Positions 1 through 64,000 of a stretch of DNA of 64,000 nucleotides are shown here, one piece after another. Below the pieces are notes generated by a model that searched no databases, was not told where the DNA came from, and worked only from the letters and a program-made list of their open reading frames with translations. The stretch lies in assembly GCA_000004985.1 (NCBI GenBank), contig GG738913.1. One strand, given 5' to 3'. The translations under genes were made by a program, and so were the position numbers. Numbering within the stretch: the first letter of the stretch is position 1; every line of letters starts with the position of its first letter. Source of the DNA: Naegleria gruberi. Its lineage: Eukaryota.

Positions 1-1362
1 TCAGATATTCATTCCATTCTCAATCTAAGAACAAGCAAAATTAACAAACTAATCATTAACAGGTGCAAAACCATTGAATTTAAAGAAAAAGCAATTTCTT
101 GGAATAGAGTTGCTGCCAGAGAAATTGTGAAATGTTTCAAATCACTTACAATTATTGAAAGTCCAGATATGGTTGAGTTTTGTAATACGTGTAAATTCAA
201 TGACCTGGAAAAATTGCATGTCATTGATGAGCGTTGCATCAATCTACCAATTTTAAATCCCAATGAATATCCAAATTTGACAGATTTTGGTAATAACCAC
301 TTTAAAGTCAAAAATCAAAGAGCTCTGAAGAAACTCTTTCTCAATAGAATTGACAGTTTAAATTTTAATCAAGAAACAGCCAATTTGTGGTCTTCCATTA
401 TTGTAAAATATCCACCTTATAGAATTAGAGATGTATCCTATCTGAAAGTGCCTGAATTGACCATTCTAAGTGAGGAAAGTAATTTATCCTTACATGAAAT
501 GATGGAAAAAGTTGCAGTTTTTGAACATGTTATCATTCCAGAAACATTCATAAGATTAACTACTGAAAGTTTAAGTGAAATTTCCAATCCAAATCTTAGA
601 AGAATTACAATTATGACCTCACGTCAAAGTAGAATTATTGTAAAGATTTTGAAAGCTCGATTGGAATGCATGTTTCCAAATGCATGTATTTTCATAAAAG
701 AAATGGAAGAAAGAATAATCACAAAGCCATCTAAACAATTTGGTATCTTTAAATGGGAAGATGAGAGACTTGGAAATATATTCGAAAGACTTTTGAGAAG
801 AATTGATTCCATTTCTAATCAATGCATTTATTTGAGAGAGGAGGCATCCAAAACATTTATTCAACAAATTAAAGAATCAATGAAGACTCTTGGTGAATTA
901 TTTGAAGAAAGAAACAGCTCTCGGAGAAACATTACCAAAGAATTAATGATATTCCAAACTGAAACCTATTTACTTGAAGGTTTGAAAGCCAACATTGAAT
1001 TTGCATTACACAATGTCAAACACGCCATTGAAATCTACGAAGAAGTCATTGGAAAAGATGAAATCATAGCAAGGGTCATTTCCAAATACGAAGCAACTCT
1101 AAACTCTTCTGTCAGTGGTCAATTCCTCAATCAGAATCTCAAACTTTTGGAAGAAAGCTTTGATGACATGAAATACCACTTTGAAATGAAGGGTTTCACC
1201 TACAAATTGCTGTTCAAGAATTTGTGGCAAGCAGATGATGTTGTCGAGTTCTATAGAGATGGATATTTTGATAATGAAGAGGAAGAATTATTTCTAGATG
1301 AAGAGGATAATATCTTGTTTGAAGATGAAGAATGGTTATCAGAGTTTAGTGATGAAGAATGA
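1..1362 (+). CDS. hypothetical protein, 5'-partial (reading frame open to the window edge), acidic D/E-rich C-terminus
   Basis: Frame is open from nt 1 with no stop until TGA at 1360-1362. The ORF track lists 127..1362, but its start is GTG. No recognisable domain. C-terminal tail is DNEEEELFLDEEDNILFEDEEW. Confidence 0.45.
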   Translation, partial: SDIHSILNLRTSKINKLIINRCKTIEFKEKAISWNRVAAREIVKCFKSLTIIESPDMVEFCNTCKFNDLEKLHVIDERCINLPILNPNEYPNLTDFGNNHFKVKNQRALKKLFLNRIDSLNFNQETANLWSSIIVKYPPYRIRDVSYLKVPELTILSEESNLSLHEMMEKVAVFEHVIIPETFIRLTTESLSEISNPNLRRITIMTSRQSRIIVKILKARLECMFPNACIFIKEMEERIITKPSKQFGIFKWEDERLGNIFERLLRRIDSISNQCIYLREEASKTFIQQIKESMKTLGELFEERNSSRRNITKELMIFQTETYLLEGLKANIEFALHNVKHAIEIYEEVIGKDEIIARVISKYEATLNSSVSGQFLNQNLKLLEESFDDMKYHFEMKGFTYKLLFKNLWQADDVVEFYRDGYFDNEEEELFLDEEDNILFEDEEWLSEFSDEE

Positions 1363-1390
1363 ATATTAAGTGTTTGATTCTTAATATAAA

Positions 1391-1417
1391 TTGTAAATAT
1401 TGTAAATATTGTAAATA
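1391..1417. repeat. tandem repeat (tgtaaatat)x3 in the 3' flank of the first gene
   Basis: tgtaaatattgtaaatattgtaaatag, read directly. Confidence 0.8.
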
Positions 1418-1639
1418 GCATATAAAAATATAACATTAAATTAAATAGAGGGCCTATATCGAACGAAATAGCTATGACTGATTGGATGTAAAGTCTTCCT
1501 GTCTATTGATGTTGTTGCTTATTAAGTAGATTGCTCATTTTTTTTAAAATATTTAATTTATTTAATATTTATTTAATATTTCCAATATTTTCCTTAACCA
1601 TGCTTGTGAATCTGTTGACTCTGTTGAATTATCATAGTT

Positions 1640-3028
1640 TTAAAGTGAGATTGTTACATCTGTTAATTGGTTAAATTTCAATGTATGTAATAATTTCTTA
1701 TTAAATTGAATTCTTTCTCCAGTGTAAATTGAAACATGCAATTCATCAACACATTCTTCTGTAATAGAATCCTCTAAATCATTATCATCAGTATTTGTGT
1801 AAAAAACTAAAATTCTTCCATCACTTGTACAAATAAATAAATTATTTCCATCTTTGGACCATTTCATTAATTTAAAATTTTCATTCTTTGCAACTTGTTT
1901 TGGTGTTAAAATAGTATGTGTTTCTACTGCTAAAAAGAATGTTGATACTTGATTTTTTGTTAATACTATCGTTTGATATTTTTTTTCATTAATATTAATT
2001 TGTAATACTTTAAAATATTAAATATTAAATAATAATTAATGCTTACTTTCATCAGATTTTAGTAATATGGTATTGGTATTTATGTGCGTCGAAAATAAAG
2101 CATCTGGATAACCTGAAAAGTAATCAACATTATGTGAATATCTTGCAATTTCTTCTTCAACAATTTCATTGCTTTCAACCTCTTCAATTTTCTCTTCATT
2201 TAACGTCTGTTTAGAATAATCATTATTATTATCTGTAAGAATATTTAATTCTTCATTATCTTCATTTTTAAATGTTTTCTTTTCATTTAGACCACTACTG
2301 ACCATTAGTAGACTATCATCTGGACTTATTTCCATCAGTTTAATACTATCATCATAAATTCTTTCATTATATCGTGCACATTCTTCACTACTGATACTAT
2401 ACATTGCTAATAATGAATCACTCCATAGTATTAAACATTTGCTATTGTACATTGAACCTCCATGTACGTAATAATTAATATAAACTTGTTCTTCTCTTAA
2501 TTTAAAATCTAAATTTTCATTCATAATTTTGTAATTTTGTTTAATATCTAATTGAATTTTTTTATAATTTCCATTTCTATTTCTAGTAAAAATATAAATA
2601 GTATGATCTGCAGATTGAATTCCAACTATATTTTGAATGTATAATATTTGTAATTGATTCATATCTTTATCATTGAAAATTAATTCATTCTCAGACCATG
2701 TTAATATTAATTTATAATATTTTTCATAATAACAACCTAAAATTCTATCGGAATGAACTTGTTTACAATAATTTCCATCTTTTTTAATGGTATTCAATTC
2801 TTCATGTGTCCAATATTGTGTTTGTACATTTTTACTATTTTTTCTATCATAAATTGTTGATGAGAGGTAACCATTATAATATCCGATTAATATTTGATCA
2901 TAATCATGTTGCTTTTGTTGACTTGTTGTTGTATCATTTAATTTCAATGATGATGAATATGATGAAGGGCTAAAAGAATGTTGAATTGTATAAAAACATG
3001 ATGGTTCCCATAATTGTTGTCTCGGCAT
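1640..3028 (-). CDS. beta-propeller (WD40-like) repeat protein, 2 exons: complement(join(1640..2007,2047..3028))
   Basis: ATG at 3028 (MPRQQLWEPS). The long ORF ends ...LLKSDE followed by gtaagc. A 39-nt intron (2008..2046, gtaagc...tttaaag) joins in frame to ORF 1640..1867 (WSKDGNNLFICTSDGRILVF, WD-like strands). Splice phase is consistent (phase 1). Confidence 0.45.
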
Positions 3029-3163
3029 TTTTTTTTGATCAAAGAACAAAGAACAGTGAAATTTCGTAAAGTTCAAAAGTTCATCCAAACAACAATCAAA
3101 AAATGTGTGGAGCGTAAGTTTGTGTTTTTTATCCACAACCATAACCACAACCATGGTGAATAA
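3029..3163. promoter_or_regulatory. short head-to-head intergenic region (bidirectional promoter) between the divergent genes starting at 3028 (-) and 3164 (+)
   Basis: 135 bp between two divergent ATGs. A-rich context precedes both starts. Confidence 0.4.
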
Positions 3164-4963
3164 ATGTATAAAATTCACGTTGATGATGATCATCATCATA
3201 GTCCCCCAATTTTTATATTTCCCACAATTTCACCGGAATGGACAAGGTTTTGGAGAGACAAATTTGATAAGATTGGTGAGACCAATGCAGCCATTATGGA
3301 ATTATACAAGAATAGACAAGAAAATTATGTGGCCCATCGATTGGAAAGTAACTGTTCATTGAGCATTGAGGAGATGAAGAAACACTCGGAGGATTTGAAT
3401 GAGAAGGACAAGGGGGAATTGTGTAGCATGTTGATGAGGAGAAGTATTGCGAGAATGGAAATTTCCAAGTTTGAGGAAGCTGTTGAAGATGTGGAAATGG
3501 CCATTTGGTTGATGGATACAGAGGAGAGAAGAAATCATTTCATTGTATTGTATATTCTTGGTATGGCTCAGTATGGAGCTTGTTTGTATCGAGATGCTGC
3601 TCATACTTTTATGAAAGCCATCGATAATAGAGAATCTATGAATCAGTATGTAAATGAGGAGGAATTTGTGGAAATGGAAAAGGAATTTTTGAATTGGCAA
3701 CTTGAATCTAAAAAACCATTTGAAAAGACAATTCTTGGAATTAATCAAGGAATGACAAATTGGAATAATTCAATTTTTAATGCTAAAAATTCTGTCAAGA
3801 ATTGGTTAAACCATAGTTTGGGTCTAAATACTTCAGATGCTATCATTCAATCAAGACCAAAAACTGTTATTACTTTGGAATTGTTGTATATTAGAGCTGG
3901 GTTGGCTTATTTTGATGCAAATATTTATCAAAATGCCATTCCGTTGTTTACACATGCTATTGATTTGGGTTCTAAATACAAATCAGATAATGTGGGATCG
4001 TCATTTTACAATAGAGGTCTTTGTTATTATTTTTCATGGGATTTTCAACAAGCTTTGGAAGATTTTAGTCATAGTATTCAAGTTCAAACGAAACCAAATG
4101 AGAAACCATTCATTATGAGATCAAGTTTATTTTCTAGAATTGGAAAACAAGATGAATACGAAGAAGATTACAATTGTGCCAGAAATATCAATCCAAGAGT
4201 TTACAAAAGTGGTCTATCTCAATATAGACACATGTCTGAGGATACCTTCTTCCACATGTTGAGCTTTTTAGAAACCAAGCAAATTGTTCAAGTTGTCAGA
4301 ACTTGTAAACACTGGAAGAGTTTGGTGACCAAATATTTACAAGAAAAACCAGTACTCCTTTCTGATACATTCATTGTGGATAAGAGAGTTGCTTTCAATC
4401 AAGATCCTCGAAGTCCTATCATGCAAACATTTTTCCCAAAAAAGACAGTTTCCTTTGCAGAATTTTTTAGAAATGCCTTGATTGTTCCAATACTTTGTCA
4501 GAATGTTGCTCATGCTGTATGTTTTGAATCAGATGATTACTGGAAATACAACAATTACACATCTCTCACACAAGATTTAGTTAAACATTACAAAAATCTC
4601 AAAACATTGAAGACCAGTGAATCGCTCTATGATGATGATTTTAATAATCTTGCATATAATTCACCAAATATAGAAAGTATTGAACTGGATGTGCAATGTC
4701 AATCCAATCAAGTCAGTAATTTACTCACAAAATTTGACAAGTTGACAAGAATTAGATTTGGTAGTATATTCTTCACTCCAAACATGTTTGCCAACCACAA
4801 TCCATCCCTCAAAACTGTAGAATATAGATATCCAACAAAGAAAGATGTTTCCTATCTTCTCGAAACCACAACGTATGAACAACTTGTCGCTGATTCTGAT
4901 AATGAAATGAAATCTCATCCAGAAATTACTTTCCAAGTCCACAAATATCCAAATATCCAATAA
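3164..4963 (+). CDS. TPR-repeat + F-box domain protein
   Basis: 599-aa ORF. TPR-like helical repeats (AIWLMDTEERRNHFIVLYILGMAQYGACLYRDAAHTFMKAID; LAYFDANIYQNAIPLFTHAIDLG; YNRGLCYYFSWDFQQALEDFSHSIQV). F-box motif HMLSFLETKQIVQVVRTCKHWKSLV. An alternative upstream micro-exon (3103..3113, then intron 3114..3201) is possible but unproven. Confidence 0.6.
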   Translation: MYKIHVDDDHHHSPPIFIFPTISPEWTRFWRDKFDKIGETNAAIMELYKNRQENYVAHRLESNCSLSIEEMKKHSEDLNEKDKGELCSMLMRRSIARMEISKFEEAVEDVEMAIWLMDTEERRNHFIVLYILGMAQYGACLYRDAAHTFMKAIDNRESMNQYVNEEEFVEMEKEFLNWQLESKKPFEKTILGINQGMTNWNNSIFNAKNSVKNWLNHSLGLNTSDAIIQSRPKTVITLELLYIRAGLAYFDANIYQNAIPLFTHAIDLGSKYKSDNVGSSFYNRGLCYYFSWDFQQALEDFSHSIQVQTKPNEKPFIMRSSLFSRIGKQDEYEEDYNCARNINPRVYKSGLSQYRHMSEDTFFHMLSFLETKQIVQVVRTCKHWKSLVTKYLQEKPVLLSDTFIVDKRVAFNQDPRSPIMQTFFPKKTVSFAEFFRNALIVPILCQNVAHAVCFESDDYWKYNNYTSLTQDLVKHYKNLKTLKTSESLYDDDFNNLAYNSPNIESIELDVQCQSNQVSNLLTKFDKLTRIRFGSIFFTPNMFANHNPSLKTVEYRYPTKKDVSYLLETTTYEQLVADSDNEMKSHPEITFQVHKYPNIQ

Positions 4964-5049
4964 ATGAAGAAAATTTAGTGAGCTGGAATTATTTGGTTAT
5001 TAAGTTTGTTGGCGCAAAATGAATTAGTTTTTGTTAAGATTGTAGAACT

Positions 5050-6495
5050 TTAGGCGAGTTTAGTCTTTTTCTTTGGAGGCTTAACGTCATCAACTAATTC
5101 AACACTATACACGATAGAATTAGGAGCAGAGTTTGGTAATACAGTTCCATCTTCACCCTTACAACAGAATCTTTCTACATTAGAAACAAGATTGCAAATG
5201 GACGGTCTGTTATTCTTCTCCTTCCTTTCTTCTAAGATGGAAATCAATGTGGAAGAGAGTTCTTTCTTTGTCGTGTTGGCAGCATGTACTATTGAAATAT
5301 TTTCCATTACAGTTTTGAGCTCGTTCAATAATAATTGTTCACAGAATGTTGTATAAAGTTCTTCAACAGGTTTCTCACCGAATAGATCAATTCTTTCGAA
5401 TAAATCCTTTTCATCTGTAGCAAAGAAACACAATGAACACAGATCATAGTCATTTTCATCCAATTTGTGATACCTAAAACCTCTGACTTTATCCATGCAC
5501 TTATTGCATGAATATGTTCCAAACTCCTCTTCACCAACCGATTGGAATGTATGATCGTGAGGATGATCAGCATTTTCACACATTTTCAATGTTGATCCTT
5601 TTTGTTTCATAATGACCTTTTCACAACAATATCCACACAAATCATACTCATCACAATCCAAACAATTATATCTGATTCCATGAATTGGTTCTTCACAAAT
5701 ATCACATGAGAATTCTGGTAATTCCTCTTCATCTTCCAATTCATCTTCATCCTCAGAATGTTTTCCACTTAAACTTGAACCATGAACATCGCCAAACATT
5801 TTAGATCTATAAAGTGTATCAATAATATCTTGTTTGTAACCAGAATTTCCTGTTATAAATGTCAAGACATGTGGATAACGTTTTCTGAAATCTTCCTTAT
5901 CCACACAACCAAGATGAAGTGCCTTCCTTTTACCTAACCCAGTCAATTCAATAAATGGTTCATCATCATCAATTCCCTCTTTACAGTTTTCACAATTATG
6001 AAACCTTTTACGTCTCTTCTCAACTGGAATTGGTTCATGGAATACATATTTCGAAGATGAAAATAACGCAAAACGCATCTTGTAAAAAGTTCTCCATGAA
6101 TCCACAAAGCTCTCTTTAAAGTTATTAGAAAGTTCCAATCTCTTCTTGAAATCTTCCCATGTACTGGTATTGAACTTTATCATACATCCTGAATCGTAAC
6201 GATAATGCATGAGTTTCTCCCACAAATCATCACTCCGAGAAAACTTTTCGAATAATTTACAAGTAGGTTGAATAGAAAGTGCCAAATCAAACTCATCCAA
6301 ATAGGTCAAGATATTCATAAATACGCCTCTATACCCATCGTAATAATTATCAATCTTGTCATCTAGAATTATTCTTCCGTGATCATTTTGATCATTGCAA
6401 GATGATGAATGGATTGATGATGATGATGATGACAATTTCTCATCAGCGAAAAGTTTGATAAATTCTTGGAGTATCCTGCGCTTTGGGTCTTTCAT
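5050..6495 (-). CDS. F-box-like + two ZZ-type zinc-finger protein
   Basis: 481-aa ORF, ATG at 6495. N-terminal F-box-like segment ILTYLDEFDLALSIQPTCKLFEKFSRSDDLW. Two ZZ fingers: CDICEEPIHGIRYNCLDCDEYDLCGYCC and CNKCMDKVRGFRYHKLDENDYDLCSLCF. Confidence 0.6.
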   Translation of the reverse strand: MKDPKRRILQEFIKLFADEKLSSSSSSIHSSSCNDQNDHGRIILDDKIDNYYDGYRGVFMNILTYLDEFDLALSIQPTCKLFEKFSRSDDLWEKLMHYRYDSGCMIKFNTSTWEDFKKRLELSNNFKESFVDSWRTFYKMRFALFSSSKYVFHEPIPVEKRRKRFHNCENCKEGIDDDEPFIELTGLGKRKALHLGCVDKEDFRKRYPHVLTFITGNSGYKQDIIDTLYRSKMFGDVHGSSLSGKHSEDEDELEDEEELPEFSCDICEEPIHGIRYNCLDCDEYDLCGYCCEKVIMKQKGSTLKMCENADHPHDHTFQSVGEEEFGTYSCNKCMDKVRGFRYHKLDENDYDLCSLCFFATDEKDLFERIDLFGEKPVEELYTTFCEQLLLNELKTVMENISIVHAANTTKKELSSTLISILEERKEKNNRPSICNLVSNVERFCCKGEDGTVLPNSAPNSIVYSVELVDDVKPPKKKTKLA

Positions 6496-7060
6496 TTTTT
6501 TTTAATAAATTTTGGTTTTATTCAACAGACTTTACAATTTCCCATTCCGAATAATAAAAAAATATTCGCATCGAATCCATGCTGATTTTCGGAATGGTTT
6601 CACATCATGAAAGCATCAAACTTTCACATCTCAACATCATCTGAATAGTAATAATAATAGTAATTTTTATTAGTGGATTATTATCATCAAATAGGAATTT
6701 TTCATGTATTTGTCCAAAATAGTATTTGTGGAAATTAATAGTGTATTATAATTTAATTTTCGTGAAAGTCATCATTTTCACTAAATCTCCCTGCTTGGAA
6801 TTTAAATGAGTTGGATTTACCGTCAAACAATAGTATTTTCATCAAGTTAGGATATTTGAAAGTAACATGTTTTTTACTATTATTTATTAGCAGATTTTCA
6901 TCATGTTGTCAATTTACCAAGTATATGATGTTGATTTCTAGTACACTCGTAGGAAACATCACAAGAAGTATGTGAACATTCCACTCTCTACCTAATAAAT
7001 TCTACGATTACAGATTTTACTCTTACAGTTGAGTGAAAAGTAGCCACAAATTCATTTCAA

Positions 7061-8458
7061 TTATTTAAAAGTTATGGAGATATCAGAAAATCCAGAAAGG
7101 TTTCTATAGTTTCTTATAAATTTTGCTAATAACTGATTTCTAGTTGTCGATACATGATTAACCAAAACGTACATTTCGGTACTAGAGCTCATTAGAATTC
7201 TATCATCTCTACTAATTTGATCAAATTTGAATACCAGTGTTGGAATATTGTTGTAGACAAGCTGTTGTTTCAATTTCTGTTTAACTAGACTCATAACGTA
7301 ATGATGTCCAGTATTATAAATGCTTCCATTATTTGTCAGAAAGTGTGTATTATCAGTTCCACATGTCATGCTTCTAATTTCATCTCCTTTCCATTGAATT
7401 TCAGTAATTGGATATACCTCATCATTTTTAGCGTCAATACCCAACTCACCATCCCTCTGAGTTCCAAAAGTATATAAACAACCATCCTGAGTAATAATCA
7501 TAGAAAATCCATAACTTGATATCATATTCTTGACAGTTTTTTCCTTGCTCTTTGAAAAGAAGTCAATCAAGACAGGCTCAACTTTGTAAACTCTTTCCCA
7601 ACATTCTTCAGTGATAACCCCATCAACATAATCATACTTTTCCCAATATTGCTCTGTCAATTGCCCAAATTCCATATAACCACAAGCATATAATTGTTTC
7701 AGATAATTTGTTGATGCACTTGGAGTGGTTAAAAAGAATACATTGTGTTCTCCACAATAAATAGTTTCCAACTCAATCTTTCCCTTCCCAAACATTTCCA
7801 ATTTGGTTGGTAGCAAGACACTCTCAGATTTATATCCCAGTCCAAGCTGACCCCAATGATTCAATCCAAATCCATAAACTTCAGAATCTTGGGTCAATAC
7901 CATTGAAAAGAAAGTTCCACAGACCAATTTCTTAATATTCAAACCATTCAAACTCTCAATTTTCACAAAATCGTTCTGATTTAAGTTATTTCCAACTCCC
8001 AACTGCCCATTTTCATTCTCTCCAATTCCATAAATACCATCATTTGTAATAAAGAATGTAAAATAAGCTCCAGAAACTATATCCACAATATATAACCCTC
8101 TCTCCTCAAAGAAACTAAACCTAATACACTCTTCATTATGTCCATATTTATCAATCAATTCTGGATCTCTAGTAAAACCCCACAATTCCTGTTTCTTCTT
8201 CTCCCCACAATCAAATGCATTCACAACAAGAAAATATCTTCTCCAATGCGTGCACGACATCTTCTCAATAATCGGAATCAAGTGCTCCGACTCTGGAAAC
8301 AACTCTCGCATACTTGTCATTGCCTTCGAACCCATCGTGGAATTTTCAAAGGCTTTGGGATGAGTCAGTCTAGGATTCTTCCATAAATTATAGTAGAGAG
8401 AACATGAACCCGAGTAGTAGGCTGGAGAATTATTGTCGGAAGCGTGTGGGGAGTACAT
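7061..8458 (-). CDS. RCC1-repeat (regulator of chromosome condensation-like) beta-propeller protein
   Basis: ATG at 8458 (MYSPHAS). The ORF-track extension to 8632 is AT-rich non-coding. Repeated RCC1 signatures: GENENGQLGVG, GLNHWGQLGLG, GYMEFGQLTE, GTQRDGELGID. Confidence 0.7.
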   Translation of the reverse strand: MYSPHASDNNSPAYYSGSCSLYYNLWKNPRLTHPKAFENSTMGSKAMTSMRELFPESEHLIPIIEKMSCTHWRRYFLVVNAFDCGEKKKQELWGFTRDPELIDKYGHNEECIRFSFFEERGLYIVDIVSGAYFTFFITNDGIYGIGENENGQLGVGNNLNQNDFVKIESLNGLNIKKLVCGTFFSMVLTQDSEVYGFGLNHWGQLGLGYKSESVLLPTKLEMFGKGKIELETIYCGEHNVFFLTTPSASTNYLKQLYACGYMEFGQLTEQYWEKYDYVDGVITEECWERVYKVEPVLIDFFSKSKEKTVKNMISSYGFSMIITQDGCLYTFGTQRDGELGIDAKNDEVYPITEIQWKGDEIRSMTCGTDNTHFLTNNGSIYNTGHHYVMSLVKQKLKQQLVYNNIPTLVFKFDQISRDDRILMSSSTEMYVLVNHVSTTRNQLLAKFIRNYRNLSGFSDISITFK

Positions 8459-9004
8459 TAGATGTGAAGATATTTTTTTTAAAATAAATTTAAAAACTAA
8501 ATTTTCCTTTTTTATATGAAAATTGTTGGCTATGGTGTAACATTTATTGATATTTACATTGAAAACGGATGAAAGTGTAACATTTATTGAAGGAAACATT
8601 AAGTTTGCATTCAAATTTATTTTAAATTTCATTGTAAATAGTTAATAATTTTGTAAACTTTTATTACATCCACCTTATGTCAATTCCCTCTTATTCAATT
8701 TTACAAATAACCAAGCCCATAATCTTATCATCCTACACTTCTTCATTATCTTTTCTCACTTATTAATTATAAAGCTAAATCACAACTTAATTTTGCAAAA
8801 AAATGTCTATCTCAACTACCTTATATAAAGAATACACAATCCACAAAGCCCCAAGTATTCTCAGATTGTGTAGGTATAATGGCAAGGTCGATAACCCTGA
8901 ACAACAAGACAAAACAGTTGTGCTAAAGTTCAACTTCGTTATTTCTCCTTCCTCCGAAATCCATCTTTACAAATCCAATCTCACAAGAATACATTGAGGT
9001 TTTC

Positions 9005-9853
9005 ATGGATGACCAAAAATTGTCTGGAGCCATGAGTAATTGTTGGAGGAAAAAGATTGGCGAGAGGAAGAATTGCTTCTTTCATTGCAACAAATCATTG
9101 GTCAAAAGGCCTATCAAAGAAAGTGACTTTATGATTGTTGAAGAGAATTCAAGTGAATTTGATGAGAATTTATATGAGGTTGTGGCAGAATTTTTGGTGA
9201 TCAGAAAGAAGTTTATTTGCAAAACCAATCCCAATGCGATATTAACCATTGACCTTACCGAATTTCCCTTTGGAGACACTTTTGTCGTATTTGGCTTCCA
9301 AGTCAAGCTTTTAGAGGAAGATTTATTTGAAATGTTAAATCGAGATTCCCATATGTCGAGAGAATTAGATTTGAAACCATGCAGAAGTAAGATTATTGAA
9401 TACTTTTATAGACACAACAGACAAGTATATGAGAAACTTTCCAACAAGATTGTTCCAAATTTCCAATATGTTGCAATGAGTTCAACTTCTCTTATATCAG
9501 GTTTTCACTCTCAAAGCAAATATTCTCAATGGATTAATTCTTGTAAAGGAAAAATACCCAATATTACAATTCTTTCCAATAACATTGGGTGCTCACCAAG
9601 GAAAGTATTGACATTTTTGAAAGGAAGAATGGTTGGTAGAAGAGAGCTACTTTTAATTGAACAATTCGTCAAGTATTCTCCCGCCACAAAGAAGAGAATG
9701 ACGAAACAATTCGACAAGTCGACAACTAATATTTTGTTCAATAGTTATCTTGATTCCAAAAGAGAATTCAAAGAGGAATTTCTAGAATTAAGGAACATTA
9801 TGATAAGGTCTGGGGCTATTCAATTAGTCACTTGTATGGATTTCCATCATTGA
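9005..9853 (+). CDS. hypothetical protein
   Basis: 282-aa ATG-initiated ORF with no recognisable domain. The small upstream ORF 8803..8997 is of unclear significance. Confidence 0.4.
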   Translation: MDDQKLSGAMSNCWRKKIGERKNCFFHCNKSLVKRPIKESDFMIVEENSSEFDENLYEVVAEFLVIRKKFICKTNPNAILTIDLTEFPFGDTFVVFGFQVKLLEEDLFEMLNRDSHMSRELDLKPCRSKIIEYFYRHNRQVYEKLSNKIVPNFQYVAMSSTSLISGFHSQSKYSQWINSCKGKIPNITILSNNIGCSPRKVLTFLKGRMVGRRELLLIEQFVKYSPATKKRMTKQFDKSTTNILFNSYLDSKREFKEEFLELRNIMIRSGAIQLVTCMDFHH

Positions 9854-10281
9854 ACTGGAAGTTGAATGTGGTGATTTAGAATTTATTGAAGATAAATTCT
9901 CCAAAGATATTGAAAGTGGATGGGTAAGAATATTGGAAGGTAAACCACCAAACTTTCAAGTTTAATCAACAAATCAACTACTATTCGAAACCGAACTTAT
10001 CTTTGAAGGTTTGAAAGCAATCATTGACTTTTTGAAATCTCGAATCCGTTCTTCATTTCAAGCACGATTGCTGTAAAATGTTCACAGTTCATTCCAATTT
10101 CCTTATTTATTCTCAAATTGGATAATTTAAAATCGAGCGTTTGTAAACATGTCAATAATCGTTAATACTCTTTAATTTCAAATGTTCTCTATTCACTAGA
10201 ACCGAAAATGACTGAACACAATCACTTTCATAAAAAATCAACTTGTGAATTGGAAGAAATAACAAATTCACATTAAAAAAA

Positions 10282-13200
10282 ATGGTCCTTTCATGTCAGT
10301 CATGCAAAACAACAATATTCACACATATTCTGTGTGGTTTATTGGTAGTTTACTTGGTGATGATGGTTGGAAGTGTGCAGGGTTTAGAAAATTTAAATAC
10401 GAAACTGGACGCAAGAAGCCGAATGAGCTCCGAAGGTCTTTCAAAGAGAGGATTGACAGGTATGGCACAAGCAATGGCAACGGATGTTTATATGAGGGCC
10501 TATGTGGATCCAATTAATGGTAATAATGATGTTTCGAATAATTGTAGTATGCAGAGTTCTCCCTGTGCTAGTCTAAAGATGGTTTTTAACATATTAGAAA
10601 GGATTCCGAATTATGTTGAAGATGGAAAAACAGCCTATCTAGCAATTTTCCTCATGAATAATATTGGACAAGCACAAATTAATGAAAATTGTGGAATTGT
10701 AGTTTCGAATGCTTTTCAAAAGAAGTTTCCAGAAATATTATTTTCCACAGATTCGACACTCTACTTGAGAAAGTTGAGTTGTGGCAGTAATCAAGGGTTT
10801 TTGAAAAGTAACAATGAAGTAATTCCATTCCTGATCCAATTTTTCTATATGGACCTTTCTAATATTGCAATTTCAGTACAAAACAACACTGAGGTTTGGA
10901 CTCTACTTTGTATCATTTCTGATTCATCATTCAAAAGTGAAAGAGTAACATTTGATACTTCTGAAATCTTTGGAATCAATTCAGTCGATTCGAATAATTT
11001 CATAATTGATGGAACAACTTTACGAAATGCAACTTTAAATTTTATTTGCATGGAAGCTAGTTTAACGATTAGATATAGTAACTTTATTGATTCGGCATTG
11101 ACATTGGATCCTCAACGATTATCCAGTACGAGAAGTATTACCATTTCGAGTTCACATTTTAAATATTCGAATCGTCCAAATTTGAAGAGTTTTCCAAGTT
11201 ATTTCATTACTAATAATAGATATCCATTTGAGAAGTTTATAATTAGGGACAGTACGTTTGAGGGAAGTGGAAGGGATTCGGATAATATTGGAGGAATTTC
11301 TATTCCTCATATTTATCCATTTATTTTGGATGTCGATGGATCAAACTTTAAGAAACTCTATTCGAAAGAAGGTGGAGCTCTTAATATTGCTGGTTATTCT
11401 ACAGTTATCATCAGTCGAACAGTATTTGATTCGAATAGAGCTTTATACATGGGTGGCTCTATTCGATTGAAAGGTTTAGCATCAAGAGCCAACTTTCTCC
11501 AATGCACCTTCCTAAACAATGAACAAATTGTACAAAATTATGCATCTTCCAGTAGTGAACTATCTTCCAATGCACTCTATGGAGGAGGTGCCATTTACTT
11601 TTCACAAGATTCGCCTTCTTCTATTCTATTTAACACTTGTGTCTTTAAGAATAATAGTGCAGGAGGTTTGGGTGGGGCTTTTTTGAGTTATTCTGGAAGA
11701 TCAGATGAGTTTATATTTGTGGAATCTGAAATTAATGGAAATAGGGCTGGATATTATGGTGGAGGAATTGCAGTTTTGGTCAACCCATCACTTTCCATTT
11801 ATGATGAATATGTTTCAATATTTGATGCCAAAAAAACAAAGATTTTGAGAAATGAAGCAACTATAGGAGGTGGATTATTCTTCAATACATTGGATACAAT
11901 TAGTTTGGATTCAGAATCGTCAATTTCCAACAATGTTGCCACCAAATATTCACCAGGAGTATTTTACAATAAGATTAATAAGTTGCAGAATTCTGCAGTG
12001 GTTGACAATAACTATATTAGAGATGGTTCATCAATTATTCAATCCCAAACTAATCAATATCCTTCAACAATATCTCTATTTCAGCAGGATCAAATTAGTG
12101 AACTTTCTAATGCTGAAATTATTCCTGGCTACACTCAAATATTTTATGCCAAGTTTAAGGATGCAAATGGAAACCTTGCAAATACTTCACTCCTATTCAA
12201 CATGCAAACCTATTGGAAACTCACACTAACTTCAATTGAGGGAACCATTATTATTGATGATTTGAATTTCAGTCCATCTGGAGACTTTCTCATGATTGAA
12301 TGCAAAACCTCCTTATTGAGAAGAGACATTAAGGGAGACAGATTTTCATTAAGTATGACAATGGACACAAAATCTGCTCTTCAGGCATTTTCTGACATGC
12401 AAGTTGTCAAATCTTTCAATATTTCTGTTGGATCATGCGGAGCCGCTGAATATATTGAAGTGAGAACAGCCAACGATGGAAATGACTATTATATTTGTTC
12501 AAACAGACCATCTATCATTGTTGGAGTTACGATTTCAGCATTGTTTGTGGGTTGCATTGTTTGTATTGTGTTGGTTATTTTCACTGTGAAATTCTGTTTC
12601 TTGTATAAGGACCAGAGAAGAAAGGCCAAGAAGGAAAAGGAATTGGAAATGAAATTAAGAGATTTTGAGTTGAATTATACTAAACTTGGCGACACTAATG
12701 CTTCTGCACTTTCTAGTCAATCTGCTTCTGGCATTGATTATTGGATGATTAAGGAAGAGGACATTGAAATTCAACAAAAGGTTGCAGAAGGCGCTCAGGG
12801 TAGTGTTTTTAAAGGAAAATGGTAAGTTTAGTTCTGTTTCTGCTTGTTTGTTAAATTTTGAAAAAGGAAAAACAAGACACAAGTTGCCATCAAAACATTC
12901 AAATTGACATTGGAGGAGGAGGCAGAGGCATCATTCCAACAAGAAGTAGGTTTACTGAGAGCTGTTCACCATGAAAATATTGTCACATTCTATGGAGTTG
13001 TGGTTTTGGAAACGACAAGATGTATGGTTACTGAATTTGTGCCAAACAACTCATTAGAATTTTGGATTACCAAAATGAAGAAGGGAGAAAAGAAGATTTC
13101 ATTCAAGGAAAAGTTGAAAATCTTGTTGGATATTGCAGCAGCCATGAGTTATTTGCATGAACTCAATCCTCCAATTATTCACAGGTAGGTTTATTGAAAT

Positions 13201-13828
13201 TTTGATTAGCAATATTTATTCGAAATTCAGAGATTTGAAACCTGGAAATGTATTACTTGACAATCAAATGAAAGCCAAAATTTGTGATTTGGGAGTTAGT
13301 AAAATTGTGGCCGACAACATGGTCGAGAAAACAAATCAAATTGGAACTTTCAATTTCATGGCCATCGAGACCTTTAATGGAACTGAGTATAATGAGAAGT
13401 GTGATGTTTTCAGTTATGCAATCATTTTGTGGCAATTGATTTTTGAGGAGAATGCAATTTATTCCAATGAATTATTGAAAAACAAACGAGTGAGCTATTT
13501 CATGACTGATCAGGATAGACAAGTTTATGAAAAGTTGACACCTCAAAATTTCAATAATTATTATATTGCCAAGTTGATTAGTGAAGGATTGAGATATCCA
13601 CTGCCTTCAATATCTAAAAGTTTGGAAGAGGAAAAGAAACTCTTTGTATGGGTTGAGGAATATATGAACCAGGAAGGAATTGATACTAGTAGACTCACTA
13701 TTCGAATCTTACCAATTTATTTCTCATTAATTGAGTCATGTTGGAGAGCAGATTACAATCAAAGACCAAGTTTTTCATTCATTGTAAAGAAACTCCAAGA
13801 AATGATTGAGTTGGCAGATAAAATTTAA
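10282..13828 (+). CDS. receptor-like transmembrane Ser/Thr (TKL-type) protein kinase with Pmp-like parallel beta-helix ectodomain; join(10282..12822,12877..13184,13231..13828)
   Basis: N-terminal signal/anchor (ILCGLLVVYLVMMVGSVQG). Ectodomain with GGAIYF / GGAF / GGGIAV / FxxN repeats. TM IIVGVTISALFVGCIVCIVLVIF. Kinase motifs GSVFKGKW | TQVAIK ... IIHR | DLKPGNVLLD ... ICDLG are restored only by removing two introns (gtaagttt..acaag 12823..12876; gtaggttt..ttcag 13185..13230). Phases are consistent. Confidence 0.8.
12823..12876 (+). other. spliceosomal intron (54 nt, GTAAGT...AG) between kinase subdomains I and II
   Basis: GKW | intron | TQVAIK. The only in-phase acceptor is the one at 12876. 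Confidence 0.75.
13185..13230 (+). other. spliceosomal intron (46 nt, GTAGGT...CAG) splitting the HRD catalytic motif
   Basis: IIHR (ag|gtaggt) ... cag|a gat ttg aaa cct gga aat restores HRDLKPGN. Confidence 0.8.
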
Positions 13829-13880
13829 ATCACTTCCATCACGTTTAGTTATTTTTAGATTCATTTCTCATTTGAAAAAA

Positions 13881-14771
13881 ATGTGCAAACGATCAAGACA
13901 ATTATTCGATGAAGGTAGTGATGATAAAAAATCAAATGTTGAACCATTATTATTAGAATTGGAACATTTTTCGGATCAAAATTCCACCATCTTTATTGAT
14001 GATCATGTAGATGAAATTTTATCGTTTTTTGATGATTTTAAATTTATTGTTCTGAATTGTGCATTAGTTTCTAAACAGTGGTTGAGAGTCATATCGGAAA
14101 GAGTAAGATTTTCGCTCACTTGCAAAAGTAGCCAGAATTTGCAAGGTGAATTTTTGCAAAATATTCAAAATCTTAAAGTGAAAGAACACAAGGAAATAGT
14201 ATTCGATTGTCAAGTATTTAGTTTGATGAAATCATTGACTAGTCTTGATATTTCTTTTAATAACATTAGTTATCGATCTCATTATTTTAAAGAACTGAGA
14301 CAATTACCTAAATTGACTAATTTAAATATTAGTGGCAACAAGATTGAGGCTATTGGAGCCATGCAGATTAGTAAAATGAGGCAATTAACTTGCCTTAGTG
14401 TTTCTAATAATAATATTGGAAATGAAGGATTCAAATTCATTTGTGAAATGAAGCAATTAACCTATCTCGATGTTGGTAGAAATGATATTAATAGTAAAGG
14501 ACTCAATCATATCACTAACCTTGATAAGTTAAAAGATCTTCGTATTTATTACAATAGTGTTGGAGATGGAGCTAAATACATAAGTGAAATGAAACAATTG
14601 ACTAATCTTAATGTAAATACAGCTTGCATTAATGAAAAAGGTGCCAAGTTCATTAGTGAGCTGCCACTGGTCACTAATCTCAATATCAGTTTCAATGAAA
14701 TAGGCAATCAAGGACTCGAACACATTAGTAGAATGAAAACCGTATTAAATTGTATAAATAATTACAATTAA
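13881..14771 (+). CDS. F-box-like / leucine-rich repeat (RNI-type LRR) protein, paralog A
   Basis: ATG at 13881 (MCKRSRQ). F-box-like FIVLNCALVSKQWLRVISERV. About 24-residue LRRs (LTNLNISGNKIEAIGAMQISKMRQLTCLSVSNNNIGNEG...). Paralogous to 26658..27515 and 41848..43056. Confidence 0.65.
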   Translation: MCKRSRQLFDEGSDDKKSNVEPLLLELEHFSDQNSTIFIDDHVDEILSFFDDFKFIVLNCALVSKQWLRVISERVRFSLTCKSSQNLQGEFLQNIQNLKVKEHKEIVFDCQVFSLMKSLTSLDISFNNISYRSHYFKELRQLPKLTNLNISGNKIEAIGAMQISKMRQLTCLSVSNNNIGNEGFKFICEMKQLTYLDVGRNDINSKGLNHITNLDKLKDLRIYYNSVGDGAKYISEMKQLTNLNVNTACINEKGAKFISELPLVTNLNISFNEIGNQGLEHISRMKTVLNCINNYN

Positions 14772-15911
14772 TAATAATAATTACTAGTATTTAAAAATTT
14801 GTAAATTGTTTTAAAAAAAATAGCAAAATTTGATGATCAATTTTCTTTCCTCAAGATCGGAAAATAGTTTCTGTCAGTTTTTTGTGTAATTGGTTACTTC
14901 GGAAGAAACTAGACACTCCTACAATAGTTTGCTAGGAAGAGGCTCACCTAGTTGAATTAAAACCATTCCCGAAATGTGCTTTAATTCATCATTCGAAAGT
15001 GTTACTTCATTTATACGATTACTGCACATAAATTGGAACTTGCTTCTACTAAATTATTGGAAACTTCTATTCTTTCTCGACCTACATTTGAGAAATTGTG
15101 GAAAACAGCAAGTTAAAAGATGTGGTAGTATACTCACTTGTGGATGATTGACTTATGAAATCGAAGTTAAGTATTGATTCGGTCTGTATTGTAAAGATTT
15201 CGAATTGTGAAACAATCAACCTCCAAATTAAGGTCTTTCTATTTTAGCCACTTCATGCTCAATTTAAAAAAAAGCCTCACCATTACATCAATCATGCATA
15301 AGAGCATGATAATTGGGCCTATTAATATTTAATAATGAATACTAAATGTTAAATCGGGGTCCAATAGGAAGCAGTATATCAATGGGTCATTCATTGCCAT
15401 TTTCGCTCCCTCCTACATCATTGAAGAATTTATCAGTTTCCTTTAAGATTTGACAACAACCGCCTTATTGCCTCTTCCAAAGGAACTTATTTGCACTAAT
15501 GAAGAACTTAACAGTTTCCTTGGTCTTTCAGTGTTTAATATTATTCAAGTGGTGGCCCCATTCATCTAATCAGTCCTCTATTTTACCATCTATGTGAAAA
15601 AATGGAGGAGTAATATTTTTCGCCGTTTCTTTGATTTTGCCTCTGAGGAGACCTATTTTGTTGGCAACGAAAATGATCCTCTCAGAAGATTAAGTAGGGT
15701 GTGTTATTAAGGTTAGTTTGCTCACTCGCCTTAATGTGTTTGTCATTTAGTGAAATGCATCAATCATGAAGCGCGTCCATCCACAACGTCACATCTTCAT
15801 AGTGCCGAATTGGCTCTCAAGTTGAACTTGAAAAAAAGGCAACATTCACTCTCTCAAATAATTAGTTCGAAAATTTACAGATCATAACAAATTCATCAAA
15901 ATTGAAACAAT

Positions 15912-15940
15912 TCAACGACAAAGCGTTTTCTTGTCGTTGA
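15912..15940. promoter_or_regulatory. perfect 10-bp inverted repeat hairpin (tcaacgacaa-agcgttttc-ttgtcgttga) about 140 nt upstream of the cyclase ATG
   Basis: Read directly: the 10-nt stem arms are exact reverse complements, with a 9-nt loop. Confidence 0.4.
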
Positions 15941-16077
15941 GACAGTGTGGAAACAAAAATCTATAGATCCGTTCACAACAAGTTGACACACAACACCAAG
16001 TCCTTAATTACAATCAACAAAAAGAACATCATCAATAGGAATATAGAAATATTTTATCAACAACCAAACAAAAAACA

Positions 16078-19000
16078 ATGACAGAATCACCACATGCATC
16101 ATTGAGTTCATTGGCTCGTCCAGTAACCTTCAATCTTGCTACTGCAACAGCAAACACTTCACACAGTGGCACTAATTTGAGGCCAGCCCTCAAGATTTAT
16201 TCTAATTATGAAACGACAGCATCTACTCATTCAGGAGATGATGAAGATGCAGTCTCTGCTCAACCAACATCTGTGGAGGAGGGTTCAACTGCTGATAAGA
16301 TCTCCTCTAATCAATTCACTGAGGAATACATTGTTCCATCACTTAAATCGATAAGAACACATCCATGGGATGATTTACCACATGTTTCGAGTTTATTAAT
16401 CTTTGGTATCATTCAACCAATACAATTTATTGCACTTTCTTTCATTCCCATTGATCAGTGGGGTTCCATCTCACGATATATCATAGATTATGGCATCAAG
16501 AGCATGTATACATTCGGGTTACACTTACTGCCCTACGAAGGATCAGCAGCCTTTCTCTTCATCTTTCTGCTTTTGGAAATGTTATGTGGAATAGCTCTTT
16601 ATTTGTCCAAAGAATCTATAGGCAAAGATGCCAAGCTTTGGAAATTAATGCCAAAGATATATACTTACATGACCTTTCTGTGCACTGTATTGTACCTCCC
16701 AATAACGAGTATTTATTCAACCTTCTGGTCATGTGATTATGTCCACGGAAAGAAGGAAGTTCAATCTGATATTACATCAACAATAACGACCAATTATTAT
16801 TTGAAAGTTTACCCAGATGTGGAGTGTTGGGATACTCCTAACCTTGTGTTTTCAATCTTTTCCATGATTGGACTGATTTTTCACATTGTGGCAATTCCAG
16901 TTTTGTTCACATTGACGGTGGCCAGTCCTTCCATTATTTTAGTTCCAACAAAGATAAGGACTGCATGGTGGCACAGAGTCATCAAGAAGGCATTCTTCAA
17001 TACACTGCGTCCTATTGTTCCTGTGGCTGTGTCCATAATGAGTGGATTTTATATTGTGTTTCAACAGATGGTACCCTCGTACACCGAGTTTTCATTCCTC
17101 TATCCAAGTGTAATGATAGCAATAGCCATAGCATCAGCTGGAATAATAATATACACGCTTCCTTATCATCGCCCTAAAGAAAACAGCTTTCAGTTCGCTG
17201 TAAACTTGGCAAAACTAGGGCCAAGTTCAGTAATGCTCATTTGTTCACTTCAAAATACAATTTCGGATGTCAATCACATCAGTGGAACGCTTTACCAATG
17301 GGAAGCTGGTTTAATTTATCTGGGAACTTCTCTAGCTTCTTGCCTTACTATTTTCCTGTTTGCCTTTTTTGGATGTCAAGCTTATCAGAAAATTTACATT
17401 GAAAAATTGGCAAAACAATTGAATGAGAAGATTTCGGAAAATTCTGGTGCCTTTTCGAATGATTTATTGGAAGATATTGGTGAAACTAATATGGGAAGAG
17501 TTGCACAATTCGCCTTAAATGTCGATGAGAAGGCAATTTCCAAAGTTGACATTGAACTGTTGGTAATTTCTAAAAAGATTATTACCGAAATGAAACGAAA
17601 CAAATTGACACCAACGGATACTTTCTTTGCAAGCTCACTTTCCTGCTTGGTTATTAAATTATTCAAGGAAAAGGATCCAAGATATGGAATCATGTATTCT
17701 TTACAATTACTTTCAGGTCAATTGAAAAGAAGAATCAATATTTGGGATCGTTTAGTTATTTCTTTACAAAAACATGAGAAAGATGTTTTGAAGAAACGTG
17801 AAGAAATCAAGCCAGGTTCAAGAAAAGCCGAAGAGATTGATAAGAAAATATCACAACTCTACAAGAAGCAAACTCAGCTTTCTAATTTGCATAGAAATTA
17901 TTGGAAACTTGTTTTGAATGAGAATAGCGATGATTCGAATGCCATTCTTCAAGTTTCTGATGAATTGTACATTTTGCAAAATGAAACTAGAAGCATGTTT
18001 GAAGAACTCTTCTCCCAACACTCAACCAGTGTCACAGTTTTAAGAAACTATTCACGTTTCGCTGAAAAATTCCTATTCCAACCTGAACTTGCAGAAGATT
18101 TACAAGCTGCTGTTTTGGAAGAGGAAGAAGAAAACAATAGAAAGAAGCAAGCATTCAAGGGTGGAAGAAGAGGAAGTAGAGCAGTACCTGGTTTCCAACA
18201 AGAAACCATTGATTTGAGTAAATTTGACGATTTGGACGAACTGCCAGAGGAAGCCGAATGTTTAGAAGAAGAGAATAGAAAACAAAAGGAAGGAAATAAG
18301 AATTTGATCAACAAGCATCCAGATTTCACATGGTTATTGATTGTTATTTTGATTATTCCATGCTATGTCATTTTGGGAATCACCGGAGGATTAATAGCAG
18401 AGATTATCCAAGGAACTTCCACAAAAGGAAGTTCTACCAAAGGTTTTGAATCCAAAGTTTGGATGTATTATGAATTATGTGATGCTGCAAATGTTCCTTT
18501 CTATGTCCTTGTAGACTATAGAGCTTTACAAAAGTTGAAACTCTTCTCTGGAAACACTGCATACATTACCAAATTAGAAAAAGATCACAAGGAGAGATTT
18601 TCCTCGTATAGTCAAAGAATGAAGAGTATGATGTTGGATTATTCATCAAGTACTGACAATTTAATCAGTGCTGTGGTCAAGGGCTATCAGCAAACCTACT
18701 ATGAAGTTTACATTCCAAAAGCAGTTTCTAATGCCTCATCATTTCAAGAAGGAACCAAGAAGAAAGTGACCTTATCCGAAATCTACTCCATGATGGCTGT
18801 TCAATTGGAAAATATCGTTCAACAAGATGATAGTATGAGTTTGAAAACAATTGAAAACTTTCCATTCATGTTCTTTTGGGAAAATCGAGAAATTATGCCA
18901 ACAATAATTTCCAATTTTTGTTCTACAATTATTGAAGATCACAGAAATTTGTTAATTGACCAATTGAGAGATTTCATTTTGGGTATGTCAATAGCCATGG

Positions 19001-21467
19001 CGAGCTTTATGATGGTAGCTTTTGGTATCTTTGGTGTCATTATTTACAAATTTAGAGATCGTCAACGTTTAATCAATTTATTCAAGAAATTGCCAAAGGA
19101 TGAAGTTGGACGAATCTATCAAGAATTGAAGGCTGGATGCTCCAACGATAAGCACTCACTTTCCAATGATAAGAAACAATTTATTCTCACTCGATTCTTA
19201 AGAAATCCAGTTTATGCCGTTCCATCTCTTCTCATGCTTTCATTTGCTATTGGCGGAATTGCCTTCTCTGTCTTTATTTACGATTCCACTAATAACATGA
19301 ATCTACAGTATAGTTCCATGTTGAAATTGAGAAATTCTGTTGATATCCAAGTTGATTACCATAAGGGTTTGTTCAATTTGGTCGAGTTGATTAGTGGAGA
19401 TAGTTCACTACCAACAAATAGTTCACTTGTTTATAATGAAGTGACGAATAGTATGAGAGGATTGGTAGATAACTTTTTAGTTTTCACAAGAGGAGATAGT
19501 CAGAAAGGTTACAACCCAATCAGAAGTTTCAGCACAGATATTGAAATACTCATGATTTCGAATACTTGTTCCAATAATTTTACTTCTATCAATAGAACTA
19601 TTGGATCAAATACTACTTCAACAACATTGCCAGCTTCATCTAAAACATGGAATTCTAACTTTACACTCTCTCAAAATTTGGATTTCTTCTCTTGTCTTTC
19701 GATTGAAGACCTAATGTCATATATTTTATCTGGAATGGAACAATTCAAGGAAGAATCTTTCAAGAATATTCGTACTTCAGGCTATTTTATTGAAACCTTC
19801 TTCAAGGATCATGTTTCCTTGAGTTTATCCTTCAGAGCAAAGGTCGACAAGGTTTTACTCGTTCTAGTATCTGTCATTGATAACATTGTGTCAATTACTC
19901 CAAGTTTGACAGCTTGTTTAATGATTGTTGTCTTGTGTATGCTCATTAATTACATTGTATTTACTTCATGGAAGGTCTACACATCTGAAATGACCCAACT
20001 TCGTCACATGTTTCATTTCATTTCTTGGGAAACAATCGAAAGCAACGAAATCTTCCTAAACTATATAATGAACTATGAATTAGTCAGAAAAAAGAAAGGT
20101 TCAAGAATTCATCCTGGAGATGAAGGTGCAGATAGTGATAGTACCACCATGCTTAAGAAAGTTTTGGATAGTTGTGTTGATGGAGCTGTTATTTTCAATC
20201 AGGAAGGAATTGTGGAAAATATTAATCAAGTTGCCTTGTCAATGTTTGGAATTAGATCTCAATCTGATGTTGTAGGAACTGAATTTTATGGACTTTTCCA
20301 ATCTAAAGATGTCATTGCCAAGACAATTAGTGACATTTCCAAGTCAGCTAATTCTCATGGTGAAATTCTTGAAGTTGAAGCTAAAAGATCTCAAAATATG
20401 CTCAATTCCAAGACATTCCCTGTAAGACTGAATTTATGTGTTGCATTTTCTGGTGGAAAGAGCAAAAAGGTCACATTTGCTGGTATTTTAAGTGATGTAA
20501 CATCAGAGAAGAAATCTCTTGAATTGCTAAATGTGGAAAAGAAAAAGTCAGAAGACCTGTTGAAGAGTATCTTCCCAGAAGCTGTTGCTGCTCGTTTAAA
20601 GAAAGGAGATACCTTCATTGCTGAGAAGTTTGATGATATTACTTGTTTCTTCTCAGATATGGTTGGTTTTACCAAAATGAGTAGCACTTTGCAACCAACT
20701 GAACTAGTAGAAATGTTGAACGATTTAGTGAATGGTTTTGATGAAGTGTGTACAAAGTATAATTTGGAAAAGATTAAGACTATTGGTGATGCTTATTTTG
20801 CAGCTGGGTAGGTTTTCTTCTTTTTGGAATATTTAAATTATTTATTTAACAATTAAATAGTGGATTGCATGGTCAACAGAGTGATCACCCTGAAAGAGTT
20901 TTAAGATTTTCAATTGATGTTTTTGGACTATTGCACAGATATAATATTACCAGAAATAGAAGTGTTGACAATTCTATTAATTTGCGAATTGGTATAAATA
21001 CTGGAAGTGTTGTCGGTGGTGTTATTGGTAAAAAGAAATTTGCCTACGTGAGTTTTCAATTTTTTTCAATGTTTATTTACAATAATGTTAATTATTTTAA
21101 TTTAATATTAAACAAATAGGATTTATGGGGAGATGCAGTCAATACAGCCTCAAGAATGGAATCAACTTCATTCCCAGGTCGTATTCAAGTTTCCAGAACA
21201 ACTTACGAAAGAATTCACGATCTAGTTCTTTACGATTTGGATCAAAGATTAAATCCTAATGGAAAGGGAATTATGGTGGAATTTGAGGAGAAACGAGTTG
21301 AAGTGAAAGGAAAGGGATTGATGCAAACCTATGTTCTTTTGGAAAAGTTCCATGAAAGAGCATTGTTTGAACATTTGGCAATGCATATTGATCATTCTCA
21401 AGACTCAGCATTGGTTCCATCTGTTGCACTTTCTAACCAATCATTATCAGATAAACATTCAGATTAG
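16078..21467 (+). CDS. polytopic membrane PAS-domain class III adenylate/guanylate cyclase; join(16078..20807,20861..21047,21120..21467)
   Basis: About 1754 aa. Three clusters of TM helices, a coiled-coil-like middle, a PAS-like segment (VLDSCVDGAVIFNQEGIVENINQVALSMFGIRS...) and a cyclase domain (FSDMVGFTKMS ... KIKTIGDAYFAAG | GLHGQQSDHPERVL ... RIGINTGSVVGGVIGKKKFAY | DLWGDAVNTASRMEST). The canonical DxWGDxVNxASRMES motif is recovered only after removing a 72-nt intron. Confidence 0.85.
20808..20860 (+). other. spliceosomal intron (53 nt, GTAGGT...TAG)
   Basis: Phase-2 junction in the cyclase domain. It removes the in-frame TAG. Confidence 0.7.
21048..21119 (+). other. spliceosomal intron (72 nt, GTGAGT...TAG)
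   Basis: Joins ...KKKFAY to DLWGDAVNTASRMES. Confidence 0.8.
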
Positions 21468-21479
21468 GGAATTTATTGA

Positions 21480-22469
21480 TTAGGCAAAATGTCTGGATAC
21501 TTGTTCGAGAATAACCTTGATATTTTGGATAGTGTCTTTTTGTAATTGAAGAACTTGTTCAATAAATTCGTTAGAGTGGTTAGAATTCATTTCTGGAAGT
21601 GGAATTTGATCTAGATCTAAAATGATAAGTTCTAATTGAGATTGTGCATGGTCCAATATTCTAGAATCTGTGCTCAAAATACATTGATCCTTGAGATAGG
21701 TCTTGATACACTTGATGATTCTAATGACTATTTGCAAGTAGTGTTTGAGAAGAATTCGTTTTGGTACTGAACTTCTTGGTTGTTTTGGAAAATCAAATTC
21801 CATTGTAGTATGCTGAAAATGGAATGAAATATCGGTCAATGGATGAGAAGCTTCATCTTGAGCTGCCTTACATGGATTAGTGTAAACATTTCCATTAAAG
21901 GAAAATAATGGCTTGATCCATTTGTCAGAACCTGTTGATGTACATTCTTTGGATTGAAGGATTTTGTCATTATCGGATTGGAAATTAATATATGTTTCCT
22001 TTGCCAATTTATCAATTCTATTCATCACCAAATTCAAAACTGTCTTTCCAGTTGGAAATTCCAATTCAGCTTTCATTTCGAATACTTGCAGCAAGTGCAA
22101 TACCACATCTCTGGCATATTTGAACATACATTCTTTGAATTGTGTACATAAACCATACTCTTCTGTTTGTTTCTTAAAGAAGAGTGATGAAACTTTTTGT
22201 AAAATCAATTCTTGACAATCAATCTTGTCATTATTCGTTGAAAGTCTACTAGGAATTGGTTGCTTACTAATCAGAATCTTCTTCAACTCCTCTGGATCAT
22301 CCACCACTTGATTATTATATACAATCTTTCCATTGTAATATGGATCTTCCTCATCTACAACAGCATGAAACGAAAGTCCACCCAATTCAAACTGAGCACA
22401 AACAACAGTCAATAAAACTGCCACCACCACGACCACTATCAATAGTGATACTTGTATTGTTTTTTTCAT
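21480..22469 (-). CDS. hypothetical secreted or signal-anchored protein
   Basis: ATG at 22469 (MKKTIQVSLLIVVVVVAVLLTVVCAQ, hydrophobic N-terminus). 329 aa with no recognisable domain. Confidence 0.45.
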   Translation of the reverse strand: MKKTIQVSLLIVVVVVAVLLTVVCAQFELGGLSFHAVVDEEDPYYNGKIVYNNQVVDDPEELKKILISKQPIPSRLSTNNDKIDCQELILQKVSSLFFKKQTEEYGLCTQFKECMFKYARDVVLHLLQVFEMKAELEFPTGKTVLNLVMNRIDKLAKETYINFQSDNDKILQSKECTSTGSDKWIKPLFSFNGNVYTNPCKAAQDEASHPLTDISFHFQHTTMEFDFPKQPRSSVPKRILLKHYLQIVIRIIKCIKTYLKDQCILSTDSRILDHAQSQLELIILDLDQIPLPEMNSNHSNEFIEQVLQLQKDTIQNIKVILEQVSRHFA

Positions 22470-22960
22470 TCTTGTATGTTGAAGGCTTTTAAATCCAAGC
22501 TCCAAATTAATAGCACTTCCTTCATCACGTTTCTTTCCAAATTAATATCAAAGAAATATATTGTGGATTATTTTAGGATGGTCAGATTCAGGTGTGTGGA
22601 ACACGTTTTTCTATTGTTCTACTTCTTCTTCATAATTCAACACGTAGGAAAGGAAGCCTTCCTTGCTGAACGATTTTGTTACTAATTAACTATCGAAAAT
22701 CCATTATAATTACTCTATAGGTGCTTCAGTTCTAATTCACGTTTTATACAGTCAGAGTAGGATGATAAGAAAAAGTTTATGATGATGAAATTCCTTCCAT
22801 GATGAGAATCAAGCTAATTTTTTCTAATTATCAAACTTCTGTTGGCGGTAACAAAACTAGCCGTTACAAGAATTAAATTCAAAAAAAAGCAAATTAAAAA
22901 AAAATCAAAACTTCTTTCTCAAATTTTTATTTATCTTCTTATGATGAAATCGACGACGAA

Positions 22961-24430
22961 TTAACTTCTATTATTTGTAGGAGACTGACTGAATGGCAAA
23001 GTACCCCCAGTATTCTCATCAATCCAATACATCTTGCCATCAATTACCGTGTATCCCTTCAGAGGAGCAGCCTTTGATGGCTCATCACCCGAAGATGATG
23101 ACGATTGAACAATTTGATTGCTCTGTGCGAGTGGAGTATTCGTCTCTACCAAGCTACCATCCTCATTGACCATGTAAATCCTTCCATCATTGTAATAGTA
23201 AGTCTTCTTTCGTGAGGTGCTGGCAGAGTTTGCTGCTGTTGCCGAATTGCCTATTGCCACAGTTTGAAGATTGGATGGGCAGGCAATGTGTTCTCCCAAT
23301 TGATTGAGCATGAAACATTGACCACTCACTGGATCAATGTAGTAGGATTCACCTGTTTCTGAGTTTTGGTATGTGGCCATTCCGTTCTGATCCTTGTAGT
23401 AGACTCTACCTTGTGAATCAACAAAAGGACCACCTGCCAAACCATTTGGATTAACAATTTGGGCACTGCCTGATGGTGTATTCACATAGATGGAAGATGT
23501 TTGTCCATTGTTATTGTTATTGGAATTACCAGAAGTGGTAGTAGAACCAGTACCAGTGGTACTTCCTGTGCTTCCTGTATTTCCTGTATTTCCTGAAGAA
23601 GTAGTTGGTTTGATTGTGGAGCTGGCTACAGGTTTTGGAGGATGTGGTCTTTTTGAAGGAACAGGCACAGGAATTGGAATTCCAACAATAGGAGAAGGTA
23701 CTGGTCTGACCACAACGACTATTGGTGGTTTAGTTCCAGTTGTAGGGGTTGAAGTTGTTGGAGTGGCTTGGGTTGTACCAGGACTTGGAATGTCTGCCAA
23801 ATTCAAGCCAGGTATTTCCTTAACTTTGGATGGAGGAAGAAAGAAGATTTGTCTTCCTGTTTTGCCATCAATGTAATAGTATCTACCAAGTGAATCTCTA
23901 AAGAAGATTCTATCATAACTATCTACAAAGTATTCCTTATTGTTATTGTCAATGTAGAAAGGGAGTCCAGTTTTTGCATCCATATAGAATGCATTTCCTT
24001 GCGAGTCGACAAAATAACGACGATTCTTATTATCTGTTAGAGCTTTGGATTGGAGTGAGGTTGGAAAATTTGGACTCGATGGATTGCTTGAATCAAAATA
24101 CTTGATATTACCATTCTGAGCAACGTAGAATGGTCTTCCAAGAGCATCTGCAAAGGTTTGATATTTGGTTCCTCCAACCTCAATATCAATGCCAAGTGGT
24201 TTGTCCTTGGATGGAGTGGATACACCATTCAGTGATGAGTATGAAGATTTGGATTCAACCACTACTGTTGTGGTGCTAGAACTGTAGGAAACGGTACTGC
24301 TACTACCTCCATTGTTGTTATTATTTACTATTGGTTTGGAAGGAACCTCAACTGGTTGCTGACCATGGGCAAGTTGACCAAACAAAACCACTTGAATGAG
24401 CAAAATTGTGGCCAAAACAATTGCTTTCAT
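22961..24430 (-). CDS. secreted protein with aromatic YYxD..G tandem repeats (reminiscent of bacterial YG / cell-wall-binding repeats) and a Thr/Pro-rich linker
   Basis: Signal peptide MKAIVLATILLIQVVLFGQLAHG. Repeats: YFVDSQGNAFYMDAKTGLPFYID, YFVDSYDRIFFRDSLGRYYYIDGKTGRQIFF, FVDSQGRVYYKDQNGMATYQ, YYYNDGRIYMVNEDG, YTVIDGKMYWIDENTG. Central TTSTPTTGTKPPIVVVVRPVPSPIVGIPIPVPVP linker. Confidence 0.6.
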   Translation of the reverse strand: MKAIVLATILLIQVVLFGQLAHGQQPVEVPSKPIVNNNNNGGSSSTVSYSSSTTTVVVESKSSYSSLNGVSTPSKDKPLGIDIEVGGTKYQTFADALGRPFYVAQNGNIKYFDSSNPSSPNFPTSLQSKALTDNKNRRYFVDSQGNAFYMDAKTGLPFYIDNNNKEYFVDSYDRIFFRDSLGRYYYIDGKTGRQIFFLPPSKVKEIPGLNLADIPSPGTTQATPTTSTPTTGTKPPIVVVVRPVPSPIVGIPIPVPVPSKRPHPPKPVASSTIKPTTSSGNTGNTGSTGSTTGTGSTTTSGNSNNNNNGQTSSIYVNTPSGSAQIVNPNGLAGGPFVDSQGRVYYKDQNGMATYQNSETGESYYIDPVSGQCFMLNQLGEHIACPSNLQTVAIGNSATAANSASTSRKKTYYYNDGRIYMVNEDGSLVETNTPLAQSNQIVQSSSSSGDEPSKAAPLKGYTVIDGKMYWIDENTGGTLPFSQSPTNNRS

Positions 24431-24639
24431 TTTTAATTATCTTTTGTGATTGGAAAGATTGTGCTTATCTTCTCTCTTATAGATTACCAAATTTGTACAT
24501 TGGACAATGCAGGTTCTATTTCAAAATAGTTAATCTATTTAATGGTACAATTACTTTATATTGACCCAAATAGATTGTTACCACTCTACTTGATACAAAT
24601 TGGATGAAAATGAAGTACCAATTTATTATTCTAATATAT

Positions 24640-25572
24640 TTACAAATATTTGTCCTTGTGTTGGTTAAAGAATTCTTCAACACTTCTTGGCTTCTTTCCA
24701 GTTATTAATTGATAATCTCCATGAACGTTTGCTGTAGTTCCATTGAGTTTGAAAACTTGATACAATCTAACAAATGGGAAAATAAGGAATGGTGGAACGC
24801 CACTCTTTCTCAATAATTCACCATATTCAAATTCGTCCAATTCAACAAATTTGATTTCCTTTCCAAGTGACTTGGAAATGATTTGGGCAACTTGTTCGTA
24901 GGTCAAACTCTGTGGACCTGTCAAATTATAGGTTTGATTAGCGTGTTGCTCTGGAGGTTGAATCAAGATTTGAGCAACCATTTCTGAAATATCACGAGTA
25001 TCAACATGACTAATTCTATATGGTAATCCATGGTCATGCTTTGGTCTATAGAATACTCCACTATTCTTGATATCTGCCAAGTCACCTCTCACATAATTTT
25101 GAATGAACATGTTTGGTCTAATGACCACATACGAAATTGAGGTATTTTTCAAAGCTTTTCTGACACTGGTTTCAGAATCATGAAGATTTTTGAAAAAGTT
25201 GTTTTGCTCAAGATCTCCAGAGGCTCCCAAAGCTGAAATCTTGACAACTTGTTTCAAACCCTTTGAGGTCTTGACAGCTAGTTCCACAACTTGTCTTTCC
25301 AATTGAGCAACATTTGGAGTGGCAATTGTTACAAAGAAAATTCTCTCAACATCTTGGAATATAGTTGGAAGTGATGAAATGGTTTCAAATTCTCCCAGAA
25401 CATATTCAATATCTAAATTGGTGCATTCCTCGAATAACTTGTAGGCCTTTTCCACGTTTCTAACCAACAATTTGAGTTTCAACTTGGTTTCTGTTGGAGA
25501 AGAATTCAAAATACGAATCAATTCACTTCCAATATTACCAGTTGCTCCAGTAATGAAAATCTTGCTTGCCAT
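24640..25572 (-). CDS. NmrA-like / NAD(P)-binding Rossmann-fold reductase family protein
   Basis: N-terminal MASKIFITGATGNIGSELIRIL (GxxGxxG). Length 310 aa, typical for NmrA / isoflavone-reductase-like proteins. Confidence 0.7.
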   Translation of the reverse strand: MASKIFITGATGNIGSELIRILNSSPTETKLKLKLLVRNVEKAYKLFEECTNLDIEYVLGEFETISSLPTIFQDVERIFFVTIATPNVAQLERQVVELAVKTSKGLKQVVKISALGASGDLEQNNFFKNLHDSETSVRKALKNTSISYVVIRPNMFIQNYVRGDLADIKNSGVFYRPKHDHGLPYRISHVDTRDISEMVAQILIQPPEQHANQTYNLTGPQSLTYEQVAQIISKSLGKEIKFVELDEFEYGELLRKSGVPPFLIFPFVRLYQVFKLNGTTANVHGDYQLITGKKPRSVEEFFNQHKDKYL

Positions 25573-26139
25573 CTATCTTTCAGTAGATTGTTTTTTTTAA
25601 TGAAATTTGGTTTCACAGAATTGTCCTTGACCTTGCAGTTTTATAACAAAATTAATCCTCACGAGGTTTCAAAAGAGTTATGGCATAACTTGGTTTCTTT
25701 TCATGAAGAATGTTGTGGAGAAATTTCCATTGCTTTGTGGCTCCGTCCGTTCCTCGCTCATATTTGAGGGGTTTCTTCCAAACAATATACAAATAATAAA
25801 AAAAACGTGTAAGTTTATTAATGTCTCTTATATCAATAACGACCTGAGAGACCACACGTATGATAACTTGTCTAGTTTATTAAGGTAGTAAGTGAACGAA
25901 ACTATTGTAACTTACCGAAAGTTCATGAAGAATAAAGTCACTGACACGCATTATTGTAAACCATCTCACGAACGCCATTTTCACAACAACGCCATCAATT
26001 CTAAATATCTCCATATTAGTACAATTTTACAACTCGTCCATAAAAGTAACCCAACAAGTGTCAAAAAATTCAAATAAATAGCACGACAAGTAACACCCAA
26101 CATTTCACAAAACAAAAACAATTAAAAACAAAATCAAAA

Positions 26140-26499
26140 ATGTCCTATCCAATCCCAACCCCATACGAATGGTCAACCACTCTCGATATTGGCAATGCTG
26201 AATTAAACGAACAACACAAGAAACTCTTCACTCTCATCAATGCCTTAGATGCCAAGAGAAGTTGTGGCACCACCTTGAAGGAATTATTGGATTACGTTGT
26301 TTTCCACTTCAAGACTGAAGAAGATTTGTTTGCAAAGGCTGGTTGGTCTGAATCGGCCTCTCATAAGGAAACTCATGATAAGTTTGTTCAGGATGCTTTG
26401 GCATTGACAAGTGTTGGAGATGCTGAGATGCAATTTATTAAGCAATGGTTGATTACTCACATTTGTGCTTCTGATATGAAGTATAAGGGAGTTATTTAA
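26140..26499 (+). CDS. hemerythrin-like (HHE cation-binding) protein
   Basis: 119 aa. Repeated H...E and H...D ligand pattern (NAELNEQHKKLF ... VVFHFKTEEDLF ... ETHDKFVQD ... WLITHICASDMKY), typical of hemerythrin. Confidence 0.7.
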   Translation: MSYPIPTPYEWSTTLDIGNAELNEQHKKLFTLINALDAKRSCGTTLKELLDYVVFHFKTEEDLFAKAGWSESASHKETHDKFVQDALALTSVGDAEMQFIKQWLITHICASDMKYKGVI

Positions 26500-26657
26500 A
26501 TAAAGCGAGTGTGTTGAATGTTTTGTATTCGAAACTGTTTAGTTTTCAAAATTCAAGAAGAATTGGTGAAACAAAGGCCAATATTGTGTAATTGGTTAAG
26601 CCTTTCGTTTCGAATAATTGCCATCACCTCGTATCTCATTAAACTGTTTCAGTTCCT

Positions 26658-27515
26658 TCAAAAATAAAACTCCTTCTCATCAATTCTATTATAACTAACA
26701 TCCAGTATTGTTAATTGTTTCATTTTCGTTAAATATTTGACTCCATTTGCTCCAATACTATTGTTAGAAATATCAAGTTTAGTTAATTGTTCAAGTTGAG
26801 TGAGATGTTCAACTCCCTTCTCTTCAATCATATTATTATGAATATCAAGAGTTCTTAATTGTTTCATTTCTCCAATAAATTTAACACCCTCTTCGAATAT
26901 ACTATTATTACTAATATTGAGTTCTGTTAAGTATTCCAAGTTACTAATAGCTTTTGCTCCTTGTTGTCCAATAAGATTTCCAGAAATATTGAGAATTGTT
27001 AAATGTTTCAATTTGCTAATGTGCTTGGCTCCATAAACACCAATAGTATTGTGAGAAATATTGAGATTTGTCAACTGTGGAGCCAATTCTCCAATTAACT
27101 TTGCTTGACTGAATGTAAATAAATTAACCGAAACATCAAGTTGAGTCAAATGTTTCATCAATCCAAACAATCGACAATCAAATAGTTCAAAAGCAATAGT
27201 CCCAATTCTCACTTTCAGATTTTCAATATTTTGTAAAAATTGACCTTGCATTTTCGAATCACTGCCACAAACTAATGAAAATTTCAATCTTTCCGAAATG
27301 ACATTCAACCACTGTTTTGAAACCAAAGCACAATTCATCACCATAAATATAAAATCATTCCGATGATAATTTAAAATTTCATAAATTACATCATCAGAGA
27401 ATATTTCAAATGGTGAGAGTTTTGTCTTTTTTGCTTCTTGTTGAGATGAATGGGAATTGTTTTCTGATATTAAAATATCGGCAGATGTAATGTCTTCTCT
27501 TATTCGTTTGTTCAT
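26658..27515 (-). CDS. F-box-like / LRR protein, paralog B
   Basis: ATG at 27515 (MNKRIRED). FIFMVMNCALVSKQWLNVISERLKFSL is almost identical to the motif in 13881.. and 41848... RNI-type LRRs follow. Confidence 0.65.
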   Translation of the reverse strand: MNKRIREDITSADILISENNSHSSQQEAKKTKLSPFEIFSDDVIYEILNYHRNDFIFMVMNCALVSKQWLNVISERLKFSLVCGSDSKMQGQFLQNIENLKVRIGTIAFELFDCRLFGLMKHLTQLDVSVNLFTFSQAKLIGELAPQLTNLNISHNTIGVYGAKHISKLKHLTILNISGNLIGQQGAKAISNLEYLTELNISNNSIFEEGVKFIGEMKQLRTLDIHNNMIEEKGVEHLTQLEQLTKLDISNNSIGANGVKYLTKMKQLTILDVSYNRIDEKEFYF

Positions 27516-27632
27516 TTTTTTGTTTTTTAAATTAAGATTAAAATCTTCAGTTAAATAGATTGATTACAATGACAGAGAGTGTTCAATTTACTTCTGTCAC
27601 TTATTTTGAACACGAATGTGAAAGAAATTAAA

Positions 27633-28290
27633 TTACTCTTCTAATTCTTCTAATTCTTCTAATTCACAACTCCACATTATGATGTTGTCTTTCAATATTT
27701 GTAAAAGGAGTATGGCTTCCCTATACCATTCATCACTTAAATAATCGACTTCAGGAATTGCCTTATCAAATTCTGATTGAGCCATTTCAATTGCCTTTTT
27801 CTTATCTTTCAAAACATCGCTGTAATATACAACAAGTGAAATGATCAAACTCAATCTAGTTGGATCCACAATTGAGAGACTTTTGATTGTTTCTATACCT
27901 GATTCATATGAGTTCAAACATTTTTCTTTCAATAATTCATCTTTGGCGGATTCTGGGTCAACAGTAAGAACGTGTCTATAGAAATCTCCTTTGAGTTGTG
28001 CATAGAAAACCAATTCTTGATCAGTCAATCCTTTTACTTTCAAAATTCTGTCAATCATCTCAATCAACTGTTCAGCAAGTTGATGAATTTCATTTAAAAC
28101 TTTCCTGGTAAACATGTTTGATACGTCCGAGGGATCATATTGATGAAGCTACATTATAAACAGCTCTCTTTTTCTTCATTGTCTCTGTAAAGGCCAACTT
28201 TAACAATTTTCTTTCCTCTTGTGAAGGAATAAATTCTCCCGATGATGCAAGAATTAATTCATCAAATGACTTGTACAATACAGCAGCCAT
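27633..28290 (-). CDS. 14-3-3 protein homolog; N-terminal half (28141..28290) and C-terminal half (27633..28112) cannot be joined by a canonical splice (possible pseudogene or sequence error)
   Basis: N-terminal MAAVLYKSFDELILASSGEFIPSQEERKLLKLAFTETMKKKRAVYNVASSI matches 14-3-3 helices 1-3. C-terminal ...KGDFYRHVLTV...DPTRLSLIISLVVYYSDVLKDKKKAIEMAQSEFDKAIPEVDYLSDEWYREAILLLQILKDNIIMWS matches helices 5-9. Between them lie an in-frame TGA (28135..28137) and a +1 frame change. Confidence 0.55.
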
Positions 28291-28640
28291 TTCTATTCAA
28301 CAAAACAACAATCATGTTAATCCATTATTCTCTTGTTCTTCCTTACTTCATACTTTTCAGAATCACGACAAATTAAGGCCCAAATTACATAATCTTCTCT
28401 TGAAGAGAGAGTTGGTACATCCCTTCCTTCTTGTTGTTGTTTCATTTTTTTCAAAGTTCATCCTTAACAAACAACTAAGCTACAATTAACACGAATGAAC
28501 TTTTTTTACTAAGGGAGAAATATAAAAGACTTATAAACCATTACTTTACATTTTCTTCTTGTGGAAGGAAAAAGGAAGTTGGATAGTAACAAAGGAATGT
28601 GAAAATGGAACTTGAACTTGAATGAAAAAATTGAAAAAAA

Positions 28641-29753
28641 ATGACAGATGTTCAATCTTTGATTTTGGATATTGGATCGGGATCGATAAAGGCTGGATTA
28701 CATTTTCATGATGAACCTTCATTAATTATTTCATCAATGATTGGAAGAGTGAAATATAAACCTGTCATGATGACAAATGTCAAATTGGGATATGTTGGAA
28801 ATGAAGCAATGAGGAGGAGAGGGATATTGGATATTTCGTATCCGATCAGGAGAGGAATTGTTCAAGATTGGGATGATTTGGAATTATTATTTCAATATAT
28901 ATTCGAAAGTGAATTAAAGGTGGATCCACACGAGTTTTCACTTTTTCTTTCTGATTCTCTTCTCAATCCAGATTCTAACCGAGAGAAAATGGTAGAATTA
29001 CTATTCGAAACCTTTGGCATTCCAGGGCTTTATTTCGAATATCAACCCTTGCTATCTCTATATTCGTCTGGAAGAACTTGCGGAGCTGTTTTACATTCCG
29101 GAGAGGGACTTTCTCAAATAGTTTCAATTTCTAATGGATATGTTCTTCCCCAAACTATTCGTCGACTAAATTTGGGAGGTTTTGATCTGACGGAATATTC
29201 AAGAAAATTACTAAATACGAAAGGTCATTGTTTCAAAATGAAAGCAGATTTTGAAATTGTGAGAGAATTGAAAGAGAAATGTGCAAGAATTTCACTTTCT
29301 AACGATGATTTGCAGCATATAGATTCATCTGAATTATTTTACGAATTACCTGATGGAAATCGAATAGAAATTGGAAACGAAAGATTTGAAATAGGAGAAG
29401 CCTTATTCAATCCACAATGCCTAGGAATAGATTCCATTGGAATTGACCAATTACTAATTGACTCAATACAGAAATGTGAAATTGACACTCAAAGAGACAT
29501 GTTTGGAAACATTATTCTTGATGGAGGGAATTCACGAATTCCAAACTATTCCACTCGAATAGTGAATCAAGTTGAGAAGAGTGCCTCACCATCAATGAAA
29601 GTAAGGCATGTCAACATGTCAAATGAATACTCTGAATGGATTGGAGCTGCCTTCATGATTCTCCATTCTCAAATGAATTACATGTGGTATTGCAGAGAAC
29701 ATTATGATGAATTTGGAACAAATTTTATTCATAAACATGGAGAAACATTTTAA
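28641..29753 (+). CDS. actin-family protein (divergent actin / actin-related protein)
   Basis: 370 aa. DIGSGSIKAG (the actin DNGSG motif), YVGNEAMRRRGIL, YPIRRGIVQDWDDLE, LNPDSNREKMVELLFETF, ILDGGNSRIPN. Intronless. Confidence 0.8.
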   Translation: MTDVQSLILDIGSGSIKAGLHFHDEPSLIISSMIGRVKYKPVMMTNVKLGYVGNEAMRRRGILDISYPIRRGIVQDWDDLELLFQYIFESELKVDPHEFSLFLSDSLLNPDSNREKMVELLFETFGIPGLYFEYQPLLSLYSSGRTCGAVLHSGEGLSQIVSISNGYVLPQTIRRLNLGGFDLTEYSRKLLNTKGHCFKMKADFEIVRELKEKCARISLSNDDLQHIDSSELFYELPDGNRIEIGNERFEIGEALFNPQCLGIDSIGIDQLLIDSIQKCEIDTQRDMFGNIILDGGNSRIPNYSTRIVNQVEKSASPSMKVRHVNMSNEYSEWIGAAFMILHSQMNYMWYCREHYDEFGTNFIHKHGETF

Positions 29754-29973
29754 TTTTGTTCACAAATTTTGTAATCTATATTTCAAACCAACTGTCTTTC
29801 ATATATTGAATTCATAATTCATTGTTGAAAATAATGAATGAATAATAATTATAATGATGTTCATTAAGAAGAGATTGAACTTGCATCTTCAATTCTAAAA
29901 AAAAGATCAAAAAACTTTTCATAAAGCCCGCTTTTTTTTATCCTCTTAAATTTTATATTTAATTTGAAAAAAG

Positions 29974-31332
29974 ATGGAAGCGAATGTATTTGCGGCTGGT
30001 ATGACCGATAATTATGAATATCCAGCAGTAAAGAATCCGGGTGGTAAGTAAACGAGCATCACTACAAAATTCTCAAGAAGTTTTGGCTTTTTTATGTGTG
30101 ATTGTGATCGGAATGAATTTTGATCTATTTTTGTATGATGGTGTATTATTTAAATCATGATCATGATAATTTAATTGATTTTTAATGGTGATGAAAAAAG
30201 CCTTTGTTCCTCTTGAGCCTTCATTGTTTGGATATGAAAGAATTAAACATGCTGCATGTGGATATAGAACTTCTTTCTTTCTGACCGAGTCAGATCAATT
30301 GTATTGTTGTGGGCAGAATTCATCAGGAGAGTTGGGGAATGGAACTAGTGTTGATTATGAACCTCTCTCGAAGAATAGAACTCTGATTCCACATTATGGA
30401 ACCATAGAGACAATATTAGGAGGAGATACATTTACATTCTTTATCATGAAGGGTATGTTGCTTTGTTGGCCAAGTGTTTAATGGAATTGATTGCATACAT
30501 GACGAATTTGTAAAGATGGTACTTTTTGGAGATGTGGATCTAATAATGATGGCCAACTTGGAGCTGGATCAAAAAGTAAATTATTGGTACCTGAACCGGT
30601 CAATCCTACACCTTGGGGAGCTCACAGAGTGATGAAGATTGCATTTGGATATTATCACTCTGCAGTTCTTGTTAATAATACAGTGTACATATCAGGAAAA
30701 CTTTCAGGAAGTGATACCACCCATGCATATACTAAAATTGCAGATGCAGATCAGAAAATGATTGGAGAAATTGTGGATGTTTCTTGTGGAGTTTTTAACA
30801 CAATGGTTGTAAATAGTATGTTGTTGTGAATTATTGAATTTGAGATTAATTTTCAACAACAGGAAGAGGACATTTGTATAGTATTGGTCAATCAGTTGAA
30901 AATGCTTCAACTTCAGCATGGACCAGAATGAATATTGATGCACCTGTTTCCAAGATTTTTTGTGGATCACTTTCCGGCATTGCAATAACATCACAAGATG
31001 AGGTCTATTGTTGGGGAGATAACGGCTCAGGTGAGACTGGAATTCCAAGCTCAAGAGTTTCTAATTGGACAATGAATCACGATTTGTGCTATAAGGAAAT
31101 TACCAATGTTGGTATTCACACCTATCAAACCATTATCCTTACTCGTTCAGGACAAGTACTCATTTGTGGAAATAATTCCAACAATCAATTGGGAGCAGTC
31201 ATGGAAACTAGTCAAGGTGTAAAAAGAAGTACTCAATTAGAGGAATTATGTAGGAAATTCTCAAACAAGACAGCATTTGTTACAGGAGGATTTCAACACA
31301 TGATTGTCTATTTTGCTGATGGTGGTAAGTAA
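29974..31332 (+). CDS. RCC1-like repeat protein, 4 exons: join(29974..30043,30201..30452,30516..30815,30863..31332)
   Basis: Three frame-shifted ORFs (30185.., 30584.., 30874..) carry RCC1-like motifs (CGQNSSGELGNG, CGSNNDGQLGAG, CWGDNGSGETG, CGNNSNNQLGA). They are joined by GTATGT...AG introns of 63 and 47 nt with consistent phases. The first exon (MEANVFAAGMTDNYEYPAVKNPG) and its 157-nt intron are less certain. The terminal GGK-TAA could alternatively be a donor (ggtaagtaa). Confidence 0.55.
30453..30515 (+). other. spliceosomal intron (63 nt, GTATGT...AAAG)
   Basis: FFIMK | DGTFWRCGSNNDGQLG, with phase-1 continuity. Confidence 0.65.
30816..30862 (+). other. spliceosomal intron (47 nt, GTATGT...ACAG)
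   Basis: NTMVVN | RRGHLYSIGQ, with phase-1 continuity. Confidence 0.6.
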
Positions 31333-31764
31333 TTTCATCTATTCATCTACATTTTAATCATCCATTTCAAAGCCATGTCAAAAGGAAAAACCTACATGAT
31401 TGCAATGCTTCGTCAAGCAAGTCAATCCTCAGAATTGAGTGATATTTCATTTGATTTCCTAAATACATTGTAAAAAAAATTGTAAATTTAAATATTTTTG
31501 GAATGTTACTGCTATTTATTGAATATTATTTATTAACATTTTAATTTTCGTGTTCCAATTCGCCCAATTCGAATGAGAATGGAAATTAAATTCCAAAATT
31601 GCAAATTTTCCAAAACTCAAAAAAGGCTACAAACAAAAATTTAACAAAAAAAATACCTCAACCTATTTAGCGAAGCTTTTTTTCAATTTTGAATACAACA
31701 CACGTATTATTAATACATCATCATCGTCATCATAATTTAAATTATATCGGAATAATAGTAGAAA

Positions 31765-32418
31765 ATGGAACGATCTATAATGATGGTACATGCAACCTTG
31801 TTTTGGTTGATTTTCCTTCTCTTGTCTGTGTCTAATAGTTTTCTCCGAGAATCAGTGTATGAACCTTTAGCAGGTGAATTGTGGAGTCATATATTTGCAA
31901 CATCTAGTCTTGTTTTGATTAATTTACTATTAATGTATTACTTTTTTATGCAAAAGAGAAGTTATAAAAAGCAAGCCTTGATAAAGGAGAAGAGAGAAAG
32001 AGCATCAAGTGCTGCTAATAGCAACTCCGAAGGTACATCATCCCTTACTGGCGGATTATCAAATTTAACATTGAGCAATATTTCAAATACGACGAGGAAA
32101 TTATTTTCTTTTGAAAGAAAGAGAAATATGTTCTTGATTGGTGTTTGGTGGCTCTTGTTGACCATCTTGTTTGAATTGTTTATTGGATGGATTAGAGGAG
32201 TTGATGGATTGAGTGAATCAAAGGATTATTCTTGGTTATCTTACGTTTCTGTGATGAGATGGGCAAAGAGTCATGTTGTTATTTTGATTGTTGGTGTACA
32301 ATTAATGTTCCCAATTCTTATCGGAACACTTGTTATGAGAATGGACGAAAAGGCAGAAATTGTGGACAGAGATTTGAATGAATTACAACATGCTGAACAA
32401 GAAAAGAAAACCATGTAA
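31765..32418 (+). CDS. hypothetical four-TM membrane protein
   Basis: 217 aa, ATG in A-rich context. Hydrophobic helices: LFWLIFLLLSV, SLVLINLLLMYYFF, FLIGVWWLLLTILFELFIGWI, VVILIVGVQLMFPILIGTLV. Confidence 0.45.
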   Translation: MERSIMMVHATLFWLIFLLLSVSNSFLRESVYEPLAGELWSHIFATSSLVLINLLLMYYFFMQKRSYKKQALIKEKRERASSAANSNSEGTSSLTGGLSNLTLSNISNTTRKLFSFERKRNMFLIGVWWLLLTILFELFIGWIRGVDGLSESKDYSWLSYVSVMRWAKSHVVILIVGVQLMFPILIGTLVMRMDEKAEIVDRDLNELQHAEQEKKTM

Positions 32419-32523
32419 ATAATTTGTAATATAGGATTAATTTTTATTCACTCAATAATCTATTATTATTACAAATTCTCTAAGAAGATTGGACAATCAT
32501 TACAACAGGTGAAAGGATAAGAG

Positions 32524-33219
32524 TTATTTCTTTAAGGATGGAGAATTTGATGGCGTTCTAACCTTAAATCCTAACAATTCGGCAATTTTCACAACTGCCA
32601 AAGGACTACTGTACACAGCACTGTTAACAACTGATGCAGGAATCCATCCATTGGCAGATGCTTGATTGGTGAATGAAACATGGAAGGTTTTTTCGCTCAA
32701 CTTTTCAAATTTTCTCCATGCAAAAATGTTGGTCGAACGAACAGCACCTTTTTGGAACGAGAAATCTTTTGGAGTTTCGTACAAGTCGTCAACACTTGTT
32801 GAAACGTGATTAAGAACATTTTCTTTGGTAAAGAATTTTTCCACACAAAGTAAATCTCTATCAGCAACAAAAGGAACACCTGCAGTATAACAAGTATATC
32901 TAATCTTCCACAAATCTCCACTTTCGTCCTTCCATTCTTCCAAAGTATTCGATCTGATCGATCCTTTCTGCACATGATTCGTCTTTTCCAAATCATCAGT
33001 GGAGAAATAGTCCAACAATTGCTTGGCATCATCCATTCCCTCAACAATTACATCTCCCCTGATGATTGTATTGGCATCCCCCTTGTTATCATAAATATCC
33101 ATATTCTGTTTGGTGTGATGATAGTGCATTGCATCGAGGGATGACTTGTTCTGAGCCAATTCATAGGCAGTTTTCCACTTTTCAAGGATTTTCTTCTTTG
33201 ATTCTTCGGTGAGTGGCAT
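32524..33219 (-). CDS. START / Bet v1-like (SRPBCC) lipid-binding domain protein, paralog A
   Basis: 231 aa. The C-terminal NGWIPASVVNSAVYSSPLAVVKIAELLG matches the START C-terminal GW[IL]PxS[IV][IV]N helix region. About 50% identical to 40351..41067. Confidence 0.5.
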   Translation of the reverse strand: MPLTEESKKKILEKWKTAYELAQNKSSLDAMHYHHTKQNMDIYDNKGDANTIIRGDVIVEGMDDAKQLLDYFSTDDLEKTNHVQKGSIRSNTLEEWKDESGDLWKIRYTCYTAGVPFVADRDLLCVEKFFTKENVLNHVSTSVDDLYETPKDFSFQKGAVRSTNIFAWRKFEKLSEKTFHVSFTNQASANGWIPASVVNSAVYSSPLAVVKIAELLGFKVRTPSNSPSLKK

Positions 33220-33411
33220 GGTGTTGGTTGTGAGCGGGTTTTTTTTGGTCTAGTTTTGAATTAATTGGATTCTCTTTGATCTTGTAAAAGGAGGAGTTGA
33301 ACAAGTCCTCAAGTTGAGTGTGTGGAGGACTTGATAATCCGCTAGATAAATAAACCGATTCGAAAGTTTACAATTATTTATTAGTTATGTAGAGCATGTC
33401 CACGAGACGAT

Positions 33412-35043
33412 CTATTGAATATCAATATAGGCATATTTCTTCTTCTTTCTTAAACAGAGCCAGAATCCAAGTGCAGTAAGCAAAACAGCCACCAGAACGA
33501 ATGCAGCAGCCAAACAAACTCCAATAATTACTGGAACTCTCCAATAAGGTTGAATAGAAGAGGAGAATTTGTAAGTTGAAATAGTATCATTTGAGGTTGT
33601 GTCAAAGAGGAATACCACTTGTTGGACATCACTTCCAATTTCTTTAGAAACTGCATCGCTGGAGCAGAATTTGATTGAATTGGATCCAACTTGAGCAATT
33701 TGCTTTTCAGTATAGCTTGATATTGTTGGAAGGGTTGGATTGTTAATATTGGACTTTTGTTGTAAAGCATAAATAGCTAATGGGCTACCAGAAACGGTGC
33801 CATCAAATGTAATGCAACTGTCATCGTGAGTTTGTGCAATCAAGTAAACTGGACTCGCAGAAGTAATAGATCCAGATAATTTGGTTCCATCAGCAAGTGT
33901 TGAAATGAATGGTTTTGGTGGAATTGTCTTTTTGATATTACCATAAACAATAATGAGAGAATTGTTAAAAAGGAGATTGTTTGACATATCACAAACCATC
34001 TGTCCATCATTATCAGATGATGGAATAATTGGTGAAATTACAGTTCCAAATTGATATCCACTTCCAATAGTACTTCCACAAGTTATTGAATTTGCTTGAA
34101 TTTTCACTTCGTTTCCATTAATATCCTTCATGTTATCAAATTGATACCAGAATGAGAATGTGCTTTCAAGTTTCTCCAAATAGTGAGCATCATAAAACAT
34201 GTAAGCTCTCAAAACAACAAGCTCATCTTGACTATTTTGATATCTAGTGTCAGCAATATCTTTTGGATTAACATTTGATGCAGGAGCCAGCTCAAATTGA
34301 GGAGATGCTGTTCCATCACAGATTGGTTGTTGTTTTGGGAATGCAAGAGTAATCACTCTATTCCATTGATTACCAGTTTGTAATGAGTAACTGGATGGAT
34401 AGGAAACATCAATCCACTCATTCAATGAAATTTCCTTTGGTTTTGGAGTATCGTTAGGTGAAACATCCAGATAAAATTCATTTCCACCTTCAGACAATGA
34501 AACTGCCTTTGCAAGATTCAATTCAAAACTCAATTTCCTGCAATTTCTTGTCAATTTTCCATATTCATCTCCTTGAACTGAAAGAACATGTTCCGCTTCG
34601 CCACTACCAATAATAGTTACATTCATTTGACTCACATCCCTATTGAAAATTCCATCCAATGTCATTATATCCACAAAAATCTTTTCTTGTCCAGTGAAAT
34701 TTGCATCAAATTTGAAATGTCTCAAATATGAAAATTTAGAAATTGAAAATGTAAAATTTGTATCATGATCGGTAGTAGTAGTAGGATATTCATAAAACAC
34801 TTTCATCAAATAAAAGGAAGGAAGTGGTTGATTGTAAACAAATGTAGCAGATTCCATTGTATTATTATTCAGAGGTAAACTATTCTGCTGATCAATTTGA
34901 TAGATCTTTCCCATCTCGGCAGCAATCTCCTCTCCGTTCGCCACCACCACCACAAACTGATGTGTAAAACTCAAAGCTAAAACCAAGACGCAAATCAACA
35001 AGTGGTGGGTACCAATTGCAATTCGGTGATGATGTTTACACAT
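33412..35043 (-). CDS. hypothetical type I membrane glycoprotein (signal peptide, large ectodomain, C-terminal TM + short basic tail)
   Basis: Probable ATG at 35043 (MCKHHHRIAIGTHHLLICVLVLALSFTHQ). C-terminal TM VPVIIGVCLAAAFVLVAVLLTALGFWLCL followed by RKKKKYAYIDIQ. Many N-x-S/T sites. Confidence 0.5.
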   Translation of the reverse strand: MCKHHHRIAIGTHHLLICVLVLALSFTHQFVVVVANGEEIAAEMGKIYQIDQQNSLPLNNNTMESATFVYNQPLPSFYLMKVFYEYPTTTTDHDTNFTFSISKFSYLRHFKFDANFTGQEKIFVDIMTLDGIFNRDVSQMNVTIIGSGEAEHVLSVQGDEYGKLTRNCRKLSFELNLAKAVSLSEGGNEFYLDVSPNDTPKPKEISLNEWIDVSYPSSYSLQTGNQWNRVITLAFPKQQPICDGTASPQFELAPASNVNPKDIADTRYQNSQDELVVLRAYMFYDAHYLEKLESTFSFWYQFDNMKDINGNEVKIQANSITCGSTIGSGYQFGTVISPIIPSSDNDGQMVCDMSNNLLFNNSLIIVYGNIKKTIPPKPFISTLADGTKLSGSITSASPVYLIAQTHDDSCITFDGTVSGSPLAIYALQQKSNINNPTLPTISSYTEKQIAQVGSNSIKFCSSDAVSKEIGSDVQQVVFLFDTTSNDTISTYKFSSSIQPYWRVPVIIGVCLAAAFVLVAVLLTALGFWLCLRKKKKYAYIDIQ

Positions 35044-35177
35044 TTTTTTTAGATTGTGAAATCTTGCAATTCCGCGTGCTCCTAAAATTAACCCCGCCAT
35101 TAAGGGAGCATTATTCAGAATACTAACTCCTATTAATGGAAGGTAATTGGAAGATCCAACTTTGTACAACAACAATC

Positions 35178-36989
35178 TTATTTATTGTTGTTGTTGTGGA
35201 GAGGAATGCACTGACCGTTGTTGCTTACATTGAGTGTGTTGGAGAGGAGTGGAGTGCCAATCTTGTTGGAAAGTGATGCTTGTGAAATGGAGGTGTGGAT
35301 GTGGGTTCCCTTCACCATTTTGAGAATTACGAAAGTGTCATACTTCTCTGTTGTGGTTTGGTCGCCATCCAATAGTTCAGCAAGTCCATAATATTCTGCT
35401 TCCAATTTGAAAACAGCCCAATCATACATTTTCACGCTCACGTATCCAATTTGTAAGAATTGATAAATTAATTTGAAGAATTTTGATGGTCTATCCACCA
35501 AAAATCTACCCTGTTCATCCATTCCACAATAAGATTCCAATCTATAAATTCTCTTATCAAATCCAGCACGTGCCAAAACTGTTTCGCATACAGTTAATTG
35601 AGTATCTGAAAAGACCAATGTAAAATATCCATCAATCATTCTCTTAGGGCTTGTATTGCCAGTCTTATTGGCTGTTGCTTGTTGCTGCAAATTGTTAGAG
35701 GAAATTGAATTTCTCCTAGACATGGTTGGTATTTGAATCACTGCATTTTGATACTCTTGTGTACTTCTCAATTCTCTCAATCTCTCTACGAATCTTTGAG
35801 GTCTGTCACAAAGGCAAAAGTTGGAAGCAGACAATCTTTCCCAACTTTTCAAATGACTTCTAATGTGAGCATAGTGGAAAAAGTCTGATTTCTTAACTTC
35901 CAAAATCATAATCCACAAACTAGGTACATTGGTTGTTTTTTTGAATTCCAATCGATAATGGATAGCAACTCTTGGAGCTGGTGTAATTTGGAAATTTCTG
36001 ATACAATTGTCAAACATGAGTCTAATCTTGTCTCTTTGTTTTTCAGAGAGTTTCATTCCCATGACAACACCATCATCTCGAACACCAAAAATCAAAGCAC
36101 CTCCATTAGAGTTTAAATAAGCAATCAAATACTCAGTCATTCTTTCTCCTAATTTAGCATAATCTATAACACCTGATTCTGAATTTGTTGAACTAGTAGA
36201 AGTTGCAGTGGTTGTTGGTGAAATTACAAATTGAACATGTGAATGCTCACTCACTGGTGTTTTCTCCAATGAACCAATATTTTCTGCAATGAGCTCCTTT
36301 TCAAGTTTTTGTGATTCCTCCTTATTGGTCGTCTTGAAATTGATATAATCCGAAAAGATTGTCAATTTATAATCAAGTGTATTTCCTTCATCATAATTTA
36401 ATTGTGTTCCAACAGGAAAATCTACATTCTCAATAAAGAACCAATCTTGTTGTTGTTGCTGAGTTTGAATAGAAGGTGATGGTGATACAGTTTTTACAGT
36501 TTTAATATTTAAATTATCGGTATATATAGATAATTTGGAATTTCCTCTCGAACGACCATTATTACCACTATTATCATCATCATCATCATTATTCATATTA
36601 TCACTATTTATATTATTATTATTATTACTATTATTACTATTACTATTTAATATTGTTGTTGTTGTTGTATTATGATGCATGGAAGAGGCTGATGATGGAA
36701 AATCCTTCAGCGATGAAGAAAATGGTGAAGTAATCGATCCAGTCGAAGTATTCGTATGTAAATCATCAATATCCTCATCAAAGCCTACTTTTGTATGATG
36801 ATGAGTAGTAGAAGCACCAACAACACCACTGGGAATATTAGAATTACTATTACTTTCATTGGAAAAGTAGGACCAATTAGAGTTTGTTGTTAAACTCGAA
36901 TGTTGTTCAAAATCTTCATCATCAATAATATCAGAATTGGATGATTTGTTGGTTTTTTCCTGTGGGGAAGTAGGTGGAGATTGTAACAT
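35178..36989 (-). CDS. AlbA_2 (Schlafen-like) + BTB/T1 (KCTD-like) domain protein with N/S/D-rich low-complexity N-terminus
   Basis: 603 aa. AlbA_2-type signature LNSNGGALIFGVRDDGVVMGMKL. C-terminal BTB/T1-like FTLVFSDTQLTVCETVLARAGFDKRIYRL...DEQGRFLVDRPSKFFKLIYQFLQIGYV...LEAEYYGLAELL. Poly-N/D tract encoded by an att/ttg microsatellite. Confidence 0.5.
   Translation of the reverse strand: MLQSPPTSPQEKTNKSSNSDIIDDEDFEQHSSLTTNSNWSYFSNESNSNSNIPSGVVGASTTHHHTKVGFDEDIDDLHTNTSTGSITSPFSSSLKDFPSSASSMHHNTTTTTILNSNSNNSNNNNNINSDNMNNDDDDDNSGNNGRSRGNSKLSIYTDNLNIKTVKTVSPSPSIQTQQQQQDWFFIENVDFPVGTQLNYDEGNTLDYKLTIFSDYINFKTTNKEESQKLEKELIAENIGSLEKTPVSEHSHVQFVISPTTTATSTSSTNSESGVIDYAKLGERMTEYLIAYLNSNGGALIFGVRDDGVVMGMKLSEKQRDKIRLMFDNCIRNFQITPAPRVAIHYRLEFKKTTNVPSLWIMILEVKKSDFFHYAHIRSHLKSWERLSASNFCLCDRPQRFVERLRELRSTQEYQNAVIQIPTMSRRNSISSNNLQQQATANKTGNTSPKRMIDGYFTLVFSDTQLTVCETVLARAGFDKRIYRLESYCGMDEQGRFLVDRPSKFFKLIYQFLQIGYVSVKMYDWAVFKLEAEYYGLAELLDGDQTTTEKYDTFVILKMVKGTHIHTSISQASLSNKIGTPLLSNTLNVSNNGQCIPLHNNNNK
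36611..36675. repeat. (ATT/ACT/GTT)n trinucleotide microsatellite inside the coding region, encoding the N-rich tract
   Basis: tattattattattattactattattactattactatttaatattgttgttgttgttgt, read directly. Confidence 0.7.
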
Positions 36990-37351
36990 GATGATGAATG
37001 AATTGTTTGATATATTCCTTTCTCTACTTTGATGATGAAAATTAATATATTTAATATTTAATTATATTGAGCGGAGTATGATGATGATGGCGGATAATGA
37101 AAATTTAAAATTCTTGATGAATTTTCTTGTCGGTATTTTTTCAAAGTTATTTGATTGTTGTTGAATGGGAACCAAAAAAAGGTCTTTTTCATTATCTATT
37201 TAAACTATTTAATATTATTTACTGTATAATATTAAATAGTATTACAATAAATATTACAATAAAATTGAAAAATACAAGATTCGGATGGTTGATCATGTTG
37301 TGAAAAGATATTTTGAGCATCACGGGTCAATAAATCTCAGAACAGTTTTTA

Positions 37352-40267
37352 ATGACCACGTCAGATTTCACACATCAAAAAAAATTAATAGACATGAAGA
37401 GGGGAGGATTGTTTTCGACTATTCCCTCAGTCAATACAAACACCAACAACAATACAACATCATCTTCATCTGCTCTCTATCAAAGATCCTCAATTTCGAA
37501 TAACAATTCGAATAATTTAAATGATAGAATTTCTTCACCTTCCGATAATTCGAATTTTCGACCAATTTCCACTTCTGTTGGTCAACAGCCTTTCAAGTTT
37601 AATCCATCACCAGTTTCGTCTCCAACTTCAACCTTTCCAACAACTAATTTTACTGGAAATCGGTTAAATATTTCCTTGACACATCAAGAACGAAATTCTA
37701 ATAGTAGTGGAGTTTCGTCTGGTGTTTCTTCCTCCTCTTCAATTTTACCACTAGTTTCGAATAACCCTTCTTCCATCAATAGAAAGAATGTCAACATTCC
37801 AATGAATTTTTCTCCAATTAGAGGAGCCAATAGTTTATTCCGAAAGAGTTGGAGAAATTCCAGTGGAGGTTTCTGCTGTAATTTATCCTATTTCGTATTG
37901 GGAATTATTTTCTTCATTTCCTTTCTGACTTTTATTGTTTTTGTTTATTATTCAATGAAAAAATCAAATTCTGCATCAAATTCTTTAAATTCAGGAAATT
38001 CACTTGGAGGAGATGGAATGAATACGAAACATTCCGAATCTACATTGATTCTGTCAACTGTTCAGGATTTTTTCACACGTTTGAGGACTAAGAATGATCA
38101 TAGATTGAAAAATGTGCCACTCGAGGAAGGATACAGTCAATTGTTTGAACACGAAAAGGCAGATCAGGAAACTTTGGAAAGGGCAAGTGACAAGCTCACT
38201 AAAGAAATGAAAGAGGAAATGTTAAAAGTGAAGGAATTTTATAAAAAGACTCCAATCAGTAAGGTATTTGTGGCAGTTGTGAATGATCACTCTCAAGTGA
38301 TGAGTGCTCTGATTGTGGCCAAACAGGAAAGACTTGTGCCATCCCACTTGTCTTTGCCAATTCTTCATGTGGATTCTCATTCAGGTCACAAAATAATTCA
38401 ACACTCAAAGAGTTTGCCAGTTTTGGATTTGAAAAAGAAGAAATCAATTACAGCAATTGAAAAGATGACTGATATCAATAATTTCATTTCCACAAGTCAA
38501 TATTATGATTTATTGGGAGGACACGTTGTTTGGGTTCACAATGATTGGGAAGGATCTCATTTTGCAATGCCAAGAGGTAGACATACAGCAGTTCTTGCCA
38601 AGAGATCCAATGCTAAAAAGGGAAAACCAAAGATTTGCTACAAGAATATGCGTGGAATTTTCTGGGATGGAACTGTCAGTGATTTGACATTTGAAACCAT
38701 GGTAGATGAGAATGGCAAGATTTACAAGAATGAAAAGGCAGTTTGCACAAAATCTGAAAAATTGAAAAAGCAAAAACATGTCAGATGGGATGTTTATTCG
38801 ATGGATCAAATTTCTCGATTGAATCATCAAATTTTCAACAATACTCCATATATTTTACATTTGAATGAGGATTTTTTCACTAGCACAGATCCAACGCTTG
38901 CTAGTTTACTTCCAAGGGATGAATTTGGACACTTGTTTGATATGTTAGCTAATCTCCTCTCTCCAAGTAAGATTTGCTATTCAAAGCCAATTAAAATTCC
39001 AACTAAGGAAGGAGTGGATAAGGTCTGGACCAATGAGGAACACAATAGAGAGTGGATTTCAAAGATTATCGATGAGCTCTTCTTTAAGGGATTAATTTTT
39101 GAAAAGGAGGGTACCAGAGCTCCTAGATATACATTCTATTCACCAGAAGTTTTGGAAATGTGGTGTGGTGGACCAAAAGTAGCTCTGGAAGAATTGAAAA
39201 AGATTAACAAGTTGGTTCTCATCATGTTGGACAATATTCCATTCTATACTCTCTCATTATTGAGATATGAATATGATTTTCCAACTATTCACCAAGTTTG
39301 CAATGTGAACAATTTATTTGGAGTTTGTCCTTCTGTTAGGGTAAGTTTACTTTCTAATAATTTTTCCATTAAAGACTTTTGGAACGTGTAGAGCCCAGCT
39401 CATGAATCAACTGATGTGCAAGTTACCAGAGTTTCAGATTCTTTGAAGAATGTTATCAAGAGAGAAGGTTTACCTGCCTTGATTATTCTTTCCAGAGCTA
39501 ATAGAGAGGGATTCGTCAGTGCTGATAAATTATACAAGATTGAACATTCAGCTCTCAAAGCCATTGAAAAAGGACTCTCTGCTCCAATCTTGCTTCACTA
39601 TTTGGATGGTGCCAAACCACTTTCAGAAGCACAAGAATCAAACAATCAATTGGAACAAGAATATTCCATTTTGCAACACGTTGTCGAGCAAGATATGGAT
39701 GATTTGAGCGTCTATGCACCACTCATGACTGATAGAATTGAAAAATTCAAACAAATGAAGAAATTCATCAAGTACAAGGAACTGAGAGTGATGGAATTAT
39801 TCTATGAAGGTCAAGAATTATTGAAAGAATTTGTCAATCAAGTGGAAGAAAACTTGAGATTTGAAACCCCAATTGTCAAGACTCCATATCAATCTCCAAA
39901 GACTCGTATCAAGATTTGCATCAATATGATTGGTGTTTCCAAATTAATTCCACCTTATTTGAAGTGTGTGATTCAAAGAATGAGACAAGAGAAGAGAATT
40001 AATTTCCTAATCAGTGAAAAATTAGTAGAAACTGCAGGAGAATTCAGACAAATCATCACCTCAGATATTCAAATTGCCAAAATCAGTAATCAAGTGAAGG
40101 AGGACAAGTTTATTTTATTGATGGATATAGGATGTGACAATATTCACAAAGTTTTAGTTCAAACCGAAAGAGGACTCAACAAGTATTTCAGTTCCATGCA
40201 AACCAATGTGGATGGTAAATTAATTCATGACATTATGCAAACTCATTCCAAGAGTTGTAGAAAATAA
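37352..40267 (+). CDS. hypothetical type II (N-in, single TM) membrane protein, 2 exons: join(37352..39340,39392..40267)
   Basis: S/N-rich N-terminus, then TM FVLGIIFFISFLTFIVFVYY, then a large lumenal domain. ORF 1 ends ...GVCPSVR followed by gtaagt. The downstream frame is open from 39392 with no ATG until about 39690, which argues that it is a continuing exon. A 51-nt intron gives phase-0 continuity. Confidence 0.5.
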
Positions 40268-40350
40268 CGAATTGAAATCAATCAATATACAATTATGGAG
40301 TTTAATATAATTTATTCGAAATATATTTACAAAAATATATAAAGCAACAA

Positions 40351-41067
40351 TTACTTCTTCAAAGATGGTGAATTAGTTGGCACTCTGACCTTCTTTCCTA
40401 AAAAATCAGCAACTTTGACCATAGTTAATGGAACTGGATAAATTGCTGAATTGACAACTGCTACTGGAATCCATCCATTAGGTTTTGCTTGATTGGCATA
40501 GGTCACTAAATATGATTTTTCTGAGATTTTCTCATAACGTTGAGCAACGAAAATGTTTGTAGCTCTGACAGCTCCCTTTTGTGGTTTGAAATCTGAAGGA
40601 GGTTCATAAATTTCATCACAACTGGTTGACACAAAGTAATCAACATTATCCCTCGTAAAGAATTTGACAACATAAATGAAATCTCTATCAGAAACAAATG
40701 GAGCTCCAGCAGAAATGCAATAATAACAAATTCTCCACTTGGATCCATCATCATCTTTCCATTCTTCCAATAAATCAACTCTCTTTGAATTGGGATCCAA
40801 TTTTGTGGCAATATTCATGTCCAAAGAAGTGAAATATTCAATAAATTCGTTTGAATTTTCCAAATCATCAACAATGACATCTCCTCTAATGACTGTAGTT
40901 GAATCCCCCTTCAATTCATAAACATCAACCAATTGTTTAGTGTGATGATATTTCATTTCACCATTTTCGCTATCGATGGCTTTTTGGCTGGTCAATTTAT
41001 CAGCAATTTCAAAAGCTTGTTGCCATTTTTCAACGACTTTTTGTTTGATCGACTCGGAGAGAACCAT
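40351..41067 (-). CDS. START / Bet v1-like (SRPBCC) lipid-binding domain protein, paralog B
   Basis: 238 aa. Ends PNGWIPVAVVNSAIYPVPLTMVKVADFLGKKVRVPTNSPSLKK. Clear paralog of 32524..33219; both end in NSPSLKK. Confidence 0.5.
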   Translation of the reverse strand: MVLSESIKQKVVEKWQQAFEIADKLTSQKAIDSENGEMKYHHTKQLVDVYELKGDSTTVIRGDVIVDDLENSNEFIEYFTSLDMNIATKLDPNSKRVDLLEEWKDDDGSKWRICYYCISAGAPFVSDRDFIYVVKFFTRDNVDYFVSTSCDEIYEPPSDFKPQKGAVRATNIFVAQRYEKISEKSYLVTYANQAKPNGWIPVAVVNSAIYPVPLTMVKVADFLGKKVRVPTNSPSLKK

Positions 41068-41847
41068 TTTCTATTTCTGCACGTGATGAGTTATTGGAGG
41101 TGAATTAGGAATCAGCAAGGGAGCGGTTGATTTGTTTTTCCTATTTTTTTTTAAATTTTTTTTATTTCAGATTGGTGATTGAGAATCATCAATTACCAAT
41201 TCATTATGACTTGTCGCATCAGTCGCAATATCAAGCAGAGGACTAGGAGCAGTTCCTCCCCTTTATGGAATATAAATGGTTATGGATGACGATTTCTGAA
41301 ATCAAATTTATGTTTCATAATAGCATTGAATGAATGCATCAAAATCCGTGTTTCCATACATTGGAATATTATGAAACATAAATTTGACATTTCCACAAGC
41401 ACTCATTCTTGAATGTTTTCCTCGATGATGACAATTTTACAATTCCCTTCTTTTCTGAACATTTAATTGACGGAGGTGATTTTGCATTTCTTACAAATCT
41501 TGTTTCATTCAATTTTAAATATGAACATTCCACAACTGCTGTTTGGGTTACTCATGGAGTGTTAGATCTGAATTGAACATTATCCAAACAATATTTCACT
41601 TTTTTCGAAGTAAGACAAGTGTCCTTTCTTAATCAATATTTAATTTATTAAATTGAAATATTTTCAACAACATGCATTATGAAAAAATCAGTTTAATGAA
41701 TTCCAATTTCGGGCGTTTCAGCAAATAATCTCTAGTTTATTTAAACAATAATTGGACTAATTCATTCTGACTTGAAGAGGATCAAAACTCTCATATATTA
41801 ATTTCGATCAAATTGATTTAATCACATATAATTCGATGGACTAATCA

Positions 41848-43056
41848 TTAAAGATTTAGAATCACATCGATATCTTGATATATTTCCCTAATATGTTGTT
41901 TTACTTCAACACTTACATCATTATCACAAAGATAAAGATATTCTAATTCTTTCATAGTTGAAATATGTTTAGCTCCTTCATTGCCTAATGAATTCGTGTG
42001 AATTTCGAGTTCAGTTAGTTGATTCATTTGACTAATATATTTGGCTCCTTCAGCATCAACATTATTACCGCTTATATCCAGCAGGTTTAAATTTTGCAGT
42101 TGACTAATGTATTTACATGCGTTAGTCTGAATAGAATTATCTTCAATGTAAAGTTCTGTTAATTGATTCAATTGACCAAAGTTTTCAAAATTTACTCGAT
42201 CAGTAATCTCATTCGAGCCAATATTTAAAATTGTGAGCTGTTTCATTTCGCTTATATATTTAGCTCCTTCATCTCCAATAAAATTGTCATTAATATTAAG
42301 ATTGATCAACTGCTTCATTTCACTTATATGTTTAGCTCCTTCAGCACCAAATTCATTTCTAACAGTTTCAAGTTCTGTTAAATTGGTCAGTTTAATCAAG
42401 TGCGCAGCTCCTTCCTCATCAATATTGTTTGATGATATCACAAGACTCGTTAGTTGTTTCAGTTCACTAATATATAGAGCTCCATTACTTCTAATATCAT
42501 TCTTACTGATATCAAGATACGTTAATTTCTCTAGTTTACCTATATATTTTGCTCCTTCTTCCTCAATGTTGTTTGAACTAATATTAAGAAGTGTCAACTG
42601 TTTCAATGCACTAATGTGTTTGGCTCCATCGTTTTCAATATTGTTCCTACTAATGTACAGTGTAGTTAATGATTTACTCATCAAGTCAAATACTCCACAA
42701 TTAAACACAACACCTTTGATCCGAAAGTTCACTGACAATGTTTCAATATTTTGTAAAAATTCACCATTCAATTTCACATTGTTTTTACATTTCATATGTA
42801 ATTTCAATCTTTCCAAAATGACATTCAACCACTGTTTTGAAACCAATGCACAATTCATCACAATAAATTTAAAATTACCGGAATAATAATGTAAAACTTC
42901 ATAAATTACATCATCGGGAAGGATGTAATTTTGTTCTTTTAATTTTTTCTTTTTTAATTCTGATTCGGAATTATTTAGCTGATCATTAATAGCATCATCA
43001 TTGTTGAATATTGATTGATCCGACAAGTAACAACCTTCTCTTGCTCGTTTGCTCAT
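41848..43056 (-). CDS. F-box-like / LRR protein, paralog C
   Basis: Preferred ATG at 43056 (MSKRAREGC, A-rich context; it matches the M-x-KR-x-R starts of the paralogs). FKFIVMNCALVSKQWLNVILERLKL. About 13 RNI-type LRRs (LTLLNISSNNIEEEGAKYIGKLEK...). Confidence 0.65.
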   Translation of the reverse strand: MSKRAREGCYLSDQSIFNNDDAINDQLNNSESELKKKKLKEQNYILPDDVIYEVLHYYSGNFKFIVMNCALVSKQWLNVILERLKLHMKCKNNVKLNGEFLQNIETLSVNFRIKGVVFNCGVFDLMSKSLTTLYISRNNIENDGAKHISALKQLTLLNISSNNIEEEGAKYIGKLEKLTYLDISKNDIRSNGALYISELKQLTSLVISSNNIDEEGAAHLIKLTNLTELETVRNEFGAEGAKHISEMKQLINLNINDNFIGDEGAKYISEMKQLTILNIGSNEITDRVNFENFGQLNQLTELYIEDNSIQTNACKYISQLQNLNLLDISGNNVDAEGAKYISQMNQLTELEIHTNSLGNEGAKHISTMKELEYLYLCDNDVSVEVKQHIREIYQDIDVILNL

Positions 43057-43358
43057 TTTTTTTAAATTATTGTAAAATCCATTATTGGTGAATGCGAAGT
43101 AATCTATTCGAAATAATATAGCCTGCATTGTAAATCATTGTAATTCATTTATTGTAAGCAAGAATATATTAAAATTATTACAAAAATTTTCTTAACCTTT
43201 CACTTGGCATCATGGGTTCAAAAATTCGTTTAAGGAATTTCCGATGAGATTTCATCAGATGTTAATAGATCGATTACATTGGATGATAGTAATTGATAGT
43301 AATTGTGTATGAACCGCCAAAGCTAAATGTCATTAAACATATTCAGAGATAAAAAAAA

Positions 43359-46300
43359 ATGTCAGCACTCAAACAAGTTAAAATTGCTGCCTTGTTGCTC
43401 AATCTCTTAATTATTAGTTGGTGTTTGAATGTTTTTGGAGCGATTAATAGGTTTTCTGCAACTCCAAAGATATTCAATTTTGGTGGAGGAAATACAAGTA
43501 GGTTTCTATTGAGCTTTCGAATTGGAAACTAATATCAAAAAGTTGGTGATGGTTCGGATGCTAGTTTAGCTGTTTTGCAATCACCATTATCTCTATTTAC
43601 TGACTCTTATGAAAGTGGAGGTGATTTATTTATTGTAGAATCGAATAGAATAAGAAGAATCTTTTCCTCCAATAATACAATTGTAACCATAGCAGGAAAT
43701 GGATATTCTGGCTATACAGGAGAAGGATATCTTGCTCTTGAATCTAGATTATCCACTCCTAGTTCTGTTTTTGTTAAATCCAATGAAATTTACTTTACCA
43801 CATTGGACAGAATTAGAAAAATTGATTCTAAAGGTTATGTCACAACAATTACAGGAAATGGAATTCAACAATTAGGTCAGAATGGTGTATTTGCCAATAT
43901 TTCTTCGGTAAATATACCTTCCTCCTTGATAGTTTCAGATGAAAATGAAATATTCTTTGCTGACACTTTCAATTATCAAATTAGGAAAATATCTGATGGA
44001 ATTATTTCAACAATTTGTGGAATTGGAGAAAGTGGATATGGTGGAGATGATCCAATATTAGCCGTAGATTCTCCGATTGGATTAGTCACAGGAATGGCTT
44101 TAGATTTTGAAAATCGACTCCTCTATTATGTTGATTATGATAATAGACGAATCAAAATGATTAATCTCAATGATGAAATGCTCTATACACATGTTGGCGC
44201 AGGCTCCTTATTTGATGATAATGCTAATCGAAATGAAACTCAATTATCTTCTCCACACTCAATTGCCTTCTCATCCTATTCGGGTGCTCTCTATTATTCT
44301 GAAATTGCTAGTAATTACTCAGTGATTAGACGAGTTTATCAAGATGTGGTCAATACGGTGGTTGGTTCTGGAAATTCTGGTTTCTCTGCTGATGGATCCT
44401 TTGCTACTATTGCACAAATTAACAAACCAAAAAGTATTTGCATTACCAGTGATGAGGATATCATTTTCATTGACAGTGGAAATAACAGAATACGAAAGGT
44501 GCTTCACTCCAATGAAACTTTGATAACCATTTCTGGACAGAATACTTCCTTCAAAGCACCTTTCACAACTCCCATTCAATACTCTCAATTATACAATCCA
44601 ACGAGGATAAAACTATATGAGAACAAGACAATCATCACCGAATCAACAATTGTAAGACAAGTGGTGAATGGAGTAATTTCAATTGTAGCAGGTGTATATG
44701 GTAGCTTTGGAGTTGCACAAGAAGGTGCTTTGGCAACAAGCTCCTATTTGAGCTTTCCTAGAAGTGCTGCATTAGATCTTAATGGCAATATTCTCATAGC
44801 TGATTTCAATAATGGTAAAATCAAATTAATTACCAATAGCAAATCGTACACCTTTGCTGGAAGTAAGGCGACCTTTGGTCAAGAAAATGTGATTGGAACG
44901 GCCACAAGATTGTATAATGGATGTGGTTTCTCCTACTATAATGGAGAATTCTATTGGAATGATAGTGGAAATTGCAGAGTTCTCAAATTGGGAACTGATG
45001 GAATAGTTAGAAGAATTGCTGGCATAACAGGTATATGTGGCTTTTCAGGGGATGGTGGTTTGGCCACCAATGCTCTAATGGGAGTTTCATGGGGATTGAG
45101 TGTCTCACCAAGTGGTGATATTTATGTTGCTGAATCTATTAATTCTAGAATAAGAAAGATTTCGAATGGTATCATTACAACTGTTGCTGGAACATCAGTG
45201 GCTGGATACAATGGAGATGATATTGCTGCCACAAGTGCAAGCCTTAATGGCCCTCCTGCAGTCTTTGCTACCAGCACTGCATACTATTTGGCTGATGCTG
45301 GAAACCGTAGAGTTAGAAAAGTTTCATACAGCACTGGAATAATTACAACCATTGCTGGAAATGGAGCTAGTGGATCTTCTGAGGAGAATATTAATGCCAC
45401 AAGTGCAATTATTGGTACAAGCTCCCCAAGAGCTCTTTGGGTTAGCAATGACGATTCTGTCTATTATGCAGATGTTTCAAATGGAAAGACAAGAGTTGTA
45501 ACTAATGGAATAGTTTCGACCATCGCTGGAACTGGAGTGTTGGGCTATTCAGGAGATGGTGGTTTGGCAACCAATGCCAATTTTAGATGGATATATGGCT
45601 TGTGGATGGTTGGTTCTGACTTATATATTGCTGACAGTACTAATAATGTTATAAGAAAGCTGTCGAATAATATTGTAACCACAGTGGCAGGAACTGGAAA
45701 TGCTAACTTCAATGGAGATGGTATACCAGCTCTCTCTGCAAATATTAACACTGCCAATCAAGTAATTATTCATCCACAAACATCTGAAATGTTCATTCTC
45801 TCATCAGATAGAATCAGAAAGGTCAACACCAATGGCACCATTTCCACAGTGGTTGGAGGTATTGGTGATGGGGCTCAGGCCATATATGCACTCATTAATC
45901 CAACAGATATTCATGTCACCAATAATGGTACAATCTATCTCACAGATTCATTAAATCATTGCATTAGAATGATTACAAGTGATGGAGTTATTTCACTTGT
46001 TGCTGGTTCTTACTATGGTGGTTTTGGAGGTGATAATGGACCTGCTGCTAACGCTGTTTTGAATAGTCCAGAATCTCTATTTGTAAATTCGAAGGGTGAA
46101 ATTTACGTTTCAGATACAGTCAACCATCGAGTAAGAAAAATTGATTTGAATGGAACCATTACCACAGTTGCTGGGAGTGGTTTGGCTGGTTTCTATGGAG
46201 ATGGTGGATTGGCTACAAATGCTAAATTGAGTTATCCTATGGGAATTTACGTATCCAAAAATGGTGACATTTATATTGCTGATTATGGCAATCATAGAAT

Positions 46301-49300
46301 TCGAAAGGTTTTCAGTAATGGAACAATCACCACTATAGCTGGAACTGGAAGCATAAATTATAATGGAGATATTCAGGAGGCAACTTTAACAACTCTTAAT
46401 TCACCAAGAGGAGTTTACATGTCACCAAATGAAGATGAAATTTACATTGCCGATTCGGGAAATAACTTGATTAGAAAAATCAAACTTGATTGTCCATCAG
46501 ATTATGAATTGGACAAGAGATTGGGAGAGTGTGTGCAAATTGTCAAGTGTTTTGGTATTTTGGCCACCGACAACTCAGTTTGTTCTGGAAATGGACAATG
46601 TGTCGATGGAAGCTGTATCTGTAACAACCAAACCTTTACAGGGCCTAACTGCTCTAGTATCACTTGTTTTGGAAAAGTACCTTCAGATTTGATGGTTTGT
46701 AGTGGAAATGGTCAATGCGTTACAGCAAATAATTGCTCATGCCTTTCTGGTTATGTTGGGAATGAATGTCAAGCGAATCTGAATCCATTCTCCATCGAAT
46801 TGTTGAGAAATGAAACTATTTCCAATAATTATAGTTATCAGATTAAGGATAATGGATTGAATATGACAAATTATTATTGGACATGCCAGAATTGGGATCC
46901 AAATATTTCAATTTCAACAAGTGGAAGGAATGCATTCGTAACTTTCAGTTCAGCTTACTCTAAAGTGTATCTGTTGTCGGTTTATGCTTCAATTCCCAAT
47001 TTCAGCCCATATCCTCCAAGAATTTCGAATACTATCCTGTTCACTATTATTTCCCCTAATGTTACCATTCAGCCAAGTTTCAATCAAACAACCAATGAAA
47101 CTCTACAAAATAACCAGACAGTGAACTCAAACCAAACAACAAACAATTCATCCATTCCCGTTCAAAATAATCAAACAATAGCAAACGAAACATCCACTAA
47201 TTCAAACAGTACTGATACCAAAAGCGTTAATATTTCAGGAAAGTTGGGAGTTTTTGGTCTTCCCTCGGTTTTGGTTTCAAAACAGATTGACGTTTCAGCA
47301 GTAATTTCTAATATTTCACTGAACCAAACTTCTATCAATTCGTTCCTATCATGCACTCCTAATTGTACATTAAAAATTTCATATGAATGGAAAATCAATA
47401 TTGATAACAACCAAGCAGCCAATCAAACTGGTTTTACCACTTCCATTTCTTTAGGTAATAATTTGATGAGCTTTAATCCACCAATTCAAATCCAATTCAG
47501 TACAAGTAATGTAAAAGGAGAGAAATTCACACTTTCCCTTGCCCTTTTTTCAAACAATGGAAATATTTCATCGAGTACAAGTATGGATATCGTTACCCCA
47601 GTCCAACCACCAACAGCATCTAATTCCACAACTTCAAAATCATCAAATTATTTAATGAGTGTCAATCCAGAGAAGGGAGTTGCCCTGAGTGACTCATTTT
47701 CAGTTAGTGTCGCATCATGGAATGCACCATCACAAATTCTTCCTCTCAAATATGCTATTGGATTTGTTTCTAATGGAAAGGACGTGAGATTTACAGATTA
47801 TGCACAAACTACTTTGTTCAATATTTACCTTCCTTACTTGATCCAACAATCCAGGGGTCAAGTTTCAGAAATTCAACTCTATCTCTATGTTATGGATGCA
47901 ATTGGAAATGTTGTAACATCTCCAACTGGACTCTCCATTTCAGTTTCTCCTTTTAATGGAACTTCTAGTGAATTGGTCCAAAAAATCAACGAGCTTGGCA
48001 CTACTTCACTAGTAGTTGCATCCTATGATAAATCCTATACAGTTCTCTCAAGTAGTGGAGGAAATTCAAGTGAGTTAGTGTATGAAATTGTGAAAAATAT
48101 TCAAATTGATCCAAAGAATCCAGAAACTGCCCTCACATCCATCACCAGTCTTACATCCACTACGAGTGTAATTAATGAAAATATTGTGAGTGAAGTAGCA
48201 AGTAAGATCACCTCGTTTGTTGATAATGTGAAAGATATCTATGCATACGAAAAGAGAGTATATGGATTTGTCAAAAGCAAGGTTTCACCTGACAATATTC
48301 TCTCTACTGTGACTATTACTTCCAACCTATTAGCAAGTGGAGTTGATAGCGAGAAAACTGTTGGCGTAGTTGATAATGTTGCCTCAATGGTATTGTTAGC
48401 AGAAATTCCAAAACTTCTCACAAGCTCTGAAAAGCTCCAATACATCTCATTCACAACTGGTATGGTGAATATTACAGTTTCTAGTTTCAAGATGACCTCT
48501 CCAATAGAGGGTAATCAACTAATCGAGGAGGAGAACAATAAGGTATCTGCAAATTTGACAAGTATCATGATGGAATATGGAACCTTAAATAAGGAGTGTG
48601 GTCTATCGATGGTCTCCTACACAAAGAACATGAAGTTTGACAATTACACATCAAATACTATTCATGCTTCGAGTATTAACGATTTCAAATTCATTCAAGA
48701 GCAAAATATTGTACGACTCGATAATCTCGAGCATCCAATTGTGCTATCATTCAAATTATCTCATATTCCACAACAAAACAGTTCAGTAAATTCCACATTC
48801 TCCTGCAGATATTGGGATGAAACTAATAAGATATGGAGCGATAGAGGTTGTCAACTTTCCAATATTGACCTGAATGCTGGCACAGTAGAATGTTCATGCA
48901 GCCATACTACAATGTTCACAACATTTGTAGAACAAAAGACTACCAGTATTATGATAGCAATGAAAGAAGAAGTTGCAACATTATATTTTGTACAAATAGC
49001 TCTTGGTGCTGTTTATACTATTGTTGCTTTGGTAATTATTACTGGTTTGATAATATTGAGAAAGGAGCAACCAGTAACAAGTAGACTTATCACCCCATAT
49101 GTAGGAATGGTGGCTCTCATTGCAGAGAGTGTGTTGATTTACATTGTCCAAAGAAGTGTCCTTGTGAGTCAGCTCCTTTCCACAACAGATCCCAAAGTAT
49201 GGGAAGTTGGTGATAATGCTGCCAATATTATTGCAAACAGTGTTGCCATTGTTGTGAATACTTTGAATTTGACTGCTACATTGTGCTATGTGATGCAAGT

Positions 49301-50732
49301 TTCCAGATTCCAATTCCTTAAACATTTGTACAAGCTCTTGTCCGATAATAGATCAGATATGGCAAAGAATGCCAAGATTTTGAAAGTCCTCAAATTGATA
49401 ACCTCTCAGAAAATATTCTTTTCAATTATTGCAATCTTTGCCGTGTTGAATGTTTGTTTCTGGACTCTTTGGGTTGTTCTAGTAAGGACACAAGTCATTG
49501 ATGCCTCTACCTATACCTATATTGTATCATCTTGTTACATTACTTGTATTCTCTTCTTTGGAGCAGTTATTTGCATTGTAGCCATTGCTGATTGGATTAT
49601 TTCCACCAAGAAACACGTAACAGCAGGTCAGGAAAGAAAGAGAAAGACTGTCAGTTTCACCACTCTCAGCTCTGAACCACGAGAATCCATCAAGAAGCGA
49701 CTCTTCTCTCCAAAACAACTCTACGAATGGTTAATTCAAGTTGATGAACCACTCTATTTCCGATTCGAAATGCTCCTCTACATGATTTGCTTTGTCTTCC
49801 AAGTGTTAAATCTTGCCATTGGCTCCTCCAGTCTTTCCTACCGATATGCTGACTTGGATTCATACAAGAAAGCACTTGCTCTCGATGGAATCTCCTTCAT
49901 CTTTGAAGTACTCTATGTGGTGAGTTACTTGTTTGTGTTTGGTGGTTTTGCTCTCTTGATTGCCATATTGTACAAGTACAAGAAGAAGAAACAACATGAT
50001 GAAGCCTCTACTTTTCTCATCAACAAATTGAATGGTGGCAACAATAACAAGGTCGACGAAGGAATCATGAGTGAGGAGATGAGGGATGTGCTAGATAAGA
50101 ACGAAGGCTATCTATTATTCGAAGCCTTCTGTGAGAAGGAATTCTCTCTAGAAAACCTCTACTTGTACTCTGACTTGAAAGCCAATGAAACCATCACCAA
50201 AGGAAGACAATTCACCAACCTAACAACCTTCATGAGATTCATCTTTAATAACTACATCCGAACAGGAAGCACCACAGAAGTGAATATACCAGCCAAGTGT
50301 AGGAATAACTTTTTACTTGTCTATAAGAATGTAGCATCAAGTAGTGAACATATGCAACAACAATTGGGAATTGCTGAGAAGGTGAGTAGGAGTGAGGTGG
50401 AAAGACTCGATAGGAATCTACAGGTGGTTATCAAGAATGATCAAGTAGCTACTTTATCAACTAAAACAACAACTACAACTTCTACTAATGAACAACAACA
50501 ACAAGAAGGAAATATCAAATCTTCATCGCCAGTAGCTGCTGTAGAAAATGTTGATCATGTGGTGGAGGGTGTTGTTTCTGCCTTTGAATTCCTCTACAAG
50601 CAAACATTGGTTAATTTGGGTGATACCTTCTCTCGATTTGTCTTTACGAGTGAATACAAGGAATATTTGGCTTCATTGGAGGCTCAGAAGGTTGTTACGG
50701 TGGAAATTATTGCTGCCTACGGAGATGTTTAA
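43359..50732 (+). CDS. giant secreted multidomain receptor: signal peptide, about 20 NHL repeats, 2 EGF-like modules, S/T/N-rich stalk, GPS/GAIN-like motif, 7TM, cytoplasmic RGS domain; join(43359..43497,43543..50732)
   Basis: Exon 1 MSALKQVKIAALLLNLLIISWCLNVFGA... is joined through a 45-nt GTAGGT..AAAAG intron, phase 1. NHL-type repeats (TIAGTGxxGYSGDGGLATNA...P.G....G..YIAD..N..IRK). EGF-like CSGNGQCVDGSCICNNQTFTGPNC and CSGNGQCVTANNCSCLSGYVGNEC. GPS-like CRYWDETNKIWSDRGCQLSNIDLNAGTVECSCSHTTMFTTF. Seven hydrophobic helices at 48960..49990. RGS signature FEAFCEKEFSLENLYLYSDLKANE. Confidence 0.85.
43498..43542 (+). other. spliceosomal intron (45 nt, GTAGGT...AAAAG) after the signal-peptide exon
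   Basis: ...GGGNTS(I) | GDGSDASLAVLQSP. Phase-1 junction; removes the in-frame TAA. Confidence 0.7.
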
Positions 50733-51003
50733 TCATGTTGTTTGTCATTATGTGATGAAAAGCCTTGAAAAATTTGAGATGAAGATTTTCAGACCATTTT
50801 TTGTGAAAATAAAATTTTTATTATTGTTTTAAATTTGATGTAACGGATTAATTAATCTGTATTACAAAATCTTGACAATTTCAAAGCAAGTAGGCCAATT
50901 ATGTTTCCATTTAGGAAATTCAAGGAAAATTGTACATTCTAATTTTCCGAAATTAATTCGACGCCATACTAAAGACAAGCTCTAAAATGGTGATGGAAAT
51001 TTC

Positions 51004-51351
51004 ATGCATTCTATTCAAATCATTTGTTTGGCCATATTGAAAAAAATGCATTTAAATCTCTTGAGTGTTTCAGTTCCTTTGATTTGTGGTCTTTTATCGT
51101 TTGTTTTATTTCCTGTAACATCTGACAGTTTGAAACCCTTCTTGATAATTGGAATATTGCAGTGTTTTGCATTTGTAGCTTTGTTTGTGGTTGATGTAGT
51201 AACTTGTTTTTGGAAGGATTTTGTGTTGGTTGGATTTATTTTTGCAGTGGGACTTGCTTTGTTTTATAGAAATGATATTTGTTTGATGAGTGACAGGAAT
51301 GCATTGCTTTCGGGATGGTGTCATATTTGTCTTTCTCAAGGATTTTACTAG
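51004..51351 (+). CDS. possible small multi-TM membrane protein (low confidence)
   Basis: 115-aa ATG ORF consisting almost entirely of hydrophobic helices. No homology recognised. Could be spurious. Confidence 0.25.
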   Translation: MHSIQIICLAILKKMHLNLLSVSVPLICGLLSFVLFPVTSDSLKPFLIIGILQCFAFVALFVVDVVTCFWKDFVLVGFIFAVGLALFYRNDICLMSDRNALLSGWCHICLSQGFY

Positions 51352-51417
51352 AAATATTTCAATATTCCTTGATGGATTAATTAATGCTAGAAATTATTTA
51401 TTGAAATATTGAAGAAA

Positions 51418-52825
51418 TTATTGAGCTGGTTTATTTGATCTTAGAGGAGACTTGGAAGCTGTAGTTGTCTTTCTAACACCCAAAACTGAGGAAGGTGTTG
51501 AACCAGTTGATCTCTTTGTTGGTGAGCTTGCTTTGGTTGTTGTAGTTGTTGTCGAAGACTTTTTAGTTGGAGAAGAGGATGGTGACCTAGTGACTGATGT
51601 TGGTTTCTTTACTCCCAAACTTGAGGATGGAGTTGTTGTAGTTCTTGTTTTGGTTGGTGAGACAGATTTGGTGACTGTTTTAGAGACTGTTGGTTGACTT
51701 GATACAGTTGTGGTAGGCTTGGTTGTTGCAGTAGTTGACGAACAAGAGCTACCTTCCTTTGCAATTAAATTCTTAATTGCTGTTTCCAATTCCTTTTGGC
51801 TAAATCCTTCAAGACGCTTTGATTCCTTTCCATGGTGGAAGAGCTTGAACGTTGGTAAGCAGCTAATACGTTCCTTAGAAGTGATAGAGTAGAGTTTTGA
51901 TGTATCTACTTTGATAAATTTAACTTTTTGATTACTGAAAGCTAATTTGCTGTATGGAGTTGCACAAGCAACACAAGCTCCACAATTATCTCCATAATAA
52001 TCTGCAACAACTAGAGAATTATCCTTGAGTACGTGATTATATTCCTCCTCACTCTTGACATAGGTAACAAATTCATCACTCGATCCAGCCAACATGTCCT
52101 TCTTCAAATATTCCTCAGATGGAGAATCAAAGTGTAATAAGCATTCCTCCATTTCATAAGAAGATCCACCAATTACAGTTTCCTTCATTTTTCCATTGTA
52201 GAAAAAGACAAATGTTGGCATTGCATGAACATCACATTTAGACATGATCTTTCTATGTTCATCCACATTGACTTTCATAAAGGTGACATCTGTATGTTTG
52301 GCAGCTAAACTCTCAACATATGGAGTGATAGCCTTACAAGGACTATTAAAGGTACATTAATAAAAAGGAAAGTCAAACAGAAACATACCCACACCAATCA
52401 GCATAGAAATCAACTACAACTTTGGTTTTAGATTTGATTGTATCATCAAAATCTTTTTCCTTAACAATATGAAGGATTCCATTTTCGTAAAATGGTGGTT
52501 CAAGTTGCTTTGCTAACATGTCAGCATTTCTTGATACAATGGATTCACAAAGACCATCCAACTTTTGAACAACTTCTCCTTGGGAAATAAAGAGAAAGGT
52601 CGGAAGACACTTGGCTCCATATTCATCAGCAATGCCACTAAAATTATTAATATCCACCTTAGCAAAATTAACCTTTGGTTTTTCAGAGGCCAATCCCTCA
52701 TAATTAGCATCATAGTCTCTGCAAACACCACAATAAGGTGATGAAAAGTAAACTACAACTGATGGATTTTTAGCGATCAAACTACGAAACTCTTCTTCGG
52801 ATTGAATCTTTGTAAAATTGGTCAT
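51418..52825 (-). CDS. three-thioredoxin-domain (PDI-like) protein with Ser/Thr/Pro-rich C-terminal tail; complement(join(51418..52342,52389..52825))
   Basis: Domain 1 FSSPYCGVCRDY. Domain 2 active site WCG | PCK is reconstituted only by removing a 46-nt GTATGT...TAG intron (52343..52388); without splicing, ORF 1 ends DWCGYVSV*. Domain 3 DNCGACVACATPYSKL. The 100-aa T/S/P-rich tail is mucin-like. ATG at 52825 in an A-rich context; no signal peptide from that start. Confidence 0.8.
52343..52388 (-). other. spliceosomal intron (46 nt, GTATGT...AATAG) splitting the WCGPCK thioredoxin active site
   Basis: tgg tgt gg | gtatgtttctg...ctttaatag | t cct tgt aag. Confidence 0.85.
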
Positions 52826-53140
52826 TTCTATTGATTTATTACTCTCTATAGATTTTAATATACAACAATGCAGTATTAGAAAAAAGATCAAAAAATCGTT
52901 CCTTCCAATGTCTTGCTATTTTTTTTGATGATTAAGGGGAGATAAGGCTCAGAGAGAATGAACTTTAAAATTTACAGAAAAAAAAAGTTCATCTCATCAT
53001 TCGCCATCATCATTAATTTATTCATTTATTTTAATTATAAATGATGAAGTAATAATATTAGTTTTTATGATCGGGATGTATTGGAATTTATTTGCTTAAT
53101 GAGATTATTTACAATAAGAGTAGTAACTTTTCTCTTGAAT

Positions 53141-53728
53141 TTAAACTTGTTGATTTTGTTGAAGAGTTGGATAATGAACACCAATTGGATTGGTTGTGTT
53201 ATAAACAACAGGAACTTGAGTAATGTATTGAGAAGGCATGACTTCTTCCTCTCTCAACATTTGATGAGAGTCTTGCTTTTGAATTGTAATGGAATATCCC
53301 TTCTTCTTCAAAATGATAAAAGTAATTCCAGCTCCACAGGCAAATGTCAAGGAAATCATTGAAATGAGACAACCCAAGAATGTGAAAATCATACCGAATG
53401 GGAATCCACGACGACGACCACGTTGATTTGATTCTCCATCACGATTGTTGTTATCATTATTTTGGTCTTGAGCTGATTCAGGATGCTTATTTCCTTGTTG
53501 TTGACCTTGTTGCTTTCCATCTTGTTGTTTCTTTGGTGGTTTGTTTTGATGGTTTGGAGGCATATTCTTATTAGAATCAGAACCAGATTGTTCATCAGGT
53601 CTTGGTGGCTTACCACCAGAAGGCATTGGTGGTCTTGGTTTGTTATTAGAATCTTGATTTTCTTGAGCGAAAGCAAAAGTCAAAATGAGCAAGAATGCAA
53701 TAGCAAGGAGAAGAAATTGTCTAGACAT
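53141..53728 (-). CDS. hypothetical type I membrane protein with P/Q/N-rich low-complexity ectodomain
   Basis: Signal peptide MSRQFLLLAIAFLLILTFAFA. PRPPMPSGGKPPRP ... QQDGKQQGQQQGNK. TM FGMIFTFLGCLISMISLTFACGAGITFIIL. Confidence 0.45.
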   Translation of the reverse strand: MSRQFLLLAIAFLLILTFAFAQENQDSNNKPRPPMPSGGKPPRPDEQSGSDSNKNMPPNHQNKPPKKQQDGKQQGQQQGNKHPESAQDQNNDNNNRDGESNQRGRRRGFPFGMIFTFLGCLISMISLTFACGAGITFIILKKKGYSITIQKQDSHQMLREEEVMPSQYITQVPVVYNTTNPIGVHYPTLQQNQQV

Positions 53729-54052
53729 GTTGTTGATTCTTTTTGTTTTGTTGATTGAAAGATATTACATGTTCAGATTTTGAATTTATAGCTCTGAAAT
53801 TGGAACTGCTCGTCCGAACTGTCACCAAATGTCACTTCGTTCCAAATAGATGAAGTACTTTGGATTGCGGATTTAGAGTTCCTGTGAATGTTCCATTCAG
53901 TGGAAGATGTTCAGTTGATGAAATAGTTGTTCCTCCTCCAGATTTCAATAAATTTTATATTTTATTTATTATTTTGATGGATGGCAATAACGAAATAGTT
54001 GAATGAAGTAAGGGAATTGTAAATGGGTTAAAGTTTTATTTTATTATGTACA

Positions 54053-57000
54053 TTATTTATCATTACTTGGACTGACAGGAGTGGCAGCAGTGACACCAAT
54101 AGAACCAAAGCCACCAACATCAATCTTCAAGAAGGATTTACTCTTCTTATCGTCATTTTCCAATCTCTTTTCAATCCATCCAATAATTTCAGTATTATCA
54201 CTTTGAATGGCAAGTTGTAAAGCTTGTTCAAGTGAGACAGCTCCAATTTCACACAAATACTTGACAACATTCAATTGAACACGTTTGATGGCCATTTCCA
54301 AAGGTGAAACTCCATTCAATGTCTTGATAGCACTAATGTCAACTTTCAATGGTGAATCAGCTGCTGGAGCGAATTTACCATGGTAATTTCCATTTTCAAC
54401 TAATAATTTAACAACGTTTGGATGTCCATAACCAGCTGCAAAGTGGAGTGGAGTCAATTGTTTGTCTTCTCTTGTGTTGATGACTACTGAACAGTCACAA
54501 CCCTTTTCAATGAGATATTGAGCACAGTCAACTCTGCCACTGATAGCACACAAGATAATTGGTCTCATTTGCAAGTCGTGTCTAGATTGATCAACTGAAA
54601 CATTGTACTTTTCAACAAGCAACTTGACAGCATCCAAATTACCATTCTTAGTAGCAGCATGAATTGGTGGATAGGAATTTTCAGTGTACGATTCTTCATA
54701 ACTTCCACAAGGATCCAATTTAACTTCATCAATCAAATATTCAATAACACTGACATTTCCTCCATAAGCAGCAGCTGAAAGAATTGTTTCGGCTCCCTCT
54801 GTAACAGCACCACTGTTAGCACCCTTTTCAATGAGCTTCTTGACAAGCTCAACTTGAGAATTTTGAGCAGCAAAATAAAGTAATGATTGACCCAAACTAT
54901 TGGAGAAGTTCAAAATGTTTTCCTCAGATGGGTTTTCAAGAGCTGTTTGAACAATCTTGGCACCGACGTGTCCTGGCAAATCCTTACATTGAACAGCAAG
55001 GAAAATTGGTAAATCCTTTCCACCAGAACGCTTTTGACAGTCAACTCCATGGTCAACCAAGAAAGAAGCAGCAGGTGGGCAGTGCAACATGCAATTGTGG
55101 AGAGCAGTATATTCTACAGAGTCAGCAGCACGTTTTTCACTTTCATTGACAAGATTGGTCAATTCTTCACTTGTCAACAAGTTAGCATTCAAAATTAATG
55201 GAATGGCATTCATGTTCTTTGCTCTGATAGCCAAATGCAAGAAGGTTGATGAAGAGTGCATTCCAGAAACAGTGCTACCAATATCGAAACGAGAGAGGGC
55301 AAACTTTGGAACTTTGGAGAAGAGAGTCTTCAAGATGACTTGACATTTTTCCAAACAGAATTCATCATGGAATTGAATTCCAGAAATTACAAATTCAATC
55401 AAGAGATTTCTCAAATTTTCCTTCACTTCACCATCAGAATTATCATCAGATGGTGGAGCAATGAATTCAGAAGCCAATTCTTGTAAGTGGGTTTCAATGG
55501 CTTCAGTAGTGACCAATCCAATAGATCCTGTTTGAGTATTATCACCAATGATACTCTTTCCAATTGAAAGCCACTTGGTCACGAGTGGATTATTATTAAT
55601 GGTGAAGAGAACAGATTGATTTGCTGTTGAGCTAGTTGGAGCCAATGGATTGGAAGGTGCATTCTTGTAACCTGGAGTGGCTAATCTTTCATTGAAAGAG
55701 TTCAACAAGGTAGCATTCATCAACTTTCTAGTATTTGAACCAATCAATGAAACCAACATTGCAAATGGACTCATCTTGCCATACTTTTTCAATTCTTCCA
55801 ATTTAATATTACCATACTTGGAAGCTTCACTTTCTGTAATCTTGTCAACATTTCGTTTAGTTCTAAAGAACAAATTACCACCTCCTCTCTTGAGCAAAAT
55901 CTCCAACATTCTTCCATTTTGATTGTAAATGGCATAGTGCATTGGTGTCCAACCAGCATCATTCTCAACATCAACTTGAGCATCTTCATAAACCAATTTT
56001 GTAACCAAATCAAATTCATTTTCACGAGCACACAAATTCAATGCAGTAAATCCACCATTCTTATCAATTTGATTAATGTTAATCTTACTTTCCTTCTTCT
56101 TTTCCAAGATCATACTCAATAATTCTTCACGTGGTTTCAATTGACCTCCAGAACGTGGTGAAATGCCACGAGGAGACATTCCTCCAGATCTAGGTGAAAT
56201 GGATGAACTAAATTCAGCTGTACCAGAAGTATTTAAACTCAATCCAGGAATATCACTTGCAAGTGTTGAGCTAGCAGTTGCTGTCGAAGAATTTTTACTG
56301 TCAGCAAGTGTCAAATCTCTTGAAATGGCAATGAAATGCAAAGCAGTTTGATCCAAACGATTCTTCTTATTAAAATCAACCCCATTATCCAACAAGAACT
56401 TGGTCAATTTCAAATCCTGATTCTTCACAGCAATATGCAATAAAGAATCCTTGTCAACATAACCCATTTGTGTCAATTGTCTAATTTCTTCACTTGTCAA
56501 ATATTGTTCATCTTCTTCATCATCTGATAAATCTTCTTCTCTCAATCCAGGAGCAATTGTCATTCCTCTTGATGAAGGAGTTTTTGGAGTATCTTCTTTC
56601 GAATAATGTAAATAAGCTAATTTCGAATATTCTCCATTACCAATCAAACTACGAACGTCAGTAAAGGAATGTTGTTCGATCAATTTTACAACTTTGAGAT
56701 GAAGTTGAGTTTGAGAAGATTTCAATTCGTCAATTACGTTTTCAATGGCGTTCATCCATTCTTTACGTTGTTCTTGATTTTCGGCTGAGAACCAATAGGT
56801 GAAAGTGGTTGGGGAGTCTTCAGATTGGTTATTTGATCCTTCCTCATTGGAAGGAGCTGTTGTTTTTAAACCAAAGGTGTTTTCTATTGTTATTCGAAAG
56901 TAAAATTAATATTCGAAAAAAGGTAAAATGATCGAATAATGTGATGATTACTTACGGAAACCTTTGTGATTTTCAATATCTACAATAGTAGAAAAACGAG

Positions 57001-57297
57001 TTAATGGAATCTTTTCTTCATGTTTCTTATCAACTTTCTAAAATCAAATTATTCGAAACTAGACTAAATACAAAAACTTACTTCACTGTCTTTAAAACAC
57101 AACATCTTCCTACCTGTCAAGACTACAAATCTTTTATATGATGACTTTTGAAAGAATTTCTTTTTCGAATTTTCCAAAACGAGTTTTCCACTCTTTTTCA
57201 CACGACCAGCAAATCCAGAACTTCCAACAGCTGAAGCAGCAGCAATTCCAGAAGTGCTGATGGATGTGGATGGAGCAAGTAAGTCAATGGTTGACAT
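54053..57297 (-). CDS. PH-domain + ankyrin-repeat protein; complement(join(54053..56883,56956..57037,57082..57297))
   Basis: Exon 1 encodes PH-like strands (KLVLENSKKKFFQKSSYKRFVVLTGRKMLCFKDSE). A 44-nt intron (gtaagttttt..ttttag) leads to the 82-nt exon 2 (KVDKKHEEKIPLTRFSTIVDIENHKGF). A 72-nt intron (gtaagtaat..caatag) leads to exon 3, which completes the PH C-terminal helix (FTYWFSAENQEQRKEWMNAIENVI). At least 10 ANK repeats follow (TPLHFAAGYGHPNVVKLLVENG, PPIHAATKNGNLDAVKLLVEKYN, ...). Phases are consistent. Confidence 0.75.
56884..56955 (-). other. spliceosomal intron (72 nt, GTAAGT...CAATAG) within the PH domain
   Basis: NHKGF(c) | (aa)NTFGLKTT ... WFSAENQEQRKEWMNAIENV. Joins the 57064..57297 ORF frame to the 54053..56755 ORF frame. 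Confidence 0.75.
57038..57081 (-). other. spliceosomal intron (44 nt, GTAAGT...TTTTAG) within the PH domain
   Basis: FKDSE | KVDKKHEE. Confidence 0.7.
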
Positions 57298-58893
57298 GTT
57301 TTTTTTTTATGTTTGATTTTTGTGTGTTGATGGATGACTGATGGCAATATTGAAAAGTTTTTACATGACAGGAGATGGAAATAGTACATTGTTGGAGGAT
57401 GAACATCTTTTGCTTGAAGTGAAAGTTTGAGAATGATAAGGATTTGTGTTATCCTAAAGTGATTATGTATTCGATTCGAATGGTGTGAAATTTCATATGG
57501 AGGAAGAACCCATTCAATTTAAACAAATAATAATTATTAATTTTGTTTTAAGTTTAAACTACTATTTTTGAATGCATCTTCAATTCTCTTCAATTCTTTG
57601 CTATGCTTCAATGGTTTGCTTCTTGCATTTCTTTCAAATTTTAAACAAACATAATAAAAGTAAATTATTTCTGAATTTTGTTGAATTCTGATTGAATATG
57701 AGGAATGGACTTTTTTTCGATTGTAAATTACAAAATAAAGTGAAAATATTTTGAGTTGCTTAATAAGCGACCTCAATTCCGAGTTGTTAACAATTTTCCA
57801 TGCTCAAAAAATTATTCAAATGTCTGGAAATAACAAGAAAGGAACTCCACAAAGGAAACAACACACTGTATCATCTCCATCTCATCCTAAACAAAGAGTG
57901 GACCCACTACTCCCTCCCAAAAACTGTTGCGCTCATTAATCTTTGGTAAGGGATTAATTTCTGAGTGAGGTTTTTATCAATATTTCGGAAACATTGTAAA
58001 ATTTTCTTTATTTCACTAACATTTCTTTCTCATATTCGCATTTATCGTTGGTCTGACGTTTTTTTTCTTATCCTTAGGATAATGATATTATCTCAAGACC
58101 TGCTCAATAAAGATTTATATTCTTCAAAGCAGGTTCCAGACTGTTTCACCATTAAGGTGAACAGTCTCTGAGCTTTAATACCCATTTGTTTTTATTAATT
58201 TGCAATGTAACATAAGCTTTATGGTGCTTAATGGTTCCTGGCAATTCAGAATAGTCCAACGACAAACCCGTTGCACTTGAATGTTTTGCTGCATACCCTT
58301 CTATTAATAAGAAAAGTTATGATATTAATACATTGAAACCAGCCATTCAATTCTTTGCAGACGTGGAAGGTTGGCAACTCAATGTAGCTGGTAGTTTTTC
58401 AAGAGTTAAGAAAGGTCTTACTAAAGCCTACTATATTGTGGATCGTTCTAAACTCAAACGTAATGGTTTCTCTTCTTATGATATTAAATCATATGTTGAT
58501 TCGATTTCATCACATAATGAATATAGTATTGATAATAATCTAATAAATATTCGTAAAGTGATTTGACTGTATTCCTTACTCAAACACATTTTCAAATAAT
58601 ATTATCCAATCCGAGATTTATCCAAAAAGCCAAGCCCATAAAAATTCAACCAGATTGCCCTTTTTAATTAAGCCATAATATATCCAAAAAAAGCGGTTTG
58701 GATTCTGGATACTAATTCTAGGAATCAGGATTTTATTTTCAATTATAATAGTCAAGTGAGAACAAGAGGAGCACTATTCTCGATAATACATAATACAAAT
58801 GCTTCAACTAAGAGTGAATCAAATGAATGGACATTTAAAAATTGCTTTGAGCAATTTAAATTGAACTGTAAATATATTGAAGAAACGTTAGAT

Positions 58894-61800
58894 CTATTGG
58901 AGAACCTTTTTACAAGTTTGATATATATTATCCAAACTTTCTGCCATGTGTGATGAATCTGTTGTTCTGGAAATATTGCAAATTTCTCTCAGGGTTTGTT
59001 CATATCTCAATAATTGTGCCCTCATGGACTGATTTTCAAACCTCAAAGCATCCATTGTTGAACTTTTCAATTGTAATAATCCTTTCAATAGATCGACATG
59101 TGTAAAATGTTTGGTCGGCTCCTTTAGAATTTCTAATAGATTATTCATAATTTTGAGATAATGAATACATTCTCCTCTGTGTGTTGAACGAGATTGGATC
59201 ATTGTAATTAAACACCTTCCAAGAATATCATTGAATAGCACCTTTTCCAAAAAAGAATTAGGATGGGAGCAAATAACCTCAAGATTTGGATCTATAAACT
59301 TGTCAATTTCCTTTCTAATAGATTGATGAAGCATGGCCTCTCCTTGTGGAGTACTTAATAACTTGAAAAAGTAATTTTTTCCAACTCCAAATAAACAAGA
59401 TGAACCAGAATCTTCATTCGTTGATATAATACTCAATGTTCTGTTGCAGATCATTTTCATTAAGACACATCCCATTGAGTAAGTGTCACAATTCTTTGAG
59501 ATTTTGAAATTTTCCGTTTGTTTGCCTTCTTCCTCATCATAAACCTCTGGAGCAAGATATTACCATGTCCCTATATTCACTGATATTGAGTGGTTGGATT
59601 GAATAACTTTGGAATTGTCAAAATCAATGAGTTTGGCATGTCCTTCATTGTTGATTATTACATTTGCCAACTTTAAATCTGTACAAAATTTCAGTATTGA
59701 TTTTGAAAACAATAAACATACCTCTGTGTGTGAAATTTAGATTATGCAAACTGATGACACCCTCAAGAACTTCAGTAAAGTACTGTAAAACTTCAATCAA
59801 ATCTTGAGTGGATAAGCAATGCTCCAAATTTAAATAATTTTGGTGCATTTCTGACATTACATGATCCAAAGGAGATCCCATTTCCATAATTAAATAGCTA
59901 TACTTGCTATTATGCAACTCATAAAAATTACATTCAAATGTTTTGACAATACCCTTCAAATTTGGTGTTTTCTGCATTTAAAGTTGTGAGTTAATGGAGT
60001 ATGAGGTAGGAGACTTTTTACGGGCAATTTTTCAACAATTTCTTCAATCCTACCGTCTCTAACATATTGATAGAGTTGAAATAGAAATTGAACATCCTCT
60101 CTAAGTTGTTCGGTCTCTAGGACGTAATTTAAAATCTGTTTGTTCTCATAAAGTTTGTTAATTTTTACACAGTCCAAAATTAGTTCAGTATCCAATTTTT
60201 TAGTCGAGTAGAGGATGGCCAATCCAAAAGTTTTGGTAGCTGTCAAGATAATATTTGAATCGCTTTGTAGGGAATTTGATGCAAATTTCAAAAGTTCACC
60301 TTTTTTCTCAATGAGTGGAGTGATAAGATTCTTTCCATACTTGAATTTTTCAGAGGCGAATTGAATGGAAAGTGGATTTTGAGCAATCGCCATCTGAACT
60401 ATTTGTAAATCCTCTTTGAAAATACCTGGAACTATTTCAAGAAGCAATCCGTTCCTTTCTACATATTCCAATATCTTCATTTTGTCGTTTTTCAATTCTC
60501 TAGAAGCATATTCGAAAGAATAATAGTTTTGAGAAACTGCAAGATCAACTATTGTAGGATTATTCCTCAATCTTTCAGATGCATACTTTAAAGATAGTCC
60601 TCTCGATTTTACAGCAATAGAAACGAGACTTTCATCATCCTGAAAGGAGTTTGGAAGAAATTCCAAAGCATATCCATTAAATTCGAGCAACTCCTTCATT
60701 GTTTCAATGCTTACAGTATTCCAATCTGTAAATTTTTGGAGAAGCATTACATTTCTTTCTGTCAATTCTTTTACAGACATATTTTCCTTCATTTCCAAGT
60801 TTAAATAAGAAAATTCCTGTTTCATCAAGAAATTAATAAACACCTGCAGTGCTGGGCAATCAGTTTTGATTCGAATAAAGTGTTCTAAATAATCCATGCC
60901 ATGGATTATGTTATTTTTCGTAACCTTGTTACCAATACCGCCTCTACTAGTTTCACTTTGAGGAAATACCAAAGCCAATAGAAAATAGTATTGAACGGCC
61001 ATTTCTGATGTTGTTATGGCTACTGCCTTCATATCATCAATCAACTTTTCAATAATTTCAAAAGTATAACTTTGTGAAAGGTTGTTGATATATCTGAAAA
61101 CGATATCGACTCCCAAAATTGTTAGATTTGAAATCATACTTCTTATACTGGAACGATAGTCCATTGCTAGGAACCAGTAATTAATGTTCTTCCAATAAAT
61201 TTCCTTTAACAATTCCAAATTACAACAATTTCTTGATTTCTGTTGAAACATTTTCTTGAAACAAAACTCAATTAATTCAAAATCTTTTTCATCTTGAGTA
61301 GTTTCTACAAATTCTCTAAAAATACTGAAAGATTTGTTAAGGTTACGAATTGACTGATTGTAATATGTTTGTAAGAGCATTGCTTTAAATCTTAAAGTTG
61401 CTTCCTTGGATAGTATTTGACTAATTACACCATTTTCGTCCAACAACATGCTGCATTCCGTGAGAGAGCAATAGCAATGTAGATCTTTTGATTCTTTAAC
61501 TAGCATCAATGCATCAAGAATATCTAGTTGTGTTACATGGGAAATAAAAATGAAATTGTCAATAGATATTCTTTCGTTAATAGAAATGACCTCTTGCGGT
61601 AGGTTTCGAATGCTCTTTTGTCTAAGATTCAACAATTTAAGCAGACTGGGACCAAAATATTTACCTTCATCATCGTACACAATTCCTGAATCACGAAATT
61701 GTTTCTTAGCTGATCCATCACTATTAAATAAAATTGAGGAATATTGAGAGTGGACCAAACCTTTAGTCAGCACAATATAATTCTTTTCATCTAACATCAT

Positions 61801-62983
61801 GAGTTCTCTAATGTCATATCCAAAATCCAATGGATCTGTATTTGTTTCATAATCCATTAATAAATTGAATGCTTGATGAATTTTATCATCCATGATAAAT
61901 TGAAAAGCTTTTTGAATTATTGAATGATCTTTTTTGGTTGGAATCTTAATATTTGGATGTGTGAATTTCATAACAATTTGAGTAGTAGACTTGTAATTAG
62001 TGATTCCTTCGATAGTTACAAATAGTCCATGAATGGTTTCTTGAATATTAGTGAATTTTGTTTGTTTCAATTTTGAACCTTCTTGGTGTTGGCTCATTAA
62101 TTCTTCTACAGTCAATGTCTGAAATAAATCAACACTTTTGTCTTTGTTAATATTGTAAAATTGTAATGTTTTTCCATCATGTGAAATACAGGAAGCTAAT
62201 ATTGGTTGACAAATTGAAATTCTCTTAAAAAAATAACCATTAAAAGTGATATCATTCTTTTCAATATTTGAAATCAATTGAGCAACAACTTGAATCTCTG
62301 TCTTTCCATTTCTAATATCGGCTTCATCTCCATTCAACACAATCTCTTTCAAAATTGTTTCGGTTTTGTAATCATACACTACATACACATTCCTAAATCT
62401 CAATACCATACTATTTGCGAGAAAAATCAATGAATCACATCTTTTAGATTCAAATTTCTCCAAATTAAATCTTTTTTCAAAAGATAGAAATAAAAAAGTC
62501 ACTGGTAATTTTCTGTAAACTGTAAATCGAAATTCCTTTCCCCAAACAATACAAAAAGAATCGTCTAAACTTTGTAAAGGAATTCTTCTTGTACAAGAAA
62601 TCAATTCTCCTGTTTCTTTCTTTTGGAAAATGGAATTTCTTTCCTTTAGTGTAAAATCCAAATCAGATCCAGTCTTCTGGAATGCGTTACCCTCAAATTT
62701 AATTGTCAGCTCTTTTCCTAAAGCTGAAAAACTGTAAGAAAAGAGTTGTACAATAGAATTCACACCTTCACCTTGTAAACTTTTATCAATTACTGTTGAG
62801 TAATGAACAAGCAACATTCCTTTTTCTTCATGACATTCAATTTTTTGAATGGAACAAGTTTCGGGTGAATTTTCTTGGAATAAATGTTGGTGGTGAAAAC
62901 TTACCACAAAATAATTCCCAAATTTGTTCCACAAATAACTTGCTGATATTTTGAATCAAAGGTTGAACAAGTAATCGAGCCAT
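58894..62983 (-). CDS. DUF4116-repeat + C-terminal Ser/Thr protein-kinase-domain protein carrying an in-frame TAA; complement(join(58894..59678,59722..59971,60022..62873,62905..62983))
   Basis: A large N-terminal region with DUF4116-like repeats (ALEFLPNSFQDDESLVSIAV, LSLKYASERLRNNPTIVDLAVSQN, YSFEYASRELKNDKMKILEYV...). Kinase subdomains are split by two introns: ...EKLP | KTPNLKGIVKTFE (50 nt, GTAAAA..CAG) and NFTHR | DLKLANVIINNEGHAKLIDFD (43 nt, GTATGT..ACAG). Then SISVNIGTW-TAA-YLAPEVY...CDTYSMGCVLM. The 5' exon (MARLLVQPLIQNISKLFVEQIWELFC) and its 31-nt intron are tentative. Confidence 0.55.
59560..59562 (-). other. in-frame TAA stop inside the conserved kinase activation-segment motif (GTW-*-YLAPE)
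   Basis: Minus-strand codons ...ata ggg aca tgg TAA tat ctt gct cca gag... The reading frame remains open and kinase-like for 220 more codons downstream. Confidence 0.8.
59679..59721 (-). other. spliceosomal intron (43 nt, GTATGT...GTACAG) splitting the HRD motif
   Basis: cac aga g | gtatgtttattg...ttttgtacag | at tta aag restores HRDLK. Confidence 0.75.
59972..60021 (-). other. spliceosomal intron (50 nt, GTAAAA...TGCAG)
   Basis: Joins the 59956..62934 ORF frame to the 59645..59977 ORF frame with phase 0. It removes the TGA that ends the upstream ORF. Confidence 0.6.
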
Positions 62984-64000
62984 GTTGTGCGGAATCAAAG
63001 TGAAAACATTGGCAAGTTTTCATTAGTGGACCTGATGTCATTTTTTACTAATAATTACAACGCGGTCATGTTTAAAAAATCTTATTTTTGGTTCACAGTT
63101 TGGAATTTATTTTTCATGTGATGAACACCAAATTGTGAAAGATCTGATTCAGGAAAACAGTCCTTCGAACTGAATTCAATGAACCCAATTCGAGTGAATT
63201 CAGATGCCTGCCCAACAGGTTATGGAATTACAATTGAGGCGACAATGTTACGGCAATTTCCTCTAAAAGGAGAGGTTATGGAGTCGTAAAAGAACTCTCA
63301 AATTGCCAGAGACCTCTACAAGATCTTGATGAGAAGAAAATGGTCGATTTCAAAGGAGAACAATTATGCAGTCGTTTAACATCCCAAGAACTACTTGATT
63401 TAGTTCAGACAGAATTTGGAGAACACTCTATGGACGGATTCGTGAATTAACCACAACAATTCAGTTCAACTCATGGATAGAGAACGACACATTCTTGAAT
63501 CCTTGGGAACAAAATCTAACGAGTTATTGTGTTCCTCCTTTGGGCTAATTTCTCAAGCTCTAGTTCACTGCATAAAGTCAGAACCCCCCGACAGTTCCAA
63601 CAGTTGTTTCTTTTACAATATCTCTATATTAGATATTGCAAAAGAAACAACTATTCCAAACTAATCATTTTGGTCAAGTTTTGCTTCTGATTATTGATGA
63701 TATTGATTAATAGACCAAACTGGAAACCGATTCTGAAACTAATTTCCCTGAACGCCGTAAAATCTGTTATCCGAAACTCACGAATGTCAAGTAACCATTC
63801 AACATCCGTTAAAAAATGTCGCAACTTGATGTCAGCTCACATAATGCAAGAGATTCGTCTATTCCACTCCGTGCTACTACTTCTACCCTTCTAAAACAAT
63901 CAACACTCGAGCAATCGTGTGAGAAAGTAAACGAAAGTTCATTAATCATTGAAACATTTCCTTCCCAACATTCTATTGGAAATCAAACACGAAAGGTTCA

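What the first reader, a model, noticed from the sequence alone, without database searches (positions are those of the whole stretch)
58894..62983. DUF4116-repeat kinase gene with an in-frame TAA in the GT-x-YLAPE motif
After two well-supported introns restore kinase subdomains (…HRDLKLAN…IDFD…), the frame reads SISVNIGTW-TAA-YLAPEVYDEEEG…CDTYSMGCVL. A stop codon occupies exactly one codon position inside the most conserved activation-segment motif. The same frame stays open and clearly kinase-like for another 220 codons. This is either a very recent nonsense mutation (a young pseudogene), a sequencing error, or a site of programmed stop-codon readthrough. The N-terminal 950 aa carry DUF4116-type repeats, a domain of unknown function, fused to a kinase. 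The tentative 5' exon with a 31-nt intron (62874..62904) would be the shortest intron in the window.
Basis: seen in the sequence. Interest (0 to 1): 0.6.

Follow-up and report, generated by a model that had tools for sequence, protein, structure and literature searches.

The report
Broken allele of a Naegleria kinase gene
The stop codon inside the kinase motif is real, but it sits in a dead copy of a Naegleria gruberi gene that has also lost 901 bases, including the front half of the kinase, so it is an ordinary young pseudogene or null allele and not stop-codon readthrough.

Summary
On the minus strand a TAA (59562..59560) occupies one codon of GTW-x-YLAPE, and the Pfam kinase match runs across it in the same frame.

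The window is the Naegleria gruberi NEG-M reference, from a 236-kb scaffold. Three related sequences carry Glu at this codon: a second NEG-M copy on a small scaffold (XP_002668465.1), a close strain (contig L001, GAA) and a 51%-identical relative (L003, GAA). The TAA is therefore a single G-to-T nonsense change.

The same copy lacks 901 bp that L001 has, with the junction at 59972/59971. The lost piece holds the end of the DUF4116 region, a genuine 41-nt intron, a linker of about 200 aa and the kinase N-lobe (G-loop GKGAQG and the VVLK lysine). The deletion shifts the frame, so the annotated protein (XP_002670690.1, 953 aa) ends four codons past the junction.

It has a weak donor, and 21 such pairs restore the frame. 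Intron 2 (59721..59679) is real.

In the related strain the intact DUF4116-kinase gene lies at the same genomic position. The window copy is most likely a disabled allele. Readthrough has no support. Interest is low.

The parts
59956..62817 (-). Annotated CDS of the truncated DUF4116 protein (XP_002670690.1 / NAEGRDRAFT_74392, 953 aa, single exon). It ends ...NFKCR|KHQI-TGA, four codons past the deletion junction.
   Evidence: (100% identity and coverage to P0029 on the 236,320-bp scaffold).
60120..60690 (-). DUF4116 repeat region. Coordinates are approximate; Pfam reports 4 stretches, the best at model residues 773-821.
   Evidence: PF13475, E=1.7e-36, 4 stretches. One search gives the F/YAS..L motif positions at 790, 815, 865 and 890.
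59971..59972 (-). Deletion junction. The 901 bp present in the related strain (L001 971-1871) are missing here. The position is ambiguous by a 2-nt 'GA' microhomology.
   Evidence: The deleted DNA is not found elsewhere in the window.
59972..60021 (-). It is a chance GT-AG pair and not a real intron. In the undeleted copies this stretch codes for VKSLLPHTPLTHNFKCR.
   Evidence: read through as coding in P0004 and L001. (verified donors are GTAAGTT or GTATGTT). (21 GT-AG pairs restore the frame).
59722..59971 (-). Kinase remnant, first part. It starts at subdomain IV (KTPNLKGIVKTFE...) and runs to ...NLNFTHR. No start codon, glycine loop or VAIK lysine lies upstream.
59679..59721 (-). Genuine 43-nt intron (GTATGTTT...TTGTACAG) splitting HR|DLKLAN. 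It is also present in L001 (2123..2165).
58894..59678 (-). Kinase remnant, second part. It holds the catalytic loop, DFD, the activation segment, the C-lobe and a C-terminal tail of about 110 aa, ending at the TAG at 58896..58894.
   Evidence: the last 100 nt and the stop are identical in L002.
59560..59562 (-). In-frame TAA. It is derived from GAA (Glu) by a G-to-T change at window position 59562.
   Evidence: L001 has G; P0001 and P0002 read GTWEYLAPE; L003 codon is GAA.
62874..62983 (-). Tentative 5' exon (62983..62905) and 31-nt intron (62904..62874). Unverified and not used by the reference model.
   Evidence: The seven verified introns are 41-63 nt.

Best explanation
The window is the Naegleria gruberi NEG-M reference. 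The locus holds a recently disabled version of a large gene. When intact, that gene encodes an orphan N-terminal region of about 770 aa, DUF4116 repeats, a linker, a complete Ser/Thr-type protein kinase domain and a C-terminal tail.

Two lesions are shown in the window copy:
1. A 901-bp deletion with 2 nt of microhomology removes the end of the DUF4116 exon, a 41-nt intron, the linker and the kinase N-lobe. It takes out 860 coding nt, so it shifts the frame and the reading frame stops four codons later.
2. A G-to-T substitution turns the Glu codon of GTWEYLAPE into TAA.

Inferred: the kinase remnant is untranslated dead sequence. It still looks like a kinase only because the lesions are very young, with about 0.4-0.9% divergence from intact copies.

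Inferred: it is the null allele of a heterozygous locus. The intact allele was assembled separately on two small scaffolds. A very recent duplicate is the less likely alternative.
For: Identity of the window: five window ORFs, including one of 1577 aa, are exact matches to N. gruberi proteins on one 236,320-bp scaffold.

Deletion:
- L001 1-970 aligns to window 60940-59971 (99.6%) and L001 1872-2849 aligns to window 59972-58995 (99.1%), both ungapped.
- The missing 901 bp encode ...DLYWTILKKAKK...GKYTYM, the GTAAGT...ACAAAG intron, the linker, and GKGAQGIVFKC...VVLKV...FNFM.
- The spliced L001+L002 sequence is open over all 954 codons assembled, up to the shared TAG. It matches Pkinase profile positions 5-241, against 68-242 for the window.

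Nonsense change: GAA in L001 and L003, and E in XP_002668465.1.

Lineage-specific changes: K, L, S and the stop are specific to the window. That is 4 replacement changes and no assignable synonymous change in 1035 nt.

Annotation: the reference model stops just after the junction and no kinase is annotated.

Genomic position: L002 continues collinearly from window 58993 to 47351 at 97.9%, so the intact gene sits at the same locus in the related strain.

Intact version in the same assembly: it lies on scaffolds of 1,525 and 8,914 bp (XP_002668047.1 and XP_002668465.1).

Heterozygosity of N. gruberi is reported in the literature (PMC9928731, citing Fritz-Laylin 2010).
Against: - No reads or RNA-seq could be examined, so the single base at 59562 could still be a base-calling error.
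- Allele versus recent paralogue cannot be settled without read depth or the small scaffolds' DNA, which were not retrievable.
- The sister copy's model has a +1 shift near window 59173 (THRG|RMYSLSQNYE*). It may therefore not be fully intact either, or that scaffold has an error.
- The count of window-specific changes is too small for a formal dN/dS test.
Confidence: 0.85

Rival explanations
1. Sequencing or assembly artefact. The T at 59562, and possibly the deletion junction too, are errors of the Sanger draft, and NEG-M really carries only the intact gene.
For: - It is a draft assembly.
- The intact version exists in the same assembly on small scaffolds.
- No reads could be checked.
- The sister scaffold itself seems to carry a 1-nt indel, which shows that such discrepancies occur.
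Against: - The window copy differs from the sister copy at three other replacement sites in the kinase remnant and at one site in the DUF4116 part. Two distinct sequences therefore exist in NEG-M.
- The junction is clean, with 2-nt microhomology, and sits inside a 236-kb scaffold.
- An assembler would need reads spanning the junction to build it.
Confidence: 0.08
2. Recent paralogue, not an allele. A segmental duplicate of the DUF4116-kinase gene decayed at this locus, while the functional copy lies elsewhere in the genome.
For: Two versions are present in one assembly. The small scaffolds' flanks could not be read.
Against: - In the related strain the intact gene lies at exactly this position, collinear with the downstream ankyrin and thioredoxin genes.
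- The divergence of about 0.4% is in the range of allelic variation.
- An indel of about 900 bp is the kind of difference that makes assemblers split haplotypes into small scaffolds. This last point is an inference.
Confidence: 0.15
3. Programmed stop-codon readthrough or recoding. The TAA is decoded as an amino acid, so that a DUF4116-kinase fusion is made after splicing of the 50-nt 'intron'.
For: The frame stays open for 221 codons after the TAA, and the stop replaces exactly one codon.
Against: - The stop is not conserved; relatives have GAA.
- The product would lack the ATP-binding N-lobe.
- The bridging 'intron' has a non-consensus donor and is one of 21 chance solutions.
- There is no stable RNA structure 3' of the stop: z=+1.85, and 195 of 200 shuffles fold at least as well.
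- The genetic code here is standard. ORFs of up to 2385 codons are free of stops, and the only other same-frame stop lies inside an intron.
- The window holds no tRNA gene.
- From general knowledge, UAA followed by U is the least leaky stop context.
Confidence: 0.01

Closest known systems
Young unitary pseudogene or null allele: a nonsense mutation plus a frame-shifting deletion in a heterozygous diploid protist
   Same: - Two independent disabling lesions.
- Near-identity to an intact counterpart in the same genome and in a sister strain.
- Only replacement changes on the damaged lineage.
- The downstream ORF has not yet decayed.
   Different: Nothing unusual. The upstream DUF4116 part may still be expressed as a truncated 953-aa protein, which is how it is annotated.
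Eukaryotic protein kinase domain (Pfam PF00069) fused to DUF4116 repeats (PF13475)
   Same: The intact version (L001+L002) has GKGAQG, VVLK, HRDLKLAN, DFD and GTWEYLAPE, together with 4 DUF4116 stretches in one spliced ORF.
   Different: The window copy keeps only profile positions 68-242, has a stop in the activation segment, and is out of frame with the DUF4116 exon.
Programmed stop-codon readthrough, as in viral gag-pol or replicase genes and in some eukaryotic extension proteins
   Same: A single in-frame stop followed by a long open frame.
   Different: - The stop is not conserved.
- There is no stimulatory context or structure.
- The stop lies in the middle of a domain and not at a domain boundary.
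- The upstream part of the domain is deleted.

Membership tests
Eukaryotic protein kinase (active Pkinase domain) | Glycine-rich loop GxGxxG and beta-3 (VAIK) lysine in an N-lobe | tested here: not met
   The window match starts at profile position 68 of 263. GKGAQG and VVLK lie in the 901 bp that are missing from the window but present in L001, P0001 and P0003.
Eukaryotic protein kinase (active Pkinase domain) | Catalytic loop HRDLKxxN and Mg-binding DFG/DFD | tested here: met
   HRDLKLAN (after removal of intron 2) and IDFD are present.
Eukaryotic protein kinase (active Pkinase domain) | Uninterrupted activation segment ending in APE | tested here: not met
   The sequence reads GTW-TAA-YLAPE, with the TAA at 59562..59560.
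DUF4116 repeat proteins (PF13475) | Repeats scoring above the Pfam gathering threshold | tested here: met
   124 bits against a cut-off of 24.9, 4 stretches. The same holds for the L001 version.
Programmed stop-codon readthrough | The stop codon is conserved at the site in orthologues | tested here: not met
   GAA in L001 and L003, and E in XP_002668465.1.
Programmed stop-codon readthrough | A stimulatory 3' context or RNA structure | tested here: not met
   The MFE is -10.8 kcal/mol against a shuffle mean of -16.0, z=+1.85. The context is TAA-TAT.
Programmed stop-codon readthrough | Translation past the stop (ribosome profiling, peptides) | not testable with these tools
   No expression or proteomic data are available here.
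Variant genetic code (TAA as a sense codon) | Frequent in-frame TAA in many genes of the genome | tested here: not met
   There are 33 standard-code ORFs of at least 150 aa, up to 2385 aa. The only other long same-frame ORF pair is separated by a TAG that lies inside a 51-nt intron.
Pseudogene / null allele | Disabling lesions relative to an intact counterpart | tested here: met
   A frame-shifting 901-bp deletion and a GAA-to-TAA change, relative to L001 and P0001.
Pseudogene / null allele | Relaxed selection on the damaged lineage | tested here: inconclusive
   There are 4 window-specific replacement changes and no assignable synonymous change in 1035 nt. That is too few for a test.
Pseudogene / null allele | Allelic (same locus) and not paralogous | tested here: inconclusive
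   The related strain has the intact gene at the collinear position. The DNA of the NEG-M small scaffolds and the read depth could not be obtained.

The most novel reading that the evidence does not exclude
The damaged allele is not silent. The cryptic 50-nt GT-AG is spliced and the TAA is read through at a low level, or the 953-aa kinase-less DUF4116 protein is expressed. Either route would give a truncated scaffold or dominant-negative form of a DUF4116-kinase signalling protein.

A more modest version is also open. The locus may document haplotype-specific gene decay in a long-cultured clonal Naegleria strain.
Probability: 0.03. Interest if true: 0.45.

Novelty: new member of a known kind. 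Interest (0 to 1): 0.1.

Why it matters
It matters little beyond annotation.

- It explains an apparent in-frame stop in a conserved kinase motif as ordinary gene decay, so no recoding needs to be invoked in Naegleria.
- It gives a gene-model correction. The intact gene is a single DUF4116-linker-kinase gene with introns of 41 and 43 nt. In the reference it is split into two 'predicted proteins' on small scaffolds (XP_002668047.1 and XP_002668465.1).
- XP_002670690.1 is a truncated product of a deletion allele.
- It is a small example of heterozygous structural variation in NEG-M, and a caution against bridging frame breaks with convenient GT-AG pairs.

Tried and rejected
- Variant genetic code (ciliate or diplomonad type). 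Rejected because long standard-code ORFs fill the window, and the only other same-frame stop lies in an intron.
- A suppressor tRNA or known RNA element nearby. The window has no tRNA and no Rfam match.
- A readthrough-stimulating structure. None found.
- A tiny intron removing the TAA (GTAATATCTTGCTCCAG, 17 nt). Rejected on inspection of the sequence, because it would delete YLAP and is far shorter than any intron here.
- Fetching the DNA of the two small NEG-M scaffolds and of the window's own models. They are not on record.
- Scans of JGI metagenome contigs for the motif with either allele. There were 0 hits.
- The Fritz-Laylin 2010 and 2011 papers are not held. Heterozygosity is therefore cited second-hand from PMC9928731.
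- The search for a haplotig copy of the neighbouring ankyrin gene found no NEG-M entry at all, so it said nothing about allele versus paralogue. It did deliver the related-strain contig L002.
Full report
**1. The observation**

The gene lies on the minus strand. The frame reads ...DLKLANVIINNEGHAKLIDFDNSKVIQSNHSISVNIGTW, then TAA (59562..59560), then YLAPEVYDEEEGKQTENFKISKNCDTYSMGCVL... It stays open for 221 more codons to the TAG at 58896..58894.

A Pfam scan of the conceptual product gives Pkinase at E=1.7e-25. One match runs from residue 997 to 1191, across the stop at residue 1100. DUF4116 scores E=1.7e-36 with 4 stretches. The stop therefore does replace exactly one codon of the GT-x-x-Y-L-A-P-E activation-segment motif, and this is not a chance resemblance.

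**2. Where the window comes from**

The window is about 33% G+C and is filled with long standard-code ORFs of up to 2385 codons. Five window ORFs, one of them 1577 aa long, are exact matches to Naegleria gruberi RefSeq proteins on a single 236,320-bp scaffold. The window is therefore the NEG-M reference assembly.

The genetic code is standard. Only one other pair of long same-frame ORFs is separated by a single stop, the TAG at 39389-39391. That stop turned out to be the last three bases of a 51-nt intron.

**3. Relatives of the kinase part**

The protein search returned several relatives, whose sequences were read.

- P0001 = XP_002668465.1 is an N. gruberi 'predicted protein' on an 8,914-bp scaffold of the same assembly. 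It is 98% identical and reads ...SITVNIGTWEYLAPEVYDEEEG...
- Unlike the window, P0001 has a full N-lobe: ...SKIGKGAQGIVFKCFHTQLEQIVVLKVNITPEEQPERTEKLFNFMKTPNLKGIVRTFE...
- P0003 lies on an ENA metagenome contig (L001, 2,849 bp), and it has the same N-lobe.
- P0002/L003 is a 51%-identical relative that reads GGT ACT TGG GAA TAT CTT GCA CCA GAG.
- At window base 59562, L001 has G where the window has T.

The ancestral codon is therefore GAA (Glu), and the TAA is a single G-to-T nonsense substitution.

**4. The larger lesion: a 901-bp deletion**

L001 aligns to the window in two ungapped blocks:

| L001 | Window | Identity |
|---|---|---|
| 1-970 | 60940-59971 | 99.6% |
| 1872-2849 | 59972-58995 | 99.1% |

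The 901 bp of L001 in between are absent from the window, both here and anywhere else in it. The breakpoint is ambiguous by a 2-nt 'GA' microhomology.

In L001 the DUF4116 ORF continues past the breakpoint as ...NFKCRDLYWTILKKAKK...GGQMGKYTYM. The same continuation is seen in N. gruberi XP_002668047.1 (P0004), which lies on a 1,525-bp scaffold.

The apparent stop of that ORF, the TAA at L001 1163-1165, lies inside a canonical 41-nt intron (L001 1162..1202, GTAAGTTTTG...CTGTACAAAG). Removing this intron joins the DUF4116 ORF in frame to the kinase ORF...KYTYM|WIYDIDKIIDETTLKYASDLDK....

Spliced at this intron and at intron 2, and completed with L002, the related-strain sequence is open over all 954 codons assembled, up to the shared TAG. 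It gives DUF4116 with 4 stretches and Pkinase over profile positions 5-241.

The intact gene really is a DUF4116-linker-kinase fusion. The window copy has lost 860 coding nt plus the 41-nt intron. That loss is out of frame, and the DUF4116 frame reads NFKCR-KHQI-TGA (stop at 59958..59956). The reference annotation models exactly this product: XP_002670690.1, 953 aa, CDS 62817..59956. No kinase is annotated.

**5. The 'introns'**

Intron 2 (59721..59679, 43 nt, GTATGTTT...TTGTACAG) is genuine. It restores HRDLKLAN, it is present in L001, and it is spliced in the JGI model of P0001.

- Its AG is the last dinucleotide before the deletion junction.
- In the undeleted copies the whole stretch is ordinary coding sequence.
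- Its donor GTAAAAAG lacks the +5 G. Every confidently inferred intron here has GTAAGTT or GTATGTT. Those introns are 41-63 nt long: 12822-12866, 30453-30515, 30816-30862, 39341-39391, 52388-52343, 59721-59679 and L001 1162-1202.
- An exhaustive count found 21 different GT-AG pairs of 21-200 nt that restore an open frame across the junction. Finding one such pair is expected by chance.

The tentative 31-nt 5' intron (62904..62874) has a good donor (GTAAGTTTT). It would nevertheless be 10 nt shorter than any verified intron, and the reference model does not use it. No related sequence covers it, so it stays untested.

**6. How young is the damage, and on which lineage?**

Window versus L001:

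- The DUF4116 part has 2 synonymous and 2 replacement differences in 970 nt.
- The kinase remnant has 6 replacement differences (K/R, L/S, T/N, S/T, stop/E, F/Y), 1 synonymous difference, and 2 differences inside intron 2.

With P0001 as a third sequence, K, L, S and the stop are specific to the window, while N and Y are specific to L001. This gives four replacement changes and no assignable synonymous change on the damaged lineage. That fits relaxed constraint, but the number is too small for a test.

The last 100 nt of the ORF and its TAG are identical in L002. Indels begin immediately downstream of the stop, and identity falls to 89% over the first 568 nt of L002. The tail was therefore under constraint until very recently.

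**7. Allele or paralogue?**

L002 (10.7 kb, same metagenome sample) starts one base after the end of L001. It runs collinearly with window 58993..47351 at 97.9%, through the ankyrin and thioredoxin genes. In a closely related strain the intact gene thus occupies exactly this locus.

The NEG-M assembly contains the intact version only on two small scaffolds. A heterozygous 901-bp indel would produce that pattern in a draft assembly (inference). Heterozygosity of N. gruberi is reported in the literature (PMC9928731, citing Fritz-Laylin et al. 2010).

I therefore favour a heterozygous null allele over a decayed recent duplicate. Without read depth or the scaffolds' DNA, which could not be retrieved, this step remains an inference.

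There is one caveat. The model of the sister copy ends ...THRGRMYSLSQNYE*, which corresponds to a +1 shift near window 59173. Neither the window nor L001 shares this shift. It is either a real second defect or an error in that small scaffold.

**8. Readthrough or recoding**

Nothing supports it.

- The stop is not conserved.
- The product would lack the ATP-binding lobe.
- The bridging intron is spurious.
- The 106 nt around and after the stop fold less well than shuffled sequence: -10.8 against -16.0 kcal/mol, z=+1.85.
- The window has no tRNA gene and no Rfam match.
- The code is standard.

**9. Verdict**

The proposed gene model is wrong for this copy, and the more important lesion was missed. 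This is an ordinary, very recent gene-disabling event, most likely one allele, in the N. gruberi reference. Its only by-product is a corrected model for the intact DUF4116-kinase gene. Interest is low.

Noticed in passing
window 39341..39391 (+): The only other long same-frame ORF pair in the window (37352..39391 and 39416..40267) is separated by a TAG at 39389-39391. That TAG is the 3' end of a 51-nt phase-0 intron (GTAAGTTT...GTGTAG). It is an ordinary spliced gene and not a second in-frame stop.
   Followed up: partly
window 57466..58477: A 1,012-bp segment just downstream of the kinase remnant is absent from the related-strain contig L002. It occurs only once in the window, and no terminal repeats were apparent from the printed ends. 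It is an indel polymorphism of unknown nature.
   Followed up: partly
about window 59173 (minus strand); protein P0001 = XP_002668465.1: The sister copy on the 8,914-bp scaffold ends THRG|RMYSLSQNYE*. That implies one extra base relative to both the window and L001, so the copy would lose the C-terminal tail of about 110 aa. It may be a real frameshift or a scaffold error.
   Followed up: no
L001 1162..1202, and the two small NEG-M scaffolds: The intact gene is one DUF4116-linker-kinase gene joined by a 41-nt intron. The reference annotates its pieces as two unrelated 'predicted proteins' (XP_002668047.1 and XP_002668465.1).
   Followed up: yes
window 60204 (codon 60204..60202, minus strand): Three different residues occur at one codon in three near-identical copies: ACT (Thr) in the window, TCT (Ser) in L001 and Phe in XP_002668047.1.
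   Followed up: no
window 43575..50732 (+): A 2385-aa ORF combines NHL/teneurin-like repeats, EGF domains, a GPS motif and a C-terminal RGS domain. This is an adhesion-GPCR-like architecture with a built-in RGS domain.
   Followed up: no
L003 (ENA ERZ27237200, 914 bp): A 51%-identical relative of the kinase has no intron at the HR|DLK position, where N. gruberi has its 43-nt intron. This reflects either intron gain or loss, or a transcript-derived contig.
   Followed up: no
(search output): The search with the 953-aa DUF4116 protein returned only its own record at E<=1e-10. It missed P0004, which is 99.6% identical over 270 aa. 'No other homologue' for the N-terminal ~770 aa should therefore be read with caution.
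   Followed up: no
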